From: a virus
Lineage: Duplodnaviria; Caudoviricetes
Length of the DNA stretch: 64,000 nt
Virus record (IMG/VR): IMGVR_UViG_3300023714_000001
Strand: one strand, 5' to 3'
Below the pieces are notes generated by a model that made no database searches, was not told the origin of the DNA, and saw only the letters and a program-made list of their open reading frames with translations. Shown in pieces: positions 1 to 64,000 of this stretch; position 1 is the stretch's first letter, and the number at the start of each line of letters is the position of its first letter. The position numbers were made by a program, and so were the translations under genes.

Positions 1-2
1 CA

Positions 3-2117
3 AAGTTTAATCGTGTATACGGTATCTCTAACGATTCCATTGTCTTGCAGGCAGAAAATGGAAAACGCTACCACTTTGCTACTTACTATTCTTCCAATAC
101 GGATAACTGGAAGTTAATGCGAGAAGTTACTCATTTTAATAGCTACGGCGATGTAATGGATATACTTTGGTTCGATTCGGTAAAAAGATACCTTGTTGTA
201 TGCCAAACTGGACAGGGAATGGTATATCTCGTTGCAGATGAAAATCTGAACGAAATGTATCGCGATATGGTTTTTGACTTTACTCAGTTTCACCATAGCG
301 GCAAACCAACTTGGACGTATCATTATAGCACGTATGGCAATACGGCTTCTGCAGCATATATACCAGACCAGAACCGGCTGGCAACCGTATTCCGAATGGA
401 TGCGAATGTCAGGGAAAACGGCTTTGTCATTTACAACTCGGATATGGCGCATCATCCATTGTATTGCAATACCATCAGTAATTTTACCCCAGACAAACTA
501 CTGACGAATCATTACTTCGCTACGGCGCAATGGGATACCCCATTAGCCACTTATTACGATGCGGCAAAGTGGGATTGGTGGGGCGATAATACGGTTAAGA
601 TGGCTACGGGATTAACCAGCCGTGGTACAGAATACTGCCAATATGACTCGCTGAATAAAATGTTTTATTACACGCATGGTGTTCGCGACTGGGCCGGCGT
701 ATATATCAAGCGTATCGCCGTTGAAAACCTAAGTTCAAGGGCTGGCACTCGTTTTTTGGATGATAACGCCGGACAAGGATGGAATTGGCAAACGCCAGAC
801 ACTTCTCCGTGGGCAAAGCAAACATATGCCCCTTCTGTAATGTATGACTCTATCGTTTTACGCGCGCAGTCCAACAAGTACGGCGGTGCGTGGAATAATA
901 TTATTATTGCGCCGGAGACGACATCCAATGCAAATATACTGGCTGTTACGGCAGGCTCGTGGGCTGTAGGTGGTGGAGATATAACAAACATTGACTGGGC
1001 TGCAGGGTATGGGCGCTATTCATGCACGAAGGAAAACTTCAATACTAAAGATGGCGTGTCATGGTATCAAATTCTGGAAGAGAATGGATACTACAATGTT
1101 TACCGTCTGGATTATAAAGCTCGTAAGGATCAGGTTGGCAATACTTACAACGACAATGTGTATCGTCCCGCAAGCCCTATAGCTAAATTTAAAAAGACTC
1201 TTAACTTTGTTGGAGGCATAACGTCATTTGGCTCTTGGGCTTTTAGAAGCGCATCTTTTGGCGGCGGCAATAAGCTCATCATCTTCGGGCGCATTTCAAG
1301 CAATTATAAATGTGTGAAGAATAGTGAAGGTAAGTACGTTCCGCAAGACGAGAACGCTATGCCGGCCTATTATATTATCTCGGAAGATGGAAGCTATTAC
1401 AAGGTAGATTTACCGCAAAACATGCGCGACTGGTATTTATCTGAAGCAAGTGACCGATGGCCATATATCCGAAATCCAGATTGGGTTAACCGTACACCTT
1501 TCTTGGATAGTGACGGTCTGACGCTCTATTATAATAGTCATGAGTTCTATCACGGTAATGGCGATTACTGTTTTGCTGGTTGGAGGGTGATTTTTTCTTC
1601 CGACCTTAAGACTGCTACACAAGTTGATTCCGTAGCTTCAGGTGATGGTACATGGTGTGGTATCGAAGTTCTTGGTTGGAATAAGCGCTTCGGTTATTAT
1701 CGTACCCGCACCAGAAACCGTACAGGCTCTTTAATCGATACCAGCGCTACAAGCCCGATTAATGTCATTAACCTTGGCGGTGACGTAAAAACATATACCA
1801 TCAATAATAGTGGCTCGGTAGGCCTTATCGCTTATATTCAGGCAACGCCTATTTATCTCGGCGGTTATTACAGTGTACTGCCTGCTACGGAAGTATATCT
1901 AAAAGCCAATAGCGATAATTACATTTACTTATCCAGAGATAAATTGGACTACCAGAAGATAAACGTAGAGAATTACGACCATTTGTTGGGGGCGCAGAAT
2001 AACGATATGGGCATTAACTTCTCCCGTATCCTTATCTCGAAGATAACTACGGATAATAAAGGCGCTACGAGCCAGGAGTATTTTAACATCGATTATTACG
2101 GAGCAAGCAAGTCATGA
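3..2117 (+). CDS. Large virion/tail-fibre-like protein, 5'-truncated by the window edge; paralog of 2114..4513
   Basis: Frame is open from position 3. Aromatic/Gly-rich composition. C-terminus IQATPIYLGGYYSVLPATEVYLKANSDNYIY matches LQDTPVFLGGYFSTVPAKEIPLKPNSANYIY of the next gene. Confidence 0.6.
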   Translation, partial: KFNRVYGISNDSIVLQAENGKRYHFATYYSSNTDNWKLMREVTHFNSYGDVMDILWFDSVKRYLVVCQTGQGMVYLVADENLNEMYRDMVFDFTQFHHSGKPTWTYHYSTYGNTASAAYIPDQNRLATVFRMDANVRENGFVIYNSDMAHHPLYCNTISNFTPDKLLTNHYFATAQWDTPLATYYDAAKWDWWGDNTVKMATGLTSRGTEYCQYDSLNKMFYYTHGVRDWAGVYIKRIAVENLSSRAGTRFLDDNAGQGWNWQTPDTSPWAKQTYAPSVMYDSIVLRAQSNKYGGAWNNIIIAPETTSNANILAVTAGSWAVGGGDITNIDWAAGYGRYSCTKENFNTKDGVSWYQILEENGYYNVYRLDYKARKDQVGNTYNDNVYRPASPIAKFKKTLNFVGGITSFGSWAFRSASFGGGNKLIIFGRISSNYKCVKNSEGKYVPQDENAMPAYYIISEDGSYYKVDLPQNMRDWYLSEASDRWPYIRNPDWVNRTPFLDSDGLTLYYNSHEFYHGNGDYCFAGWRVIFSSDLKTATQVDSVASGDGTWCGIEVLGWNKRFGYYRTRTRNRTGSLIDTSATSPINVINLGGDVKTYTINNSGSVGLIAYIQATPIYLGGYYSVLPATEVYLKANSDNYIYLSRDKLDYQKINVENYDHLLGAQNNDMGINFSRILISKITTDNKGATSQEYFNIDYYGASKS

Positions 2118-4513
2118 TGTCATTAGCGCAAACAATAAAGCATTTAAAAAATACGATAACGAATTACACTAACTTTATCAATAGCAAGTCTATCGAGAAC
2201 TTCGCTACAACTAAGATAGTCAATTATATTAACGGAACTGAAGGCGGTACAAAATCCATCCGTAATATGATTAAGGAAAGAACCTTTAAAAATTTGCCGC
2301 CTAAAATTGGTTACTTCAATGAAACCACCGTACCGTTAATTGCTAACTTTAATATGTCGATTAACGCGGATGCTCCTTGGGTAATATCGGACGACCAAGG
2401 ACGAGAGTTAATGTATTTCCCCGCAAAGGGGAGCCCTACGGAATCGGTTAAGGTGTTCAGAGCATACCGCATGAGCACAGGTTCAGGCTTCATCTATGAA
2501 AATGAACCGATAATTCCAGGATATCTTAAAGATAACGGGAAGTATCTGACCAATATATACGGGCTGGGTAATCGATATATGGTCGCTGTCACAACGGGCG
2601 GAAGGATTCATATTATCAATACTTTTGGAGAACCGGATACATGGACGTTAGAAGCGGATATTACCGATTTATACAACTCCGTTCCAGGCATTCGCCTGAG
2701 TGTTATCTACTTTAAGGAGTATGGCACGATTTATATTCCCGGCACTGTAGGAGATGGCCATAATATTGGGGGTCGATTATACAGGGTGTCTACTGGCGAG
2801 CTAATAAAGACAGATAAAATCTTTGATTTTGTGCAGGTAATTAAAGAGCAGAACTCAAACGTAAAAGAGCTGTATACTGACATAGGAAACGCTGCCGCGG
2901 TTTATAATGAAGCAACAAACGAAATGGCTTGGCTCGGACGTAGCTATATTCAATGGTACAACTCGGATAACTCGATAAGTGCAGCATATCATTCTATGTT
3001 AGTGCTGTGCGACTGCCCCAAAGAACATTTTCTGGATGGACGAGGGACGTTAGCTAACAAGATACCAAACAGTGAATATAAAATACAAGCACATAGAAAA
3101 GGATTGTGTCAGCGAGGAGACAGTGGAATAAGGCATGCTACGTACGATTCGATGGAAAAAGTAATTCGAACCGTTTACCGATATCAGAGTTCGGATTCGA
3201 TTGACTTGTTTACCAGAAGCGCCGTATCTTCAGTGAGTCACGCCTGTGATTACTTTTTAGGGGGACTTGTCACCTACAATATTCAAAGCTCGGATGCTGC
3301 GCCATGGGCTAAGCGAATGATGCAGCCGGTGGTTTATAATGACGACACGTATTTGTATGGCATAAGTAAGAAGTATGGTGGACAGCGTATCCATGTGGAT
3401 TTTGTAACAGATAGTAACGACTTGTGCAATATAACAGCGGGAACGTGGTGGCTGTCCGGGTCATACGGGGATTGTGGAGATTTATCCTTGCCCCTGGTCT
3501 CTTGTGTTAAAACAGGAAACTCGTCTAAGTTTTACTATACCGACGACAGCAACATTGTAAGAGAGATTCGTACGGAAAGTTTTTCTGCTGATGAGTATGC
3601 ACGAAATGGCAGAAGATACTTAGTTGACGCAAGTATCAAAGCACCGGGAATACCATCTGGTTATTTCATTAAATCGAGGATGTATAACCCTAAGTGGAAT
3701 AAATGGTTCTTTATATCCGAAAAGAGCGGGACAGCTTTGGTCGGCGATACTTTTCTGTTAGAATATGATATCGCTACTGGAGCATGGACTGAGCATTGGA
3801 ATGAGCGCCCGCAATCATGGCTGAATGCTGCGCAAGCATCTTTGGGCAGCCTGGGTAATCGTTCGGGATGCAGTGTATCGTCAAATGCATTCATTGATGA
3901 TGATGGCACTATGTATTTTAAAATATGTTTTAATTACATCGGTGGAGCAGGAGATGCGCACCTAATAAAATTAACTCGCAGCGGAACTAACTATACGATG
4001 ACGCCAGTTGGCGGCGCGGCAATGTCCGGTACATATGCTTCCGACCATCATATGTTTGGCTGGAATAACAAGTATCATTACTTCTTTGCATGGGGCGCGG
4101 TAACAGGAACTACGGAATCTCGAATTTATTCTACTAGGCATTGGGGAGTTTTGCCAGACAAGCCTAACGGCGCAAAGTCATTATTTGAAGATGGCGATTA
4201 CTATACCTGGCGTTTTGTATGTGCCAGTGCTACTGGGATGGTTTGTTATCTGCAGGATACACCGGTATTCTTAGGCGGCTACTTCTCTACGGTTCCTGCT
4301 AAGGAAATCCCTCTTAAGCCGAATTCTGCTAACTATATCTATTTTCATAGAAATAGTGATGATTACAAGGTAGTAGACGTAGAGGTAACACAGTCGCCGC
4401 GAAATGGTGTGGACGGTTTTAACCGTATCTACCTTACCAAGGTGGTAACGAATGCTGATGGGCCTGTATCGCAGGAATATAATCAGATAGATAATTATCA
4501 TAAGAAAAAGTAA
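2114..4513 (+). CDS. Large virion/tail-fibre-like protein (799 aa)
   Basis: Start overlaps the upstream stop. Shares the internal PWAK motif and the C-terminal domain with the upstream gene. Function inferred from context. Confidence 0.6.
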   Translation: MMSLAQTIKHLKNTITNYTNFINSKSIENFATTKIVNYINGTEGGTKSIRNMIKERTFKNLPPKIGYFNETTVPLIANFNMSINADAPWVISDDQGRELMYFPAKGSPTESVKVFRAYRMSTGSGFIYENEPIIPGYLKDNGKYLTNIYGLGNRYMVAVTTGGRIHIINTFGEPDTWTLEADITDLYNSVPGIRLSVIYFKEYGTIYIPGTVGDGHNIGGRLYRVSTGELIKTDKIFDFVQVIKEQNSNVKELYTDIGNAAAVYNEATNEMAWLGRSYIQWYNSDNSISAAYHSMLVLCDCPKEHFLDGRGTLANKIPNSEYKIQAHRKGLCQRGDSGIRHATYDSMEKVIRTVYRYQSSDSIDLFTRSAVSSVSHACDYFLGGLVTYNIQSSDAAPWAKRMMQPVVYNDDTYLYGISKKYGGQRIHVDFVTDSNDLCNITAGTWWLSGSYGDCGDLSLPLVSCVKTGNSSKFYYTDDSNIVREIRTESFSADEYARNGRRYLVDASIKAPGIPSGYFIKSRMYNPKWNKWFFISEKSGTALVGDTFLLEYDIATGAWTEHWNERPQSWLNAAQASLGSLGNRSGCSVSSNAFIDDDGTMYFKICFNYIGGAGDAHLIKLTRSGTNYTMTPVGGAAMSGTYASDHHMFGWNNKYHYFFAWGAVTGTTESRIYSTRHWGVLPDKPNGAKSLFEDGDYYTWRFVCASATGMVCYLQDTPVFLGGYFSTVPAKEIPLKPNSANYIYFHRNSDDYKVVDVEVTQSPRNGVDGFNRIYLTKVVTNADGPVSQEYNQIDNYHKKK

Positions 4514-4557
4514 AGCTTTGACATCTAGTCACCGATGTGACCAAATCTCAAACACAA

Positions 4558-4567
4558 AGGTAATATA
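4558..4567 (+). promoter_or_regulatory. Candidate phage late-promoter motif AGGTAATATA, copy 1
   Basis: The same motif precedes structural or lysis genes at 6060, 8472 and 11809. Confidence 0.5.
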
Positions 4568-4643
4568 CCACTTAGATGGGTACGACAAAATGGGCGGTCG
4601 TTTTGGCCGCCATTGTTATGTCTGAAGAAAGGAAAAGGTAATT

Positions 4644-5314
4644 ATGGATACTAAAACCTACAACGTAAACCTTAAAGCTAAGAAAACTTCCTGGGGGGGC
4701 TTGCTCTTAACTTAAGTAAAAACGGAAAAATATTGGGCGGAATCAATAAACCTATGAATAGCGAAATGGCTTTGATACTGACTAATGAAAAACATTTAAT
4801 GGATCAATTCTACTATCCGTACGAAAATTTGGAATATATTCCAGATGAATTTATCCTTGCGCCAGATTTAACTACTTGTCAAGAAATGTTTGCATACGGA
4901 GCAAAATTAAAATCAATCAATTTATCTTTATTTGACACGTCTAACATGACAAGTTTATATTGGATGTTTGCATGGTGTGAATCTCTATTAGAAGTAGATG
5001 TGAGTAGCTTTAACACAAGCAAGGTAACACATTTCGGCGGAGTTTTTATGAATTGTCACGCCTTAAAATCGTTAGACCTAACCAGTTGGGATACATCAAA
5101 TGGAAAAATTTTTAGTAATATGTTTAGTCAATGCTACGAGTTAGAAGAGATTAAAGGAGTCATAGATATAACCAAAGCAGGCGCTGGTTTTAGCGGAATG
5201 TTTGGAAACTGCGATAAGTTAAAACAGATTAAAATAAAAGCTACGCCAGACCAGCAACGATATTTCCGTAGCACAGCTGAGCTTAACTCCAATGCTGAAG
5301 TTATCTTTGTGTAA
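4644..5314 (+). CDS. BspA/DUF285 leucine-rich-repeat protein, frameshifted at a G7 tract (4693-4699)
   Basis: RBS plus ATG at 4644 gives MDTKTYNVNLKAKKTS, homologous to the paralog N-termini, but stops at 4715. One extra G joins it to ORF 4733..5314, which has DTSNMTSLYWMF-type repeats (223 aa product). Confidence 0.75.
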
Positions 5315-5339
5315 CCTTTACACTTAAAGAAAGGATAGA

Positions 5340-6023
5340 TTGAATACTATGGACAATAAGACCTATGAAGTAAAATTAAAAGCTCTCAAAACCAATCCTG
5401 AAATTAATTGCCAGTTAAACGCTATGAGAGGAAAAAAGAAAGTAAGCGTCTTAAACAAGAAGATGGAAACAGATTTGGAGAGTATTTTCTTAACGGACGC
5501 TAATCATATCGTTGCCAAAATACTTACAGGTAAAAGTTCGTATACAGGTACAGCATTTGATGTTAGATTTCGTTCCACTTCTAACTTAACTAATTTAAGT
5601 TGTGCATTTAAAGCATGTACGCAGGTTGAACAAATTGATGTAAGTGGAATAGATGTTTCAAATGTCAAAACGTTGGAATATACATTCGGTTATTGCCGTA
5701 AGTTAAAATCTATCGATTTATCTAATTGGAATACGTCTGCGGTAACTAATTTTCATTGTATGTTTTCTGATTGTAGAGTTCTTGAACGAATTGATGGGAT
5801 AATCGATATGGCATCTATGCCCCGCGCAATTGATAACGCCACTATTGACCAGTTTGAAGGTGCATTTCATACGGCTGGCAGTAACCTTCGCGGTGTAAAA
5901 CTAAAAAATGTCCCGGATAACTTCATGAATAATGTTACCATTCGTCGAGGAAGTTTGACTACACAACCTGGATACAAGTGGTGTGGTTTTACCTCCCCTG
6001 ACCAGTTCGAAATAGTTTCCTGA
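5340..6023 (+). CDS. BspA/DUF285 leucine-rich-repeat protein (intact paralog)
   Basis: IDLSNWNTSAVTNFHCMF repeats and the N-terminal KTYEVKLKALKT motif. Confidence 0.8.
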   Translation: MNTMDNKTYEVKLKALKTNPEINCQLNAMRGKKKVSVLNKKMETDLESIFLTDANHIVAKILTGKSSYTGTAFDVRFRSTSNLTNLSCAFKACTQVEQIDVSGIDVSNVKTLEYTFGYCRKLKSIDLSNWNTSAVTNFHCMFSDCRVLERIDGIIDMASMPRAIDNATIDQFEGAFHTAGSNLRGVKLKNVPDNFMNNVTIRRGSLTTQPGYKWCGFTSPDQFEIVS

Positions 6024-6052
6024 GTTCTACAGTCCGATGTAGCTGAACTTCG

Positions 6053-6082
6053 TATCCACAGGTAATATACCCCATGTAAGGG
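6053..6082 (+). promoter_or_regulatory. Candidate late promoter in a 30-bp block identical to 8465..8494
   Basis: TATCCACAGGTAATATACCCCATGTAAGGG occurs exactly twice, each time upstream of a paralogous MSLTNL gene. Confidence 0.6.
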
Positions 6083-6154
6083 AATGCGAGGCGGCAATGT
6101 TCTTGTCGCCCGCGTTAATCCTTACGCGTAAACATCTATATTATATAAGGAGAA

Positions 6155-7153
6155 ATGTACATGTCTCTTACAAACCTCTCTCAGATTAAAGGTCTGAAAA
6201 ATCTTCGCAGCGATGTAGACTTGCTCTTAAAGTCCTATGATGCTGCAAAAGTTGTAACTCAAATCGCTAAAGCAGAGGGCGAAGGCAACTACAATGTCGA
6301 GGAACTGCTCGAAGCATTGAAGTCCAAACTGGACGCTATCGCCGGCACCGAAGGTGAAGGCCAGTCTCTCGACGCATTAAAAAAGGCCATTGACGACCTG
6401 AAGAATAAGCCTATCAAAGCTTATACAGGTAACACCGAAGAACCGGTAAAAGAATACAAGCTTTTCGAACTGCCGGAAGATGCTCTCCTTAAGAGCGACG
6501 AGCTGGATATCACGACTTATCAGAACGCCTTGGATGCGCTGGTAACTAAGCTGGCCGCCAATAAAGACCTTATCAATGCGGTTAAGGAACTGGTCGGCGA
6601 GCAGAGCGCTCAGGAACAGATTGCTGCCGCCATTAAGGCTATGGAAGATGCCTTGGCTCTCAAGGCTGAACAGGCCGACGTAGATAAGACTAGCGCCGCC
6701 GCTCAGGTACTTGATACTAAGGTTAAGGCTCTCGAAGAAGGTACTATGGCTGAAGTTCAGGACGTAGTAACTTTGGGCGACCTTCAAGTAGCTCTCCCGA
6801 TGACTAAGGAAGCTAATGACCGTCTGGTTCGCGTTTACGTTAACGGCGCCGTTTACTACGAAGGTGACGATTTTACCGTTAACCGTCAGAAAAAGGAAGT
6901 TAATTGGACGTTGACTGACTTCGAACTGACCAAGGCTATTGCCGCCAAGGTAACGGTTAAGTATTATGCTCCGTTGGGCTTGGGCGAAGAACCGTTCGAT
7001 CCGTCCATGATTCAGCTTGATGACTCCAAGATCGTTCTGACCCGTGAAGAACCGGAGAAGTCCTTCAATGTTACCATCCCGGCCGACTGCACGCTGGAAG
7101 TAGTTCCGAGCGATCCGGAAGCCGTAGAGGTAACGGTAACGGAAGTTCAGTAA
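6155..7153 (+). CDS. Putative virion structural (fibre/decoration) protein; paralog of 8566..10068
   Basis: Shared N-terminus MSLTNLxQIKG...LLKSYDAAKV, coiled coil, VYVNGAVYYEGDDF domain, strong codon bias. Confidence 0.6.
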   Translation: MYMSLTNLSQIKGLKNLRSDVDLLLKSYDAAKVVTQIAKAEGEGNYNVEELLEALKSKLDAIAGTEGEGQSLDALKKAIDDLKNKPIKAYTGNTEEPVKEYKLFELPEDALLKSDELDITTYQNALDALVTKLAANKDLINAVKELVGEQSAQEQIAAAIKAMEDALALKAEQADVDKTSAAAQVLDTKVKALEEGTMAEVQDVVTLGDLQVALPMTKEANDRLVRVYVNGAVYYEGDDFTVNRQKKEVNWTLTDFELTKAIAAKVTVKYYAPLGLGEEPFDPSMIQLDDSKIVLTREEPEKSFNVTIPADCTLEVVPSDPEAVEVTVTEVQ

Positions 7154-7246
7154 TTTCACCTCTAATGAATTAAATAGTAATATCACATAGCGGAGTTAAA
7201 CAATAATCTACTCCGTTTATGATTTATAAATAAAAGGATGATTTTA

Positions 7247-8019
7247 ATGAGTAAAAACTCAAGACTTACAATGTGGAAGTTAAGGCTTTAAAAACGGCTC
7301 CGGAAGTAAATTTACGTCTGGATTTTTTAAAGAAGGGCGAAAAGATTTACGAGTTAGTAAAATTACTGGAAAACAATTTGCGAATAAAGCTGACTGACAG
7401 TAATTATAGAATGTCTCAGCTGTTTATAGAAGATTATCGAACGCGTACTTCTTTCCCGCTGGGTGACTGTGTCACTGATTGCCTTACTACTATGAAAATG
7501 ATGTTCCATAATTGTTACAACCTAACTTCTCTCGATGTATCTAAATTCAATACCAGTAATGTTACTAATATGAACAATATGTTCTATAGTTGTGTAAGTT
7601 TAACTTCCCTTGATTTATCTAAATTCAATACTGGTAAAGTTACTGATATGAGTCACATGTTTAGTAGTTGTACCAACATAGCTTCTCTCGATGTATCTAA
7701 CTTTGATACTAGTAATGTTAAGAATATGTGGGGCATGTTCAGTGGTTGTTACAACCTAACTTCTCTCGATATATCTAACTTTGATACCAATAAAGTAGTA
7801 TACATGCAAAGCGTGTTCAGCTATTGCCAAAACTTAACCGAAATTAAAGGTGTCATCGATATGAAATCTTGTAAGTATGTTTCTGATATGTTCAAGAATT
7901 GCAGCGAACTTTCTGGGGTTAAGATTAAAAATCCTCCTGAAGGGTTTACTAATCATGATGTCAATACCGGCCTCAATAGTGCAGGCCTTCGTGCTGATCA
8001 GTACATAATCGTAGAGTAA
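7247..8019 (+). CDS. BspA/DUF285 leucine-rich-repeat protein, frameshifted at an A5 tract (7253-7257)
   Basis: ATG 7247 follows an AAGGA RBS. One extra A gives MSKKLKTYNVEVKALKT in frame with ORF 7273..8019, which has LTSLDVSKFNTSNVTNM repeats. Confidence 0.7.
7505..7830 (+). repeat. About four tandem 78-bp (26-aa) DUF285 repeats
   Basis: Recurring AACTTCTCTCGATGTATCTAA...TAATGTTACTAATATG-like units at 78-bp spacing. Confidence 0.8.
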
Positions 8020-8120
8020 AAAATAAAAAGATGCTAAATGCCCGCGATGGTGATATAATAGAATCTGCCGCGAACCTCTAACCAAGGTTTAAATCCTGGC
8101 CCGGGAGGGAGGGGAAATCG

Positions 8121-8213
8121 ATGGCAGATATAGCTATTTCTCTCATCGTGGGCGTCATTAGTAGTTTAATCGCTGCGTGGCTCTACGATATGTACCTGAG
8201 ACGCGGCAAATAG
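8121..8213 (+). CDS. Small hydrophobic peptide, Fst-like type I toxin (30 aa)
   Basis: MADIAISLIVGVISSLIAAWLYDMYLRRGK has one TM helix, a Trp and a basic tail. Strong RBS GGGAGGGAGGGG, upstream TGnTATAAT, terminator at 8262-8293. Confidence 0.75.
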   Translation: MADIAISLIVGVISSLIAAWLYDMYLRRGK

Positions 8214-8261
8214 TACCTCGCCGGTAAAGTACGTAGCCTAACCAACTATGCTCCTGCCGGC

Positions 8262-8293
8262 AGCCCCCGACATCACTGTCGGGGGCTATTTTT
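8262..8293 (+). terminator. Rho-independent terminator of the toxin mRNA
   Basis: AGCCCCCGACA-tcac-TGTCGGGGGCT followed by a T run. Confidence 0.75.
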
Positions 8294-8297
8294 ATAC

Positions 8298-8377
8298 AAA
8301 AAAAGAAGAGCCTTCGGGAACCAACCGCCTGACTCTTCTCCGGGTAGTCGATGACTACAGCCATTTCTCTCTTTCTG
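8298..8377 (-). ncRNA. Putative antitoxin sRNA
   Basis: Own promoter (TTGCTA 8412-8407, TGnTATAAT 8391-8383) and terminator. 5' part is complementary to the toxin start region. Confidence 0.6.
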
Positions 8378-8464
8378 CCATCATTATAACACATACTACG
8401 GGAAAATAGCAAGGATATACTTAAATTAGTTTTGGTGATTTGCAATAATTAGGTCTAAGCTCCC

Positions 8465-8494
8465 TATCCACAGGTAATATACCCCATGTAAGGG
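8465..8494 (+). promoter_or_regulatory. Candidate late promoter, duplicate of 6053..6082
   Basis: Identical 30-mer. Confidence 0.6.
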
Positions 8495-8565
8495 CGTGTG
8501 AGGCGACGATACTTTTCGCCGCCATATCGCTAACTTTCTATATTCTATAAAGGAGAAATGCTCTA

Positions 8566-10068
8566 ATGTCTCTTACAAACCTTGCACAAATTAAGGGTGG
8601 TCTTAAGCTTCAGCAGGATGTAGCTGCTCTTCTGAAGTCTTATGACGCCGCAAAGGTTCTTACTCAGATTGCCAAGAAGGTAGCTGAAGGTGAAGAAGCA
8701 GCCAACTATAATGTTGAAGAGCTGCTGGCTGAACTGAAAGCCAAGGTTGACTCCATCTCTGGCGCTGGCGAAGCTGTATCTCTTGATGACTTGAATGCCG
8801 CCATTAAGGCACTGGCTGACAAGAAGATTAAGGATATGGTTCGCGTTGAGCTGCCCATTGCTTCTGGTGTAGCGACCGTTCCCGCAGACTTCGACACGCT
8901 GGTTCCGGCTTGCGACAAGACGAAGGTTTTGCCGGTTTACTCTGCTGACAACGAAGTTGTCTTCAATGAGAACGGCGAACAGCTGACCATTAACCTGTCC
9001 ACGGGCGCTCTGAATGGTGTACCGTCTGAAGTAGACGCGGAAGCTTCTGCTGCTGATGCAGATGGTAAGACCATCTATAAGGCAAAGGCTGACTTCACGG
9101 GTAAGATTTTCCCTGCGGGCGAATGGAAGCTGGCCGACCTGCCGACCGAAGCTCTTCTCGACAACAACGAGATGCAGCTCGTTGCTTACAAGACGGCTCT
9201 TGATAAGCTGGTAGTTGACCTGACCCGCGATGAAGACCTCATCAATCAGGTAAAGGAACTGGTAGGCGAAAAGGCTGTTAAGGATCAGCTCGACGCTGCT
9301 CTGGAGGCCGTTAACGAAGCTATCGCCGGCAAGGCTGAAAAGGCCGCTCTGGACGAAGTAGACGAAACGGTTAAGGCTATCGACGAACGCGTTAAGGCCA
9401 TCGAAGATGTACAGGAAGAGATGGTTTCCGATAAGGTTACCGTTTCCGGCCCAGTTACCGAATTCGCCCTGTCCAAGAAGCCGAACGCTAAGCTGGTCGA
9501 AATGGTTATCAACCACCTCGTATACCGCGAAGGCGAAGACTTTACGGTTGACCGCGAAGCTCAGAAGGCAGTCTGGACGCTGACGGCCGCTAATGATGGC
9601 TTCGATATCGATGCTGACCTGACGGACGCTGTTCGTATTAACTATTTTTTTAAGGCCGCCGGTGAGGCCGTAACACCTGCACCGGCTCCTGCGGAAAACC
9701 CGACGGATACTCCTGCTGGCGAAGGCTGGGAGGCAGTTGTAAACGTTCCTAAGGCTGCAACGACCCTCGACCTCCAGAAGGTTTTGACGGCTGAACAGCT
9801 CGCGGATATTACTGACGAAAACGCTGCCGGCCCGGAATCTGATGGCGTAGGTCGTAAGATTCGTTGCTATGTAAACGGCGTAGAACTCAAGTGGGACTAC
9901 GAAAACACTGGCGATGAAGAAGTAGAGGCTGCCCTCGTAGCTTCTGGCCTGACCAAGGGTAAGGAATTCGTATTCGGTACTTACGAACTGGATAGCTCGA
10001 AGATCCTGAACTTCAGCTGCGGCTGGAGCGAAACCGGCTGCGACGTAAAAATCGTTTACCAGCCGTAA
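8566..10068 (+). CDS. Putative virion structural (fibre/decoration) protein (500 aa)
   Basis: Paralog of 6155 with an extra internal domain. FALSKKP...VINHLVYREGEDF domain, Pro/Ala linker, distinct C-terminal domain. Confidence 0.6.
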   Translation: MSLTNLAQIKGGLKLQQDVAALLKSYDAAKVLTQIAKKVAEGEEAANYNVEELLAELKAKVDSISGAGEAVSLDDLNAAIKALADKKIKDMVRVELPIASGVATVPADFDTLVPACDKTKVLPVYSADNEVVFNENGEQLTINLSTGALNGVPSEVDAEASAADADGKTIYKAKADFTGKIFPAGEWKLADLPTEALLDNNEMQLVAYKTALDKLVVDLTRDEDLINQVKELVGEKAVKDQLDAALEAVNEAIAGKAEKAALDEVDETVKAIDERVKAIEDVQEEMVSDKVTVSGPVTEFALSKKPNAKLVEMVINHLVYREGEDFTVDREAQKAVWTLTAANDGFDIDADLTDAVRINYFFKAAGEAVTPAPAPAENPTDTPAGEGWEAVVNVPKAATTLDLQKVLTAEQLADITDENAAGPESDGVGRKIRCYVNGVELKWDYENTGDEEVEAALVASGLTKGKEFVFGTYELDSSKILNFSCGWSETGCDVKIVYQP

Positions 10069-10143
10069 AACTAAATGCAGGTTAATAGAGTGCCCTGCCA
10101 TGGGGCGCTCTATTTTATCTTCTTTTTTAGTAAAGGAGTAAAA

Positions 10144-10671
10144 ATGGCATACGATAAAACAAATGATTTGTTTCCGATTCAGAATGATGTTTTAACGACA
10201 CTTCTGACAAATAATACGAAAATCTCCAAGTTAAATGGCCTAAAAACTGATGGCAAATCCATTGTTAAAGCGATTAACGAATTGTTGGGTAAGTTAAATA
10301 CTGCTCTCAGCCAGGTGACTACAGCCAGTCAGGAAGCTAATGAGGCAAAGGACGGCGTGGCTGGAGTTAAAACGGAAGTTCAGACAATGGTTACGGAAAT
10401 TGTAACCCAGAAAATGACGGAGATTGTCTCTGGTGGCATTCAGAATGATGAATTTGCTTGCGAGGACAATCAGACGGTATTCGCACTGTCTAAAACGCCA
10501 GCCGACAAAGATAATATCCTGTTCTACGTTAACGGTGTTAAATATCTGCGTTCCGACTGGGAATATGACGAAGTTAAAAATGAAGCAAAATGGCTGAATA
10601 CAGCTCAGGCAACTAAGGGTTTTGTCATTAGTAAGGCCGACGCAGTATCCATCGTTTATATCGCGGAATAA
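10144..10671 (+). CDS. Putative virion structural protein
   Basis: AAGGAG RBS before ATG 10144. KSIVKAINEL fibre-type motif and the FALSKTP...FYVNG domain shared with its neighbours. Confidence 0.6.
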   Translation: MAYDKTNDLFPIQNDVLTTLLTNNTKISKLNGLKTDGKSIVKAINELLGKLNTALSQVTTASQEANEAKDGVAGVKTEVQTMVTEIVTQKMTEIVSGGIQNDEFACEDNQTVFALSKTPADKDNILFYVNGVKYLRSDWEYDEVKNEAKWLNTAQATKGFVISKADAVSIVYIAE

Positions 10672-10689
10672 TAAAGGAGAAGATGAAAA

Positions 10690-11292
10690 ATGGCTATCGA
10701 TGCAAAACAGATCGTTTGCGATCCGAATGAAGAAACTGTCATGACGCTGTTGAAGAAGCTTATTGCCGGCAGTACGAAAGATATCGTAGGAGTAAACTTA
10801 TCGGATTTTGACGCGACGGGAAATGGTAAAATTTTTCCCGTAACAACTGGTACGATATCAGGATCATCTCCTACGAACAAACGAAATGCTTTTTATAAAT
10901 ATACGGTAAATGGGTATTATAGTGATTTGACAGTAAAAGACTATGTTCCAGAAAAACTTGAGTTTTTGCTCTCAGATGGAACAACTAGAGAATTTCCGGT
11001 AGAATGGAGCTATATAAGAGGCAATGGGAACGAAACTGTTACGACGATGAACAATCGTCAACTGTCCTGGGCGACTACAGCCGGTACGGCATCGGGAGCG
11101 CTGTTATTTAGAGAAGAGTCTGCCGATGATGAAAGATACTCTTTAATTTCCGAAGAAAACGCGGAGAAAGCATACATACAGCTGTACGCCAGCGTGAAAG
11201 AACTGCCCAATGGGATTACGGATACATACGGCTTAACAAAGAACGCAGAATGCAAATTGCATGTTATGGCTAAAACTATCCCAGTAAAATAA
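10690..11292 (+). CDS. Hypothetical protein, likely structural
   Basis: ORF with RBS within the operon. Confidence 0.55.
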   Translation: MAIDAKQIVCDPNEETVMTLLKKLIAGSTKDIVGVNLSDFDATGNGKIFPVTTGTISGSSPTNKRNAFYKYTVNGYYSDLTVKDYVPEKLEFLLSDGTTREFPVEWSYIRGNGNETVTTMNNRQLSWATTAGTASGALLFREESADDERYSLISEENAEKAYIQLYASVKELPNGITDTYGLTKNAECKLHVMAKTIPVK

Positions 11293-11426
11293 ATAACATT
11301 CGGCAAAATGGGCTGTTACGTTCTTGTAGAGTTCCAGTAAGCACTTTGCGAAAATAGCACATTTTGCATAAATATCCTCTTTATGGTATACTATTTCGGT
11401 ATATTTATAGAGAGGATGTTTTTGTT

Positions 11427-11648
11427 TTGGCAAAGAAGATCAACTATGACGAAAAAATTGCGACATTGGAGCAGAAAATCGAAAAGAAGGCTGCTCAAAT
11501 TTCTGCCCTAAAAAACGAGCTCAAAAAGCTGGAAGCAGAAAGCCGCAAGGAAAAATATGAAAGCATTATCGAATTTATCGATAACAAGAAGTTGCCGCTG
11601 GATCAAGTCATGACAGCTCTTGAAATGGTAGCGGAAGATAATAAATAA
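11427..11648 (+). CDS. Small coiled-coil protein
   Basis: Sigma70-like promoter (TTGCAT...TATACT), AGAGG RBS, TTG start, downstream terminator. Confidence 0.55.
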   Translation: MAKKINYDEKIATLEQKIEKKAAQISALKNELKKLEAESRKEKYESIIEFIDNKKLPLDQVMTALEMVAEDNK

Positions 11649-11656
11649 CTGGATAG

Positions 11657-11700
11657 AAGAAGTCTGTGATTGGTTTTATCCTTTCGCAGGCTTCTTTTTT
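11657..11700 (+). terminator. Rho-independent terminator
   Basis: AGAAGTCTGTGA...TCGCAGGCTTCT followed by TTTTT. Confidence 0.65.
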
Positions 11701-11719
11701 ATTTATATTGCCGCTTTTC

Positions 11720-11755
11720 TAACTGTGGGTAAACAGTAAGACAATAGCACAGTTA
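11720..11755 (+). repeat. 36-bp site A; inverted copy at 21984..22019
   Basis: TAACTGTGGGTAAACAGTAAGACAATAGCACAGTTA is 33/36 identical to the reverse complement of site B. Confidence 0.85.
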
Positions 11756-11869
11756 CGATTCGAGACCGTAAAGTCAAACGCTCGATACAAAATAGCGTAT
11801 CCACTTCAAGGTAATGTATCCAACGAAGAGCGGAATAGGCCGCTCTGGTATTAAGAAAGGCGGTTTTTA

Positions 11870-12484
11870 ATGTCTCACGTAGTAAGTAAATATGAACTGC
11901 AGCATGTAACCGTGGATGAGCTCCGTCAGATGGCATCTGATTACCGGGAAAGCATCTGGGCGCAGGCACAGTCTGCTGGTCATGAACCGAAGATTTACCT
12001 GCACTGGACGGCCGGTCACTATGGCCAGTTCTGGGATGACTATCATGTCCAGATTGACGAGGACGGCGAAATCTATGTATATGGTGCACTGGATGACATC
12101 TTGGCTCATACCTGGCGACGTAATACTGGTGCAATCGGGGTAACGCTTTTGTGCGGTTATAAAGCCAATACTTCCGACCTTGGCCCTGAACCTCCAACAG
12201 CTAAACAGATTGAATCTATGGCTCTTGCAGTAGAGGCTTTAGCTGATGGTCTGTGGTTGACAATCTCGAAAGAGTATGTCGCTACTCACGGCGAAGCAGC
12301 AGACAACGAATGTAACGATTGGTGTCATGAAGAGTATGGCCCGAAGTCAACCTGTGAACGCTGGGATTTGGAATACCTGCAGACAGATGAAAGCCCGGAA
12401 TTCAATCCCTGGGCAGAAGATGGTAGCCGCGGTGGTGACGTAATCCGTGGCAAGGCTAACTGGTATCGCAATCAGCGCGGTTAA
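11870..12484 (+). CDS. N-acetylmuramoyl-L-alanine amidase (Amidase_2) endolysin
   Basis: IYLHWTAG, YHVQIDEDG, AHTWRRNTGAIGV and THGE motifs. Confidence 0.8.
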   Translation: MSHVVSKYELQHVTVDELRQMASDYRESIWAQAQSAGHEPKIYLHWTAGHYGQFWDDYHVQIDEDGEIYVYGALDDILAHTWRRNTGAIGVTLLCGYKANTSDLGPEPPTAKQIESMALAVEALADGLWLTISKEYVATHGEAADNECNDWCHEEYGPKSTCERWDLEYLQTDESPEFNPWAEDGSRGGDVIRGKANWYRNQRG

Positions 12485-12498
12485 GAGAGGTAAATAAT

Positions 12499-13101
12499 AT
12501 GTCAGTATTTGACCTTTCCCATTGGCAACCGGCAGACCGCATTGCGGAGCTGGTCGAAGGCGGAAATTGCGACGGCGTTATCCTGAAGCTTGGGGAACGC
12601 AATGTAAAAACCGGTGAAATTGAACTTGATCCGATGTTTATCACTCATGTAAACGAGGCTGTTCGATTCGGTTTGCCGTACGGTATTTATATCATGGGGC
12701 GCGCCAATAATGAAAATGAAGCTTTGGAAGAAGCTCAATGGGTAAACGATCGTGTAGCTGAACTCCTGAACGGACAGGAACCTGCACTGGGCACATGGTT
12801 TGACCTGGAACGGCCAGAAGTAAAACGGGATGGCGTTTATGAAGATTATCGTTTTGCAATTCTCCACTTAAGTGATTGGTGGGGTGGCAGCCATAAAATC
12901 GGTATCTATGCATCCTACTTATACTTTGAGGGCTATCTGGATATCGGCAATATGGCGGCAAACAGCATCCCCGTCTGGAATGCCCAGTATGGTTTTGTAG
13001 ATTCCATGCGCCAAAACTATCCATATATCAAAACAGTCTTGTGGCAGTTTACGAAAAACGACGATTATCAGGATGAGAATGTGTGGTACGGCTGGTATTA
13101 A
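12499..13101 (+). CDS. GH25 family lysozyme
   Basis: DLSHWQ, GLPYGIY, WFDLE, VWNAQYG and LWQFT motifs. Confidence 0.85.
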   Translation: MSVFDLSHWQPADRIAELVEGGNCDGVILKLGERNVKTGEIELDPMFITHVNEAVRFGLPYGIYIMGRANNENEALEEAQWVNDRVAELLNGQEPALGTWFDLERPEVKRDGVYEDYRFAILHLSDWWGGSHKIGIYASYLYFEGYLDIGNMAANSIPVWNAQYGFVDSMRQNYPYIKTVLWQFTKNDDYQDENVWYGWY

Positions 13102-13169
13102 GCCGCCCGCAAAATAATAAAAGCGCCCCGAATATGTGGGCGCTTATTTTGTAAAGAAAGGAAAAACAT

Positions 13170-13727
13170 ATGGATTTTTTAAAAAAGCATAGCAAGACCA
13201 TTATGGCCATAATCATTGTGGTATTAATAGCTGCGCTCATAAGGTTAACTTTTTTTAAAAAAGAACCTGTGCCAGAGATAGTAACTGTACCGGAGGTATC
13301 CAGGCAAACGCTTCGTCAGTATTTCCCGCAGGAAACCAAAGCGACGATAAATGATATGGCTCATCAGATCCAGCGGGCAAAAAATACACAGGCTCCGCAA
13401 TACCATTACTATACGGTGACACAAGAGTATGCAGATAATAAAGCACAGGAATATGGCAAGGCCCAGAAAGCAGACAAAATCGTAAAAGAGACTCACGAGG
13501 TCGAAGTAAAAGATGATAACGGCAATAAGACCAGCGTTATCGAAAATGATTACTATGCTATTAATCTGGAGCGCAAACACCGTATAAAGGCCGGCGCGAT
13601 GAATGTGGATGGTGATACTTATATTAAAGCGGCATACCAAAATCGCGATGTCGAATACGAGGTATATCATTCACCAAAAACTGGAAAAACCGGTGTCGGG
13701 CTAGAAGTAACAATAGCTAAATGGTAA
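13170..13727 (+). CDS. Membrane-anchored protein in the lysis cassette (possible spanin/holin accessory)
   Basis: N-terminal TM helix; C-terminal beta-rich tail ending in W. Confidence 0.5.
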   Translation: MDFLKKHSKTIMAIIIVVLIAALIRLTFFKKEPVPEIVTVPEVSRQTLRQYFPQETKATINDMAHQIQRAKNTQAPQYHYYTVTQEYADNKAQEYGKAQKADKIVKETHEVEVKDDNGNKTSVIENDYYAINLERKHRIKAGAMNVDGDTYIKAAYQNRDVEYEVYHSPKTGKTGVGLEVTIAKW

Positions 13728-13730
13728 GAG

Positions 13731-14762
13731 TTAATAAATACAATCCAATAATTGCTCTGTGACGTTTTGGTATCTGTCGAATAAATTGCCGATAAAAGCA
13801 GTGCTGCATTTGTAGCCCGCCATTGCTCCGCATAAATTGCCGGTTATGGATGCAACGGTATCGCTATCTTTCTCAATGTTGGCCGTGTGTTGCATAATTT
13901 TCGGAAGATCGTTAGAGCAATAGCTGAGCGCGTTGCACAATGCAAATCCAAGTGCCTGAGGAGCAAGCCAGTTATGCTCAATTTCATTCCAAAAACGTTG
14001 ATGTGGAAATACATGGCTGCCAAAAACCTCAAATTGTTTTGCGCATCGGCTGCCATCCATAACACAGGTGTGGGTTTGGCCAGAACGTTTGTGCCCGATA
14101 TCAATTTTGTTAATACACCCCTCATAAACAGATAATGCCTGAATTTCCGCATTAAAAAGTTCCATGTCGTCTCTTAGTAAAAAATAAACGATAAGCGAAA
14201 AGATTCCTGCAGCAATTTGCGCTTCTCTGTGTCCATGTGTAATTGCTGCGCACCGCATAGACAATTCAAATACATATTCCGGTGTCTCGTTAATCAGAAA
14301 GCCGAACGGGGCAGAACGCATAACAGTGCCGTTACCCAGGCTATCGTTGTATTGTTTATCCAGTGTTCCCATGCAACCGGAGCGCAGGGAGTCAATACAG
14401 GCATGGCCGGGAGCCCGCATAATATATAAATCATCTATCATCCATAGCTCACCTACGTGGGCTATTTTTTCGTCTATGGCTCCAGGGCCATACTGCGTAT
14501 TAAACCAACGGAGATATGATTCGTACATAATTTGCACACGCTCATCCATCGATTTACCCTGACTGAGTGCTAACCCCTCAAGCGTAAACAATGTCATCTG
14601 GGTATCATCTGTGATGGCATCTCCTGGATTTAGCTCCTGCTTACCCTGCTCGCCATATTGCGATCTGATTTCATCCATAGTCATCATTTCTAGGTCAGAA
14701 CCAAAAGCATCTCCATAGGCCCCGTATAAAATACATCGATACATTCTATCCTGTTTAGTCAT
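13731..14762 (-). CDS. ADP-ribosylglycohydrolase (DraG/ARH family)
   Basis: GAYGDAFG, ITDDTQMT, GNGTVMR, THGH and DSDTVASITGNLCGA motifs. Confidence 0.9.
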   Translation of the reverse strand: MTKQDRMYRCILYGAYGDAFGSDLEMMTMDEIRSQYGEQGKQELNPGDAITDDTQMTLFTLEGLALSQGKSMDERVQIMYESYLRWFNTQYGPGAIDEKIAHVGELWMIDDLYIMRAPGHACIDSLRSGCMGTLDKQYNDSLGNGTVMRSAPFGFLINETPEYVFELSMRCAAITHGHREAQIAAGIFSLIVYFLLRDDMELFNAEIQALSVYEGCINKIDIGHKRSGQTHTCVMDGSRCAKQFEVFGSHVFPHQRFWNEIEHNWLAPQALGFALCNALSYCSNDLPKIMQHTANIEKDSDTVASITGNLCGAMAGYKCSTAFIGNLFDRYQNVTEQLLDCIY

Positions 14763-14857
14763 AGCGACACCTCTTAAAAAATGATAAATTATAATATAAT
14801 ATTATGGCTACCGAACGGTGGCGGTTAATCGATGGCCCTGAGAAGGGGCGCCGGACG

Positions 14858-14926
14858 ATGAGTAAATATGATTTTCATCTGATACTGATTTTAGTTCTCG
14901 CGCTTGTAAGCACCATAAAGGCATAA
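14858..14926 (+). CDS. Small hydrophobic peptide, putative type I toxin (22 aa)
   Basis: MSKYDFHLILILVLALVSTIKA with a GAAGGGG RBS. mRNA 5' and 3' ends are complementary, and a convergent promoter lies downstream. Confidence 0.6.
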   Translation: MSKYDFHLILILVLALVSTIKA

Positions 14927-15020
14927 GAAAAGCCGCCTCTGGACTCGCAATCTTGTAGGCGGCGATTCTTAATCGTTGTTCACATCTGTGGGACTGACCG
15001 TCGCCGGTAGCCTTTTGGTA
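14925..15020 (-). ncRNA. Putative antisense antitoxin RNA
   Basis: TTGATT-17bp-TATAAT promoter at 15054-15026 on the - strand; hairpin at 14931-14964. Ends are approximate. Confidence 0.5.
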
Positions 15021-15124
15021 TGCATATTATACAACTTCAAGCTGATAAAATCAATACTACCGGTTGTCTCATCTGCTGGCTTTTGTAGGTCGCTCTTTTG
15101 GCGCCGGGATATATAAGCTATCCC

Positions 15125-15367
15125 CTAAACAAGTACTTCGTGTCTGTCGCACTGGCGGGCGAAGGGATCTTCTATGTCGTATTGCTGCAACACCTCCAGT
15201 CGACACTCGCTCTTGTACCGCAAATCCTGATTTTCCAGCGACAAACGCTCTTTGTCTTGCCGTTCCCTGATAGTCAGGTAATAAACAGTGTTGACGGCAA
15301 GCGTACGAATGTCCTCCGTTGGTAGCTGTGTAATTTTCTCCATAATTCTTTCCTTAGAATCTTGCAC
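15125..15367 (-). CDS. Hypothetical protein
   Basis: AGGAGG RBS and GTG start; divergent from the XRE gene. Confidence 0.55.
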   Translation of the reverse strand: MQDSKERIMEKITQLPTEDIRTLAVNTVYYLTIRERQDKERLSLENQDLRYKSECRLEVLQQYDIEDPFARQCDRHEVLV

Positions 15368-15448
15368 AAAAATACCTCCTTTTTGTGCGCATAGCGTGGG
15401 TTTCCGCTATCGCGTAATCGAATTTAGCAACTTTGGCGAAGGCTAAAT

Positions 15449-15613
15449 TTTCACATTGGTGTGAAATGAGATTACACATATATAGTAGCACAATGGCGTC
15501 AGAAAAACAATGTGTAATTTGAACCTTGCGATTAAGAAGCTAATGTGATAAAATGAAAGCAGATGCAAACAATAATGTGATATGCAACAACTTACATAAG
15601 ACATTGTAATGTC
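15449..15613. promoter_or_regulatory. Divergent control region with repeated operator-like AATGTG/CACATT motifs
   Basis: TTTCACAttggTGTGAAA (15449), CAATGTGTAAT, two TAATGTGATA (15541, 15573), GACATTgtAATGTC (15600). Confidence 0.5.
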
Positions 15614-15640
15614 TTTCATAGGAGGTGTCAAGAGAAAATT

Positions 15641-16054
15641 ATGGATTTCGGAGAAAAATTGAAAACGCTGCGAAAAAAGAAGGGGTGGACACAGAGGGAA
15701 GTTGCAGATATGCTAAGTGTTTCCCCCAGGACTTATGCTTCGTACGAATTGGAAGGGCGCGAGCCGAAAGATATAGACAAATACTATATCTTGGCAGAAA
15801 TATTTGGAGTTTCAAAGGACTACTTTATAGAATCATCCAAAGGGATGGCAAAAATAAATTTAGGTGACTTATTTCCGGGGGTCGGCGCAACTGAAGTAAC
15901 GGACGAGGTTAGGGCGAAAATGCTTACCGATGAACTTGTAACGCTGTTTATGAAGGGTGAGATGTCATCAAGGTTCAGAGATGACATCGCTGAGCGGATC
16001 ATGAATGCATATTGGGACGCAAAGAGAGGAGACGATATACGTGTTAAAGGATGA
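15641..16054 (+). CDS. XRE-family HTH transcriptional regulator
   Basis: FGEKLKTLRKKKGWTQREVA...YELEGREP. Confidence 0.9.
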   Translation: MDFGEKLKTLRKKKGWTQREVADMLSVSPRTYASYELEGREPKDIDKYYILAEIFGVSKDYFIESSKGMAKINLGDLFPGVGATEVTDEVRAKMLTDELVTLFMKGEMSSRFRDDIAERIMNAYWDAKRGDDIRVKG

Positions 16055-16511
16055 CTTTGATAAGCTCTTGCAAGATTTTTGTATTACATATTGGAAGAAA
16101 TTATACGAATCCACAGAAGAAAGTACCAACGAACTAAAAATAAATCGGGATATTACGTTAGAAAAGCTCAATACGAATGGAACGGAATTGTTACGCAAGA
16201 TGTTTGCCGGTCAGCTTACTGAACATGAAAAGGTTATATTAAAAGAGTTTCAAGAAGAAGCGTCAGAATATTTTGATGGAAAAAATACAGTAAATATATG
16301 GATTTTAATCAAAAGGAAGAACGGGAAGAATCGGTTACAATTCAAGACATTCGTTGGTATGGGGACGGAAGCAATTGAGAAGGCCCACGATTGGCTAGAC
16401 GGAAAGACAGAAAAAAGGACGGGCGGTGACGGCGCAACCTATGTTAAGTCCTTAGACACAAAAGATGTTGTATATGTAAGGCCACTGTATGAGATTATTG
16501 TGCCATTTTAA
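16041..16511 (+). CDS. Hypothetical protein
   Basis: GAGGAG RBS before GTG 16041. Confidence 0.55.
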   Translation: MLKDDFDKLLQDFCITYWKKLYESTEESTNELKINRDITLEKLNTNGTELLRKMFAGQLTEHEKVILKEFQEEASEYFDGKNTVNIWILIKRKNGKNRLQFKTFVGMGTEAIEKAHDWLDGKTEKRTGGDGATYVKSLDTKDVVYVRPLYEIIVPF

Positions 16512-16530
16512 AATAAAACAATAAGGAAAG

Positions 16531-17664
16531 ATGATGGAGATGCTAAAACTGAAACAACAATGGCATAGCTGCCTTGCGTCAGTACTAATAGGAATATCGT
16601 GCATTATGCTCCCGGCGGTATCAGAAGCAGAAGTTGTTACCGTAGAAGCAGATGGCCAGTATATGCTTGGCGATGACGACAATATTTCCACCGCTAAAGA
16701 GCGTGCAAGGCAAGACGCGCTAAGAAGCGCCGCAGAAAAAGCCGGCGTTTTTGTCAAGTCGTATACAGAAACACACAACATGGTTTTAACCAAAGACGAT
16801 GTAATCGTTGTTTCCTCGAACTTGCTCAATGTGCAGCACGAATCCATAACCAATGAAGTCGTCGGCGGTTTGGGATTCAAGGTCAATTGTCATGTGGTGG
16901 CAACCTTTGATACGGATAACATCAATATGACGCAAATGCTGAACACGCAGACAATGGCCATCAAGGAGAGGGATGATGCCATTGAGCGACTAAACCGAGA
17001 AAACGCCCAACTGAAGGCGCAAATGTCCGCCCAGAACGCAGTCAAAATAAAAGAAAATGAAACTCTCTTCAAGATAAACCTGTATGAACGCGAGTTAATA
17101 AAAGAAGCGAATAAGAATAATATACACGAAGCTGGAAAATGGGCGGATAAGCTCCGTGTTTTAGACCCGGACAATGATATATATAGATGTTTTACATACA
17201 CTTTGATGGGCAAACAGGAGTGCGTAACGGAGTGTGATAAGTACCTTGTAGCACACCCGGATGATTTCGTGGCAGAGATTTGTCGAATAAACGCGCTATA
17301 TAATATAAAAAATAACTTTCCAACGAACGATATAGATAGGAAAGCCGTAGACCGTCTTGTTAAGCGAGCGAAGAAGATACTACCGTTGGATGTTTACTAC
17401 TCTTCGGTATCGCCAACCGTACTCAAAGGTGGCAGCGGCGAGATGGGCTGCGTAGAAGGACCGAACGGCATTGTTATAAACGAGCAGATATCCTTCCTGT
17501 TTGAGAATGTCTATGGTGTATGCGTAAGAGACTTAGCCGATGCAGAAAGGGATAAAAAGAAGAGCGAAGTAATAATTGCGTACGCTAAGCATCCTGATGA
17601 TGTTGATGGAAAAGAATGTGACAAGGTACTTAATAGGTATGAAAAAATATATTCCTATCTTTAA
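16531..17664 (+). CDS. Secreted/periplasmic protein (signal peptide, FlgT-N/LPP20-like domain, helical repeats)
   Basis: Signal peptide, then TVEADGQY...AKERARQDALRSAAEKAGVFVKS. Confidence 0.55.
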   Translation: MMEMLKLKQQWHSCLASVLIGISCIMLPAVSEAEVVTVEADGQYMLGDDDNISTAKERARQDALRSAAEKAGVFVKSYTETHNMVLTKDDVIVVSSNLLNVQHESITNEVVGGLGFKVNCHVVATFDTDNINMTQMLNTQTMAIKERDDAIERLNRENAQLKAQMSAQNAVKIKENETLFKINLYERELIKEANKNNIHEAGKWADKLRVLDPDNDIYRCFTYTLMGKQECVTECDKYLVAHPDDFVAEICRINALYNIKNNFPTNDIDRKAVDRLVKRAKKILPLDVYYSSVSPTVLKGGSGEMGCVEGPNGIVINEQISFLFENVYGVCVRDLADAERDKKKSEVIIAYAKHPDDVDGKECDKVLNRYEKIYSYL

Positions 17665-17829
17665 TCCGGCATGTAGTTAATTAAAAGCGATTGACATTAT
17701 CAACCATAATTAATCATTTCTGTAAAGATGAGAAGAGGAAAATGCCGAAAGGAAGAGAGGCGGCATTTTTCTCTCTAATCTAAAGAGACTGATAATTAAG
17801 AAAAAAGAGAATAGTATAAAAAAGAGATA

Positions 17830-17893
17830 ATATTGTAAATATATCTAACTGTGGTTAACGACAATTACACACAGTTGGATATATTTACAATAT
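17830..17893. repeat. 64-bp palindrome (site C) upstream of the recombinase
   Basis: ATATTGTAAATATATCTAACTGTG-16nt-CACAGTTGGATATATTTACAATAT; 24-bp arms with one mismatch. Confidence 0.85.
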
Positions 17894-17995
17894 GAAAACC
17901 ATATACGGTTTTCAAGATGCGTACCCCTTCAAAATACAGAATATTTTGCTATTGCCTACTACTTGTAGTATAATATTTTAAAGGTGGTGATTTGT

Positions 17996-18982
17996 ATGGC
18001 CAGCATAGCTCCAGTACAAACCGAATTGGGATTTAAAACTCCCATGGATGAGAACCTGGTAACTCCAGATTACTTTGTGGCTTATTACCTGCAGTTCTTG
18101 CCGCGTTATATTGCTAATGGGCGCCCTACTGATGATACGCTGCGGGATTACAAAATTCATATAGACAGCTTTTTAAGATGGTGCGATGAGCATAACCGGC
18201 ATCCGCTATCCATTCATGATTACCAAATGCGTATGTATATGGAATGGATGGTAAACCGCGAATACACCGATAACACTATCGCTATTAAACTGTCGGCAAT
18301 TCGAGGGTTTTATCAGGCGGCGCTAAAAATCGGCCTCATAGAATTAAACCCGTGCGAAGATTTAAAAGCTGATAGAAAACTTGTCTGGGATGAGAAATTC
18401 CGTTTCTATTCTACGGAGCAAATAGAGATAATGAATGACTATATCAAAAATACCGCAATAAATGATTTTATTCGCTATAGAGATATGGCCATATTGTATC
18501 TGATGGGTGTTGAAGGTCTGCGCAACGTAGAAGTCCACCGCCTTTGTGATGAAGATATTAACTGGGAATATGGCTCTATACTTATCAGAGGTAAGGGGCA
18601 TGGCGGAATTATTTACCCATCTGAAGAAACTCTGGAGGTTCTCAGACGCTATATAGAAGCGCGCCCGGAAAATAAAAAAGAGGGGGCTTTCACCCCCACT
18701 ATCACATCTGACCATCGTCATAAATACAGAAGAATCTCTAGAAATGGTATACGCAATATCATGAATCGGATACTCGAAGGCTGCCAATTAAAACATCCGG
18801 GATACTCTTGCCATATACTGCGCCATAGCTGCGGTACAAACCTTTATAATGAGACGAAAGACTTGCGGCTTGTGCAAGAACAACTTCGTCATAACGATCC
18901 GCAGATGACGGCCAGATATAGCCATGTTCATGAGCGTATGACCAGAAGAGCGACTTCTCGGTTGGCGCCGGAGATAGATTAA
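17996..18982 (+). CDS. XerC/XerD-like tyrosine recombinase
   Basis: N-terminal SAM-like domain, GLRNVEV, IRGKG, HILRHSCGT, QLRH and TARY catalytic motifs. Confidence 0.92.
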   Translation: MASIAPVQTELGFKTPMDENLVTPDYFVAYYLQFLPRYIANGRPTDDTLRDYKIHIDSFLRWCDEHNRHPLSIHDYQMRMYMEWMVNREYTDNTIAIKLSAIRGFYQAALKIGLIELNPCEDLKADRKLVWDEKFRFYSTEQIEIMNDYIKNTAINDFIRYRDMAILYLMGVEGLRNVEVHRLCDEDINWEYGSILIRGKGHGGIIYPSEETLEVLRRYIEARPENKKEGAFTPTITSDHRHKYRRISRNGIRNIMNRILEGCQLKHPGYSCHILRHSCGTNLYNETKDLRLVQEQLRHNDPQMTARYSHVHERMTRRATSRLAPEID

Positions 18983-19007
18983 CTAATAGGATTGGAGGAA
19001 AACGGAA

Positions 19008-19409
19008 ATGAAGTATATTTTAGAAATCGAATCCCATAAAGACCCGGAAGAAATTGAATGGCTGCGCAAATATATCGGTAGGAAAAACGTTTTTTGTTTT
19101 GATGACGACACTATATATGGAAACGACTATAATACTAAGGATTTTTCCGAACAATTTGGATATCCTAACGGAAGGAAAGGCTTAAAATGTACAGCGAAAC
19201 TGATTAGAGTTGGTCGTACGGAAAATATTGATCACTGGTTTGCTATTTTGTGGAATGAATATCGGACTATAATCAAATTTGAAATAGATACAACAAAAAC
19301 TGCCAGCCGATACAAACCTAGCAGTTATGGTTGGTATGAAGACGAATACGCAGTCTATCGAGGTCGCTCTGCAGACGGGAGTGGCTTTACAGGTAATCCA
19401 TTTATTTAG
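19008..19409 (+). CDS. Hypothetical protein
   Basis: GGAGG RBS and ORF. Confidence 0.55.
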   Translation: MKYILEIESHKDPEEIEWLRKYIGRKNVFCFDDDTIYGNDYNTKDFSEQFGYPNGRKGLKCTAKLIRVGRTENIDHWFAILWNEYRTIIKFEIDTTKTASRYKPSSYGWYEDEYAVYRGRSADGSGFTGNPFI

Positions 19410-19412
19410 AAC

Positions 19413-19443
19413 AAAAAAAGCGAGCGTTATCCGCTCGCTTTTT
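19413..19443. terminator. Bidirectional terminator where the two transcription arms converge
   Basis: AAAAAAAGCGAGCG-ttatc-CGCTCGCTTTTT. Confidence 0.8.
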
Positions 19444-19444
19444 C

Positions 19445-21154
19445 TTATTCGAGTCGCCCCTTAATCTGTGCATCCAACAGGTCAAGGTTGTAATACGACG
19501 TATAAAGAACCCTACCATTTTCCGGTGTGTTTGCTGAAGCCTTCATCGTGCAGGCGTGAGAAACATTATTAGTGTTGATAACGAGAAGGTCAACATCGTT
19601 AAGCTTTTGTGTATCGAAGCTCTTACCATTTCCTATATCCTTAAACTTCGGATGACGGGCGATTACTTTTGCACGCCAGCTATCTGTCCCGCCGGCCACA
19701 GCAATCTTGAGATTAATGTTGGCAAAAGTGTCTTCTTCTGCTGCTACAGGCTTCTTCTCAGTAACAACAACAGACTCCTCTTCAATATCCTGCACAGACA
19801 GTGCCTCAAGCTCTTTTGTCTTTTTGCGCAGTTCCTCGCGGAGCTCGGAGATTTTATCCGACAGGGCAATCTTTTCACTGATCGCGTCCTGATATTTACG
19901 AACATAATCTTCTTTCTGCTTGGAAAGCTCGTCAAACTTACTCCTTAGATTACTGTAATCTGTAGAGAGCTTAACCAGTTCTTTATTCTGCTTCCGGCTT
20001 GCACCGTTTACTGAGCGTTTCTGATTGGCGACGCTTTTAGATAAAACATCTTGTGACTTTAAAAGTTCTTCAATCTTATTAGAAAGAGTATTATTTTTAC
20101 GAGCCAGGTCTATTTTTTCCGCTTTTAATACGGAAAATTCATTATTTCGAATGGCAATCTCTCGTTCAAGATTTGTTACTTTGTCCGAGAGGCTCATTAT
20201 CTTACTATTGTTCTTTGTAATAACATCCTTAAGTTTATGGATCTTGTTCAAATTCCGTTCAGCCTCGTACCGATAATACCATATTGGCTTGAGCTGTGGA
20301 TGAATATGCGCAGCAACGTATTCCGCGGCTATACTATATGTAAAATCATCTTTTTCCCATTCGCTAACAAAAGGATCTGAAGGAACAGACATTACGAGCT
20401 CTTTTTTTATGAGTTCAAGGGCCTTATTAATGTCATCAGTGTTGATAATACCATCCATAATATCGGTGGCACATTTGCAGACTTCTTCGTAAAAATCATT
20501 TTCGGTTTCTAAAGAATAAATGCATTCCGTAGCAACTCTCATTTCAATTGCGCGAGTTAAAGAATCTATATGTACATGCCTTCGATTGTAAAAACTGATT
20601 ATATCGTAAACTAAAGCAAGACAAAATAAATCTTTTTCTGCAGAAATGAAATACTGATCATGATCTTGTAACAATGTGGAATATTTTTCCTCAATTTCTT
20701 CCAAGCCATTATAAGGAGGAAGCTCGCTAATATGCTCATTAACGATGTGTTCAAATTGACGCTCTTCTTTTGTCCCGTCAATATCAAACATTAATTGCCA
20801 TATCTGATAAACAAATGCTAATCGTATGCACTTTAAAACATCGGGAAGTTGACAACTGTCATTTTGATCGAGGAGCCCAATAGCAAAAAGTGTATAATAT
20901 GCACCTTGAATGCGGCAATGTAAAAAGAAGTTTGGCGTGCGCTCAAAATACTCTTTCTTAATAGTATCCTCGTTTGCGTTTAAAAGCTCGAGAAGTTCGT
21001 CTGTTTTTCCGCTTTTTTCTAGCTCTATGGCCTGTTGTAAAATTTTAAAAGAACGCCCCTTGTTAATGTCTGGTATGAGCTTATCTTTTAGTCTGTTTGA
21101 ATTGTTCTGATAAATATCTGTTAATATTGGTGCAGATCTAATGCTATATTTCAT
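19445..21154 (-). CDS. Coiled-coil protein with a C-terminal DUF2325-like domain
   Basis: Long heptad region and IAVAGG...DLLVINTNNVSH; GAGGTG RBS before ATG 21154. Confidence 0.6.
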   Translation of the reverse strand: MKYSIRSAPILTDIYQNNSNRLKDKLIPDINKGRSFKILQQAIELEKSGKTDELLELLNANEDTIKKEYFERTPNFFLHCRIQGAYYTLFAIGLLDQNDSCQLPDVLKCIRLAFVYQIWQLMFDIDGTKEERQFEHIVNEHISELPPYNGLEEIEEKYSTLLQDHDQYFISAEKDLFCLALVYDIISFYNRRHVHIDSLTRAIEMRVATECIYSLETENDFYEEVCKCATDIMDGIINTDDINKALELIKKELVMSVPSDPFVSEWEKDDFTYSIAAEYVAAHIHPQLKPIWYYRYEAERNLNKIHKLKDVITKNNSKIMSLSDKVTNLEREIAIRNNEFSVLKAEKIDLARKNNTLSNKIEELLKSQDVLSKSVANQKRSVNGASRKQNKELVKLSTDYSNLRSKFDELSKQKEDYVRKYQDAISEKIALSDKISELREELRKKTKELEALSVQDIEEESVVVTEKKPVAAEEDTFANINLKIAVAGGTDSWRAKVIARHPKFKDIGNGKSFDTQKLNDVDLLVINTNNVSHACTMKASANTPENGRVLYTSYYNLDLLDAQIKGRLE

Positions 21155-21385
21155 GTTAATCACCTCTAACCTATATTCCAACTTAAATTATACATAGGAT
21201 AAGAATAAAAAATCAAGCAAAATATTCGAAATCAAAAATAACCGCTCTAGGAAACCCGTAGAGCGGTTATAAGCATTTAGGCATATAATTATATACAAAA
21301 GGTTTTTCGTGGGTGCTGTGGGCGAATCTGAGGGACAGATTTTTTGCCCCTCATCCAAAATGTCGAAAAACGGAAGTGACCGGGG

Positions 21386-21847
21386 TTATGCTGCACTCTT
21401 CTCTGCTTGCAATGACACTTTGTCCTGGCCATAATTAATATAGCCAATCTTTGGTCCAAGCTGATCCTGCCATGCCCTTATGAATGAACGTGTCGCAACG
21501 AAGCTGGAGCCGATTCTTGCCGATGCCTGTCCAACAGTCAGCTTCTCACCCATAATAAGATCGTAGAGAATCTTCCACTTCTGCTCACGAGACTTCTGTT
21601 CTGCTGCCAGTTTAGATTCGTTGAAGTCTGCCTTTGTGTCTACGGGGCGATATATCTTCTTAACATTATCTACGACCCACCCTTTTGATTTGAATGTGCG
21701 CTGGATTTCTCCGCTTTTTAGCGGTTCGCCATCGTACGTAGCAATTTCGCCGGCACGACGTTTAAACTTCTTCGGGTTCTTTACTTCAGGATGGCGCTCA
21801 CACCAATCCATTTCAGCCTTCTTAGTCCAATAGTATGTTGTTGCCAA
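21386..21847 (-). CDS. Hypothetical protein with a possible C-terminal HTH
   Basis: GGAGG RBS, TTG start, LTVGQASARIG. Confidence 0.5.
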   Translation of the reverse strand: MATTYYWTKKAEMDWCERHPEVKNPKKFKRRAGEIATYDGEPLKSGEIQRTFKSKGWVVDNVKKIYRPVDTKADFNESKLAAEQKSREQKWKILYDLIMGEKLTVGQASARIGSSFVATRSFIRAWQDQLGPKIGYINYGQDKVSLQAEKSAA

Positions 21848-21983
21848 TATTAAATTCCTCCAATCATAAACAATTGTATGTGTATAATAAACTACTTACG
21901 AATAACAATGGGGTCTGCCCCACTTCTTAAATGTATTTTACTACTTACTTATCTAAAAATCAAGTATGTAGCAGAGTTTTCTT

Positions 21984-22019
21984 TAACTGTGTTATTGTAT
22001 CACTGTTTACCCACAGTTA
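21984..22019 (-). repeat. 36-bp site B, inverted copy of site A
   Basis: The - strand reads TAACTGTGGGTAAACAGTGATACAATAACACAGTTA. Confidence 0.85.
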
Positions 22020-22061
22020 ACCTATAAAAAAATAAAGCCGCCCATATAGGGCGACTAAAAA

Positions 22062-24839
22062 TCAGGTTCCGGGGTTAACACCCTTATTATTTGTCTTTTC
22101 TATCTGCTTACCCACAGATGTCTCTTTTGATACATTTATCGAGTTTAACAGCCTCCATACTGTTTTCGGATCTACAAACGAACCGTTATCTTTTACCTGC
22201 AAGATAAATTTGTCTGTTGTTTTTCCGCAAGCAGTCTTAGCATCCATCTCGGACGGCACATTCGATACGTCCAGACCTCCAAAGATATAGCTTCTTTTTG
22301 AAGATATACTGCTTAATGTTACCGTTTTGCCAAGTTCTCCGCCATCACTTATGCTGCAATCACATTTTTCGGGAGCGTGGATTTCTATTCCAGCCTCCGT
22401 TTTAAAGACCAACGCATTGGAAACGACCCCTACACCACTGCCTGCATTTTCGACACCAAAATCCTGAACCCAGAAAACTTTATTCAAGCCCGGGGTATCA
22501 ATCGGGAAATCGATATTATCTTCTTGATTCTTTAGCTGGGACAAACCAGTATTTGCGGCATCAATAATTTGGTATGCCTGAATGACTGCTGGGAAAAACG
22601 ACGGGTCAACATTTGCGCTGTCAAGTGCTTTTCTCCATTCCCAATTATATAACCGATCTTTCTCTGCAGTACTATTTGCTGTATTCGTGTTATCTTCGGA
22701 GGTGGCATGCATAGGCTCACTCAGAAGTTTTTCAAGCTCATTGCTCCATCCCTTCCAGGCTGTAACTGGGCCGATGGGGTTTCCGTTTTTGTTTTTGGAG
22801 CCGGATGACAGTTCTTTTAGCTTTTTGGCTCCCTCGTCGGCCTGATCTTCTATCTTCCCGCTCGACAAAACGAATATACCTTTTTGGGGGTCACCCATAC
22901 TAAGCACAGAGATTACAGCCATGGCCATAACAGGGTCGAAGCTTGCATCACTGCATGCTTTTTGCAATGTCTGCTCATAGCCATTCATCTTTAAATTTTT
23001 GATGGCTTCCTCGGCCCTCTTTTTGCCGGATTCAAAACCTTCGCTAATAGCTTCTTTTGTTTTAGGCCACCAAATCTTCTCTTCCTGCTTCTTTTTATCG
23101 CCAGTAGCATTTGAAGAACTGTTATCACCGGAACCACTACTATCTTTCGGATCATATTTCCCGGCCAGAACGTCATCCATAAACTGTTTATGCTTTCCGG
23201 CAAATGTTTTATAGTCTCCGGGAGTTAACGAGACAGTAGGTGTAAGACCGGATGAGCCTGGTCCGTTTGCCAACTGGTAAGAAGCAAGTTTCTCTGGTGA
23301 TTTATCGTCAGAATTAATATCCTGCCGCCAGTTAATCTGCGGCTTTTGCTGCTCTACCGGAGTGAGCTTCCAGCCCATCTTAACACCATCGTCCCACTGA
23401 TCTTTAAACGGACGCTCATTCTGGTCTCTCGTGCTAGTAGTCTTATAGTTAAGCTGATAATCCAGTTTTTTATCATGCATTTGTTCGATGCGCAGGAAGT
23501 TTATGTAGTCTTCCATGTTCATCATGCCGGCCTGAATATCGTCTTGGATATTTGCCAGGTTAGCACCAACCTCATTCAGGATATCGTATGTGGCTCCAAT
23601 GATAGGCTCGTAACGCGAACAGGAAAGGCATTGGTCGATCTGCATAACCTGACCGTCTTCGAGAAGGTTATCTTTTAAACACCGAATACATGTGTATTTA
23701 GAGCGGTGGTCTGTCCCTCCCCAATAGACACAGTTGACGTGCATTCTTTTTCCGATAGCGAACGTATATCTGAGCACAGTAGATAATACGTTTTCTAGCT
23801 TTACAAGGCGTTTCTCTGTAAAATCGGAAAGTGTCAATATGGCCGAAGCGAGTTCTTTTGTCTCCATATGGTCTCTTGTATATGGCAGACTATATTGTTT
23901 GACTCTGGGAGCATGGTTTTCCAACTCTTCTATTTTTAGGTCGACAGGGTATGGATCGTTATTATTTAATGGCTTACCCGCGCTTGGTACTTTGACTTCG
24001 CTAATAGAATTTTGCGGATCGAATTGTCGCTGCGCAAGTTTTTGAGCCTGATCGGTTGTGAATGCGTTACCGTCAATCCCCATTAGGTCCTGCATGGTTT
24101 GGTTTGTCATTATACCGTAATCGCCGGCTTGATCCATATTCTCCATACCATTAACAGCGGTCGTTTCTACAGCGGTATTAGGAATATTTCCTTGCACATA
24201 TACTAAATCGGGGTATACCGGTTCACTGTATGTTTTGCCTTTAGGATTAATTTCAACTCGACCACCATGATCGGTTATGTTATTATTCGCTGGCCCTAAT
24301 GCTTTGTTCGTTGCTCCGCCACCACCGCCTGGTGCTTTAGCCCCCGGCGTACCGCCTTCACGAAGACATTCGGCCTGCATCTTTTTCTTTTCTTCTTCGG
24401 TTTCTCCACACAAACCACCGAGATAGTTATCCAAGTGGATATGATACCCCGTACCTTCATGATCTACACCGGTATGCCATGCATTGAGACCGTCATTTCT
24501 TGTTTGGTATTCAAAGTCATCGGAGTAGATGACTAGCTTTTTTAAAAAATCGCCATACCAATCATCTGTATTAGACTTGTCAACGATATCAACAGCGGTT
24601 CCTTTCGCGTGTTGAGAATTTGGGTTGCCGTCACGATACAGAGAAGTGATACGCGTCGGTTTATCTAGATACCCCAGAGCCTTTATTAACGACATCGTGC
24701 CGATAATTCCCTTTATTGTCGTCTCTGTCATATTTTCATTACGAGGGGTATCTGCCGGAGATATGTAGTCCTCCCAATTATCTATTAGTGAATACGTTAA
24801 TGGTTTGCCGTCCCATTGGATAGTTACGCTTTTTCCCAA
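22062..24839 (-). CDS. Multidomain tail/baseplate lysin-like protein (N-terminal peptidase M15-like; degenerate SLT- and M23-like C-terminal regions)
   Basis: ITSLYRD...SQHAKGTAVDI...HIHL, a central Cys cluster, DPVMAMAVI, and FVDP near the end. Confidence 0.6.
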   Translation of the reverse strand: MGKSVTIQWDGKPLTYSLIDNWEDYISPADTPRNENMTETTIKGIIGTMSLIKALGYLDKPTRITSLYRDGNPNSQHAKGTAVDIVDKSNTDDWYGDFLKKLVIYSDDFEYQTRNDGLNAWHTGVDHEGTGYHIHLDNYLGGLCGETEEEKKKMQAECLREGGTPGAKAPGGGGGATNKALGPANNNITDHGGRVEINPKGKTYSEPVYPDLVYVQGNIPNTAVETTAVNGMENMDQAGDYGIMTNQTMQDLMGIDGNAFTTDQAQKLAQRQFDPQNSISEVKVPSAGKPLNNNDPYPVDLKIEELENHAPRVKQYSLPYTRDHMETKELASAILTLSDFTEKRLVKLENVLSTVLRYTFAIGKRMHVNCVYWGGTDHRSKYTCIRCLKDNLLEDGQVMQIDQCLSCSRYEPIIGATYDILNEVGANLANIQDDIQAGMMNMEDYINFLRIEQMHDKKLDYQLNYKTTSTRDQNERPFKDQWDDGVKMGWKLTPVEQQKPQINWRQDINSDDKSPEKLASYQLANGPGSSGLTPTVSLTPGDYKTFAGKHKQFMDDVLAGKYDPKDSSGSGDNSSSNATGDKKKQEEKIWWPKTKEAISEGFESGKKRAEEAIKNLKMNGYEQTLQKACSDASFDPVMAMAVISVLSMGDPQKGIFVLSSGKIEDQADEGAKKLKELSSGSKNKNGNPIGPVTAWKGWSNELEKLLSEPMHATSEDNTNTANSTAEKDRLYNWEWRKALDSANVDPSFFPAVIQAYQIIDAANTGLSQLKNQEDNIDFPIDTPGLNKVFWVQDFGVENAGSGVGVVSNALVFKTEAGIEIHAPEKCDCSISDGGELGKTVTLSSISSKRSYIFGGLDVSNVPSEMDAKTACGKTTDKFILQVKDNGSFVDPKTVWRLLNSINVSKETSVGKQIEKTNNKGVNPGT

Positions 24840-25127
24840 TCAAAACGCCTCCTCTATTTCCCGGTCAAGGAGTGTTTCTGCCTGATAAGAACGGGTTGCC
24901 TCTCTCATAGCTTCTTCATATTCGCGCTGGCTTTCCATTTTCTCCAAGTGGGAGTAATCCCATTCCGCCCGCCGCTTAGCTTCTTTCATTTCTTTATATG
25001 TCTTTCTTGATACAACCAGACCATCCGTATCATCACGATAATAGAACTGACCATACGTGATATACTCACCTGTGATATGGTCACGTTCCCAAGTAAATGG
25101 CTGATCAACCTGATAAAGTCTTAGCAT
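24840..25127 (-). CDS. Hypothetical protein
   Basis: RBS present; abuts the downstream gene. Confidence 0.6.
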   Translation of the reverse strand: MLRLYQVDQPFTWERDHITGEYITYGQFYYRDDTDGLVVSRKTYKEMKEAKRRAEWDYSHLEKMESQREYEEAMREATRSYQAETLLDREIEEAF

Positions 25128-25260
25128 GCGTTATTTTCCTTTCTCTAGCTACGAATTCAGAGGCTGCTAAAAGTCTCCAGAATTTGCTTGTGTCTTACGT
25201 ACGTTCCGGTATTACGCCGCCCGCACAGGTAGGACACAAGCAAACAAGCAGATTTTTAGG

Positions 25261-26046
25261 TTAGGATGCCTTAAAATTGTAGACGGGTTTAATAATCTCT
25301 AAAATATCCACGGTATCCTTTACATCTTCCATGATGTTATCGATACTTTTATAAGCCATAGGAGCTTCATCCAATGTGTCCTCATTCACAGATGTCGTAT
25401 AGATGCCGTTATTCTCCATGGTCTTTTTATACTCGTCCATACTGAGTTTTTCGCGGGCGGCCTTACGTGACATTATACGGCCAGCGCCATGCGGTGCAGA
25501 ATAGTTCCACTCCTCAACGCCTTTGCCTATGCCGATAATGCAACCATCCCGCATATTCATCGGGATAAGGACCTTTTCTCCCTTGCGGGCCGAAATTGCG
25601 CCTTTACGGAGTATCATCTCATCCACGCTGATATAGTTGTGGATTGTGGAGAACTGTTCCTCAACGGTATACATGCAATGCTTCACAATAATTTCGGCCA
25701 TCAGTTTGCGGCTTTCGTCAGCAAACTCCTGACAGATTACAATATCGTGCAAATAGTCATTCATATACTCGCCGTAAAGATAGGCTAGGTCGTCAGGAAT
25801 ATCGGACTTATGTTTCTGCCAGGTGAGTTCCTTTAGTGCACTCTGAATCTCCTGACGCCGTCCCTGTTCTTTGTATGTGCGAATGAGTTCGTCACGGGCC
25901 TTGATGTATTCTTCCTTCCCTTGATGCAGTTCAATGGCAAGACTCTGATAGTATTCTGCTACCTGTTTGCCTAAATTACGGCTGCCGGAATGAATAACGA
26001 GGTAATGAGAACCATCGGCGCCCCTATCTAATTCGATGAAGTGATT
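25261..26046 (-). CDS. rtcB: RNA ligase RtcB, exon 2
   Basis: NHFIEL, HSGSR, HNY, PHGAGR and DEAPMAYK motifs. Confidence 0.92.
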   Translation of the reverse strand, partial: NHFIELDRGADGSHYLVIHSGSRNLGKQVAEYYQSLAIELHQGKEEYIKARDELIRTYKEQGRRQEIQSALKELTWQKHKSDIPDDLAYLYGEYMNDYLHDIVICQEFADESRKLMAEIIVKHCMYTVEEQFSTIHNYISVDEMILRKGAISARKGEKVLIPMNMRDGCIIGIGKGVEEWNYSAPHGAGRIMSRKAAREKLSMDEYKKTMENNGIYTTSVNEDTLDEAPMAYKSIDNIMEDVKDTVDILEIIKPVYNFKAS

Positions 26047-27141
26047 CAAGATTGTTACTATGCAATTTTACTCAACTCTTTTAAAAGCTTTGTTCTCCGA
26101 TACCAAATCCTCCCAGACGGAAGATGATGAAACATCTCTCTGCATTCTTCGGGAGAATGCGTTACTAAGAATTCATCTTGTATTGGAGTCCAAACAATTT
26201 TATCGGACCTAATACGCATATCGGCCGGACGTACCCAAGTCAATGCTTTTTCTGCCTCAGCCTTTTTTCTGGGTAGACACATGCACCCGTCATAATATAG
26301 TTCGCGGATGATTGTTTGTGCATTCTCTTTGTTGACCATTATGTTATACACGCCATCTCGCTTGTTACGATTAGTATGTTTTTCTAATCCGGTCAATTCT
26401 TTTATATAGGCCTCAAAACCTCTAGCTAAAGGTTCGCTTGCTGTCACAAGGGATATGAATGGAAACCCTGCCCCAGTCATTCCTAAAGAGCCATCACCGT
26501 CTATGATTCCACGATAGTATTCTCGAGGTACAATTCCGTTAGGAGGAAAAATTATTGATGATTTTTTTCCGGCCGGAACATATTTTCTTATTTCTTCTCG
26601 TGTGTCATGGTCGTATAATCGAAACACCACGGATTCATAGCCATTTTTAAAATTTGTATCTCGGCTCCTGTACCCAATAGAAGTGTTGCAGTCGAATATC
26701 TCAGCCATTTTCCTAAGTAACGGTTCGTCCGATTTTTGTAACTCCATAGAGAACTTTCCCCTGCTTCTTGACTCGTCATGCAGCGTTCCGTCGGACTGTG
26801 CGAACCCAATAAAATAGGCGTGTTTTGGATTTTTAATATCAAGCTTCATCTAGTAATACCTCTTTGATTTTATTTTCTCAAAGCCGGTATTACCATTTTG
26901 TTGAGTTTTATTACATGGCCAAGTCATTTCTGCTTGGCTCTATACCTTCCTTGTTCGGTATAGTTCGGAGCACACTTTCTGACGTGACATAATATGCATT
27001 GCGCCAGAACAAGTCCCTCTGCTCTCTACGGGGTGTTGCTTAAAGCAGCGCACTTCCCACGGGATTCCCATCTCAGGTGTCCCCCGTTTTGGACGATTTT
27101 AACTATTACAGGCTATTAACCTGTACGGTGGCAATCAATTC
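26047..27141 (-). ncRNA. Group I intron in rtcB (1095 nt) carrying a LAGLIDADG endonuclease
   Basis: Exon ends in U and intron ends in G. P1 GGTGGT/GCCACC, P10 TGATT/AATCA, P7 GAGCA/TGCTC. Splicing restores LGGG|NHF. Confidence 0.9.
26058..26849 (-). CDS. Intron-encoded LAGLIDADG homing endonuclease
   Basis: YFIGFAQSDGTL and YYRGIIDGDGSL motifs. Confidence 0.88.
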   Translation of the reverse strand: MKLDIKNPKHAYFIGFAQSDGTLHDESRSRGKFSMELQKSDEPLLRKMAEIFDCNTSIGYRSRDTNFKNGYESVVFRLYDHDTREEIRKYVPAGKKSSIIFPPNGIVPREYYRGIIDGDGSLGMTGAGFPFISLVTASEPLARGFEAYIKELTGLEKHTNRNKRDGVYNIMVNKENAQTIIRELYYDGCMCLPRKKAEAEKALTWVRPADMRIRSDKIVWTPIQDEFLVTHSPEECREMFHHLPSGRIWYRRTKLLKELSKIA

Positions 27142-27570
27142 ACCACCGCCCAGTGTACCGAGACTTCTTTCCAGACGTTTAGTATCCCGCAGATTACGGA
27201 AGCACTTGAGCCGGGTCAGGTCAAATCGCTTCTGCCTGCCGTCCCAGACATTAAATCCGGACGGAATGTAATGACAGGCTTCGTCCAGTGTCGGGAAGTC
27301 AATGATTTTATCCTTGAGCTTGCTAGTAAGCATTCCACAGCCGATGTCTACTCCAACTAAATTAGCACAAACCTTGTCCGTAATGGTCATGGTCGTACCT
27401 ATAGTACAACCGGCACCGGCATGCACATCTGGCATGATGCGAATCTTGCTGCCACGAGAAAGTTCGTAATCACACATGCGTCTGATCTGTTCTCTCGCTT
27501 CATCTTCAATTACTGAGGCGTAAGAAATTGCCTCTCCGACCTTACCTTTGATAATCTCCAAAAATATCAC
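27142..27570 (-). CDS. rtcB: RNA ligase RtcB, exon 1 (spliced protein about 404 aa)
   Basis: IMPDVHAG, VGVDIGCG and SLGTLGGG motifs. Confidence 0.92.
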
Positions 27571-27741
27571 ATCCTTTTAATAAACTCCTGCATTACTTCT
27601 TTACGCAATGATGGCCAACCGAAAAGTATATCGCGCAAATGTTTTTGCGGGATATATTGATGGACAAACTCATTGAAATCGATATGCTTTAAGCCAGCGG
27701 GCGGCGGTATCCATAACGGATTTTCTTTATTGTATTCCGCC
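27567..27741 (-). pseudogene. C-terminal part of the gene interrupted by the tnpB element
   Basis: Reads AEYNKENPLW...EFIKRM*; its TGA overlaps the rtcB GTG start. Confidence 0.65.
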
Positions 27742-29099
27742 TTGAACTATTCCCGCTTAACGCTTCGCGTTTGAAGAGGGAGATTCCCAGTTCATAGAGC
27801 ACCGCGTTTTGACCTTAGTCAGAACGTCTTACACGCTTTCCCTGGGCGTAAATTTCCGTGGTTCCCACGGTATATGATATTTTAATCTTAACTAGCTAAT
27901 GCTACAGCCAAAATATTTTGGGCCGCATTAACATCTCTATCACAGTGATGGCCACATTCAGGACAATCCCATTCGCGAACAGACAAGTCCTTAGTTATCG
28001 GATTTTGATATCCGCAAGAATGACAAGTCTGACTGGAAGGATAGAATGTAGGTATTCTAACAACTCTAGAACCGTACAGCGGGGCTTTATACTCCAGCAT
28101 TCTGAAGAATTCGCTCCATGATACATCAGCTATAGCTTTTGCCAGCTTATGATTTTTCATCATGTTCTTTACTTTCAAATCCTCAATAGCTATCGTTTGG
28201 TTTTCACGAATTAACTTGGTTGAGAGCTTGTGAAGGAAGTCCTGACGAATATTGGTGATATGCTCATGGATGCGAGCTACGCGGACACGCTGTTTATCCC
28301 TACGGTGAGAGCGAGGCATCTTTCTGGATAACTTATGTTGTTCCCTAGCAAGTTTACGGCTCCATTTCTTAAGAGTTCTCGGATTGGCTACGGTATTGCC
28401 ATCGCTATCCGAGAAAAATTCTTTCAGACCGACATCAATGCCGAGCTGACCACCAGCATTAGGCAACACATCCGCTTCATAAGTCACACATAACGATACA
28501 AAATACTTGCCTGAAGCCGTCCTTGTAACAGTGGCGTTAGAGATTTTGCCCACCACTTCACGGGAGAATTTGGTTTTCACTCTTCCGATTTTTGGCAGCT
28601 GAATCCTATCACCAATGACATGAATATTGTTATTAACGCATTGACTCCTGTAAGACAAGCAGTGATTATGCTTAGACTTAAAATGAGGATAGCCCGCTCT
28701 CTTGGCAAAGAAATTATCGTAAGCTTTTTGGAGGTCTCGAAGAGACTGTTGAAGCGCCGTGCTATCTACTTCTTTAAGCCAGATATATTCTGGGTATTTT
28801 TTAAGGTCTTTCAGCATAGAAGCCGTATCGTTATAATGGATTGAATTGTGATTAAACTTCCATTCATCCATACGAATATGCAGAAAATGATTATAGACAA
28901 AGCGAGAACATCCCAAAGTTTTATTAATCATAATCTGTTGCTGCTTGTTTGGATAGATACGAAACTTTAAGCCTTTAGTAATTTTCAACAGTCTCACCTC
29001 CTTTTAGTTAAGATTATTATATCATGCAATTTTATAATATTCAATTATATTTTGCTATGGTGATTCATCTCCCGCTTAAGAAGCGGGAGTCTTCTCGCC
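27742..29099 (-). mobile_element. IS200/IS605-family element, tnpB only (IS1341-type)
   Basis: Left-end hairpin CTCCCGCttcttaaGCGGGAG. Right-end GAAT guide, hairpin and terminal TTCAA. No tnpA. Ends are uncertain by a few bp. Confidence 0.85.
27888..28997 (-). CDS. tnpB: RNA-guided endonuclease TnpB
   Basis: KFRIYPN HTH; RuvC GIDVG, IEDL and DRDVNAA intact; CxxC zinc ribbon. Confidence 0.95.
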
Positions 29100-29545
29100 T
29101 GTCGATAAAAAGCATACCTGCCTTCAGCAAAAGAAAAGAAGTCAACGTACTTATCCTTATCTGCCGACTCGATAATTTTTCTGGAAGACGGATATTCTGC
29201 ACATAGTACTGGCGGGATTCCAAGCTCATCGGTAAGTATAATGCCGCCGCGTGTTGTGCCGTCTTCGCCCCTATATTCTTTAGCTCTACACACCAGATAG
29301 TCTAGTGGATTACGACCTTTGACGCCGCCCACACCAATGTATTTCTCAACATCTTCGCGCATGACATTGATGTGATCGCAAATCTGGTTCGTGCTTGCAC
29401 CTTCAGGTATATATGGACGTATATTCGTGTATGTAACATAATCGTACCCGTTTCGCGGAGTATACCGGCCAGATACGATAAATGGTTTATTAATTTTAGC
29501 TAATGCTTTGATTGTGTTCCTTAAATAATTTCTGCCATCAAGCAA
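29100..29545 (-). pseudogene. N-terminal part of a hypothetical gene disrupted by the IS
   Basis: The ORF runs into the IS left-end hairpin. Removing the IS joins it in frame to 27741..27567. Confidence 0.65.
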
Positions 29546-29584
29546 ATAACATCACCTTTTCTTGTTGTGTATATTGTTGTGTAA

Positions 29585-29950
29585 TTAATACCAAACGGAG
29601 ATTCCGTGTTTGGGAATTTCGCCTTGTTCTATCTTTTCTTGGATTTTTCTCATCGCCATCACGCCGTAAGCTGCAACAGAGAACCCCTCCGTAGGTGTTG
29701 GCCATTCCTCTTCCGTCAATGGAGACTTTCTTTCCTCTAATACAATCTCGTTCATAGCAGCTCTAGCTTTCAACAGGTCTTCTAATGTAGTTGTTTCCAT
29801 ATAATCTGTCTCAGCCAAAAAGGCGATTTTTAAATCCTTCGTCACTTTATTATATGTAATGATTCCGGCCTTTTTACTATGATCCTGTTCGGGGTAATAT
29901 TCGTACAGATACTCCAATTGTGTTTCCTTAATTAGCTTAAAGTCTACCAT
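29585..29950 (-). CDS. Hypothetical protein
   Basis: Overlaps the upstream gene in an operon. Confidence 0.55.
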   Translation of the reverse strand: MVDFKLIKETQLEYLYEYYPEQDHSKKAGIITYNKVTKDLKIAFLAETDYMETTTLEDLLKARAAMNEIVLEERKSPLTEEEWPTPTEGFSVAAYGVMAMRKIQEKIEQGEIPKHGISVWY

Positions 29951-30237
29951 CTTCCTGTCTTCTTTCCCCAGTGCAATTTAATATCTAACCCATCCGTATT
30001 TTTTATTTTTACAAATTCGATCTCTTTCCCAGTTAAATCTTCGTCGGTATCTATGCATACCCCGCTAGGAAAATCGAAGGGGAGACTGTAATAATACATC
30101 TTGCCGTCAACTACGGCGATATTGCAATCACAATACTCGTACGCGCTATCCAATGTTATCAATGCGCCATGTCTTTTGGGCGAAAATTTTTTTAGCAATA
30201 ACGTATCGATTATTTTATATTTTGTCTTGACCATCAT
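29944..30237 (-). CDS. Hypothetical protein (possible immunity protein)
   Basis: Coupled by ATGA overlap to a toxin-like gene. Confidence 0.5.
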   Translation of the reverse strand: MMVKTKYKIIDTLLLKKFSPKRHGALITLDSAYEYCDCNIAVVDGKMYYYSLPFDFPSGVCIDTDEDLTGKEIEFVKIKNTDGLDIKLHWGKKTGRW

Positions 30238-30803
30238 ACATCCCCCTTAATTATATTTTCTAACTCTTTTTGATAGCGTTTAAGATTTTCTTGTGTAATT
30301 CTAATCTCTGATTCTGGAATTTTATATTTATCCGCGACACTGAGCATGTATTGTTGTGCATCAATTTCTCTGCGCAGCAACACTTCTCTGTTTAAGACCT
30401 CTCCGAACTTATTGCTCCTGTCTTGTTTGGCGTGATACATTTCTTCAAGAACATCCGAAACTGTGGCATCATTTCTGATAAAAGCAACATTTCCGCCCAC
30501 CATATATGATGCGTAACCGTCCATGTTTTTAAGATGTTTCTCGGCTTCCTCACCCCGGATAATTATACCGTTATTTTTTATAAAGCTATTAGTTAGCTTA
30601 TGATATGTGGGTTTGTCGATGATTTCAAAACCGTCATCACGAACTCTGCGGCGAAGCATTTCTAGGGCATCTTCTGTCGGGGTTATTAATCTTGCGTTCG
30701 TGCTTATGCTTAACGGAGGTATCCGAAACAGTTCTGATTGCTGCAATACGGACTGCGTTGATTTGCTAATACCTCTAAAAGGAAACGGGTTAAATAAGCG
30801 CAT
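30234..30803 (-). CDS. Zincin-like metallopeptidase toxin-domain protein (Tox-MPTase-like)
   Basis: ATVSDVLEEMYHAKQ...REIDAQ. Confidence 0.55.
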   Translation of the reverse strand: MRLFNPFPFRGISKSTQSVLQQSELFRIPPLSISTNARLITPTEDALEMLRRRVRDDGFEIIDKPTYHKLTNSFIKNNGIIIRGEEAEKHLKNMDGYASYMVGGNVAFIRNDATVSDVLEEMYHAKQDRSNKFGEVLNREVLLRREIDAQQYMLSVADKYKIPESEIRITQENLKRYQKELENIIKGDV

Positions 30804-30897
30804 ATGGGGCTCTCCTTATTATTTTAACATATTTTGTTAAAAATCTCTATCGTTTGCCTGTGTTTCCACGGGCAAACTAACAAACTTCTAACCAGAG

Positions 30898-33800
30898 TCA
30901 AGCGATGAGCGATACGCAGTTGTCGACAGGAATCTGCACAAACTGGAGCTTGGGGCGTTCGCTAAACTGCAAGCGCTTTTCTGCCAGCTTAAGAATCTTA
31001 TCCTTTGCTGCTTCCGTCTCATCTTTAGAAGAATCCCCTGCTTCAGAGTCCTTGGTAAGGCTGAAGTTATTGGTATCTACCTTGATGTGCTCGTTATTCA
31101 CGATACTCTTGGCGATCTTCATTGTGATATCTGTATCCTCAGTCATAGACTGCAGTGCAGATTCGGAGAAGTCGCCTTCGATAGACTTGGATGCCGTAAG
31201 CTTCTGACTGATGGCGCCCAGGATGTCCTCCTGAACCGAATTCTCATAGTACATGAAGTATACGGATACGGGATGTTCCTGATTGATACGATTTGAACGC
31301 TGGGAAGCCTGACGGATTTTAGTGAGTTCCGTGCCGGTTTCATAGAAGATAATCGTCGTGTAATCCAAAAGATTTACACCGACATCCACTTCAGCCGGGT
31401 TCATAATAACCGCATCTACCTCACCTTCTTTGGCGAGATTGGTTAACCACTTCTGACGTTTTGCCGGAGCCATCTTCGGCATAACAATGGCGTTAACATC
31501 ATTATCCCGAAGAAGTTCGGATAAACGAGAGGCAATATTAAGCGACTGGGAGAACTCAACATAGATGAGCATCTTCTCGCCTTCATCCTTATGCTTCTTT
31601 GCAATGCGGATAAGTTCAGTCTCTTTATTGCGGATTGTCTTATCCGAGAGTTCTATGGACTCACCGTTATCAACACGGCGAGTATCAAGGCCGAACGGCT
31701 GGTCAAGGAACATATTCGCGGTAAGAACAGCGTGTTTTACCGCCCGGCGCGTCTGATTACGCACACCGCCGTTTGCGGTAGTCACCAATTCGCTTACTCT
31801 TTCCAGGATAGAATTATAAGCCGTGGCCAACTCGTCATCCATTTTGACGCCAACCGGCGTTTCCGTATACTCGCAAAGGTCTTCGCGGATATCTTCCTTC
31901 TTAACAGCTACAAGATTATTGATGAGGAAGTCCGCAACAAGTACCTGGGAAATCCCCGGCAATTCTTTGCGCTCCTTTTTCTTTCTTATACCGTTAAGAG
32001 ACTGCCGCCCGCGACTATCCGTAAACAGTGTCCCTGTATGAATTTCCTTGCGTTCGACAACGCCATAATCGTTATTGAACTTCGTGATATCGTCATGAGT
32101 GTATCCGCGTTCGAGCATCTTCTTTGTCTGAGTACGGAAAAGCAAGTGGAACAAACCTTTGGCATAACCATTGGAAAGTGTACCAGTCAGACAAATCGTC
32201 TTCCAGCAAGCGCCGATAACCGTACCAAATGCTTCGCCGCGCTTTGAGTCAGAAGCAAGCTGATGTACTTCATCGCAGATAAGATAGTCAAAGCAATGGT
32301 TCATGTGCTTGCGGATATAATGCGCAATAGAGTAACGGCGCGGATAAATGCTGGAGGAGCCGTGCGCTTCATAATCCAGAATAGCCTTGAGCTGCTTATT
32401 AAGTGTACTGCTCCAGGTGCGTGGCGCGTATTCATCGATGTTTGCCTGTGCCATCTCGAGCTCCTCTTTGTAAGAAGCGATATTCTTACGCTGAATCCAG
32501 CCGAGCCCCTGAACATTCACCCAGTTCATTTCACTTACCCAGCCGTTTTTGGCAATAATGCTTTCCGGCTCTTCTTTAACGCGACGCGCCACAGTCCATA
32601 GGTGAGCTCCGCAGCCACTTGCCACCAATCCTTTTTCATTGATAACTCTGACGCATTTAGCGTTGTTATTGTTTTTGGAGAAAAAGTCGCGATGACTGGA
32701 AAGATCGCTTGCTTCGGCATTGCCGCCATTAAGCGTACGCTTTTCGGTTGTTATAATCGGGCGGCCACAATGCGGACATACATAACATTTACGATAGTTA
32801 TCCCAAACAACGCCAGGGCGCTCTTCGTAGCTGCTTTTAATCGTGTTTTCCGACATCACAATCCAGAGCGGGCGGAGACGCAACGGGCTCTTGATAAACT
32901 TTGTTGCCTCTAAAAATTCTTTGAGATCGGATACGACGCGGACGTCGGCCAGCGGGTTTAAACCATGAATAGTTTCGACCCATTCCGGAATAGTTTTTGA
33001 CGGAACCATCACGAGAGCAGAATAATTAGCCTTACGTGCATGGGAAGATACTACGCCAATGGCCATAGTGGTTTTTCCCGATCCAGTCTGCCCGGAGATA
33101 ATAACATTATCCTGAGTATCCAGACTGGTTACTGCAGACTGGATAACTTCCTTCTGCACGCGATACGGCACAAAGTCTTTGGAATAATACGTTGCTACTT
33201 CAAAGAAGTCATCGACCTTCTTGCTGAACTTCATTGTGTTGGGGTCAAACAACGGCTTAAATTCTTCCTGTGCCCGGTTAGCCAGTGTCTGGCCAAAGGC
33301 TTCTTGATAAGAATCAATACCCGTTACCTTAAGAAGTTCCGGGCTGGAAGAATTGCAGCCGTCTATGGAAATCAAACCGCTCTTCAAACCATCCGTAATC
33401 CATGAGCGAATATCATGTTCGCGAATCTGATATGCAATGATGGTGCGAAAACCATAATGATTGAATACGTCTTCCTGCATATTAAAGCTGGAAGAATAAA
33501 ACATGCTATGGTTGCGAAGGGATTCCCTTGCGATATATTCAGACCATTCCCTAAGCACAGGGATGGTTGTATTATCTACGATAGCTTCATATATGGCATC
33601 AGATACGCTCTTGGGGATAATATCCGGCGTATAAACGCTTTCGATATTGAAATCGGATCTGGAGAATGTATTGTAGATTGCTGCTACACCGCTCATGCCC
33701 TCCAGAGCTTTCTTGCGGGAAAATACGAGATGAACGAAACCATCACGGCCCTTGTAGGATTGAACGTCCATAACGTGTTTGTCAAAACCAATGCGGGGGC

Positions 33801-34059
33801 CGTTACTTCTGATAACCAAATACCGGTAAGTATTAAAAGCATGGGATACGGTTTTCGCATCGGCACCTCGGAGTAAAACCGAGAAAAACATCAGGCTTTC
33901 AAACTGACGGCAAACACTAATAGCGTCCGAATAGCCGTTAATGATAATAGGGTCTCCTCCTCTATCACTAGCTAAAGAAATGCTGCAAGATGTTAACATA
34001 TTCGATATCCATCCTTTCTTTTTTGCCGCCAATTTGACCAAGCGGCTTTTAACTGGCAA
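30898..34059 (-). CDS. Large SF2 (SNF2/DEAD-like) helicase
   Basis: GQTGSGKT, DEVH, LTGT, VGVNL and QASQRSNRINQ motifs. Confidence 0.8.
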   Translation of the reverse strand: MPVKSRLVKLAAKKKGWISNMLTSCSISLASDRGGDPIIINGYSDAISVCRQFESLMFFSVLLRGADAKTVSHAFNTYRYLVIRSNGPRIGFDKHVMDVQSYKGRDGFVHLVFSRKKALEGMSGVAAIYNTFSRSDFNIESVYTPDIIPKSVSDAIYEAIVDNTTIPVLREWSEYIARESLRNHSMFYSSSFNMQEDVFNHYGFRTIIAYQIREHDIRSWITDGLKSGLISIDGCNSSSPELLKVTGIDSYQEAFGQTLANRAQEEFKPLFDPNTMKFSKKVDDFFEVATYYSKDFVPYRVQKEVIQSAVTSLDTQDNVIISGQTGSGKTTMAIGVVSSHARKANYSALVMVPSKTIPEWVETIHGLNPLADVRVVSDLKEFLEATKFIKSPLRLRPLWIVMSENTIKSSYEERPGVVWDNYRKCYVCPHCGRPIITTEKRTLNGGNAEASDLSSHRDFFSKNNNNAKCVRVINEKGLVASGCGAHLWTVARRVKEEPESIIAKNGWVSEMNWVNVQGLGWIQRKNIASYKEELEMAQANIDEYAPRTWSSTLNKQLKAILDYEAHGSSSIYPRRYSIAHYIRKHMNHCFDYLICDEVHQLASDSKRGEAFGTVIGACWKTICLTGTLSNGYAKGLFHLLFRTQTKKMLERGYTHDDITKFNNDYGVVERKEIHTGTLFTDSRGRQSLNGIRKKKERKELPGISQVLVADFLINNLVAVKKEDIREDLCEYTETPVGVKMDDELATAYNSILERVSELVTTANGGVRNQTRRAVKHAVLTANMFLDQPFGLDTRRVDNGESIELSDKTIRNKETELIRIAKKHKDEGEKMLIYVEFSQSLNIASRLSELLRDNDVNAIVMPKMAPAKRQKWLTNLAKEGEVDAVIMNPAEVDVGVNLLDYTTIIFYETGTELTKIRQASQRSNRINQEHPVSVYFMYYENSVQEDILGAISQKLTASKSIEGDFSESALQSMTEDTDITMKIAKSIVNNEHIKVDTNNFSLTKDSEAGDSSKDETEAAKDKILKLAEKRLQFSERPKLQFVQIPVDNCVSLIA

Positions 34060-35548
34060 CGGCTATACTTTTATACACGCCGTCTCCAGAGAAAACATTT
34101 ATTTCGATAAGATTATTCTCAATAGTTGTGGTCGTTTCCGTAGCGTTATCCGGGTCGGAATAATCGTTCTGTACGGTGCTCACATGCCCCTTATATACCC
34201 GCCCGCGGATAACATGCTTATGACCATTTCCTTCGTCGATAATTCCGTCCAGTTTTCCGGAAGCAATCATCTGACCAATCTGCCCCTTCTTCAATGGGAG
34301 CAATGGTTTAATCTTTGTCTTTGGCGGAGTTTTGTAGACTCCGCGGATATTGGATTCACTGAGCACGATTTCCAAAATGGCCTTATCCATCATACTGCCC
34401 GTAACGAGATGAAGCTCCCCTTTGTCATTCGACGGGATGGTTTTTATCGCTTCGGCGATCATATCGTCCGTAATCTCTTCTACGGGTTTGATGTTCATAA
34501 GGGCTTTGAAGTTTTCTTCCCGCTCTTCCTCTGTCATGTTCTGCGTATATCGCAGGGCCACCAAGGTATACTGTGCTTTAAAAACAGGGTCGGGCAACTT
34601 CAGGCTCCATAAGAATTTGTGCGTAGAACGCAAGGCCAGAATCTCTTTGGACCGCCACATAAAATCCGGGACCAGCGCAAGAATAAGCCCGCCTTCTCGC
34701 ATATATTTGCCAATGCGGGACATATCCTTGTTAAAGTCACTGGGTTTTACCACTTCTGTCGTGCGGGATTCATCGTGATAGCATAACTTCTCAGTAAAAC
34801 GGTGCACAGCAATATCCAGAGAGTGGTTGGAAAAACGGAAGGATTCTGTCGGGCCGATAGCAACCTTAGTAAAACACTTGCGTACATCCAGGTCAATTCG
34901 GTCACCTTCATTGCTGTGATACGTAGCATACAGCCGTTGCGGCACTGCGCCTTCTTCTGAGGTTTCCATTCCCTTGATCTCTTTGGATAAGCCGACCATA
35001 TACTCAATGTTCGACAATAGAATGTTATGTGTGCGCTGGCCAATAACCTTCTTTACAACAGACTCGATAATATCCTTACCGGCATCATGTCCAAAACGAG
35101 GCTCGTCTTCATGCTTGTAGTTCGGGCAGAGGTAAACCCGGCACTGCATAAAATCACGAGATTCTTCTTTGTCATTGCGAGAATTGCGGCGTATCTGGTA
35201 GGTGATATCATCTTCTTTTTCCGCAACAGTATCCATGAACGATTTGAACATGTCCAGAACAAAATCGTCCATTTCCTTGAGTTTCTTTAAATCGCAAATA
35301 CTCTTCGCGCCTTTAATTAGGCGATTTGCAAGCCCCTCAAGCGTTGTTACATCTTCGCTGACAGAATATAAACACTTGATTTCATCCATGGCTTTGGATA
35401 TGTCGTGTTCCTGCAGCAATATGTCTTTGTATTTGCGGGCGGCAAGTTCTTCATTGTTCGGTGCTTTAAGTACTGCTTTTACGTCACTGATAACAATCTG
35501 CATTTTATCTGCCAAAATATGCCCCGCCGTAGATTCGTGGTAAGCCAA
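34049..35548 (-). CDS. DUF6094-like protein (degenerate methyltransferase fold)
   Basis: C-terminal PLLPLKKGQIGQMIASGKLDG...HVIRGRVYK and MREGGLILALVP; no NPPY-type motif. Confidence 0.55.
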   Translation of the reverse strand: MAYHESTAGHILADKMQIVISDVKAVLKAPNNEELAARKYKDILLQEHDISKAMDEIKCLYSVSEDVTTLEGLANRLIKGAKSICDLKKLKEMDDFVLDMFKSFMDTVAEKEDDITYQIRRNSRNDKEESRDFMQCRVYLCPNYKHEDEPRFGHDAGKDIIESVVKKVIGQRTHNILLSNIEYMVGLSKEIKGMETSEEGAVPQRLYATYHSNEGDRIDLDVRKCFTKVAIGPTESFRFSNHSLDIAVHRFTEKLCYHDESRTTEVVKPSDFNKDMSRIGKYMREGGLILALVPDFMWRSKEILALRSTHKFLWSLKLPDPVFKAQYTLVALRYTQNMTEEEREENFKALMNIKPVEEITDDMIAEAIKTIPSNDKGELHLVTGSMMDKAILEIVLSESNIRGVYKTPPKTKIKPLLPLKKGQIGQMIASGKLDGIIDEGNGHKHVIRGRVYKGHVSTVQNDYSDPDNATETTTTIENNLIEINVFSGDGVYKSIAVAS

Positions 35549-35608
35549 CTATATCACTCCTTTTACTTTCGATAATAATGGGCAGAAGACACCCTCTGCC
35601 CAGTTTTC

Positions 35609-36448
35609 TTAGCTCGCTTTCTTGCGACGCTGTTCGTAGTTCTGTTTTATTTCCTGCTGTTTCTCAGGGGACAATGCGCGGTATCTGTCTCCCACAGGAA
35701 GGTCTAGTTCGCTTCTGGGGATATACACTTTATTTTCACGAGACAAGCGGATAGTATCCAAATGCTTTGCTGTATGCGAGATACGTTCCATCTGCTCGCG
35801 AATAACCCCGGCCAATGTTGCCAGCGGCTTTAAGTCTTCCTGTGCGTTCTTAAATGCCTGCCGTTTTACTTCTAAATGATGGCCCAGTTGGTAAAGTTTA
35901 AAACCTTCATAGGCATTGCGCTTAGGCATCCGAAGCTCATGCAGGAAATCCTGTAACTCTCTGTCTGCTTCAGACACCTTGGAAGAACAGTATGAATACT
36001 GCGCTTCTACATTTTCCATCATTTCGATGAAGTCTCTTAGAACTTTTCGATAGCCCAGTATAGGGGCCATTTTAGGGTTATTGACGATGTAATATTCCGG
36101 ATTTTCCTGCTCAGCGGTAAAACGATACTGGGCAAGCCCGGATTTTTTAGCCTGAGCCTTTACCGAAAGCTTCGGCGTCGAATTTTCCTGCTGCGGCTCT
36201 GTTTTTTCTGCAGGCATCACAGTATTTGTCTGGATAACCTTAAATGTGGTTTCCGGTTTTGTTTCAGCCGCTTTTCGCATGCGTTCATCCAGAGATATGT
36301 TGCTGTCCGCTGCAACTTGCTCTCTATTCTTCGCTTCCATCTCTCTGATCTTGTCAAAGAGCTTGTCCGTGCTGGAACGGCACGCTTTTGGTCCATTGTT
36401 TGCTAACAGCCTTTTTACATCTAACCTACGTTTCTTTCCGTATTTCAT
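35609..36448 (-). CDS. Hypothetical helical protein
   Basis: 279-aa ORF with RBS. Confidence 0.55.
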   Translation of the reverse strand: MKYGKKRRLDVKRLLANNGPKACRSSTDKLFDKIREMEAKNREQVAADSNISLDERMRKAAETKPETTFKVIQTNTVMPAEKTEPQQENSTPKLSVKAQAKKSGLAQYRFTAEQENPEYYIVNNPKMAPILGYRKVLRDFIEMMENVEAQYSYCSSKVSEADRELQDFLHELRMPKRNAYEGFKLYQLGHHLEVKRQAFKNAQEDLKPLATLAGVIREQMERISHTAKHLDTIRLSRENKVYIPRSELDLPVGDRYRALSPEKQQEIKQNYEQRRKKAS

Positions 36449-36540
36449 GGGGGCATTTACCCCTCCCTTCTTGAATAGGTTGTATTTGTGCTCTACCTGT
36501 CCCTTATTTTATCACAAAACATTTAAGAAGTAAACACTAC

Positions 36541-36738
36541 TTACATGATTTTAACTACGCCGGGAATATTTAGTAGTTCGGCGATGCGCTCTTTTCCATG
36601 CTCGTGGCGGCATTTTCCACATACATATCCATAAGTCACAAAATCTGTGCCCTGGATTTGGTTTTCTTCCGTTGCTTCAATTTCTTTCCCGCAGATCTTA
36701 CATTTGCAAATCATAGCTTTATCTGTCATAAAAATCAT
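36541..36738 (-). CDS. Small zinc-finger protein
   Basis: CKICG...VCGKC. Confidence 0.5.
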   Translation of the reverse strand: MIFMTDKAMICKCKICGKEIEATEENQIQGTDFVTYGYVCGKCRHEHGKERIAELLNIPGVVKIM

Positions 36739-36746
36739 CCCTTCTT

Positions 36747-37076
36747 TTATAAACTTTCTCTTTTTAAGGCCACGCCGCGCCGGCCCAACCTGATACCATA
36801 TTGAATGCAGTCTTCCGCAAACAACTTGAATGCGTCCTCGAATGCATCTACAATTATGTCTTTTTCTTCTTCGCTAAAATCCGGAAGCATGCGAATTATG
36901 TTGATGAGGCCGTCCTTGGACTGTACTGATAATGGCGACAACGCTTTATTGATATCAATATTTTCCACAGCTTCCTCCTGTGACCGAAAAGCCACTATAC
37001 GTTTTCGAAATTCCTCAATGGGTAAAAGTTCCACCAATCCTTCCACCTGCCCTAAACAAAAAAATAAGCCGCCCAA
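36747..37076 (-). CDS. Hypothetical protein (start uncertain)
   Basis: ORF within the operon. Confidence 0.45.
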   Translation of the reverse strand: MGGLFFCLGQVEGLVELLPIEEFRKRIVAFRSQEEAVENIDINKALSPLSVQSKDGLINIIRMLPDFSEEEKDIIVDAFEDAFKLFAEDCIQYGIRLGRRGVALKRESL

Positions 37077-37093
37077 AAGCGGGCGGCCGGTTA

Positions 37094-37783
37094 TTATGCT
37101 GCGGCAATCTCCGCGGCATGGTCTTTCAGATCATGGGCCAGGATTAACTGAGCCCAGGACTCAAACTTATTAAAATTGCGTAACAGATCTTTTTTGGTCA
37201 TCCATATACCAGCGAGGGTATCTGTCTCCCGAATTGACACCTTACCGCATTCATCTGCATCGATAACCATGTTATATACCAGACCGAAGTGATCCGGCGT
37301 GGTGCTCTTAAGATCGCGCACTGTGCCGTGCTCAATTATCTTAATTGCGGTCTTCGGAATATTGTCCAGAACGAGTTCTTCATTCAGCTCACGATTAAGA
37401 CTGTTAAGCATCATGCTCTGAACACCGCTGCGGTTATCATCACAGGGATTTACATGACCGCCAAAGCCTAAAGACATTTTGCCTTCCAGTCTTTTATCGC
37501 CTTTAAGACGCTGGGAGACAAAATATTCGCCCTTCGTGTTGGATACGAGAACATACGGGATGGCCTGTACAACGCCAATGTTGCCTTCAGCATCAGCTCG
37601 CTCGATGAACTTACCGTAAGGCAAAACCGCGCAGAACACGGACTTGGGAGTCTGTTTTTTGTTCCACGCGGTGAAACCATCATCTATAATCCCCGTCTGG
37701 GGGAACGGCACGACGTATACACGCTCATTGCCGTATTTTTCCTTTAGCTCTTCGTACCTTTGCTGTGTAATGTCCTTACGCAT
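37094..37783 (-). CDS. Nudix-family phosphoesterase (YmaB-like)
   Basis: QAIPY, SLGFGGHVNP, RELNEE and FESWAQ motifs. Confidence 0.8.
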   Translation of the reverse strand: MRKDITQQRYEELKEKYGNERVYVVPFPQTGIIDDGFTAWNKKQTPKSVFCAVLPYGKFIERADAEGNIGVVQAIPYVLVSNTKGEYFVSQRLKGDKRLEGKMSLGFGGHVNPCDDNRSGVQSMMLNSLNRELNEELVLDNIPKTAIKIIEHGTVRDLKSTTPDHFGLVYNMVIDADECGKVSIRETDTLAGIWMTKKDLLRNFNKFESWAQLILAHDLKDHAAEIAAA

Positions 37784-38046
37784 CAGTCGAACTTCAGCTG
37801 GGACTTGAAACCGAGCTTGTTCGTCTCAGCAATTTCGATAGCTTCGCCGGTCTGCGGGTTGCGGCCGGTACGTGCATTGGTGTGCTTCTTGAAGAACTTA
37901 CCATAGCCGATAAAACGCACTTCTTCGCCCGCTTCTACCTTTTCTGCAATAGTCTTCCAGAAGGCATTCAGAACGGCCTTGGTATCCTTCGTGCATACGC
38001 CGGTGTTTTCAGCAATCTGGTTAGTGAGTTCATTAATTCCGATCAT
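37783..38046 (-). CDS. hup: HU-family DNA-binding protein
   Basis: GYGKF...ARTGRNPQTGEAIEI. Confidence 0.92.
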   Translation of the reverse strand: MIGINELTNQIAENTGVCTKDTKAVLNAFWKTIAEKVEAGEEVRFIGYGKFFKKHTNARTGRNPQTGEAIEIAETNKLGFKSQLKFD

Positions 38047-38075
38047 TTTTACATTTTCCTCTCTTGATTGAAAAA

Positions 38076-38447
38076 TTACTTTAAGAAATAGCTGGTAGCA
38101 AAACGTACCTTGCTGGGCTTAATCTTAAGTTTAGCCCCTAAGCACTGCAGCAAGCAATCCGAACAAACTGGGTCGTACCGATGCGGAAGCTCCATAGCTT
38201 TGCGGACAAAACCACAATCACTTTTTGCATTAAGCCGGTAGTATGATTTTGGCGGCTCAAAATACTTCCAGACACAATCCAGTTGTACCTTGCGTCCCGT
38301 TGCGACATGCACGAACGTAGCTCCATTAGCGCTGTCCCGGCGAAATACATCCGATGGCTCATCCATCAGGGCCCGCCGGAGATCGCCACAGTCCGCGCCA
38401 TCTATGTTGCGATGGCCGTATTCTGCGATAAGGTCAATGGTTTCCAT
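38076..38447 (-). CDS. Hypothetical protein
   Basis: AGGTGG RBS and ORF. Confidence 0.5.
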   Translation of the reverse strand: METIDLIAEYGHRNIDGADCGDLRRALMDEPSDVFRRDSANGATFVHVATGRKVQLDCVWKYFEPPKSYYRLNAKSDCGFVRKAMELPHRYDPVCSDCLLQCLGAKLKIKPSKVRFATSYFLK

Positions 38448-38459
38448 ACAGACACCACC

Positions 38460-38873
38460 TTAATCATCGCAGTTATGGCAGATAAAAGTGTTTGAGGTTT
38501 CACCCGTGAACGGGTCAAGCATGGTTGTGAGATCACCACAATTGCCACAAACCTTCTGTCCGCATTCGCCGCAGGTATAGATATTTTCGCTTTCCTTGCC
38601 GCAGATTGAACATACACCTTTTTCACTTGCTGGCTTCTCATCATCCTCTGCATCTTTATTGACCAGACGAGAGAGCTCATTAAGTGAAAGTTCCGGGTGC
38701 TCATCCTTGACAACGGGCTTTGCCGTTTTGTTTTGCGTTTTGCTATTCTCTTTACTTAGGCACATGCGGCAGTTAAATTCTAACTGTCCCAGCTGCGCCA
38801 GCGTTTGGAAATGCTGGACATATCTACAAACCTGATTATGCAGACATACCCTGCAATCTTTCGCTTCTGACAT
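38460..38873 (-). CDS. Cys-rich zinc-binding protein
   Basis: Multiple CxxC pairs. Confidence 0.55.
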   Translation of the reverse strand: MSEAKDCRVCLHNQVCRYVQHFQTLAQLGQLEFNCRMCLSKENSKTQNKTAKPVVKDEHPELSLNELSRLVNKDAEDDEKPASEKGVCSICGKESENIYTCGECGQKVCGNCGDLTTMLDPFTGETSNTFICHNCDD

Positions 38874-38914
38874 AATATTAACACCTTCTTACATCTTTTG
38901 TCAAGAAAAATTAG

Positions 38915-40081
38915 TTAAGCTGTCCACAGACCGAATCTCTTACTGACAAATTGTTTGGCAATAAAAGCTTCGTCCGGGTCATCTATAGATTCCAAAATGC
39001 GGCGGATACCAGGCATAGCAGCCTGTTGCTTAGCCATGATGGCTGCATCTACACCATCTATGATGTCCTTTAGTGCATAATGCGAATAAGACATTGTATG
39101 GGATTCTACAAAGGGTTTGAGGTACTCCTTCATATCCTTGCCTAAATCGGCAATATCCCGATTGTCCGGCAGCACAACAATTTTGCTGTTGTGTACCCCT
39201 GCAGATACCAATGCCTCCATAGCTTTTACCATGCCTGCCCGCCCCGCCTTATCATTATCGTAACACACAATGGGACTGAAACCATGTTCCTTTATGTACT
39301 TGATATGACTTTCGGAAAGCGAGCTTGTCATGGTGGCTACCGCATTTGGTATGCCGTATTTATCCGCAATAATCGCATCTACTTGTCCTTCTACAATGAA
39401 AAGAGATTTATTCCTGCGATTTACGAAATTGATCCCATAGAAATTATCTTTCTTCTTAAACCATTTTGAGGCACTGGTGTTTTTATACTTACCTCCGGTC
39501 TCCTGCGCTTTTTGTGTAAACGCCCTGTTTGAAAAACCGATAACTTCTCCAATGGCATTAAAGATGGGAAACGTTATTCGCTCCCCATCAAATCCTAAAT
39601 GCCATTTTTTTATATCATTGTCGTTCAGGCCGCGGAAATACAGATAGTTCCTTACAAAATCGGTAAGGTTCTTTTCATATTTCTTGCAGTCAGCCATGTT
39701 CTTTTGGAATACGGAATCTGTTTTCCTTTCTTCCATAGGGATGCCGTAATAGTCTGCGACCATTTTAACGGCTTGTGGAAAGCTCAGTACTTGTCCGGTT
39801 TCGTTGTAGTGCATCCATCGGGCAAAAGCGATATTATCGCTGCCGCCTAACTGGTCACCACCCACAGCGTCATGATGACAGCCATAACAGCACCATGACT
39901 CAATACCATTGGCATTATTGGTATATACAGTGAAAGACGCTGTACCGTCATCATGGCTGGGGTTAGGACACTTTCCTTGCAAAATACCAGAACCGGCCGG
40001 GGAAAGTCTGGTGTAACGGCTGGCAAGTCCCTGGACTCCCAGCCTCTTTATCGTATCAATGAAACCAGGAGATAGGGACAT
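38915..40081 (-). CDS. dnaG: DNA primase (DnaG-type, zinc finger plus TOPRIM)
   Basis: CPxxxH...CYGC, RITFPI, KYKN, VEGQVD and YDNDKAG motifs. Confidence 0.9.
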   Translation of the reverse strand: MSLSPGFIDTIKRLGVQGLASRYTRLSPAGSGILQGKCPNPSHDDGTASFTVYTNNANGIESWCCYGCHHDAVGGDQLGGSDNIAFARWMHYNETGQVLSFPQAVKMVADYYGIPMEERKTDSVFQKNMADCKKYEKNLTDFVRNYLYFRGLNDNDIKKWHLGFDGERITFPIFNAIGEVIGFSNRAFTQKAQETGGKYKNTSASKWFKKKDNFYGINFVNRRNKSLFIVEGQVDAIIADKYGIPNAVATMTSSLSESHIKYIKEHGFSPIVCYDNDKAGRAGMVKAMEALVSAGVHNSKIVVLPDNRDIADLGKDMKEYLKPFVESHTMSYSHYALKDIIDGVDAAIMAKQQAAMPGIRRILESIDDPDEAFIAKQFVSKRFGLWTA

Positions 40082-40084
40082 AAC

Positions 40085-40693
40085 TTATGCCGCCTCCTCT
40101 GCCGCCTTATTAGCCTTTTTACGTGGCTTTGCAATGCTTACCTGCAAACCATCCTTCTTTTCGATATGAACGCCATGGATGACATTGCCATTGCCGTCCA
40201 CGAAGTAGTGGCCGGACTCATCCTTGCTCAGAAGGGAGCGCAGCTTAGTTTTGTTGATTGCCACTTTATCTTCGGCGCATTGGCCAAAGAGTTCGCTTTC
40301 ACGCAGATATTTGATAAGCTCAGCATCGTCTTCGATTTCCACGGAACCGACGTCTTCCTTGAGCTGCACATTGCCATGTAAAAGGGGGTAAGACCCTTTC
40401 TTGCCTTTGAGTTTGTTCATGGCATACGTTTTGAGCTGCTCGGTACGATACTCTACAAAATTGCGGAGGCGGCCATTAAGACGCTCCTCATAATCTTCAA
40501 GCATCTCCTTCAGCTCAGCCTTCTTGGCTTTAATGAGCTTATCGTTTTCTTCCATCTTTGCCTTGGCCCAGAGAACTTTGGCCAGGGCATCATCAGCTGC
40601 ATCATCATCCTCAAAAGCGGGAATGACGACTTCTTCGGTGGAAACTACTTTTTCGGTTTCCTTTTCGGACATAAAATCCAAAAGCATGCCCAT
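40085..40693 (-). CDS. Mu Gam-like host-nuclease inhibitor
   Basis: N-terminal coiled coil, SYPLLHGNV, INKTKL and GVHI motifs. Confidence 0.7.
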   Translation of the reverse strand: MGMLLDFMSEKETEKVVSTEEVVIPAFEDDDAADDALAKVLWAKAKMEENDKLIKAKKAELKEMLEDYEERLNGRLRNFVEYRTEQLKTYAMNKLKGKKGSYPLLHGNVQLKEDVGSVEIEDDAELIKYLRESELFGQCAEDKVAINKTKLRSLLSKDESGHYFVDGNGNVIHGVHIEKKDGLQVSIAKPRKKANKAAEEAA

Positions 40694-40710
40694 GAAAAAT
40701 CAGTCCTTTC

Positions 40711-42171
40711 TTACTCCAGGATGCGCTCGGCGTATCCCTTTTTCTTCGTTACAATCTTTTCGGCAATCTCGTCCCAGCTGTGCCGCATGAGCAGCTGGAA
40801 TACAAACACGTTTTTGTGAATAGAATCTGCGCGCTGTATACGCCCATGCCTCTGCGTCTGTTTTGCCGCAGAGTCGGCCAGCTCGAATTCAATCATGTAT
40901 TTCGTAGAACTAAGATTTAAACCGGCCTCCCCACTGTCTGTCAGGAGAAGAATATCGTGTTTATCCAGTGTCTTATGTCTTCGCAACGCTTCGGTGCGTT
41001 CTTCTGCGGAAGAACTTCCCAGGATACAGTCTACTTCAATATTTTTGAGCGTTGCAGACTTCTTAAACTCCCGCTTAAGGATATCCTGAATATGGATAAA
41101 CTTAGAGAAAATACACACCTTTTCTCCGGAAGCGATGATTTTTTCGACCAGTGCTACACAGGTTGAAATCTTACTGGATTCGCTGCCGGTGATGTACTTC
41201 TTGGCCATATTTGACTCAGACATCTGCAGGAGTTCTTCTGTATCAGCCTGCATCTGTGCAAAAGATTGGCGGGCGGCGATGCCATTTTCAAGTGCTTTGA
41301 ACTCGGCATTGTTAGCTAACTGCGCCGGAGTAAATCTGCCATACATAGCTTTCTTTTTCTCCGACAAATCCTCAATCTCTTTCATGAGGATATCATATGC
41401 CGCTGCCTGCTCTTCTGTTGGTTCACAGTACACCTGTCTCACAATCTGCTGCGGCAGCTGATCTGCAATCTGTTCAAAGGTTCGTTTAAAGATATGCGGC
41501 TCAACTATTTTAGCAAGCTGTTCTTCATTCTGCGAACCGGATACTCGGCCATACCAAAACTTAAGATATGTACGATCAAAGTCCCTTTCGCTCGGGAATA
41601 AATCCGGTTTTACAAACGAGAATATCCCAAACAAATCCTTTGGGTTCTTTCTGATAGGGGTGGCAGTGGCGCCAAAACGATACTTTGCATCGTTAAACTC
41701 ATACAATGCTTTTGACCGCTTTGTCGTATTGCTTTTAATACAGTCTACCTCATCCACATACCAGAACTGGATATTCTGTTTATGAAGCATAAAACGCACA
41801 TATTCATCTGTGATAACCTCGTAGTTGACCACAAAGATATCATACTTGTCGATATCGAAAGCTTCGATGAATGCCTGCCGGCGCTCCTCTTTTATGCTAT
41901 CGATTTCTTTTTTGAGCTTATTAATGCTCTTTGCATTTTTGGATAAATCCTCGGAGAGTTTTCCCAGCTTCTTTTCGCGGCTCTTAATACGGGTATTAAA
42001 TCCTTTGGTAAGAGCCTTGAAGGTAAACAAGGGATTGACCCTTAGATTGGTAAATTTGCTCACCTCATCCATCCACTGATTCTTAAGTGCTGCTTTGACT
42101 ACAAACACCCCCTTAAGGTCAGGTGTCTTCTGACGCAGCTCTAGGAACGCCCCGAGGCCGATTGGAGTCTT
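40711..42171 (-). CDS. SNF2-like helicase, exon 2
   Basis: Starts KTPIG. VNYE, VDEVD, ATATPI, GLNL and QRHGRIQR motifs. Confidence 0.88.
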   Translation of the reverse strand, partial: KTPIGLGAFLELRQKTPDLKGVFVVKAALKNQWMDEVSKFTNLRVNPLFTFKALTKGFNTRIKSREKKLGKLSEDLSKNAKSINKLKKEIDSIKEERRQAFIEAFDIDKYDIFVVNYEVITDEYVRFMLHKQNIQFWYVDEVDCIKSNTTKRSKALYEFNDAKYRFGATATPIRKNPKDLFGIFSFVKPDLFPSERDFDRTYLKFWYGRVSGSQNEEQLAKIVEPHIFKRTFEQIADQLPQQIVRQVYCEPTEEQAAAYDILMKEIEDLSEKKKAMYGRFTPAQLANNAEFKALENGIAARQSFAQMQADTEELLQMSESNMAKKYITGSESSKISTCVALVEKIIASGEKVCIFSKFIHIQDILKREFKKSATLKNIEVDCILGSSSAEERTEALRRHKTLDKHDILLLTDSGEAGLNLSSTKYMIEFELADSAAKQTQRHGRIQRADSIHKNVFVFQLLMRHSWDEIAEKIVTKKKGYAERILE

Positions 42172-43527
42172 CGGTTTTGTTATCGACAGGCTTTTTATCC
42201 TGCCTTCTGGAGCATTACGCTCATTTTAACGGCCGGTCAATTCCGGCCCAGCCCAGCGTAACTTTTTACGTTGTGCTTAGCACTATTTCATCTGCAACGT
42301 AGAGCGGCCTCTTGGCAGGATTATTTCACCTGCTACGCGTTGCCCCTGACTAACGAGCATACTCGTTATCACCATGTCACCATGGCTTAGTTACTTCATG
42401 TAACGCCTTCGGTCCGGGTAGGCTTTTAGCCGTAACTAGCTAACTTTACGCCATCCCCGCTTAATTCCACTCTCATCATCTACAGTCTTCTGCAGAATTG
42501 ACTGTAGACGGCAATATGATTGATATACTTTATATTTTCGGTCCAAATAAATATTCGCATTTTCATATATGTGTTTTAGGAAAAGAAAAGATTCATCACG
42601 AGAAAGTATCTTAACATGGTATAGTTCACTTCGTTTATCTTTTGTTATGCTTGATTCTATTTTGACAATCTCTTTTAAATAATCTCTTGTTGCAAGAGCA
42701 AAATGAGTTGACCCCGTAACAAATTCACATCGCACATAATTGCGGTTCCAATAAACCGTGCCGTCACCATCAAAATACCCGCGTACGAAACACCGATACA
42801 TTTCTAGGTTACACAGGTCAGGATACTCTATACTTAAGCTCTTTCGGTTTATACATCCATGAGAAATCAAATCGGCATGCATTTGTCTGTCCTTAAACGA
42901 AACTTTTGCTGCCATATATTCTTTCCCATCAATCGTTAACCGTTTTGAGCTTGTTTTATGTGTGCTGCCAATAGCTTTTTTGAACTTGGTTATGTGAGAC
43001 GCGTCTTGTTTTTTTAATGTTAGCTCAATTTCATTCTTACCGTTAATGTAACCATCAGCCATTAGAAATCCCAGCCAGTATGCTTTTTCCTCTGTATTTA
43101 TATTATGGAAAAATAGACTGTCTATTTTCTTTTTCCCGTCTGGTAATATGTCAATGCTGTAGTATTTTTTTAGTCTTAATGACAATGCCTGCGCATCTAT
43201 TCCAATGCTTTTAGCAACGGTGTTTATTGATTCGCCATCACTGATTCTTTGTAAAGCTATTTTATCATACTTCTCGTTTTTAATCTTTGTTTTTTGGCTA
43301 CTTTTTGAAATACCGAGCCGATTTGCAATTTTGTATATCTGTGTCCGTTTTTGCAATTCAGGATCGTTAATATCTCTTATTATTTCATCTGCAGTCTTAT
43401 TCTGTAAATACAATTCCGTTATGCGTTCATAGTATTTACCAAATTTATTTGAGTGAATATTTGACATTACTCCACCTCTTTTGGGTGGACCGAAAATGCT
43501 ATGTTACATATATCAACCAAGTAATCT
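42172..43527 (-). ncRNA. Group I intron in the SNF2 helicase Walker A (1356 nt), endonuclease near the 5' end
   Basis: Junction GCGGGT|...G|AAG restores LPCGAG|KT. Core GAATTAAGC...CCGAAGGC...TCAGGGGCAACGCGTAG...TACGCT. Confidence 0.88.
42436..43467 (-). CDS. Intron-encoded LAGLIDADG homing endonuclease with an N-terminal HTH-like region
   Basis: YWLGFLMADG and FVRGYFDGDG. The ORF 3' end overlaps the ribozyme core. Confidence 0.88.
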   Translation of the reverse strand: MSNIHSNKFGKYYERITELYLQNKTADEIIRDINDPELQKRTQIYKIANRLGISKSSQKTKIKNEKYDKIALQRISDGESINTVAKSIGIDAQALSLRLKKYYSIDILPDGKKKIDSLFFHNINTEEKAYWLGFLMADGYINGKNEIELTLKKQDASHITKFKKAIGSTHKTSSKRLTIDGKEYMAAKVSFKDRQMHADLISHGCINRKSLSIEYPDLCNLEMYRCFVRGYFDGDGTVYWNRNYVRCEFVTGSTHFALATRDYLKEIVKIESSITKDKRSELYHVKILSRDESFLFLKHIYENANIYLDRKYKVYQSYCRLQSILQKTVDDESGIKRGWRKVS

Positions 43528-43821
43528 ACCCGCTCCACATGGGAGCTGTATTACTCCATACCCCTTATCGGAGCAAAATGCAATCGCCTGCCGTTGGTAG
43601 TCATACGGCTTAAGCTTTAAAAGCTCTCCCGTTTCTGGATTGTTGAACTTATCGTTGATTTTCTGCGCCTCTACAGACGAACAGTACCAACTTTTTTTCT
43701 TCTCATCGTAAAACTTTTCTGGGAGACTACTAAGGAACTTCGCGTATTCCATGTATTCTGGTATCGAATTCCCCGTGTACTTGATATAGTAGTATTCGCC
43801 ATTTTTCTCGAGTTCGATCAT
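43528..43821 (-). CDS. SNF2-like helicase, exon 1 (spliced protein about 584 aa)
   Basis: Q motif PYDYQ; ends LPCGAG. Confidence 0.85.
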
Positions 43822-43902
43822 TTCTGGTAATTCACTTCCTTTTTTGCAAGAAAAGCCCCGTCACCAGACGAGGCCTCTCTAGGTAGTGTTAATTAGATTT
43901 CC

Positions 43903-44376
43903 TCACTGTACGCTAAGCGTATACAGTGTACCCCTTCCCGCGTACACATTATGTTCTTCGCTCTCATAATGCATCTTATTCGCGGACAGAGCTTCGTACG
44001 CAATCTCTAAGGCCAGCATGGCATCTCTGGAAACGCCGCATTGAGTTGAAAGCGCGTCTGTCATTTTATCAAATACGTCACCGCCGGAGGATAATGCTTT
44101 CGCATACGGAGCTATAACCCAGTAAATGTTCGCATTCGGCATTGGGGAAATCTTATTAAAGATATACTCCCTTTCACGGAGCTTTATCATGGAAGATACA
44201 ATTTCTTCCCAATCGACTCCGTATGCTTCGCATTCAGCCAACGCCTCTTCGCTGGCTGCAGGCGAACCATTATCGCCACAATTTGCGAAATAGAACATAA
44301 AACTGTCAAGCTCCTCCTCGCTCAGTCCGTTCAGAAACTCCACTTTCTTTGCTAACACTTCGATTTCCTTCACCAA
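43903..44376 (-). CDS. Hypothetical protein
   Basis: GGAGG RBS and ORF. Confidence 0.55.
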   Translation of the reverse strand: MVKEIEVLAKKVEFLNGLSEEELDSFMFYFANCGDNGSPAASEEALAECEAYGVDWEEIVSSMIKLREREYIFNKISPMPNANIYWVIAPYAKALSSGGDVFDKMTDALSTQCGVSRDAMLALEIAYEALSANKMHYESEEHNVYAGRGTLYTLSVQ

Positions 44377-44424
44377 TTTAGGGCTTCCTCCTTGTTGTCC
44401 CCCAGGTTAAGGAAGTATATGGAA

Positions 44425-45753
44425 TTATGCTTTCATGGTCATCGTGTTCAGTATTGAATGCGTTGTGTCAACTGTTACCTCGGACATTTTACGCATAGCG
44501 CGTCCTTGATTTGAGGGGGTAACGTTATCCATAAGAATACTGTAAACCTGACTGTTAAAGCGATCCATCACAGCCTCAACTCTACCCTTTACAGTCTTTT
44601 TGAAAGCTTTGTAATCTTTGATGTTCTCTGCAAAGACCTGCTGATCTCTTTTTAGCTTTTCGTTTTCGTCGGACAATTTTTTTATCTGACCTTCAACGAT
44701 TTTCATGGCTTCGAGCTTTTCATTTTGCTCAGATATCTGCTTCTTTTGCTGAGAAACATTTTCGCGCACATTGGACAGCTCTTTTCCCTGTTGAGCTATC
44801 TTTTCTTTTAACTGGTCGATCTGTTTTAGCAGTTCCAGTTTTTCTTTGTGAAAGTGCGCCTGTTGCCTGCGGTCATAATTTAATATGCCGCCAAGCAAAG
44901 ATTCAAGAGACTTCCCTTCAAGACCTTCATCAGCCTGAGTATCGTAAAATTCACATTCTCTAGTACTGGAGCCGTCCTCTTTAAGGAATTTTTTCACATT
45001 CCCTTCTAAGGCGTCCGTCTCCTTCTTAGAGACCTCTAATATAGTAACATTCCCTTGGTCGCTTGTCAAGTCCTTTTGGGGACTATAGTCACCCTGTAAC
45101 CTTTCAAAGTCCACATTTATCACAGATTCGTTAGCACTATTTCTGGTTTTGTGAACACAGAATAAGCACTTTCGATCCTCGAATCTGCCCTTATAGGATA
45201 ATAGCCCTATATCTACCAGATTCTTCAAAAACATATTAACAACGCTTTTTGATTCACGAGTGTATGCCATTAACCGGGGTCTTTCTATGGTATGATAAAT
45301 TTCATAATCCTTTGTTGCGATTAAAATGGTATCCAAAATGGTTAATATTTTCATAATGGCGACTTTTCCTTCGTAGCCGTCATATCCTATTTTTTTCGCG
45401 TTGTTAACGACTTCATCAATAGTCACTTGCTCTAGTTTGCGAAAATTCTTTTCCGTAAACTTGTAATTGATAAAATCTTCTTCCGACTGGATTTTTGTGA
45501 ATGTCATAGTAGACTTTTCGCGTCTAATGCCTCGTTGACTAAGATCCAGCTCGGGAATAATCATTTTGCCTGTAAAAGGCAATATTCTACGAACATACAT
45601 AGCCTTTCGGTCATTAGAGATAACATTGTTCTTATCGAATAATTCGTACAGGGTTTTGTTTGTTAGAAACGTTTTTTTACCGGGGACTAAATGGGCCGCT
45701 ACAACATTAGCTAATGCGTCGACATTCATTTTATTTTCCATCACAAATCTCAT
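44425..45753 (-). CDS. Hypothetical protein with a possible winged helix and C-terminal coiled coil
   Basis: FLKNLVDIGLLSY and heptad repeats. Confidence 0.55.
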   Translation of the reverse strand: MRFVMENKMNVDALANVVAAHLVPGKKTFLTNKTLYELFDKNNVISNDRKAMYVRRILPFTGKMIIPELDLSQRGIRREKSTMTFTKIQSEEDFINYKFTEKNFRKLEQVTIDEVVNNAKKIGYDGYEGKVAIMKILTILDTILIATKDYEIYHTIERPRLMAYTRESKSVVNMFLKNLVDIGLLSYKGRFEDRKCLFCVHKTRNSANESVINVDFERLQGDYSPQKDLTSDQGNVTILEVSKKETDALEGNVKKFLKEDGSSTRECEFYDTQADEGLEGKSLESLLGGILNYDRRQQAHFHKEKLELLKQIDQLKEKIAQQGKELSNVRENVSQQKKQISEQNEKLEAMKIVEGQIKKLSDENEKLKRDQQVFAENIKDYKAFKKTVKGRVEAVMDRFNSQVYSILMDNVTPSNQGRAMRKMSEVTVDTTHSILNTMTMKA

Positions 45754-45786
45754 CCTCTCAGTTTATGTCCCCGAAGCTATAAGTGA

Positions 45787-47613
45787 TTAAGCGCACACAT
45801 CCATATACTGGCTATCGATTTGCTTGATAAATGGTGAAGGGGCTATCGCCCGCGTTCTCCCGTTCTGCATAATGGTCTGTGTGCTGCAAATAACAAGATA
45901 TTCTTCTGCCCTTGTCATTGCAACATAAAAGAGTCTCCGTTCCTCTTCTACGTCTTTTTCACCTTTACATCTCCAACTCGGGATAATCCCCTCATTTGCC
46001 CCGATAATGAACACCATGCGAAACTCCAATCCCTTTGACGCATGCATAGTCATTAATGTCACTTTGTTTTCCGAGTCCTGAGAATCTTTGTCAGCGGCGT
46101 TGGTGAGTAGATCTTCAAGAAATTCGCCCATGTCGAAATAAGTACTTGCAATATTTTCCAGTTCCCTAATGTTCTTGACTCTATCCTGATAAGCTTCTTC
46201 GTTTTTTTCAGACTTCTTCAAGAAGTTTAAATAATCGAAAGTAACCAGGACTTTTTCAATTACATCTTTAGGTCTGGCTTCGCTATCTTCTAACCACTGA
46301 CTAATAGCTTCGAGTTTGCCAATGAACGCTGTAAGCTTGGCTTTTCTGGAAACTTCTTCCTTAATTTTGTTCAAGCACATAATCGCTACGTTCAAATCTA
46401 TCATAGCATGAGACTTGAAATTTTGCAATAGCAAATCGGTAATTAGCTCAATTGACTTATCACCTAATCCGCTTGCATGGGCTTCCAAAACCCTTCTCAA
46501 ACTACTTGCGTTAGCCGGGTTGTGGATAAAATCTAGGAAGCTGAGAATATCCCGAATTTCCTTACGACGATAGAAGGATACTCCGCCAACCATGGTATAC
46601 GGCACTTTCAGTTTTAGGAAAGCATCCTCGATATTACGAGACTGATACGATGTGCGATATAAAATCGCAATGTCACCATATTTCATGGCGCCGTTGTTTA
46701 CCAACTTACTTATGGTAGAAGCTACAAACTGAGCCTGTGCTTCTGGTGTAAGTTTTTCGGCATATACAATCTTCTCACCCACAGCATTCTCGGAGAAAAT
46801 ATGTTTCTCGTCCGGGCGATGATTATACCGAATAAGGCTTTGTGCTGCGTTTACAATTGTTTGAGTAGAACGATAGTTCTGCTCTAAAAAGAAATTCTTA
46901 TGCTTCACCTTATTGACCGTGCCAAAAAGCTTGTCAATATCTGCGCCGCGGAAGCCATATATGCACTGATCGCTGTCGCCCACGAGACAAAGGTTCTTTG
47001 TGTTAGGGTTTGTCAATAAAAACAAAAACTTCACATCAAGGGTACTAGAATCTTGGATCTCGTCGGCCAGTATATATTTAAACCGTTCGTGGATAATTTC
47101 GCGCACTTCGGCGTTCTTCTCCAGAATGGTAGTCATGTTAAAAAGCAAGTCGTCAAAATCCATGGCATTCTGCTGACGCAGACGTGCCTGATACTTCATA
47201 TACACTTGCACAGCGTTCTTACTGGAAGGAGCATCGCCATATTTAATATTGGCCTGTTCCGGCGTAAGGTGTTCTCCTTTGAATTTAGAAATCCACCAAA
47301 GCGATACTGCCGGCTTATCATTAAGCTCCATGGATTTATGAATCTTACTGACGATTGCTTCCTGATCATCAGGATCTATGATCGAAAAGGTGTCTTTATA
47401 CCCAAGATACGAGCAGAAGCGGCGCAGCTGCCTTGCACAAAAACTGTGGTACGTGCTCACGGTTACGCCACGGGCCTCATCACCAATAGCCTTCATGACT
47501 CTGGTGTGTACTTCATTTGCAGCTTTCTTAGTAAAAGAAAACGCAAGGATATTGGTAGGTTTGACACCGCATTCGATCATATATGCAATCTTCTTTACGA
47601 GGGTCGCGGTTTT
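45787..47613 (-). CDS. pcrA: UvrD/PcrA SF1 helicase, exon 2
   Basis: FTKKAA, DEIQD, VGDSDQCIYGFRGA, QNYRS, HASKGLEF and EERRLFYVAMTRA motifs. Confidence 0.92.
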   Translation of the reverse strand, partial: KTATLVKKIAYMIECGVKPTNILAFSFTKKAANEVHTRVMKAIGDEARGVTVSTYHSFCARQLRRFCSYLGYKDTFSIIDPDDQEAIVSKIHKSMELNDKPAVSLWWISKFKGEHLTPEQANIKYGDAPSSKNAVQVYMKYQARLRQQNAMDFDDLLFNMTTILEKNAEVREIIHERFKYILADEIQDSSTLDVKFLFLLTNPNTKNLCLVGDSDQCIYGFRGADIDKLFGTVNKVKHKNFFLEQNYRSTQTIVNAAQSLIRYNHRPDEKHIFSENAVGEKIVYAEKLTPEAQAQFVASTISKLVNNGAMKYGDIAILYRTSYQSRNIEDAFLKLKVPYTMVGGVSFYRRKEIRDILSFLDFIHNPANASSLRRVLEAHASGLGDKSIELITDLLLQNFKSHAMIDLNVAIMCLNKIKEEVSRKAKLTAFIGKLEAISQWLEDSEARPKDVIEKVLVTFDYLNFLKKSEKNEEAYQDRVKNIRELENIASTYFDMGEFLEDLLTNAADKDSQDSENKVTLMTMHASKGLEFRMVFIIGANEGIIPSWRCKGEKDVEEERRLFYVAMTRAEEYLVICSTQTIMQNGRTRAIAPSPFIKQIDSQYMDVCA

Positions 47614-47963
47614 CTGATTGTTATTAACCCCGTGGCTTTTTATCCACGGCTCTGGGGCTTGCGCCCATTTTCATCGACTGGTCTTTTCCAGTCCAGCATA
47701 GCGTACCTTTTGCATATAGCCTGTAATTAGGTAAAGTTGCAAATATGGATCGGCCTCGTGGGGTATTATATTTTTTCAACCCTACGCGTTGCGCCTGACC
47801 AGTAGGCATTTTCATACCTTACTGTCAACTATGTCACCATAGTCTAGCCATTTTTACATGGCGCCTTCGGACTCTGATTAGGTCTATGACCCTCCCAGCT
47901 TAATTCCGACCTCTTAATCCTAAGACTTCATGCAACCTTTGTCTTAGGACGGCAATATTATTT
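47614..47963 (-). ncRNA. ORF-less group I intron in the UvrD Walker A (350 nt)
   Basis: Junction GCGGGT|...G|AAA restores SAGPGAG|KT. Core is homologous to the SNF2 intron. Confidence 0.88.
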
Positions 47964-48116
47964 ACCCGCGCCCGGTCCGGCGCTAACCATTGAAAAACCC
48001 TCATAATCTTGTGCTACCTGTCTCTGTGCCGGATTTAATCCGTCCAGAATCTTCTCCTTACGCTCATTAATTTGCTGCGCAGGAGTACAAAAATCATCTT
48101 CATTCATGAAGCCCAA
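47964..48116 (-). CDS. pcrA: UvrD/PcrA helicase, exon 1 (absent from the ORF track; spliced protein about 659 aa)
   Basis: AGGAGG RBS; ILDGLNPAQRQV...MVSAGPGAG. Confidence 0.88.
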
Positions 48117-48173
48117 TGCTTCAACCTCCTATCTCAATCTATATTAAAGGCGGACGAAAATCCGCCCGCCTGC

Positions 48174-48368
48174 TTACTTACCCACGTTAATGTGTACGTC
48201 CGGGCCATTATCCCAGTATTCAGGTTTCTTATCATCCGATTTTACGGAGCCGCCCAAACCGACAGTCAGTGCTTCGGTTACTTTCGTGCATTCCTGGCCG
48301 GTGATGCCAAAAGTCTCAATGGTCACTTCATTCGTACCGTTTTTGATAGTGAATTCTACTTCTTTCAT
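48174..48368 (-). CDS. DUF2997-like protein
   Basis: GITGQECTKVTEAL...KPEY. Confidence 0.7.
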   Translation of the reverse strand: MKEVEFTIKNGTNEVTIETFGITGQECTKVTEALTVGLGGSVKSDDKKPEYWDNGPDVHINVGK

Positions 48369-48440
48369 ACTATTTCGTTCCTCCAATCTAAAAAAAGATA
48401 TAATAAGGGCGGCGCCGTAACACCGCCCACATCAACAGAA

Positions 48441-48842
48441 TCAGCCTGCCAGCGCGAAACGCATAACGACGTCACCGTTTTCTTTCACTTCGCGGCGCAC
48501 CGGAATCATGTTCTGTGCCTTGGCGATCTGCTCAATCTTAACCTGGCTGTACTCACGAGTGAGCTTCTTCACAAAATCGTGCGCATCCAAACCACGATAA
48601 TCTTCGCCGCCGACGGTCATAGCCACTTTGTTGTCTTTCTTCTGAACAAAGTTGAAGCGCAGGTTGCTCGGCGTGCCGGCAATCAACAAAGCTGCATTGT
48701 TCTGGCCAAAAGAAGGTACACCCGGCAAATCCTTGAGCATCTTTACCGTATAGCGTTTATCCATGCGGTGAAGTGCTTCTTTTACCAGCGGCACCTGAAC
48801 ATCTTCCAGAGCCTTGACATTGATAGTTGCGTAATGAGACAT
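48441..48842 (-). CDS. DUF1257 (Ycf35-like) protein
   Basis: MSHYATI N-terminus, LTREYS, ENGDV. Confidence 0.65.
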   Translation of the reverse strand: MSHYATINVKALEDVQVPLVKEALHRMDKRYTVKMLKDLPGVPSFGQNNAALLIAGTPSNLRFNFVQKKDNKVAMTVGGEDYRGLDAHDFVKKLTREYSQVKIEQIAKAQNMIPVRREVKENGDVVMRFALAG

Positions 48843-49198
48843 TAAGCATTCATTCCTTTCTTTTCATTAAAAGATTGTTTTATTAAGAGCAACAGGTCTT
48901 TCCTGTCTGTCTTAAACTGATTTGGTTCATCCTCCTGAAACTGACAGTTCTCCATGAGTCTGTATCCATACTGCAGTGTGCTCAGTGAGGTTAAAACAGA
49001 GTTTGCGATTAACGCTTTTAAGAAGGGGTACTTATCACATATAGGAGTTAACGCTTCAATATGTTCATTCACCTGCATAAGTACCTGTTCGGCTTCTGAT
49101 ACCATGGCGTCCATTTCCGCCACAGTTAATCCCATGGCCTCACACGTTTCCCTTTCCTCCTGAAAAGTCTTTTTAGTTTCTTCGTTTAGTACAAACAA
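48842..49198 (-). CDS. Hypothetical protein
   Basis: ORF coupled within the operon. Confidence 0.5.
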   Translation of the reverse strand: MFVLNEETKKTFQEERETCEAMGLTVAEMDAMVSEAEQVLMQVNEHIEALTPICDKYPFLKALIANSVLTSLSTLQYGYRLMENCQFQEDEPNQFKTDRKDLLLLIKQSFNEKKGMNA

Positions 49199-49224
49199 AC
49201 AGGCATCATCACCTTTCTAGAGTG

Positions 49225-50859
49225 TCACGCCGAACAAGCCCGGAGAGCCTGCTTCATACGTTTTTCCGCTTTCGCATCAAGCGGCGCGGATTTTTTATTT
49301 TCAGAAGAAGTAGACGGAATGTTATGCTCCTTGGCATATTTTTCCAATTCTTCAACTTCTTCAGGGTTAGCTTTATATACCGGCGTAACCTGGCTTACAC
49401 CATCCAAAATAAGGAACTGTGTAATCTCACTGTTACGTAAGAAAGCCTGACGGACAATATTCTTTACTGCCGTCTTAATTTCGGCGCCGGTAAATTTCTC
49501 GGTAATGCGGGCGGCATAGTCCAGCAGATCGTTAGAGACAGTTTTGCCCTTTTCGCTAAAATAGATATTCAGAATATCCTTGCGTTCAGCTTCCGTGGGG
49601 AAGGAGAAATACCATTTGGTATCCAATCGGCCTGCACGGGTAAGCGCAGCTGGAAGCTTCGAAATATCATTTGCAGTAAGGATATAAAACTGCTGCGTAT
49701 TGGAGTTAAGGTTCTGAAGCACCACATCAAACACGCGTTTAATCGTTCCGCCATCACTTATCGTAGCAGAACTGTCGCAGCCACTGAACTGTTTATCTGC
49801 CTCGTCAATTAACACGACACAACGGCCAATGGATCTTATGGTGTCAAATGCAGCTCGGGCCGTCTGCTCTGATTGACCAACAATACCGCCCATAATCTTG
49901 GATAAGTCAAAAATGATGAGTGGTACACCAAAATAGTCCGCGATAGCTTCTGCCATGGCCGTCTTGCCTGTACCCGGCTGCCCGGCAGCTAAATAGCCCT
50001 GGCATTCATCCACGCCAAATGCTTTTGCTTCCGGAGTCATGCAACGCTTCGCTTCCCGAATCCACTGTTTGAGCATATTGTGGCCGCCGACAGTTTCCAG
50101 CGTCTTCTGAGGCTCCACATAAGTTAAGACATTGCTCTGCTTAACTACTTCAATGCGCACATTGTTGATTACTTTTGCAGATAAAGTGCCTGTTTTTTCC
50201 CAGGAATCATCCAATGCGTGCTTGAGCTGAAGAGTGGTAAGACCGGTAGCCGCCCGCGCAGCTCCCAGAGCTTCTTCCTTTTTAACCATGCGTCCGGTTT
50301 TCTTAAGCCACTGACAAATCTGCAGGAAGTTCTCCTGCTCATTCATCAGCGGAAGTTCTACCGTTGTGGTGAAGTCTCGGAGCATTTCCGGCACGTTTCT
50401 TGATGGTGAAATCATTACAAGCGGATGATATGCCCCCTGTTCATGGATTTTTCTTGCACATAAGTCAAATACCGCCCGCTGAGTAACTGTTGATGTAAAA
50501 ACGTCTTCCGCGTTGCGAATAACGAGCATTACATTTTCAGGCGCATCCCTGAGCATGGAAAAAGCAGCATTGATATTAGGAAGCATTTCCGGATATTGGG
50601 ATCCACCTCCTTCTTCTGCAAACATATCATCCAGATTCTGATTCTGTGCAAGCATGGAACGGCGCAGCGTAATCGGATCCATGTGGAAACCTCCGGTATT
50701 TGCCACATAGTAATAATACTTGGACAAATCCATTTTTGCCGCAATATGTACGGCTGCCTTTTCCGCTAACTCCTCCTCTCTGGTAGCTATCCAAATCAAG
50801 GGAGTTTTTATGCGATAGAGGTGTTCAAGTTCTTGGCTAAGATTTTCTAAATATTTCAA
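49225..50859 (-). CDS. AAA+ ATPase (Ycf46-like)
   Basis: VGGHNMLKQW, GQPGTGKT, IDEADK, TAN, RAGRLD and FTGAEI motifs. Confidence 0.85.
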   Translation of the reverse strand: MKYLENLSQELEHLYRIKTPLIWIATREEELAEKAAVHIAAKMDLSKYYYYVANTGGFHMDPITLRRSMLAQNQNLDDMFAEEGGGSQYPEMLPNINAAFSMLRDAPENVMLVIRNAEDVFTSTVTQRAVFDLCARKIHEQGAYHPLVMISPSRNVPEMLRDFTTTVELPLMNEQENFLQICQWLKKTGRMVKKEEALGAARAATGLTTLQLKHALDDSWEKTGTLSAKVINNVRIEVVKQSNVLTYVEPQKTLETVGGHNMLKQWIREAKRCMTPEAKAFGVDECQGYLAAGQPGTGKTAMAEAIADYFGVPLIIFDLSKIMGGIVGQSEQTARAAFDTIRSIGRCVVLIDEADKQFSGCDSSATISDGGTIKRVFDVVLQNLNSNTQQFYILTANDISKLPAALTRAGRLDTKWYFSFPTEAERKDILNIYFSEKGKTVSNDLLDYAARITEKFTGAEIKTAVKNIVRQAFLRNSEITQFLILDGVSQVTPVYKANPEEVEELEKYAKEHNIPSTSSENKKSAPLDAKAEKRMKQALRACSA

Positions 50860-51682
50860 ATTCGTTTACCTCCTCTTCTTCATTGGTTTTGTCGATAAAG
50901 TAGCTGATGTAGTTTTCCTGGTATCTGTCGTAGATGTCCTGGCATTTTTCCAGTTGTTCGGTCGTGCCAGTATAAATGACATTTTGAACAATCATTTTGA
51001 TGTTACTGCCATCTACTTTTGCCTCTCCATTTACTTCGGTGATTTTTTCACCTTCATTGTCCAGGATTACTACTTTTATTACATCGTTTTTCTTCTTACC
51101 AAATTCTGCGATGTATGGGCCGCTAGGTGAGTGCATCTGCATGATAAGGCCATCGTCTCCCTCATGGAACTTTACACTGGAGCTTATTGCAATCAGCTTG
51201 TTGCCAATAAAGGCGAACGACGGATATTTATACTCCTTCTTCATGCAGATAAAGTTGCAGCTAGTTTCAATCAGGGTATTCAGAAGGTACTCTGCGATAG
51301 TATCTGCATATCTGGCAAATGCGCTATCTCCTAACAAGGACGTGTCGTTCTCACGAGAGTAAATAAACGCGCCGAATATAATGTCCATCGGAATATTACA
51401 GCATGCTTTGACTGCCGGTTCATTCTTAGGGAGCACCAGCTGACCTTCGAGTTTTGCCGCCTCGTCAGTAGCACCTTTCTTAAACCGATATTTTATCGGA
51501 ATAAACACAGTTTTGCCTGATGGGGCATAATAATAGGCTACTGTTCCATTTTTCCCATATATAGGAAATTCTACATCAGGAAGGCGCCCGGGGTCAATAG
51601 TAAATGTGATTCCATCCTGTTCTTTTATGTACAAAATCTCTAACCTCCTTTCTTTTGGGACTTTCTGAGTGCTATTAGGCAC
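50837..51682 (-). CDS. Hypothetical protein
   Basis: ORF overlapping both neighbours. Confidence 0.55.
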   Translation of the reverse strand: MPNSTQKVPKERRLEILYIKEQDGITFTIDPGRLPDVEFPIYGKNGTVAYYYAPSGKTVFIPIKYRFKKGATDEAAKLEGQLVLPKNEPAVKACCNIPMDIIFGAFIYSRENDTSLLGDSAFARYADTIAEYLLNTLIETSCNFICMKKEYKYPSFAFIGNKLIAISSSVKFHEGDDGLIMQMHSPSGPYIAEFGKKKNDVIKVVILDNEGEKITEVNGEAKVDGSNIKMIVQNVIYTGTTEQLEKCQDIYDRYQENYISYFIDKTNEEEEVNEFEIFRKS

Positions 51683-52223
51683 AATAGGCCTTTCTCAAAT
51701 CATCCTGAAATATATTTACTTCTTGCCATCTACTGTCAGTCCTATGCCAAAACTTTTGATTAGAACTGCCAATAACATGAGTTACGCCGGGAACATCCAC
51801 TTCGTCGAAGATGCGTTTCTTAGCGTTATAAGTGCCGTCAATGATTACATTGACCAATGGCAACACATCCGGATAGCTCGTCTTAATGACATCCATGACA
51901 TAGTGTGTGATCAGTACAGTGTGGTAACCATTGTCTTTTAACAGCGTCAAAAATAAGACCAGTTCTTCATACTGATCTAAAGGTTCGCCGCCAACGACAG
52001 TTACATATTTATTGCCCGCATTTTTAACATCTTCCAAAAGTTCTGCGGGAGATACTTTGGGAAAGTACTTTGGGTCCCACAAATCAACATTAAAGCACCC
52101 CGGACAGGGGTGGCCCGAAAGGGCCATTCTGCAACCTGCCAGGAATACTTCAGTTCGCTTATCCTCATTTGGAGATAAGCCAGCGGTAGTTGACTGCGGG
52201 CGTACTGATGCTACTCTTAGCAT
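51675..52223 (-). CDS. Radical SAM protein (NrdG-like activating enzyme)
   Basis: FLAGC...CPGCFN, GGEPLDQ, IIDG and GSSNQ motifs; ATG at 52223. Confidence 0.8.
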   Translation of the reverse strand: MLRVASVRPQSTTAGLSPNEDKRTEVFLAGCRMALSGHPCPGCFNVDLWDPKYFPKVSPAELLEDVKNAGNKYVTVVGGEPLDQYEELVLFLTLLKDNGYHTVLITHYVMDVIKTSYPDVLPLVNVIIDGTYNAKKRIFDEVDVPGVTHVIGSSNQKFWHRTDSRWQEVNIFQDDLRKAYCA

Positions 52224-52224
52224 T

Positions 52225-52965
52225 TTACGCTGCAGCTCCCTCCTGTTTTTTCTTCTGCGCCATGAGTGCTGCCTTGCACTTTGCCACAGCTTCAACGATA
52301 TTGTCCGGTGTAAGCATTGCGTTGCGGTCATTATAAGCGAGCTTGGCAACCTCATTGTAATCCTGCTTCTGGTACTTTTGCAGGAATGCGTTGATGAACT
52401 TCACTTCTTCTGCATGCCGTGCCCATGCATCATTTGTCCATTCATTAAACATCATTTCCCTGAACCACTGCCCGTTGTGTGCTGCAGCCTCAATAGCCTT
52501 CTGTTCACGGCTCTGAGTCTTACCAGCGGAAAGTTCCAGTGCGAAACCAAAACTGTAGGCAGCTTTTTTCAGTGCATCCGTGGAAGCGGATTTTGTTACC
52601 ATATCTTCCTTGGTCGGGTCGTATACGGCAGATCCAAAACCCTCTCGCTCAATTTCCACAACCTGGCCGATTTCCTCATCCAGGAGTTTAACTGTAATCG
52701 TACACTTAACTTCTACGACCGGTTTCGGAAAGTAATCCTCATATTCCTCCGATTTGTATTTTTTCTTCTTACACGGCGGGAACGTTCTTACAACCGGGTC
52801 GCTGTAATGGACGCTAAAAAACGGGCCGAAAGCCTTTTTCAGAAGAACGAGCATAGAAGTACCGCTGATATAATCCACCGTGGTTTGCCCCTTCTTAAGT
52901 GGCTCGATAACGCGGCGATCAAGCGGTTTACTTACAATTTCCTCCAGTTGGTCAACTCTTGACAT
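52225..52965 (-). CDS. Rad52/Rad22-like single-strand annealing protein (Sak)
   Basis: DYISG...LKKAFG and KSASTDALKKAAYSFG. Confidence 0.8.
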   Translation of the reverse strand: MSRVDQLEEIVSKPLDRRVIEPLKKGQTTVDYISGTSMLVLLKKAFGPFFSVHYSDPVVRTFPPCKKKKYKSEEYEDYFPKPVVEVKCTITVKLLDEEIGQVVEIEREGFGSAVYDPTKEDMVTKSASTDALKKAAYSFGFALELSAGKTQSREQKAIEAAAHNGQWFREMMFNEWTNDAWARHAEEVKFINAFLQKYQKQDYNEVAKLAYNDRNAMLTPDNIVEAVAKCKAALMAQKKKQEGAAA

Positions 52966-53035
52966 GTTTATTTCCTCCAGAAATATATATTATGCCCCGC
53001 CCCGTATCAGAGACAGGGCATGTACACAAAGAGAT

Positions 53036-54121
53036 TTAAGCTGCGTGCTTGCGGAACATGGAGAGTGCAATGCTGGTTGCCTTCTGGAATTCAGATGCGC
53101 GTTTTACAAAGTAAGCCGCGCCACGCAAAGCATTTGCGTGCTGATAAAGGTCAACCTTATGCCCCTTTACATATTCGTAGTTTGCTACGGCCACAGACGC
53201 TGCCAGCTTCTTATCCTTCTCGGTTCCCTCACTCGAAAGCATGGCGTTTTCCTGTACACGCTTGATAAGGCCGGTGTCTTTGTTGGTCAAGTTTTCATAC
53301 GCTACATGGTAGCCATAAGCGATAGTTTCAATCTTCTGCAGAAGCAGCATATTTTTCGCAATCATGGTGTCTACCACGGCATCGCTCATACCAACTTCAA
53401 GCGTGATTTCAGACATCAGCTTTTCGATTTCCGCTTTGTCCTCCAGGAAGGTTTTGCTCGGAGAAAGAAGCAGGCTGTTGATAAAGGTGTCATCTACCGC
53501 ATTGCTATGTTCGGTGATAATTTCTCCTTCTACAGGAGACTTGGCGGCAGACTTGCGGCTACGACGCGTTTTCTTGGGCTTCGCCACTTCAACTTCAACC
53601 TGAGGTTCTTCCTCGGCGACTGCCTTTTCGGCGCTTTCCTCAGGCTTTGCCGAATTATTATCCGTGTCAACGCTGACCGTTACGTCTGCCTCGATTTTTG
53701 CTTTGGGAGCAACATCTTCTGCAGCTGCCCTTACTGCGACATGAGCCTCCTGTTCGAACTGTTCTTCAGCCGTAACTGCCTCGGCTTCGGCAGCCATCTC
53801 TGCTTCAGCCTCGGTTACGGGCTCAGCTTCTTTAACTGCAGGGGCCTTTTCTGCAGTTTCTGCCTTCGGTGCTTCCTTGGCCTTAATTTCTTCTTCAGCC
53901 ATAGCCTCGACTTCGGAGATTATATCTTCCGGCTTTTCTTCTGCCGGCGCCTCGGCCTTCGCTTCTTTTGCCGGTTTAGCTTCTTCTGTTACCGGAGCTG
54001 CCTCCTTTTTCGGTGCCGGATCGCTGAAGATATCTGCAAAGTCCAAGCCTCCGTCTGCACCCCCTTCAGGGATATCAGAAAAGATGGATTCAAAATCGAA
54101 ATCAACATTAGTGTTTGCCAT
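53036..54121 (-). CDS. Hypothetical protein with an acidic Ala/Glu-rich N-terminus
   Basis: 361-aa ORF with RBS. Confidence 0.6.
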   Translation of the reverse strand: MANTNVDFDFESIFSDIPEGGADGGLDFADIFSDPAPKKEAAPVTEEAKPAKEAKAEAPAEEKPEDIISEVEAMAEEEIKAKEAPKAETAEKAPAVKEAEPVTEAEAEMAAEAEAVTAEEQFEQEAHVAVRAAAEDVAPKAKIEADVTVSVDTDNNSAKPEESAEKAVAEEEPQVEVEVAKPKKTRRSRKSAAKSPVEGEIITEHSNAVDDTFINSLLLSPSKTFLEDKAEIEKLMSEITLEVGMSDAVVDTMIAKNMLLLQKIETIAYGYHVAYENLTNKDTGLIKRVQENAMLSSEGTEKDKKLAASVAVANYEYVKGHKVDLYQHANALRGAAYFVKRASEFQKATSIALSMFRKHAA

Positions 54122-54152
54122 AGTTCATACTTCCTTTCTGTTTTGAAATACA

Positions 54153-54875
54153 TTATTTGACAAAAAGATTGCTATTAGGATAGCATCTTTTATATTCAGC
54201 CATTGCATGGGCAATGTCTTCTTTAAATTCATTTAGCATGGCCATTGCCCGTTCCGGTGAAACCGACCTATATTCTCCCAGTTCATTTGGGCTGTAAGTA
54301 GGCATAGTTGGAATGCAATGTACGCTTTGCCATGTTCCTCTTATTTTACTTATGGGCTTGCCTCTAAAATAGACATTAGAGGCGACATTCCCCATAAGTA
54401 GCAGCATGGGTGGATGGAACAAATCCACGGCATACCGCATATAGGTCTTACACAGTTCAATTTCTTTCTTTAGTGGAGCTCTGGGGACTTCCTCTCCGCC
54501 GACAGTTTTTGTCGGACAATAAGGAACCGTATTCATCCACAAAATCTTATTGAAATTGACACCATGCGACTCGAAGCATGTTTTTAGAAAACTTCTTACA
54601 TTTTCATTTCCCTCGAACATGTCAATAGGCCTATTTAGTTTTGCCTGAGTATCCGCAGGGTAATCCATTACAACCACGAGAGCTGCGTCACTATCCCCGG
54701 TTACACGGGTTTTGGTGTTACACTTCAGGTTTGGCAGCGAACCGGCCTCAATAAACCGGTTTAATTGCAACTTACCTAAATCTCTTATTGCTTCACGGAC
54801 ATATCCCATCGGATTTAACAGTGCCTCAGGCGAACTTAAAACAATGTCTTGGATTTGTCTTTGTTTATCATCCAA
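54153..54875 (-). CDS. Uracil-DNA glycosylase family 4-like protein (divergent motifs)
   Basis: NTVPYCP...RAP...EIELC, LMGNVA, IRGTW, PTYSP. Confidence 0.7.
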   Translation of the reverse strand: MDDKQRQIQDIVLSSPEALLNPMGYVREAIRDLGKLQLNRFIEAGSLPNLKCNTKTRVTGDSDAALVVVMDYPADTQAKLNRPIDMFEGNENVRSFLKTCFESHGVNFNKILWMNTVPYCPTKTVGGEEVPRAPLKKEIELCKTYMRYAVDLFHPPMLLLMGNVASNVYFRGKPISKIRGTWQSVHCIPTMPTYSPNELGEYRSVSPERAMAMLNEFKEDIAHAMAEYKRCYPNSNLFVK

Positions 54876-54886
54876 TGTATAATCCC

Positions 54887-55606
54887 CTAGCCTGCTAGTT
54901 TTTCCAAAACCTCATTAAGCATACGGATTCTATCTGAAGGCTCTGCGAGCTTTAGCTTCGCCTCCAGCTCTTCAACCTTGGCTTTTAGCGCGACATTTTC
55001 TGCCTCTAAAGCCTGGTTTTTCTTATTTAAGAATCGCATGCGATCATCGATTTCGGCCACCTTAATTTCATCCTGTGCAAGAGCCTGGACCCAGGACATG
55101 ACCATATCCTGCTCCAGTACGACGAATACACTGCCTGCGGGGTTACCCTTACTAAAGCGTTCCGCCCGCGTAACAACTGCACCTTCGTCTTCGTTAAAGG
55201 CGAATTTTAGATGCCAAAAATCCTGATTCTTTTTCAACGCTTCCGTATGGAGTTTATTAAGCCATTCACGTTTAATACTGAAAGACTTGCACCCACGAGC
55301 CCTTTCGGGTTCCTGAGTTTTTAGTTCTTCCATTAAACGGTACGCTCCTATGACGATATTTTCGTCGCCTTTCTCCTTTGCGGTTGCGCCGCTGTTAATG
55401 GTCATTCTTGATGAGAGAATTTCCACGTTGCGATCATGGTTGGCCTTTTCAAAGCCAGAGCCCATGCGCTTATCTGCTTTTGCTGCCGGCCGGCGTAAAG
55501 GAGTCCGTTTCTTGGGCTCCTTATAGCTCATACCGTTAGAGCAGAAGATACATTTGCTGCGATCACTTAAACAATCATCGTAGCCAAATCTGCATTCTTC
55601 ACTCAC
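54887..55606 (-). CDS. PD-(D/E)xK nuclease, Holliday junction resolvase-like
   Basis: GSGFE...SGA...KGD...EELKT. Confidence 0.65.
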   Translation of the reverse strand: MSEECRFGYDDCLSDRSKCIFCSNGMSYKEPKKRTPLRRPAAKADKRMGSGFEKANHDRNVEILSSRMTINSGATAKEKGDENIVIGAYRLMEELKTQEPERARGCKSFSIKREWLNKLHTEALKKNQDFWHLKFAFNEDEGAVVTRAERFSKGNPAGSVFVVLEQDMVMSWVQALAQDEIKVAEIDDRMRFLNKKNQALEAENVALKAKVEELEAKLKLAEPSDRIRMLNEVLEKLAG

Positions 55607-56835
55607 GCAGCATCATCTACCTTCTCAACGCCGGCAGAGGTCATTTCCTTGGCCAGTTCCTTCTCGGCCTTTTCGATTTCGGTAATTTCCTCTTCCGACA
55701 TATTCTCTACATCGCCAGTGATGCCATCCAGCATACTCACCAATGTATCGAACTTGGTCGGGTTGGCAATCATATCTTCCTTGAAGCGCTGCTTTCCCTG
55801 CCACTTAAATTCCGGATCCACGGAGCCATCATCGAAATGCAACGACAGCCATGCACCGCGGGCATCAATAATGCCACGGTTAATGAGCTGCTGCAACGTA
55901 GAGAAGTATTTCTCAATGCCAAAACCGTACTCGATGTAGTAAACCAGATTTACATACGGGTTGCGGTCAATGACGCAATGATTTTTGGTAACACGAATTT
56001 TGATCTTCTTACCCGTTTCTTTGGTAATCGGATCGCTATCATCCGGAGAGAGCGAGCTGAACTCCAGAGTCATCATATTGTTGTAGCGGATAGCCTTACC
56101 GCCGACAATTAAGTTCGGGTTACCATATGGCCCCGCCGAAAGTGACGTGGAGTAGTGCTGAACAATCAGCATAGTTGTACTTCTCTGGGCGCACAACGGA
56201 ATCAACTTCTTAACAAGTTTGGAGTTGAATCTTGCCTGAACAGCCATGGTGTCTTCTTCAAAGTTCTTGGTGGCTTCTTGCATAGGCACCAGCATCTTCA
56301 AAGAGTTGATAACGCACATATCAATATCATTCTCGCGAATGGTTTTGATAATGGCATTACCGATAGCTTCTGCGCCGAAAACTTGCTTTTTAGTCTTCGG
56401 GTCAGTGGTACTTAGGCAGAAGAATCGATCCATGTCGATGCCGTACAGAGATTCTACCTGGTCAAGATCCATGGAATCTTCAGATTCTACCCATAACGCA
56501 ATAAATTCCGGGTTAATCTTCATCTGGTAACCAATCGCTGCTAATGCAAAGCCGGTTTTTCCTGTGTCGGAATCACCCGCGATAAGCACCATTCGCCCGA
56601 TAGGCAGACCGCCAGTTGCTTCATTGAATGCGGCAATCGGCGTAGCAAAGTACTTAATGGTCATGCGTTCACGCACAGCCTGACTCTTTGTTGGCCGCCC
56701 AGCCACAATGCCGCTCTGCTTGCTCATTTCTTCAAACAGGGTATCCAGATTCTGGAGCCGCTCTGCAAGACTCTGCCGGCTCTTTTCCGGAACTTCCGAT
56801 ACAGCATCATTAGCTTTCTTCTTACTTTTTGCCAT
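55603..56835 (-). CDS. recA: RecA/UvsX-like recombinase
   Basis: GGLPIGR...AGDSDTGKT, VQARFNS, GGKAIRY and TKN motifs. Confidence 0.85.
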   Translation of the reverse strand: MAKSKKKANDAVSEVPEKSRQSLAERLQNLDTLFEEMSKQSGIVAGRPTKSQAVRERMTIKYFATPIAAFNEATGGLPIGRMVLIAGDSDTGKTGFALAAIGYQMKINPEFIALWVESEDSMDLDQVESLYGIDMDRFFCLSTTDPKTKKQVFGAEAIGNAIIKTIRENDIDMCVINSLKMLVPMQEATKNFEEDTMAVQARFNSKLVKKLIPLCAQRSTTMLIVQHYSTSLSAGPYGNPNLIVGGKAIRYNNMMTLEFSSLSPDDSDPITKETGKKIKIRVTKNHCVIDRNPYVNLVYYIEYGFGIEKYFSTLQQLINRGIIDARGAWLSLHFDDGSVDPEFKWQGKQRFKEDMIANPTKFDTLVSMLDGITGDVENMSEEEITEIEKAEKELAKEMTSAGVEKVDDAA

Positions 56836-56917
56836 AGTAAACCTCTCTCTTATTAAATTTTTGAAATATATTGCGTCCGCCCCGTTTATGATAGTGGCGG
56901 GGCGACGCAAAACTCGA

Positions 56918-58726
56918 CTAACATCCAGCGTACTTACGCGACCATTTGGTGAACCTCTCTGCTTCTTTAACGTAGTCTACGTCTTTTTCCAGTTCAGAAA
57001 TGTCTTTCATGTTACAAATCAGGCAGGTATCTTCTGCCTCTGCCCTAACGTCCCACGTTTTGAGCCATCTCACATAATCCGGAAGGTCGGGAGTAAATGC
57101 CCAGGACAAGTCAATAACTACTCTATTGTTGGCCTCATCAGTACAACCATGATCTCGTATTAGATGACGCATGAAAAGCGGCGCATGAATATAGCTGAAC
57201 ACCCGTTTGAGAGAAATTTGTTTATTTCGGCCAAACTGCATTTTCTTCAAAAGGCTCGGTAGGGCGGTTCTTACCCGCCCCGGCCTGATTCGAATGCCGG
57301 TGTCACTATACTTCTGGCAATTCACCCAATCATTGTCACGAAAAGAGGCCATGATATAGTCAGTTTCTTTTGGATTTTGGAGTTCGATATCAACATGCCC
57401 ATCCTGGACTTGCCCACGCAGGTAAATCAAAGCAGCAATTAATGACCGCTTCTGATTGCGCGTCTGTCGGTTCTTCCCTGAGGAATCCTTCTTAAACCGC
57501 AGCCTCTGATACTCCCTGCCTCCTGTGACATCCTCTTTAGGGGACTTGCGGGCGGCTTCTTTGATTTCCTTCACTGCATCATGCAGCCATACACATTGCT
57601 TCTTTAGCTCTTTTATGTCTCCCCTGTTACAAAGAAGCTTATTTCCTTCTATGCGAGACCGGACATTGTACTGTCGAAGCCAATGCGGATAGTATTTTAA
57701 ATCATCCAGATTGCCCCAAGACATATCAATAGCTATCTCAGTATCGTTGTCAGAAGGGCATTCAAAATGCTCAATAATGGCCGTCATAAAGTTCGGTGCA
57801 TAAATGAAGCCAAAGGTATGCCGCAAAGACAGCTTCCCAGCCTCTCCGCACCTCAGCGCTTTTACGGCGTTTTTTAGGGCGTTCTTGACAACGCCCGTAG
57901 ACAAACGTATCCCGCCTTTTATTATGTTCGCATGTATGCCATCATTCTGTCTAAAGAACGACATAGCCCTTTCAATATCAGCTGGTAACATATGCCGGGT
58001 AAGATCAACATAGTTGTTCTTGATTACACCATGCATATAGATAAGGCTGCGTACGATAGAGCGCTTATACTCTCTGGTTATCTGCGGCCCCTGATGATTC
58101 GGGATATCCTTGTTGAAAACAAGTTTATTGTGCAGCAGTACCCCATCGCTTTCGTACAGCATCCCGCTGTGTATGCCCTTCACAAACAACTCTTTCATAT
58201 CATTGGCATCGCAAACCAGTTGATTATCCTGCACTTCTGCCTTCACGCTCCAAATTTTCAGCCATTTCGGGAATTCCTGCCAATCTGCAGGATTAGCCCA
58301 AGGGGCCAAACATATAACATATGTTTTTCTGTCCTCTGACTCTTTTCCGAAAATATCAGAAACATAGTGCATGAAATCCGGGGCATACAAATAGTTCAGC
58401 ACATTCTTGATAGTCGTTTTGTATGTGTTTTCAAAGCACATACTGTTTATCAGTTGTAGCTGGACGCCATTATTTTTCCCGGGATAAAGACGCATTCCAC
58501 CTTTTATCATCTGAGTTCTTACAAAGTTGCAGCTCCGATTAAAAGTCTTTATTGCGTCTATGGTGAATTTGCCGAGATTCCGCGTGATATTAACACAGCC
58601 GTTACTCAGAGTACCGTGAATATATATCATTCCGATAAAGAATGCCGTCTTAAATTCGTCAGTTTCCCTTTTTTCGGCATTTGTTTCACCGGGAACAATC
58701 AGCTTGTGGTATTCCAACTCTACCAC
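56918..58726 (-). CDS. Protein of three tandem repeats about 190 aa apart, possibly degenerate LAGLIDADG folds
   Basis: IYIHG/IYMHG/IYLRG, YAPDFM/YAPNFM/HAPLFM and WLKIW/WLRQY/WLKTW recur. Confidence 0.55.
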   Translation of the reverse strand: MVELEYHKLIVPGETNAEKRETDEFKTAFFIGMIYIHGTLSNGCVNITRNLGKFTIDAIKTFNRSCNFVRTQMIKGGMRLYPGKNNGVQLQLINSMCFENTYKTTIKNVLNYLYAPDFMHYVSDIFGKESEDRKTYVICLAPWANPADWQEFPKWLKIWSVKAEVQDNQLVCDANDMKELFVKGIHSGMLYESDGVLLHNKLVFNKDIPNHQGPQITREYKRSIVRSLIYMHGVIKNNYVDLTRHMLPADIERAMSFFRQNDGIHANIIKGGIRLSTGVVKNALKNAVKALRCGEAGKLSLRHTFGFIYAPNFMTAIIEHFECPSDNDTEIAIDMSWGNLDDLKYYPHWLRQYNVRSRIEGNKLLCNRGDIKELKKQCVWLHDAVKEIKEAARKSPKEDVTGGREYQRLRFKKDSSGKNRQTRNQKRSLIAALIYLRGQVQDGHVDIELQNPKETDYIMASFRDNDWVNCQKYSDTGIRIRPGRVRTALPSLLKKMQFGRNKQISLKRVFSYIHAPLFMRHLIRDHGCTDEANNRVVIDLSWAFTPDLPDYVRWLKTWDVRAEAEDTCLICNMKDISELEKDVDYVKEAERFTKWSRKYAGC

Positions 58727-58733
58727 CCCCCAT

Positions 58734-59084
58734 TTAGCCTGCAGTCTTAGGCGAGTTATCTCTAATTAAGTCTTCGAATTCTTCAATAATTGCCTCATAT
58801 CTAATTATTCGCTGTTTATCCTCTTCATTCTTGCCGTCTCTTTTTAAGACTTGCTGCTGTTGACGCAACACTCCAATTATCCCCTTAAACATGGGAACAA
58901 GGACGTAAGGATCGCAGTAGTGACCCCCTTGCTGTGTCTTGGCGACATTAAGGGTTTCATCCACAAGGATGCTTGCGACAATTTGATTTTTAGCCCGGCC
59001 TTCAAAAGGGACGATCGATTGGATCGTCCCAATGTAATTGATAAGGCCAGACCGGATTTGTTCGAGATCGTTACTATAGGCCAT
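58734..59084 (-). CDS. Hypothetical protein
   Basis: Coupled to the gyrA stop. Confidence 0.55.
   Translation of the reverse strand: MAYSNDLEQIRSGLINYIGTIQSIVPFEGRAKNQIVASILVDETLNVAKTQQGGHYCDPYVLVPMFKGIIGVLRQQQQVLKRDGKNEEDKQRIIRYEAIIEEFEDLIRDNSPKTAG

Positions 59085-64000: not shown

Follow-up and report, generated by a model that had tools for sequence, protein, structure and literature searches.

Two 36-bp sequences, A and B, facing in opposite directions, bracket 10.3 kb in the genome of a ~330-kb rumen phage of Selenomonas type, and between them lie genes for a tyrosine recombinase, lysis enzymes and an XRE-family regulator (Table 1). What are these two sequences for? A first-pass annotation had offered three answers: that the bracketed segment is invertible, that the sites belong to a chromosome-like terminus, or that they are the operators of one regulator. 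We have followed the locus through the window (the whole 64-kb stretch of DNA that was analyzed), through related phages and through bacterial genomes that encode similar recombinases. The reading that we favor, and to which we give about an even chance of being right, is that A and B would be asymmetric target sites with a long spacer for the phage's own Xer-like recombinase, disposed as an inverted, non-identical pair.

Table 1. Features of the bracketed segment and its immediate flanks (positions in the window)
Feature	Position	Strand	Remarks
Hairpin and T-run ending the left-arm operon	11659-11705	+	10-bp stem, 16-nt loop; just before A; absent in L003
Site A	11720-11755	+	A-type: invariant left arm TAACTGTGGGTAAAC, variable spacer, right arm AATAGCACAGTTA
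AGGTAATGT box	11809-11817	+	53 nt past A; followed by a small hairpin and the amidase gene
Lysis genes, Amidase_2 then GH25	11870-13101	+	First genes inside A
XRE-family HTH regulator	15641-16054	+	Inside the bracketed segment
C-type core site	17846-17877		13-6-13, dif-like; arms AACTGTGGTTAA / TTACACACAGTT, center CGACAA
Xer-like tyrosine recombinase	17996-18982	+	328 aa from ATG; Pfam PF00589/PF02899
Coiled-coil protein, 578 aa	19445-21181	-	Weak SMC-like matches; conserved neighbor of the recombinase gene
Gene for a 153-aa protein	21386-21847	-	Function not assigned; first gene inside B
Sigma-70-like promoter	21935-21963	-	TTGATT-17-TAAAAT; 20 nt downstream of B, ahead of the 153-aa gene
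Site B	21984-22019	-	A-type, opposite strand to A; left arm facing out to the right gene arm
Intrinsic terminator ending the right-arm operon	22036-22056	-	16 nt before B; kept in 4/4 lineages

The two sites and their surroundings

A and B are mismatched at three of their 36 positions, just as the first-pass annotation had counted, and the outer dyad that it described, TAACTGTG-N20-CACAGTTA, is present in both. No inverted repeat in the window is longer than the one they form, and in a scan of its 64 kb they are the sole two copies of the site; the 18-nt left part has two matches at three or fewer mismatches, where 0.06 would be expected. The 8-mer TAACTGTG occurs six times (1.3 expected), five of the six copies lying in A, B and the 64-bp palindrome (17830-17893) in front of the recombinase gene. 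The central 6 bp of A and B do differ, as had also been noticed; comparison with relatives extends the variation to the entire 7-9 nt between the conserved arms (AGTAAGAC and AGTGATAC in the window, which are not identical) and confines conservation of what we call the A-type site to a left arm of 15-16 nt and a right arm of ~13 nt. The left arms of A and B point at the incoming gene arms, and the point where these converge lies between the two sites, as does a dif-like site.

Several other identities were considered and set aside. As RNA or DNA hairpins, A and B fold weakly (-4.4 and -5.7 kcal/mol, with a 20-nt loop) and their outer arms lack stem covariation (in HD4 a C in one arm faces a C at the partner position); an Rfam search gave no match. 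The sequence TGTGGnTAA resembles a DnaA box only if n is A, and n varies freely across the site family. Two matches to the 18-mer in IMG/VR, on one unrelated contig and within a repeated coding region, are due to chance, and a motif that recurs in marine viruses under a looser pattern is without the outer dyad.

Each site had been said to lie just after a terminator-like hairpin. This holds for B, with its canonical terminator in 4/4 lineages, but not as a general rule for A: the window copy is preceded by a long-loop hairpin and T-run (read from the sequence directly, since loops of more than 8 nt were not called in the terminator scan), and A of lineage L003 lies 11 nt past a stop codon, without a terminator. 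On the inner side of B, the promoter hexamers and their spacing are also kept in L003 and L134, at 19-20 nt after B in three lineages. On the inner side of A, the AGGTAATGT box, probably the -10 region of the promoter that serves the lysis cassette, is conserved in L135 and L003 as AGGTAAT(A/G)T, at 52-58 nt from A. Further copies of the box precede genes of the left arm (families D2/D5).

Among the genes inside, the XRE protein is 42% identical to its L003 counterpart, with the HTH region well conserved between lineages, and the coiled-coil gene is also present in L013 and L003. The 153-aa protein falls into four protein clusters, all within this phage group; a search through its gene for more distant phage relatives led to these clusters only, from lineages already known. 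The regulator and lysin of HD4, tried as specific relatives of the phage genes, have generic similarity only.

Conservation among related phages

The A/B pair is kept at syntenic positions in four lineages, that of the window and three more (A in L013, L003 and L135; B in L013/L014, L003-L007 and L134/L143-146), and a 206.8-kb relative, 87% complete, has exactly two A-type sites, inverted. The arms are invariant across these lineages, while spacer and flanks diverge. Spacers of A and B are unequal in length in L003 (11 vs 10) and share only their first 3 nt (AAC) in L134/L135, and spacers differ between lineages too. The block that A and B enclose measures 10-12 kb, varies in gene content (NrdD, for example, lies inside it in L003 and L134) and is found only within this phage group, none having been seen in another genomic background. 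Aligned with L013, the window is 97% identical as far as the outer edge of B, beyond which homology collapses at once; the same alignment has no break at A. A dyad in L017 and L030 proved to be an ordinary terminator.

These comparisons do not sustain the proposal of an invertible segment. That the recombinase inverts the 10.3-kb block by recombination of A with B is what inverted sites surrounding a tyrosine recombinase gene would suggest, and the edges of the A and B spacers match within each lineage (ACAGT..AC; ACAC..GC; ACAAC..), a hint of occasional exchange or conversion. However, the ~20 assembled junctions of the four lineages (6/6 at A and at least 14 at B, from independent assemblies) have one and the same configuration, orientation being judged from assembled junctions rather than from reads. 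The middles of the spacers differ, as do spacer lengths in L003, and because the A and B spacers differ, productive recombination between them is not to be expected. Since the terminators are outside the segment and the promoters inside, a flip would not rewire expression and would have no obvious regulatory output. What the locus has of an invertible segment is the flanking inverted repeats; it has neither an identical crossover region, nor, among the assembled junctions, both orientations, nor a change of expression to go with them, and we hold inversion to be very improbable.

The recombinase, its palindrome and its bacterial relatives

The recombinase combines the PF00589 domain with a SAM-like N-terminal domain, and the R/K/H/R/H/Y columns of catalytic type are conserved in the alignment. 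In NCBIfam it comes closest to XerD/XerC, without reaching the equivalog cut-off; the scores for XerS, XerC and XerD all fall far below their cut-offs. Its closest relatives are chromosomal genes of Selenomonas ruminantium, the tree nests it with the bacterial proteins P0004, P0005 and P0006, and the gene looks to be of Selenomonas (host) origin. The C-type core sits within the 64-bp palindrome, which has a cruciform potential of -19 kcal/mol, and ends ~120 nt upstream of the recombinase gene; the window and genomes G002 and G003 have one copy each. The left arm of the A-type site matches a half-site of this palindrome. Contig ends near the C-type site in L003, which might have been taken for physical ends or variability, are explained by a paralogous repeat elsewhere in the genome.

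The 13-6-13 palindrome belongs to a family that lies upstream of Xer-like recombinase genes across the Selenomonadaceae: some 20 bacterial homologues (~50% identity) have one such palindrome each, 125-270 bp upstream of the gene, and in the genomes of the S. ruminantium homologues, 66-67% identical, the single copy is the C-type site itself. In bacteria the C-type site is placed 70-270 nt ahead of the gene. P0004, P0005 and P0006 are each accompanied by a single A-type site, 70-100 nt past the stop codon and in the orientation that B has with respect to the phage gene. This site lies between convergent genes. At 1.2-1.6 kb from it, upstream of the bacterial recombinase gene, stands a different dif-like palindrome, ACTTCCGATAA-N7-TTATCGGAAGT, which is unique, so that the A-type site is only one candidate for the substrate of the enzyme in these loci. 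The A-type copy of P0005 has matched changes in both arms, and position 4 of the A-type site is C or G in either arm, which fits one protein reading both arms. Strain S137 has the same dnaE locus without recombinase and A-type site, so that the two have been gained or lost as a unit. Extra site copies in G005 and in contig C28 of G001 are without the right arm and are chance matches.

How A and B might work

Kinship of motif and linkage of gene are what connect the recombinase with the A-type site. Each site can be read as a strong half-site, TAAsTGTGGGTAA(AC), the same as in the 13-6-13 palindrome beside the recombinase gene, and a weaker one, AATAnCACAsTTA, placed 9-11 bp from it instead of 6. 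From this we infer binding of recombinase monomers to both arms of each site, and any catalysis there. With their differing spacers, the sites would recombine productively only like with like, A with A or B with B, the partner being on a sister genome or on that of a co-infecting phage; the outcome would be multimer resolution, or a cassette-type exchange as proposed for the xrs/pdif sites discussed below, and the segment would not be inverted. The two inverted copies, the synteny in four lineages, the shared half-site, the gene linkage in bacteria and the collapse of homology outside B all count for this reading. Against it count the 9-11 bp gap between half-sites, with its variation of up to 2 bp between copies, which is unusual for a catalytically competent site, the homology break with L013 at B and not at A, and the conserved distance of A and B upstream of promoter-like elements, which a regulatory role fits equally well. 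Furthermore, exchange between lineages at A or B would be blocked, since spacers differ between them, and confinement of the block to a single genomic background weakens the cassette analogy.

In the regulatory alternative, the XRE protein, or the recombinase as a transcription factor, would bind A and B as operators or activator sites and control jointly the first genes on either side of the block, the lysis cassette and the 153-aa gene. We think it unlikely. The constancy with which B ends short of a conserved -35/-10 pair and A short of the AGGTAAT(A/G)T box speaks for it, as does the conserved HTH region of the XRE protein; but A and B stand upstream of the promoter hexamers without overlapping them, no copy of the motif lies near 15400-15640, where the XRE gene has its own promoter, and in bacteria the motif family is linked to recombinase genes where this regulator is absent, with the bacterial site pointing into the 3' end of the recombinase gene and no promoter downstream. 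The half-site centers, ~28 bp apart at variable spacing, are also atypical for an XRE dimer. Of the single-regulator model one part survives: because half-sites are shared, one protein at A, B and the palindrome is plausible. That protein would be the recombinase rather than the XRE protein, since bacterial members of the motif family accompany recombinase genes and none of the family stands at the XRE promoter; an operator role of the XRE protein at A and B is unlikely.

A non-catalytic role for the bound recombinase is a real if minority possibility. Sitting at A and B and directed outward around the dif-like site, it would act as a barrier or organizer in the manner of XDS or Ter sites and would mark out a miniature terminus domain. 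There are exactly two sites, their left arms towards the incoming gene arms, on either side of the convergence point and the dif-like site; the bacterial A-type site is likewise placed between convergent genes at 1.2-1.6 kb from its unique dif-like palindrome; the arms are kept and the spacer is free, at a half-site spacing that is poor for catalysis; the recombinase gene adjoins a conserved, coiled-coil, weakly SMC-like gene; and a precedent exists in XerD at XDS (Karaboja 2021, as cited in PMC11840125 and PMC11894783). A true recombination site, on the other hand, would show the same pattern of conservation. The GC-skew switch, which had been put forward as the check on a chromosome-like terminus, mirrors, from one gene to the next, which strand is coding: skew is negative at the ADP-ribosylglycohydrolase (ARH) gene, a minus-strand gene within the plus arm, so that the switch is no independent sign of a replication terminus, and we have rejected GC skew as evidence for one. 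Neither the Tus nor the RTP family has a match among the module proteins scanned (Pfam, NCBIfam and PHROG), several small ORFs of the module being without assignment. What is left of the terminus model is its dif-like 13-6-13 center and the outward disposition of A and B; that these make up a miniature chromosome-style terminus, with dif-like site, recombinase and two outward polar sites serving as fork trap, SMC unloading point or transcription roadblock, we doubt.

A purely historical explanation, by which A and B are the terminal inverted repeats of an old transposon-like element or captured host recombinase cassette that is now fixed in the phage, seems to us very improbable. The S137 locus, with its gain or loss of a unit, and the variable gene content between A and B would suit it, but there is no transposase, positions are syntenic in all lineages, no second context has been found for the block, and strict conservation of the arms alongside drifting spacers argues for a present-day function.

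Relation to known systems

Xer modules with a single recombinase are known from bacterial chromosomes, and plasmids and filamentous phages are known borrowers of Xer sites. The Cre/loxP system of P1 is a phage tyrosine recombinase with a palindromic 13-spacer-13 site near its gene that resolves genome multimers; unlike the phage described here, P1 has one lox site, which is not flanked by an inverted pair of sites of another type.

Our preferred reading, A and B as recombinase targets, finds its parallels in XerS/difSL and in difH, which have long central regions (11 bp and 6-10 bp, respectively), asymmetric binding and gene-linked sites (PMC5357621, PMC2965235). Like XerS/difSL and XerH/difH, the phage locus has one Xer-like recombinase with the catalytic R-K-H-R-H-Y set, a linked, asymmetric site with strong and weak half-sites, and a central region longer than the usual 6-8 bp. 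Unlike them, it has a recombinase of a separate family, unrelated arm sequences and two coexisting site types (13-6-13 and long-spacer) at three sites, which are known from sequence.

In Acinetobacter plasmids, inverted Xer sites with divergent central regions flank cassettes, without intramolecular recombination (PMC11705084). The phage block similarly lies between inverted Xer-type sites with divergent centers, and exchange would run between molecules with matching sites. The xrs/pdif sites are 11-6-11 XerC/XerD sites used by host enzymes, many to a plasmid, and their cassettes appear in different backbones (PMC11705084), whereas the phage has one pair, its own recombinase, and the block in one backbone only. 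Of cassette exchange between backbones, the loss of homology with L013 just outside B is the only hint. In Bacillus subtilis, dif-like sequences near dif, the XDS, bind the Xer recombinase for a purpose other than recombination (Karaboja 2021, via PMC11840125 and PMC11894783); as these papers relate it, XDS sites are chromosomal and act on the host Smc-ScpAB; for A and B, SMC involvement and non-catalytic binding would be conjectural.

Significance

A lytic-looking jumbo phage of ~330 kb with a host Xer-like recombinase and three cognate sites would, if this is true, be unusual. It would suggest that the genome is handled as a small chromosome and passes through circular or multimeric forms in need of resolution; alternatively, the lysis and regulatory block may be swapped by site-specific recombination. 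A miniature terminus, were that to be its nature, would give viruses a counterpart of Ter or XDS sites made from recombinase half-sites. For the bacteria, the analysis defines a previously unnamed family of recombinases and sites in the Selenomonadaceae, comprising the 13-6-13 palindrome and a long-spacer variant, and it indicates a candidate chromosomal dif of Selenomonas ruminantium.

The phage and its gene layout

Copies of the window's tyrosine recombinase that are 99-100% identical are present on 327-334-kb contigs, a contig of 340 kb has one of 80% identity, and the nearest named relatives of the enzyme are chromosomal genes of Selenomonas ruminantium. The window is, therefore, a piece of a rumen jumbo phage of ~330 kb, the host of which is probably Selenomonas. 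Tail-fibre-like and lysis genes occupy the plus strand up to ~19.4 kb; beyond that point, the minus strand carries genes for replication and repair (helicases, primase, a UvsX-like recombinase, topoisomerase II, an intron-bearing RtcB). Relative to the 99% relative L013, the window has an insertion at 18983-19444, consisting of a 133-aa ORF (19008-19409) and its flanks; in L013, which lacks that region, the recombinase gene abuts a 570-aa gene. Also missing from L013 are the intron of RtcB, which contains a LAGLIDADG gene (25998-27142; the 401-aa RtcB of L013 is intact), and a 3.3-kb stretch that includes a TnpB gene (27562-30896); the window's strain appears to have gained both by recent insertion.

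A box, CA(C/A)AGGTAATAT(A), recurs 5' of plus-arm genes (4555-4580, 6043-6098, 8455-8510 and 11809-11817; repeat families D2 and D5), with a variant preceding the lysis cassette, and may be a phage-specific (late?) promoter element. The divergent intergenic region at 14763-15640, with an ADP-ribosylglycohydrolase gene and an 80-aa minus-strand ORF to one side and the XRE regulator gene to the other, contains strong back-to-back sigma-70-like promoters (e.g. TTGACA-17-TACAAT at 15631-15603). Its layout resembles a cI/cro-type switch, here in a jumbo phage.

An inverted pair of sites conserved among phages

Sites A and B bracket a 10.3-kb block with the lysis genes, the XRE regulator and the Xer-like recombinase. 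The first-pass annotation had put their identity at 33/36, and sequence comparison agrees; they form the longest inverted repeat in the window, and their 18-nt left part is matched with three or fewer mismatches at just these two window positions (expected, 0.06). The annotation had also recognized their arms in the palindrome ahead of the recombinase, and the same outer 8-mers are indeed found there, 16 nt apart as against 20 in A and B.

Coordinates of the paired sites, the palindromes and the contig ends (bare numbers refer to the window; L, loci or contigs of relatives; G006, IMG/VR phage record)
Feature	Position	Strand	Remark
Site A	11720-11755	+	36 nt
Site B	21984-22019	-	36 nt
Third element, 64-bp palindrome	17830-17893		end ~100 nt upstream of recombinase gene
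Region of contig ends	L003 7558-7700; G006:C1:10735-10877		L003 217-aa gene
ACTTCCGATAA-N7-TTATCGGAAGT	L016 9467-9505		
ACTTCCGATAA-N7-TTATCGGAAGT	L147 2044-2080		
ACTTCCGATAA-N7-TTATCGGAAGT	L163 5709-5737		
ACTTCCGATAA-N7-TTATCGGAAGT	L162 4525-4553		
ACTTCCGATAA-N7-TTATCGGAAGT	L161 3647-3675		

Among relatives gathered by way of the recombinase, DNA patterns and the neighbouring 153-aa gene (the first inside site B), both sites are at the same two positions in four phage lineages (the window's, to which L013 and L014 belong; that of L003, which also includes eight more contigs and G006, a record of 206.8 kb; and the L134/L135 lineage, with L143-146). G006, which is estimated to be 87% complete, has exactly two copies. 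When seven A and B regions are aligned, only one island is invariant throughout, TAAsTGTGGGTAAACA and, past a gap, AAT(A/G)nCACAsT; the flanks, and the 7-9 nt that separate the arms, differ in sequence, and the two L003 copies have spacers of unequal length. The pair is clearly non-random and conserved, and its invariant arms and free centre indicate a two-armed binding site for a protein that would leave the centre uncontacted.

Identity between the window and L013 is 97% as far as the outer edge of B and collapses directly beyond it, while no break is found at A in the same comparison. Exactly at the collapse, directly outside B, L013 has ~270 bp more than the window (L013 13597-13880). The gene content of the block varies by lineage (in two lineages, for example, it includes NrdD). 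Six independent contigs of the L003 lineage end within 7480-7621, in a gene to which another stretch of the genome is paralogous at 79% identity; a genome end at this place was considered and rejected, an assembly break at the repeat being the probable explanation.

The recombinase and its linked sites in Selenomonas

The left arm of A and B matches a half-site of the central palindrome, whose core, AACTGTGGTTAA-N6-TTACACACAGTT (the C-type site), is also present in L013 and L003, where the central hexamer is another. In S. ruminantium chromosomes the same core occurs, once per genome, directly upstream of genes for recombinases with 66-67% identity to the phage enzyme. Of 53 Selenomonadaceae loci with ~50%-identical homologues, about 20 have exactly one 13-6-13 palindrome each, which conforms to TTAsTGTGGnTAA-N6-TTAnCCACAsTAA and lies 125-270 bp upstream of the gene. 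XerD and XerC models give the recombinase its top scores, yet these are far under the models' cut-offs; in one S. ruminantium genome it is the sole full-length Xer-like gene detected. Taken together, the linked palindromes, the scores and the sole Xer-like gene define an Xer-like recombinase family with a gene-linked, dif-like site, which is the architecture described for XerS/difSL and XerH/difH (PMC5357621). A second C-type-like site, TAACTGTGGTTAA-CTACCC-TTAGCAACAGTTA, with no adjoining recombinase gene, lies at 6556-6590 of the Selenomonas locus L161 (G003:C11), 2.9 kb from the dif-like palindrome of G003.

The maximum-likelihood tree nests the phage enzymes with the bacterial homologues P0004, P0005 and P0006 and has the C-type-linked P0007 as their sister. 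Each of the former three loci has one A-type site (strong left arm, variable spacer, weaker right arm) 70-100 nt past the recombinase stop codon, on the strand opposite to the gene and with the strong arm distal, just as site B is placed with respect to the phage gene. At P0005 the two outer arms carry matched substitutions, and in other A-type copies position 4 of either arm is C or G, independently. The pattern of arm substitutions fits one protein that would read both arms, but not an RNA stem. Five Selenomonas genomes, scanned in full, yielded no further true A-type copies; on this evidence the site is linked to the recombinase and is not a motif spread host-wide. With the arms counted as 13 bp, the gap is 9-11 bp, which is long for a tyrosine recombinase but has precedent in difSL (11 bp) and difH (6-10 bp), both of them bound asymmetrically (PMC5357621, PMC2965235).

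A different palindrome, ACTTCCGATAA-N7-TTATCGGAAGT, has arms close to those in tables of classical dif sites (PMC2731167) and a loxP-like shape. In the five genomes searched, it was found once each in G003, G004 and G005, twice in HD4 and not in G002; it often adjoins dnaE, and in HD4 one copy has the end of a prophage remnant next to it. In S. ruminantium, this palindrome is a candidate for both the chromosomal dif and a site of phage attachment. Several environmental viral contigs (IMG/VR L105-L107, L110 and L112-L114) conserve an unrelated motif, ATGTGGGTAAACGG(A/T)AA(A/G)TA(C/T)ATACCACA, without the outer dyad.

What the pair might do

The proposal that A and B delimit an invertible segment is not supported: all six A junctions and all B junctions (at least 14), in independent assemblies, have the standard configuration, contigs of the L003 lineage are colinear at 100% identity, and in no lineage are the spacers of A and B the same. 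The block has promoter-like elements within and terminators beyond its borders, so that a flip would not alter which genes are expressed. The spacer edges of A and B do agree within each lineage, though not from one lineage to another, a hint of occasional exchange or conversion between the two, but that the recombinase actively flips the block as a switch is very improbable. A second proposal, a chromosome-like terminus with fork-trap sites, is half supported, in that the dif-like site lies between outward-facing sites. Cumulative GC skew peaks at 18-20 kb; skew per gene, however, tracks the coding strand (it is negative for the minus-strand ADP-ribosylglycohydrolase gene within the plus arm); the skew switch thus restates the convergence of transcription and is no independent sign of a replication terminus. 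Among the module proteins no Tus- or RTP-like protein was found. A and B might conceivably act non-catalytically, as XDS sites do with XerD (PMC11840125, PMC11894783): the geometry of two asymmetric sites facing outward around a dif-like site is striking, and the bacterial A-type site lies 1.2-1.6 kb from the ACTTCCGATAA-N7-TTATCGGAAGT palindrome.

That A and B are operators of the XRE regulator is unlikely: the motif is absent from the XRE gene's own promoter, accompanies recombinase genes in bacteria without this regulator, and in its bacterial copies is directed into a gene's 3' end. Nevertheless, a conserved -35/-10 pair begins 19-20 nt past the end of B and a conserved AGGTAAT(A/G)T box lies 52-58 nt beyond A, and control of neighbouring promoters is, therefore, possible as a regulatory side-effect.

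The best-supported reading, judged from sequence, is that A and B would be asymmetric Xer-type recombinase target sites, kin to the dif-like palindrome and placed, inverted and not identical to each other, on either side of the convergence block. Their closest analogue is in Acinetobacter plasmids, where Xer sites, usually inverted and with divergent central regions, flank adaptive genes; the paired sites do not recombine with each other, and exchange takes place between molecules with matching sites (PMC11705084). The phage pair follows the same logic but, unlike a cassette found in several backbones, its block is seen in one backbone alone, so that the comparison is one of analogy and not of membership. 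The function that we infer, as against a non-catalytic barrier or promoter control, is recombination of each site with its own kind, A with A and B with B, which would lead to multimer resolution or cassette exchange.
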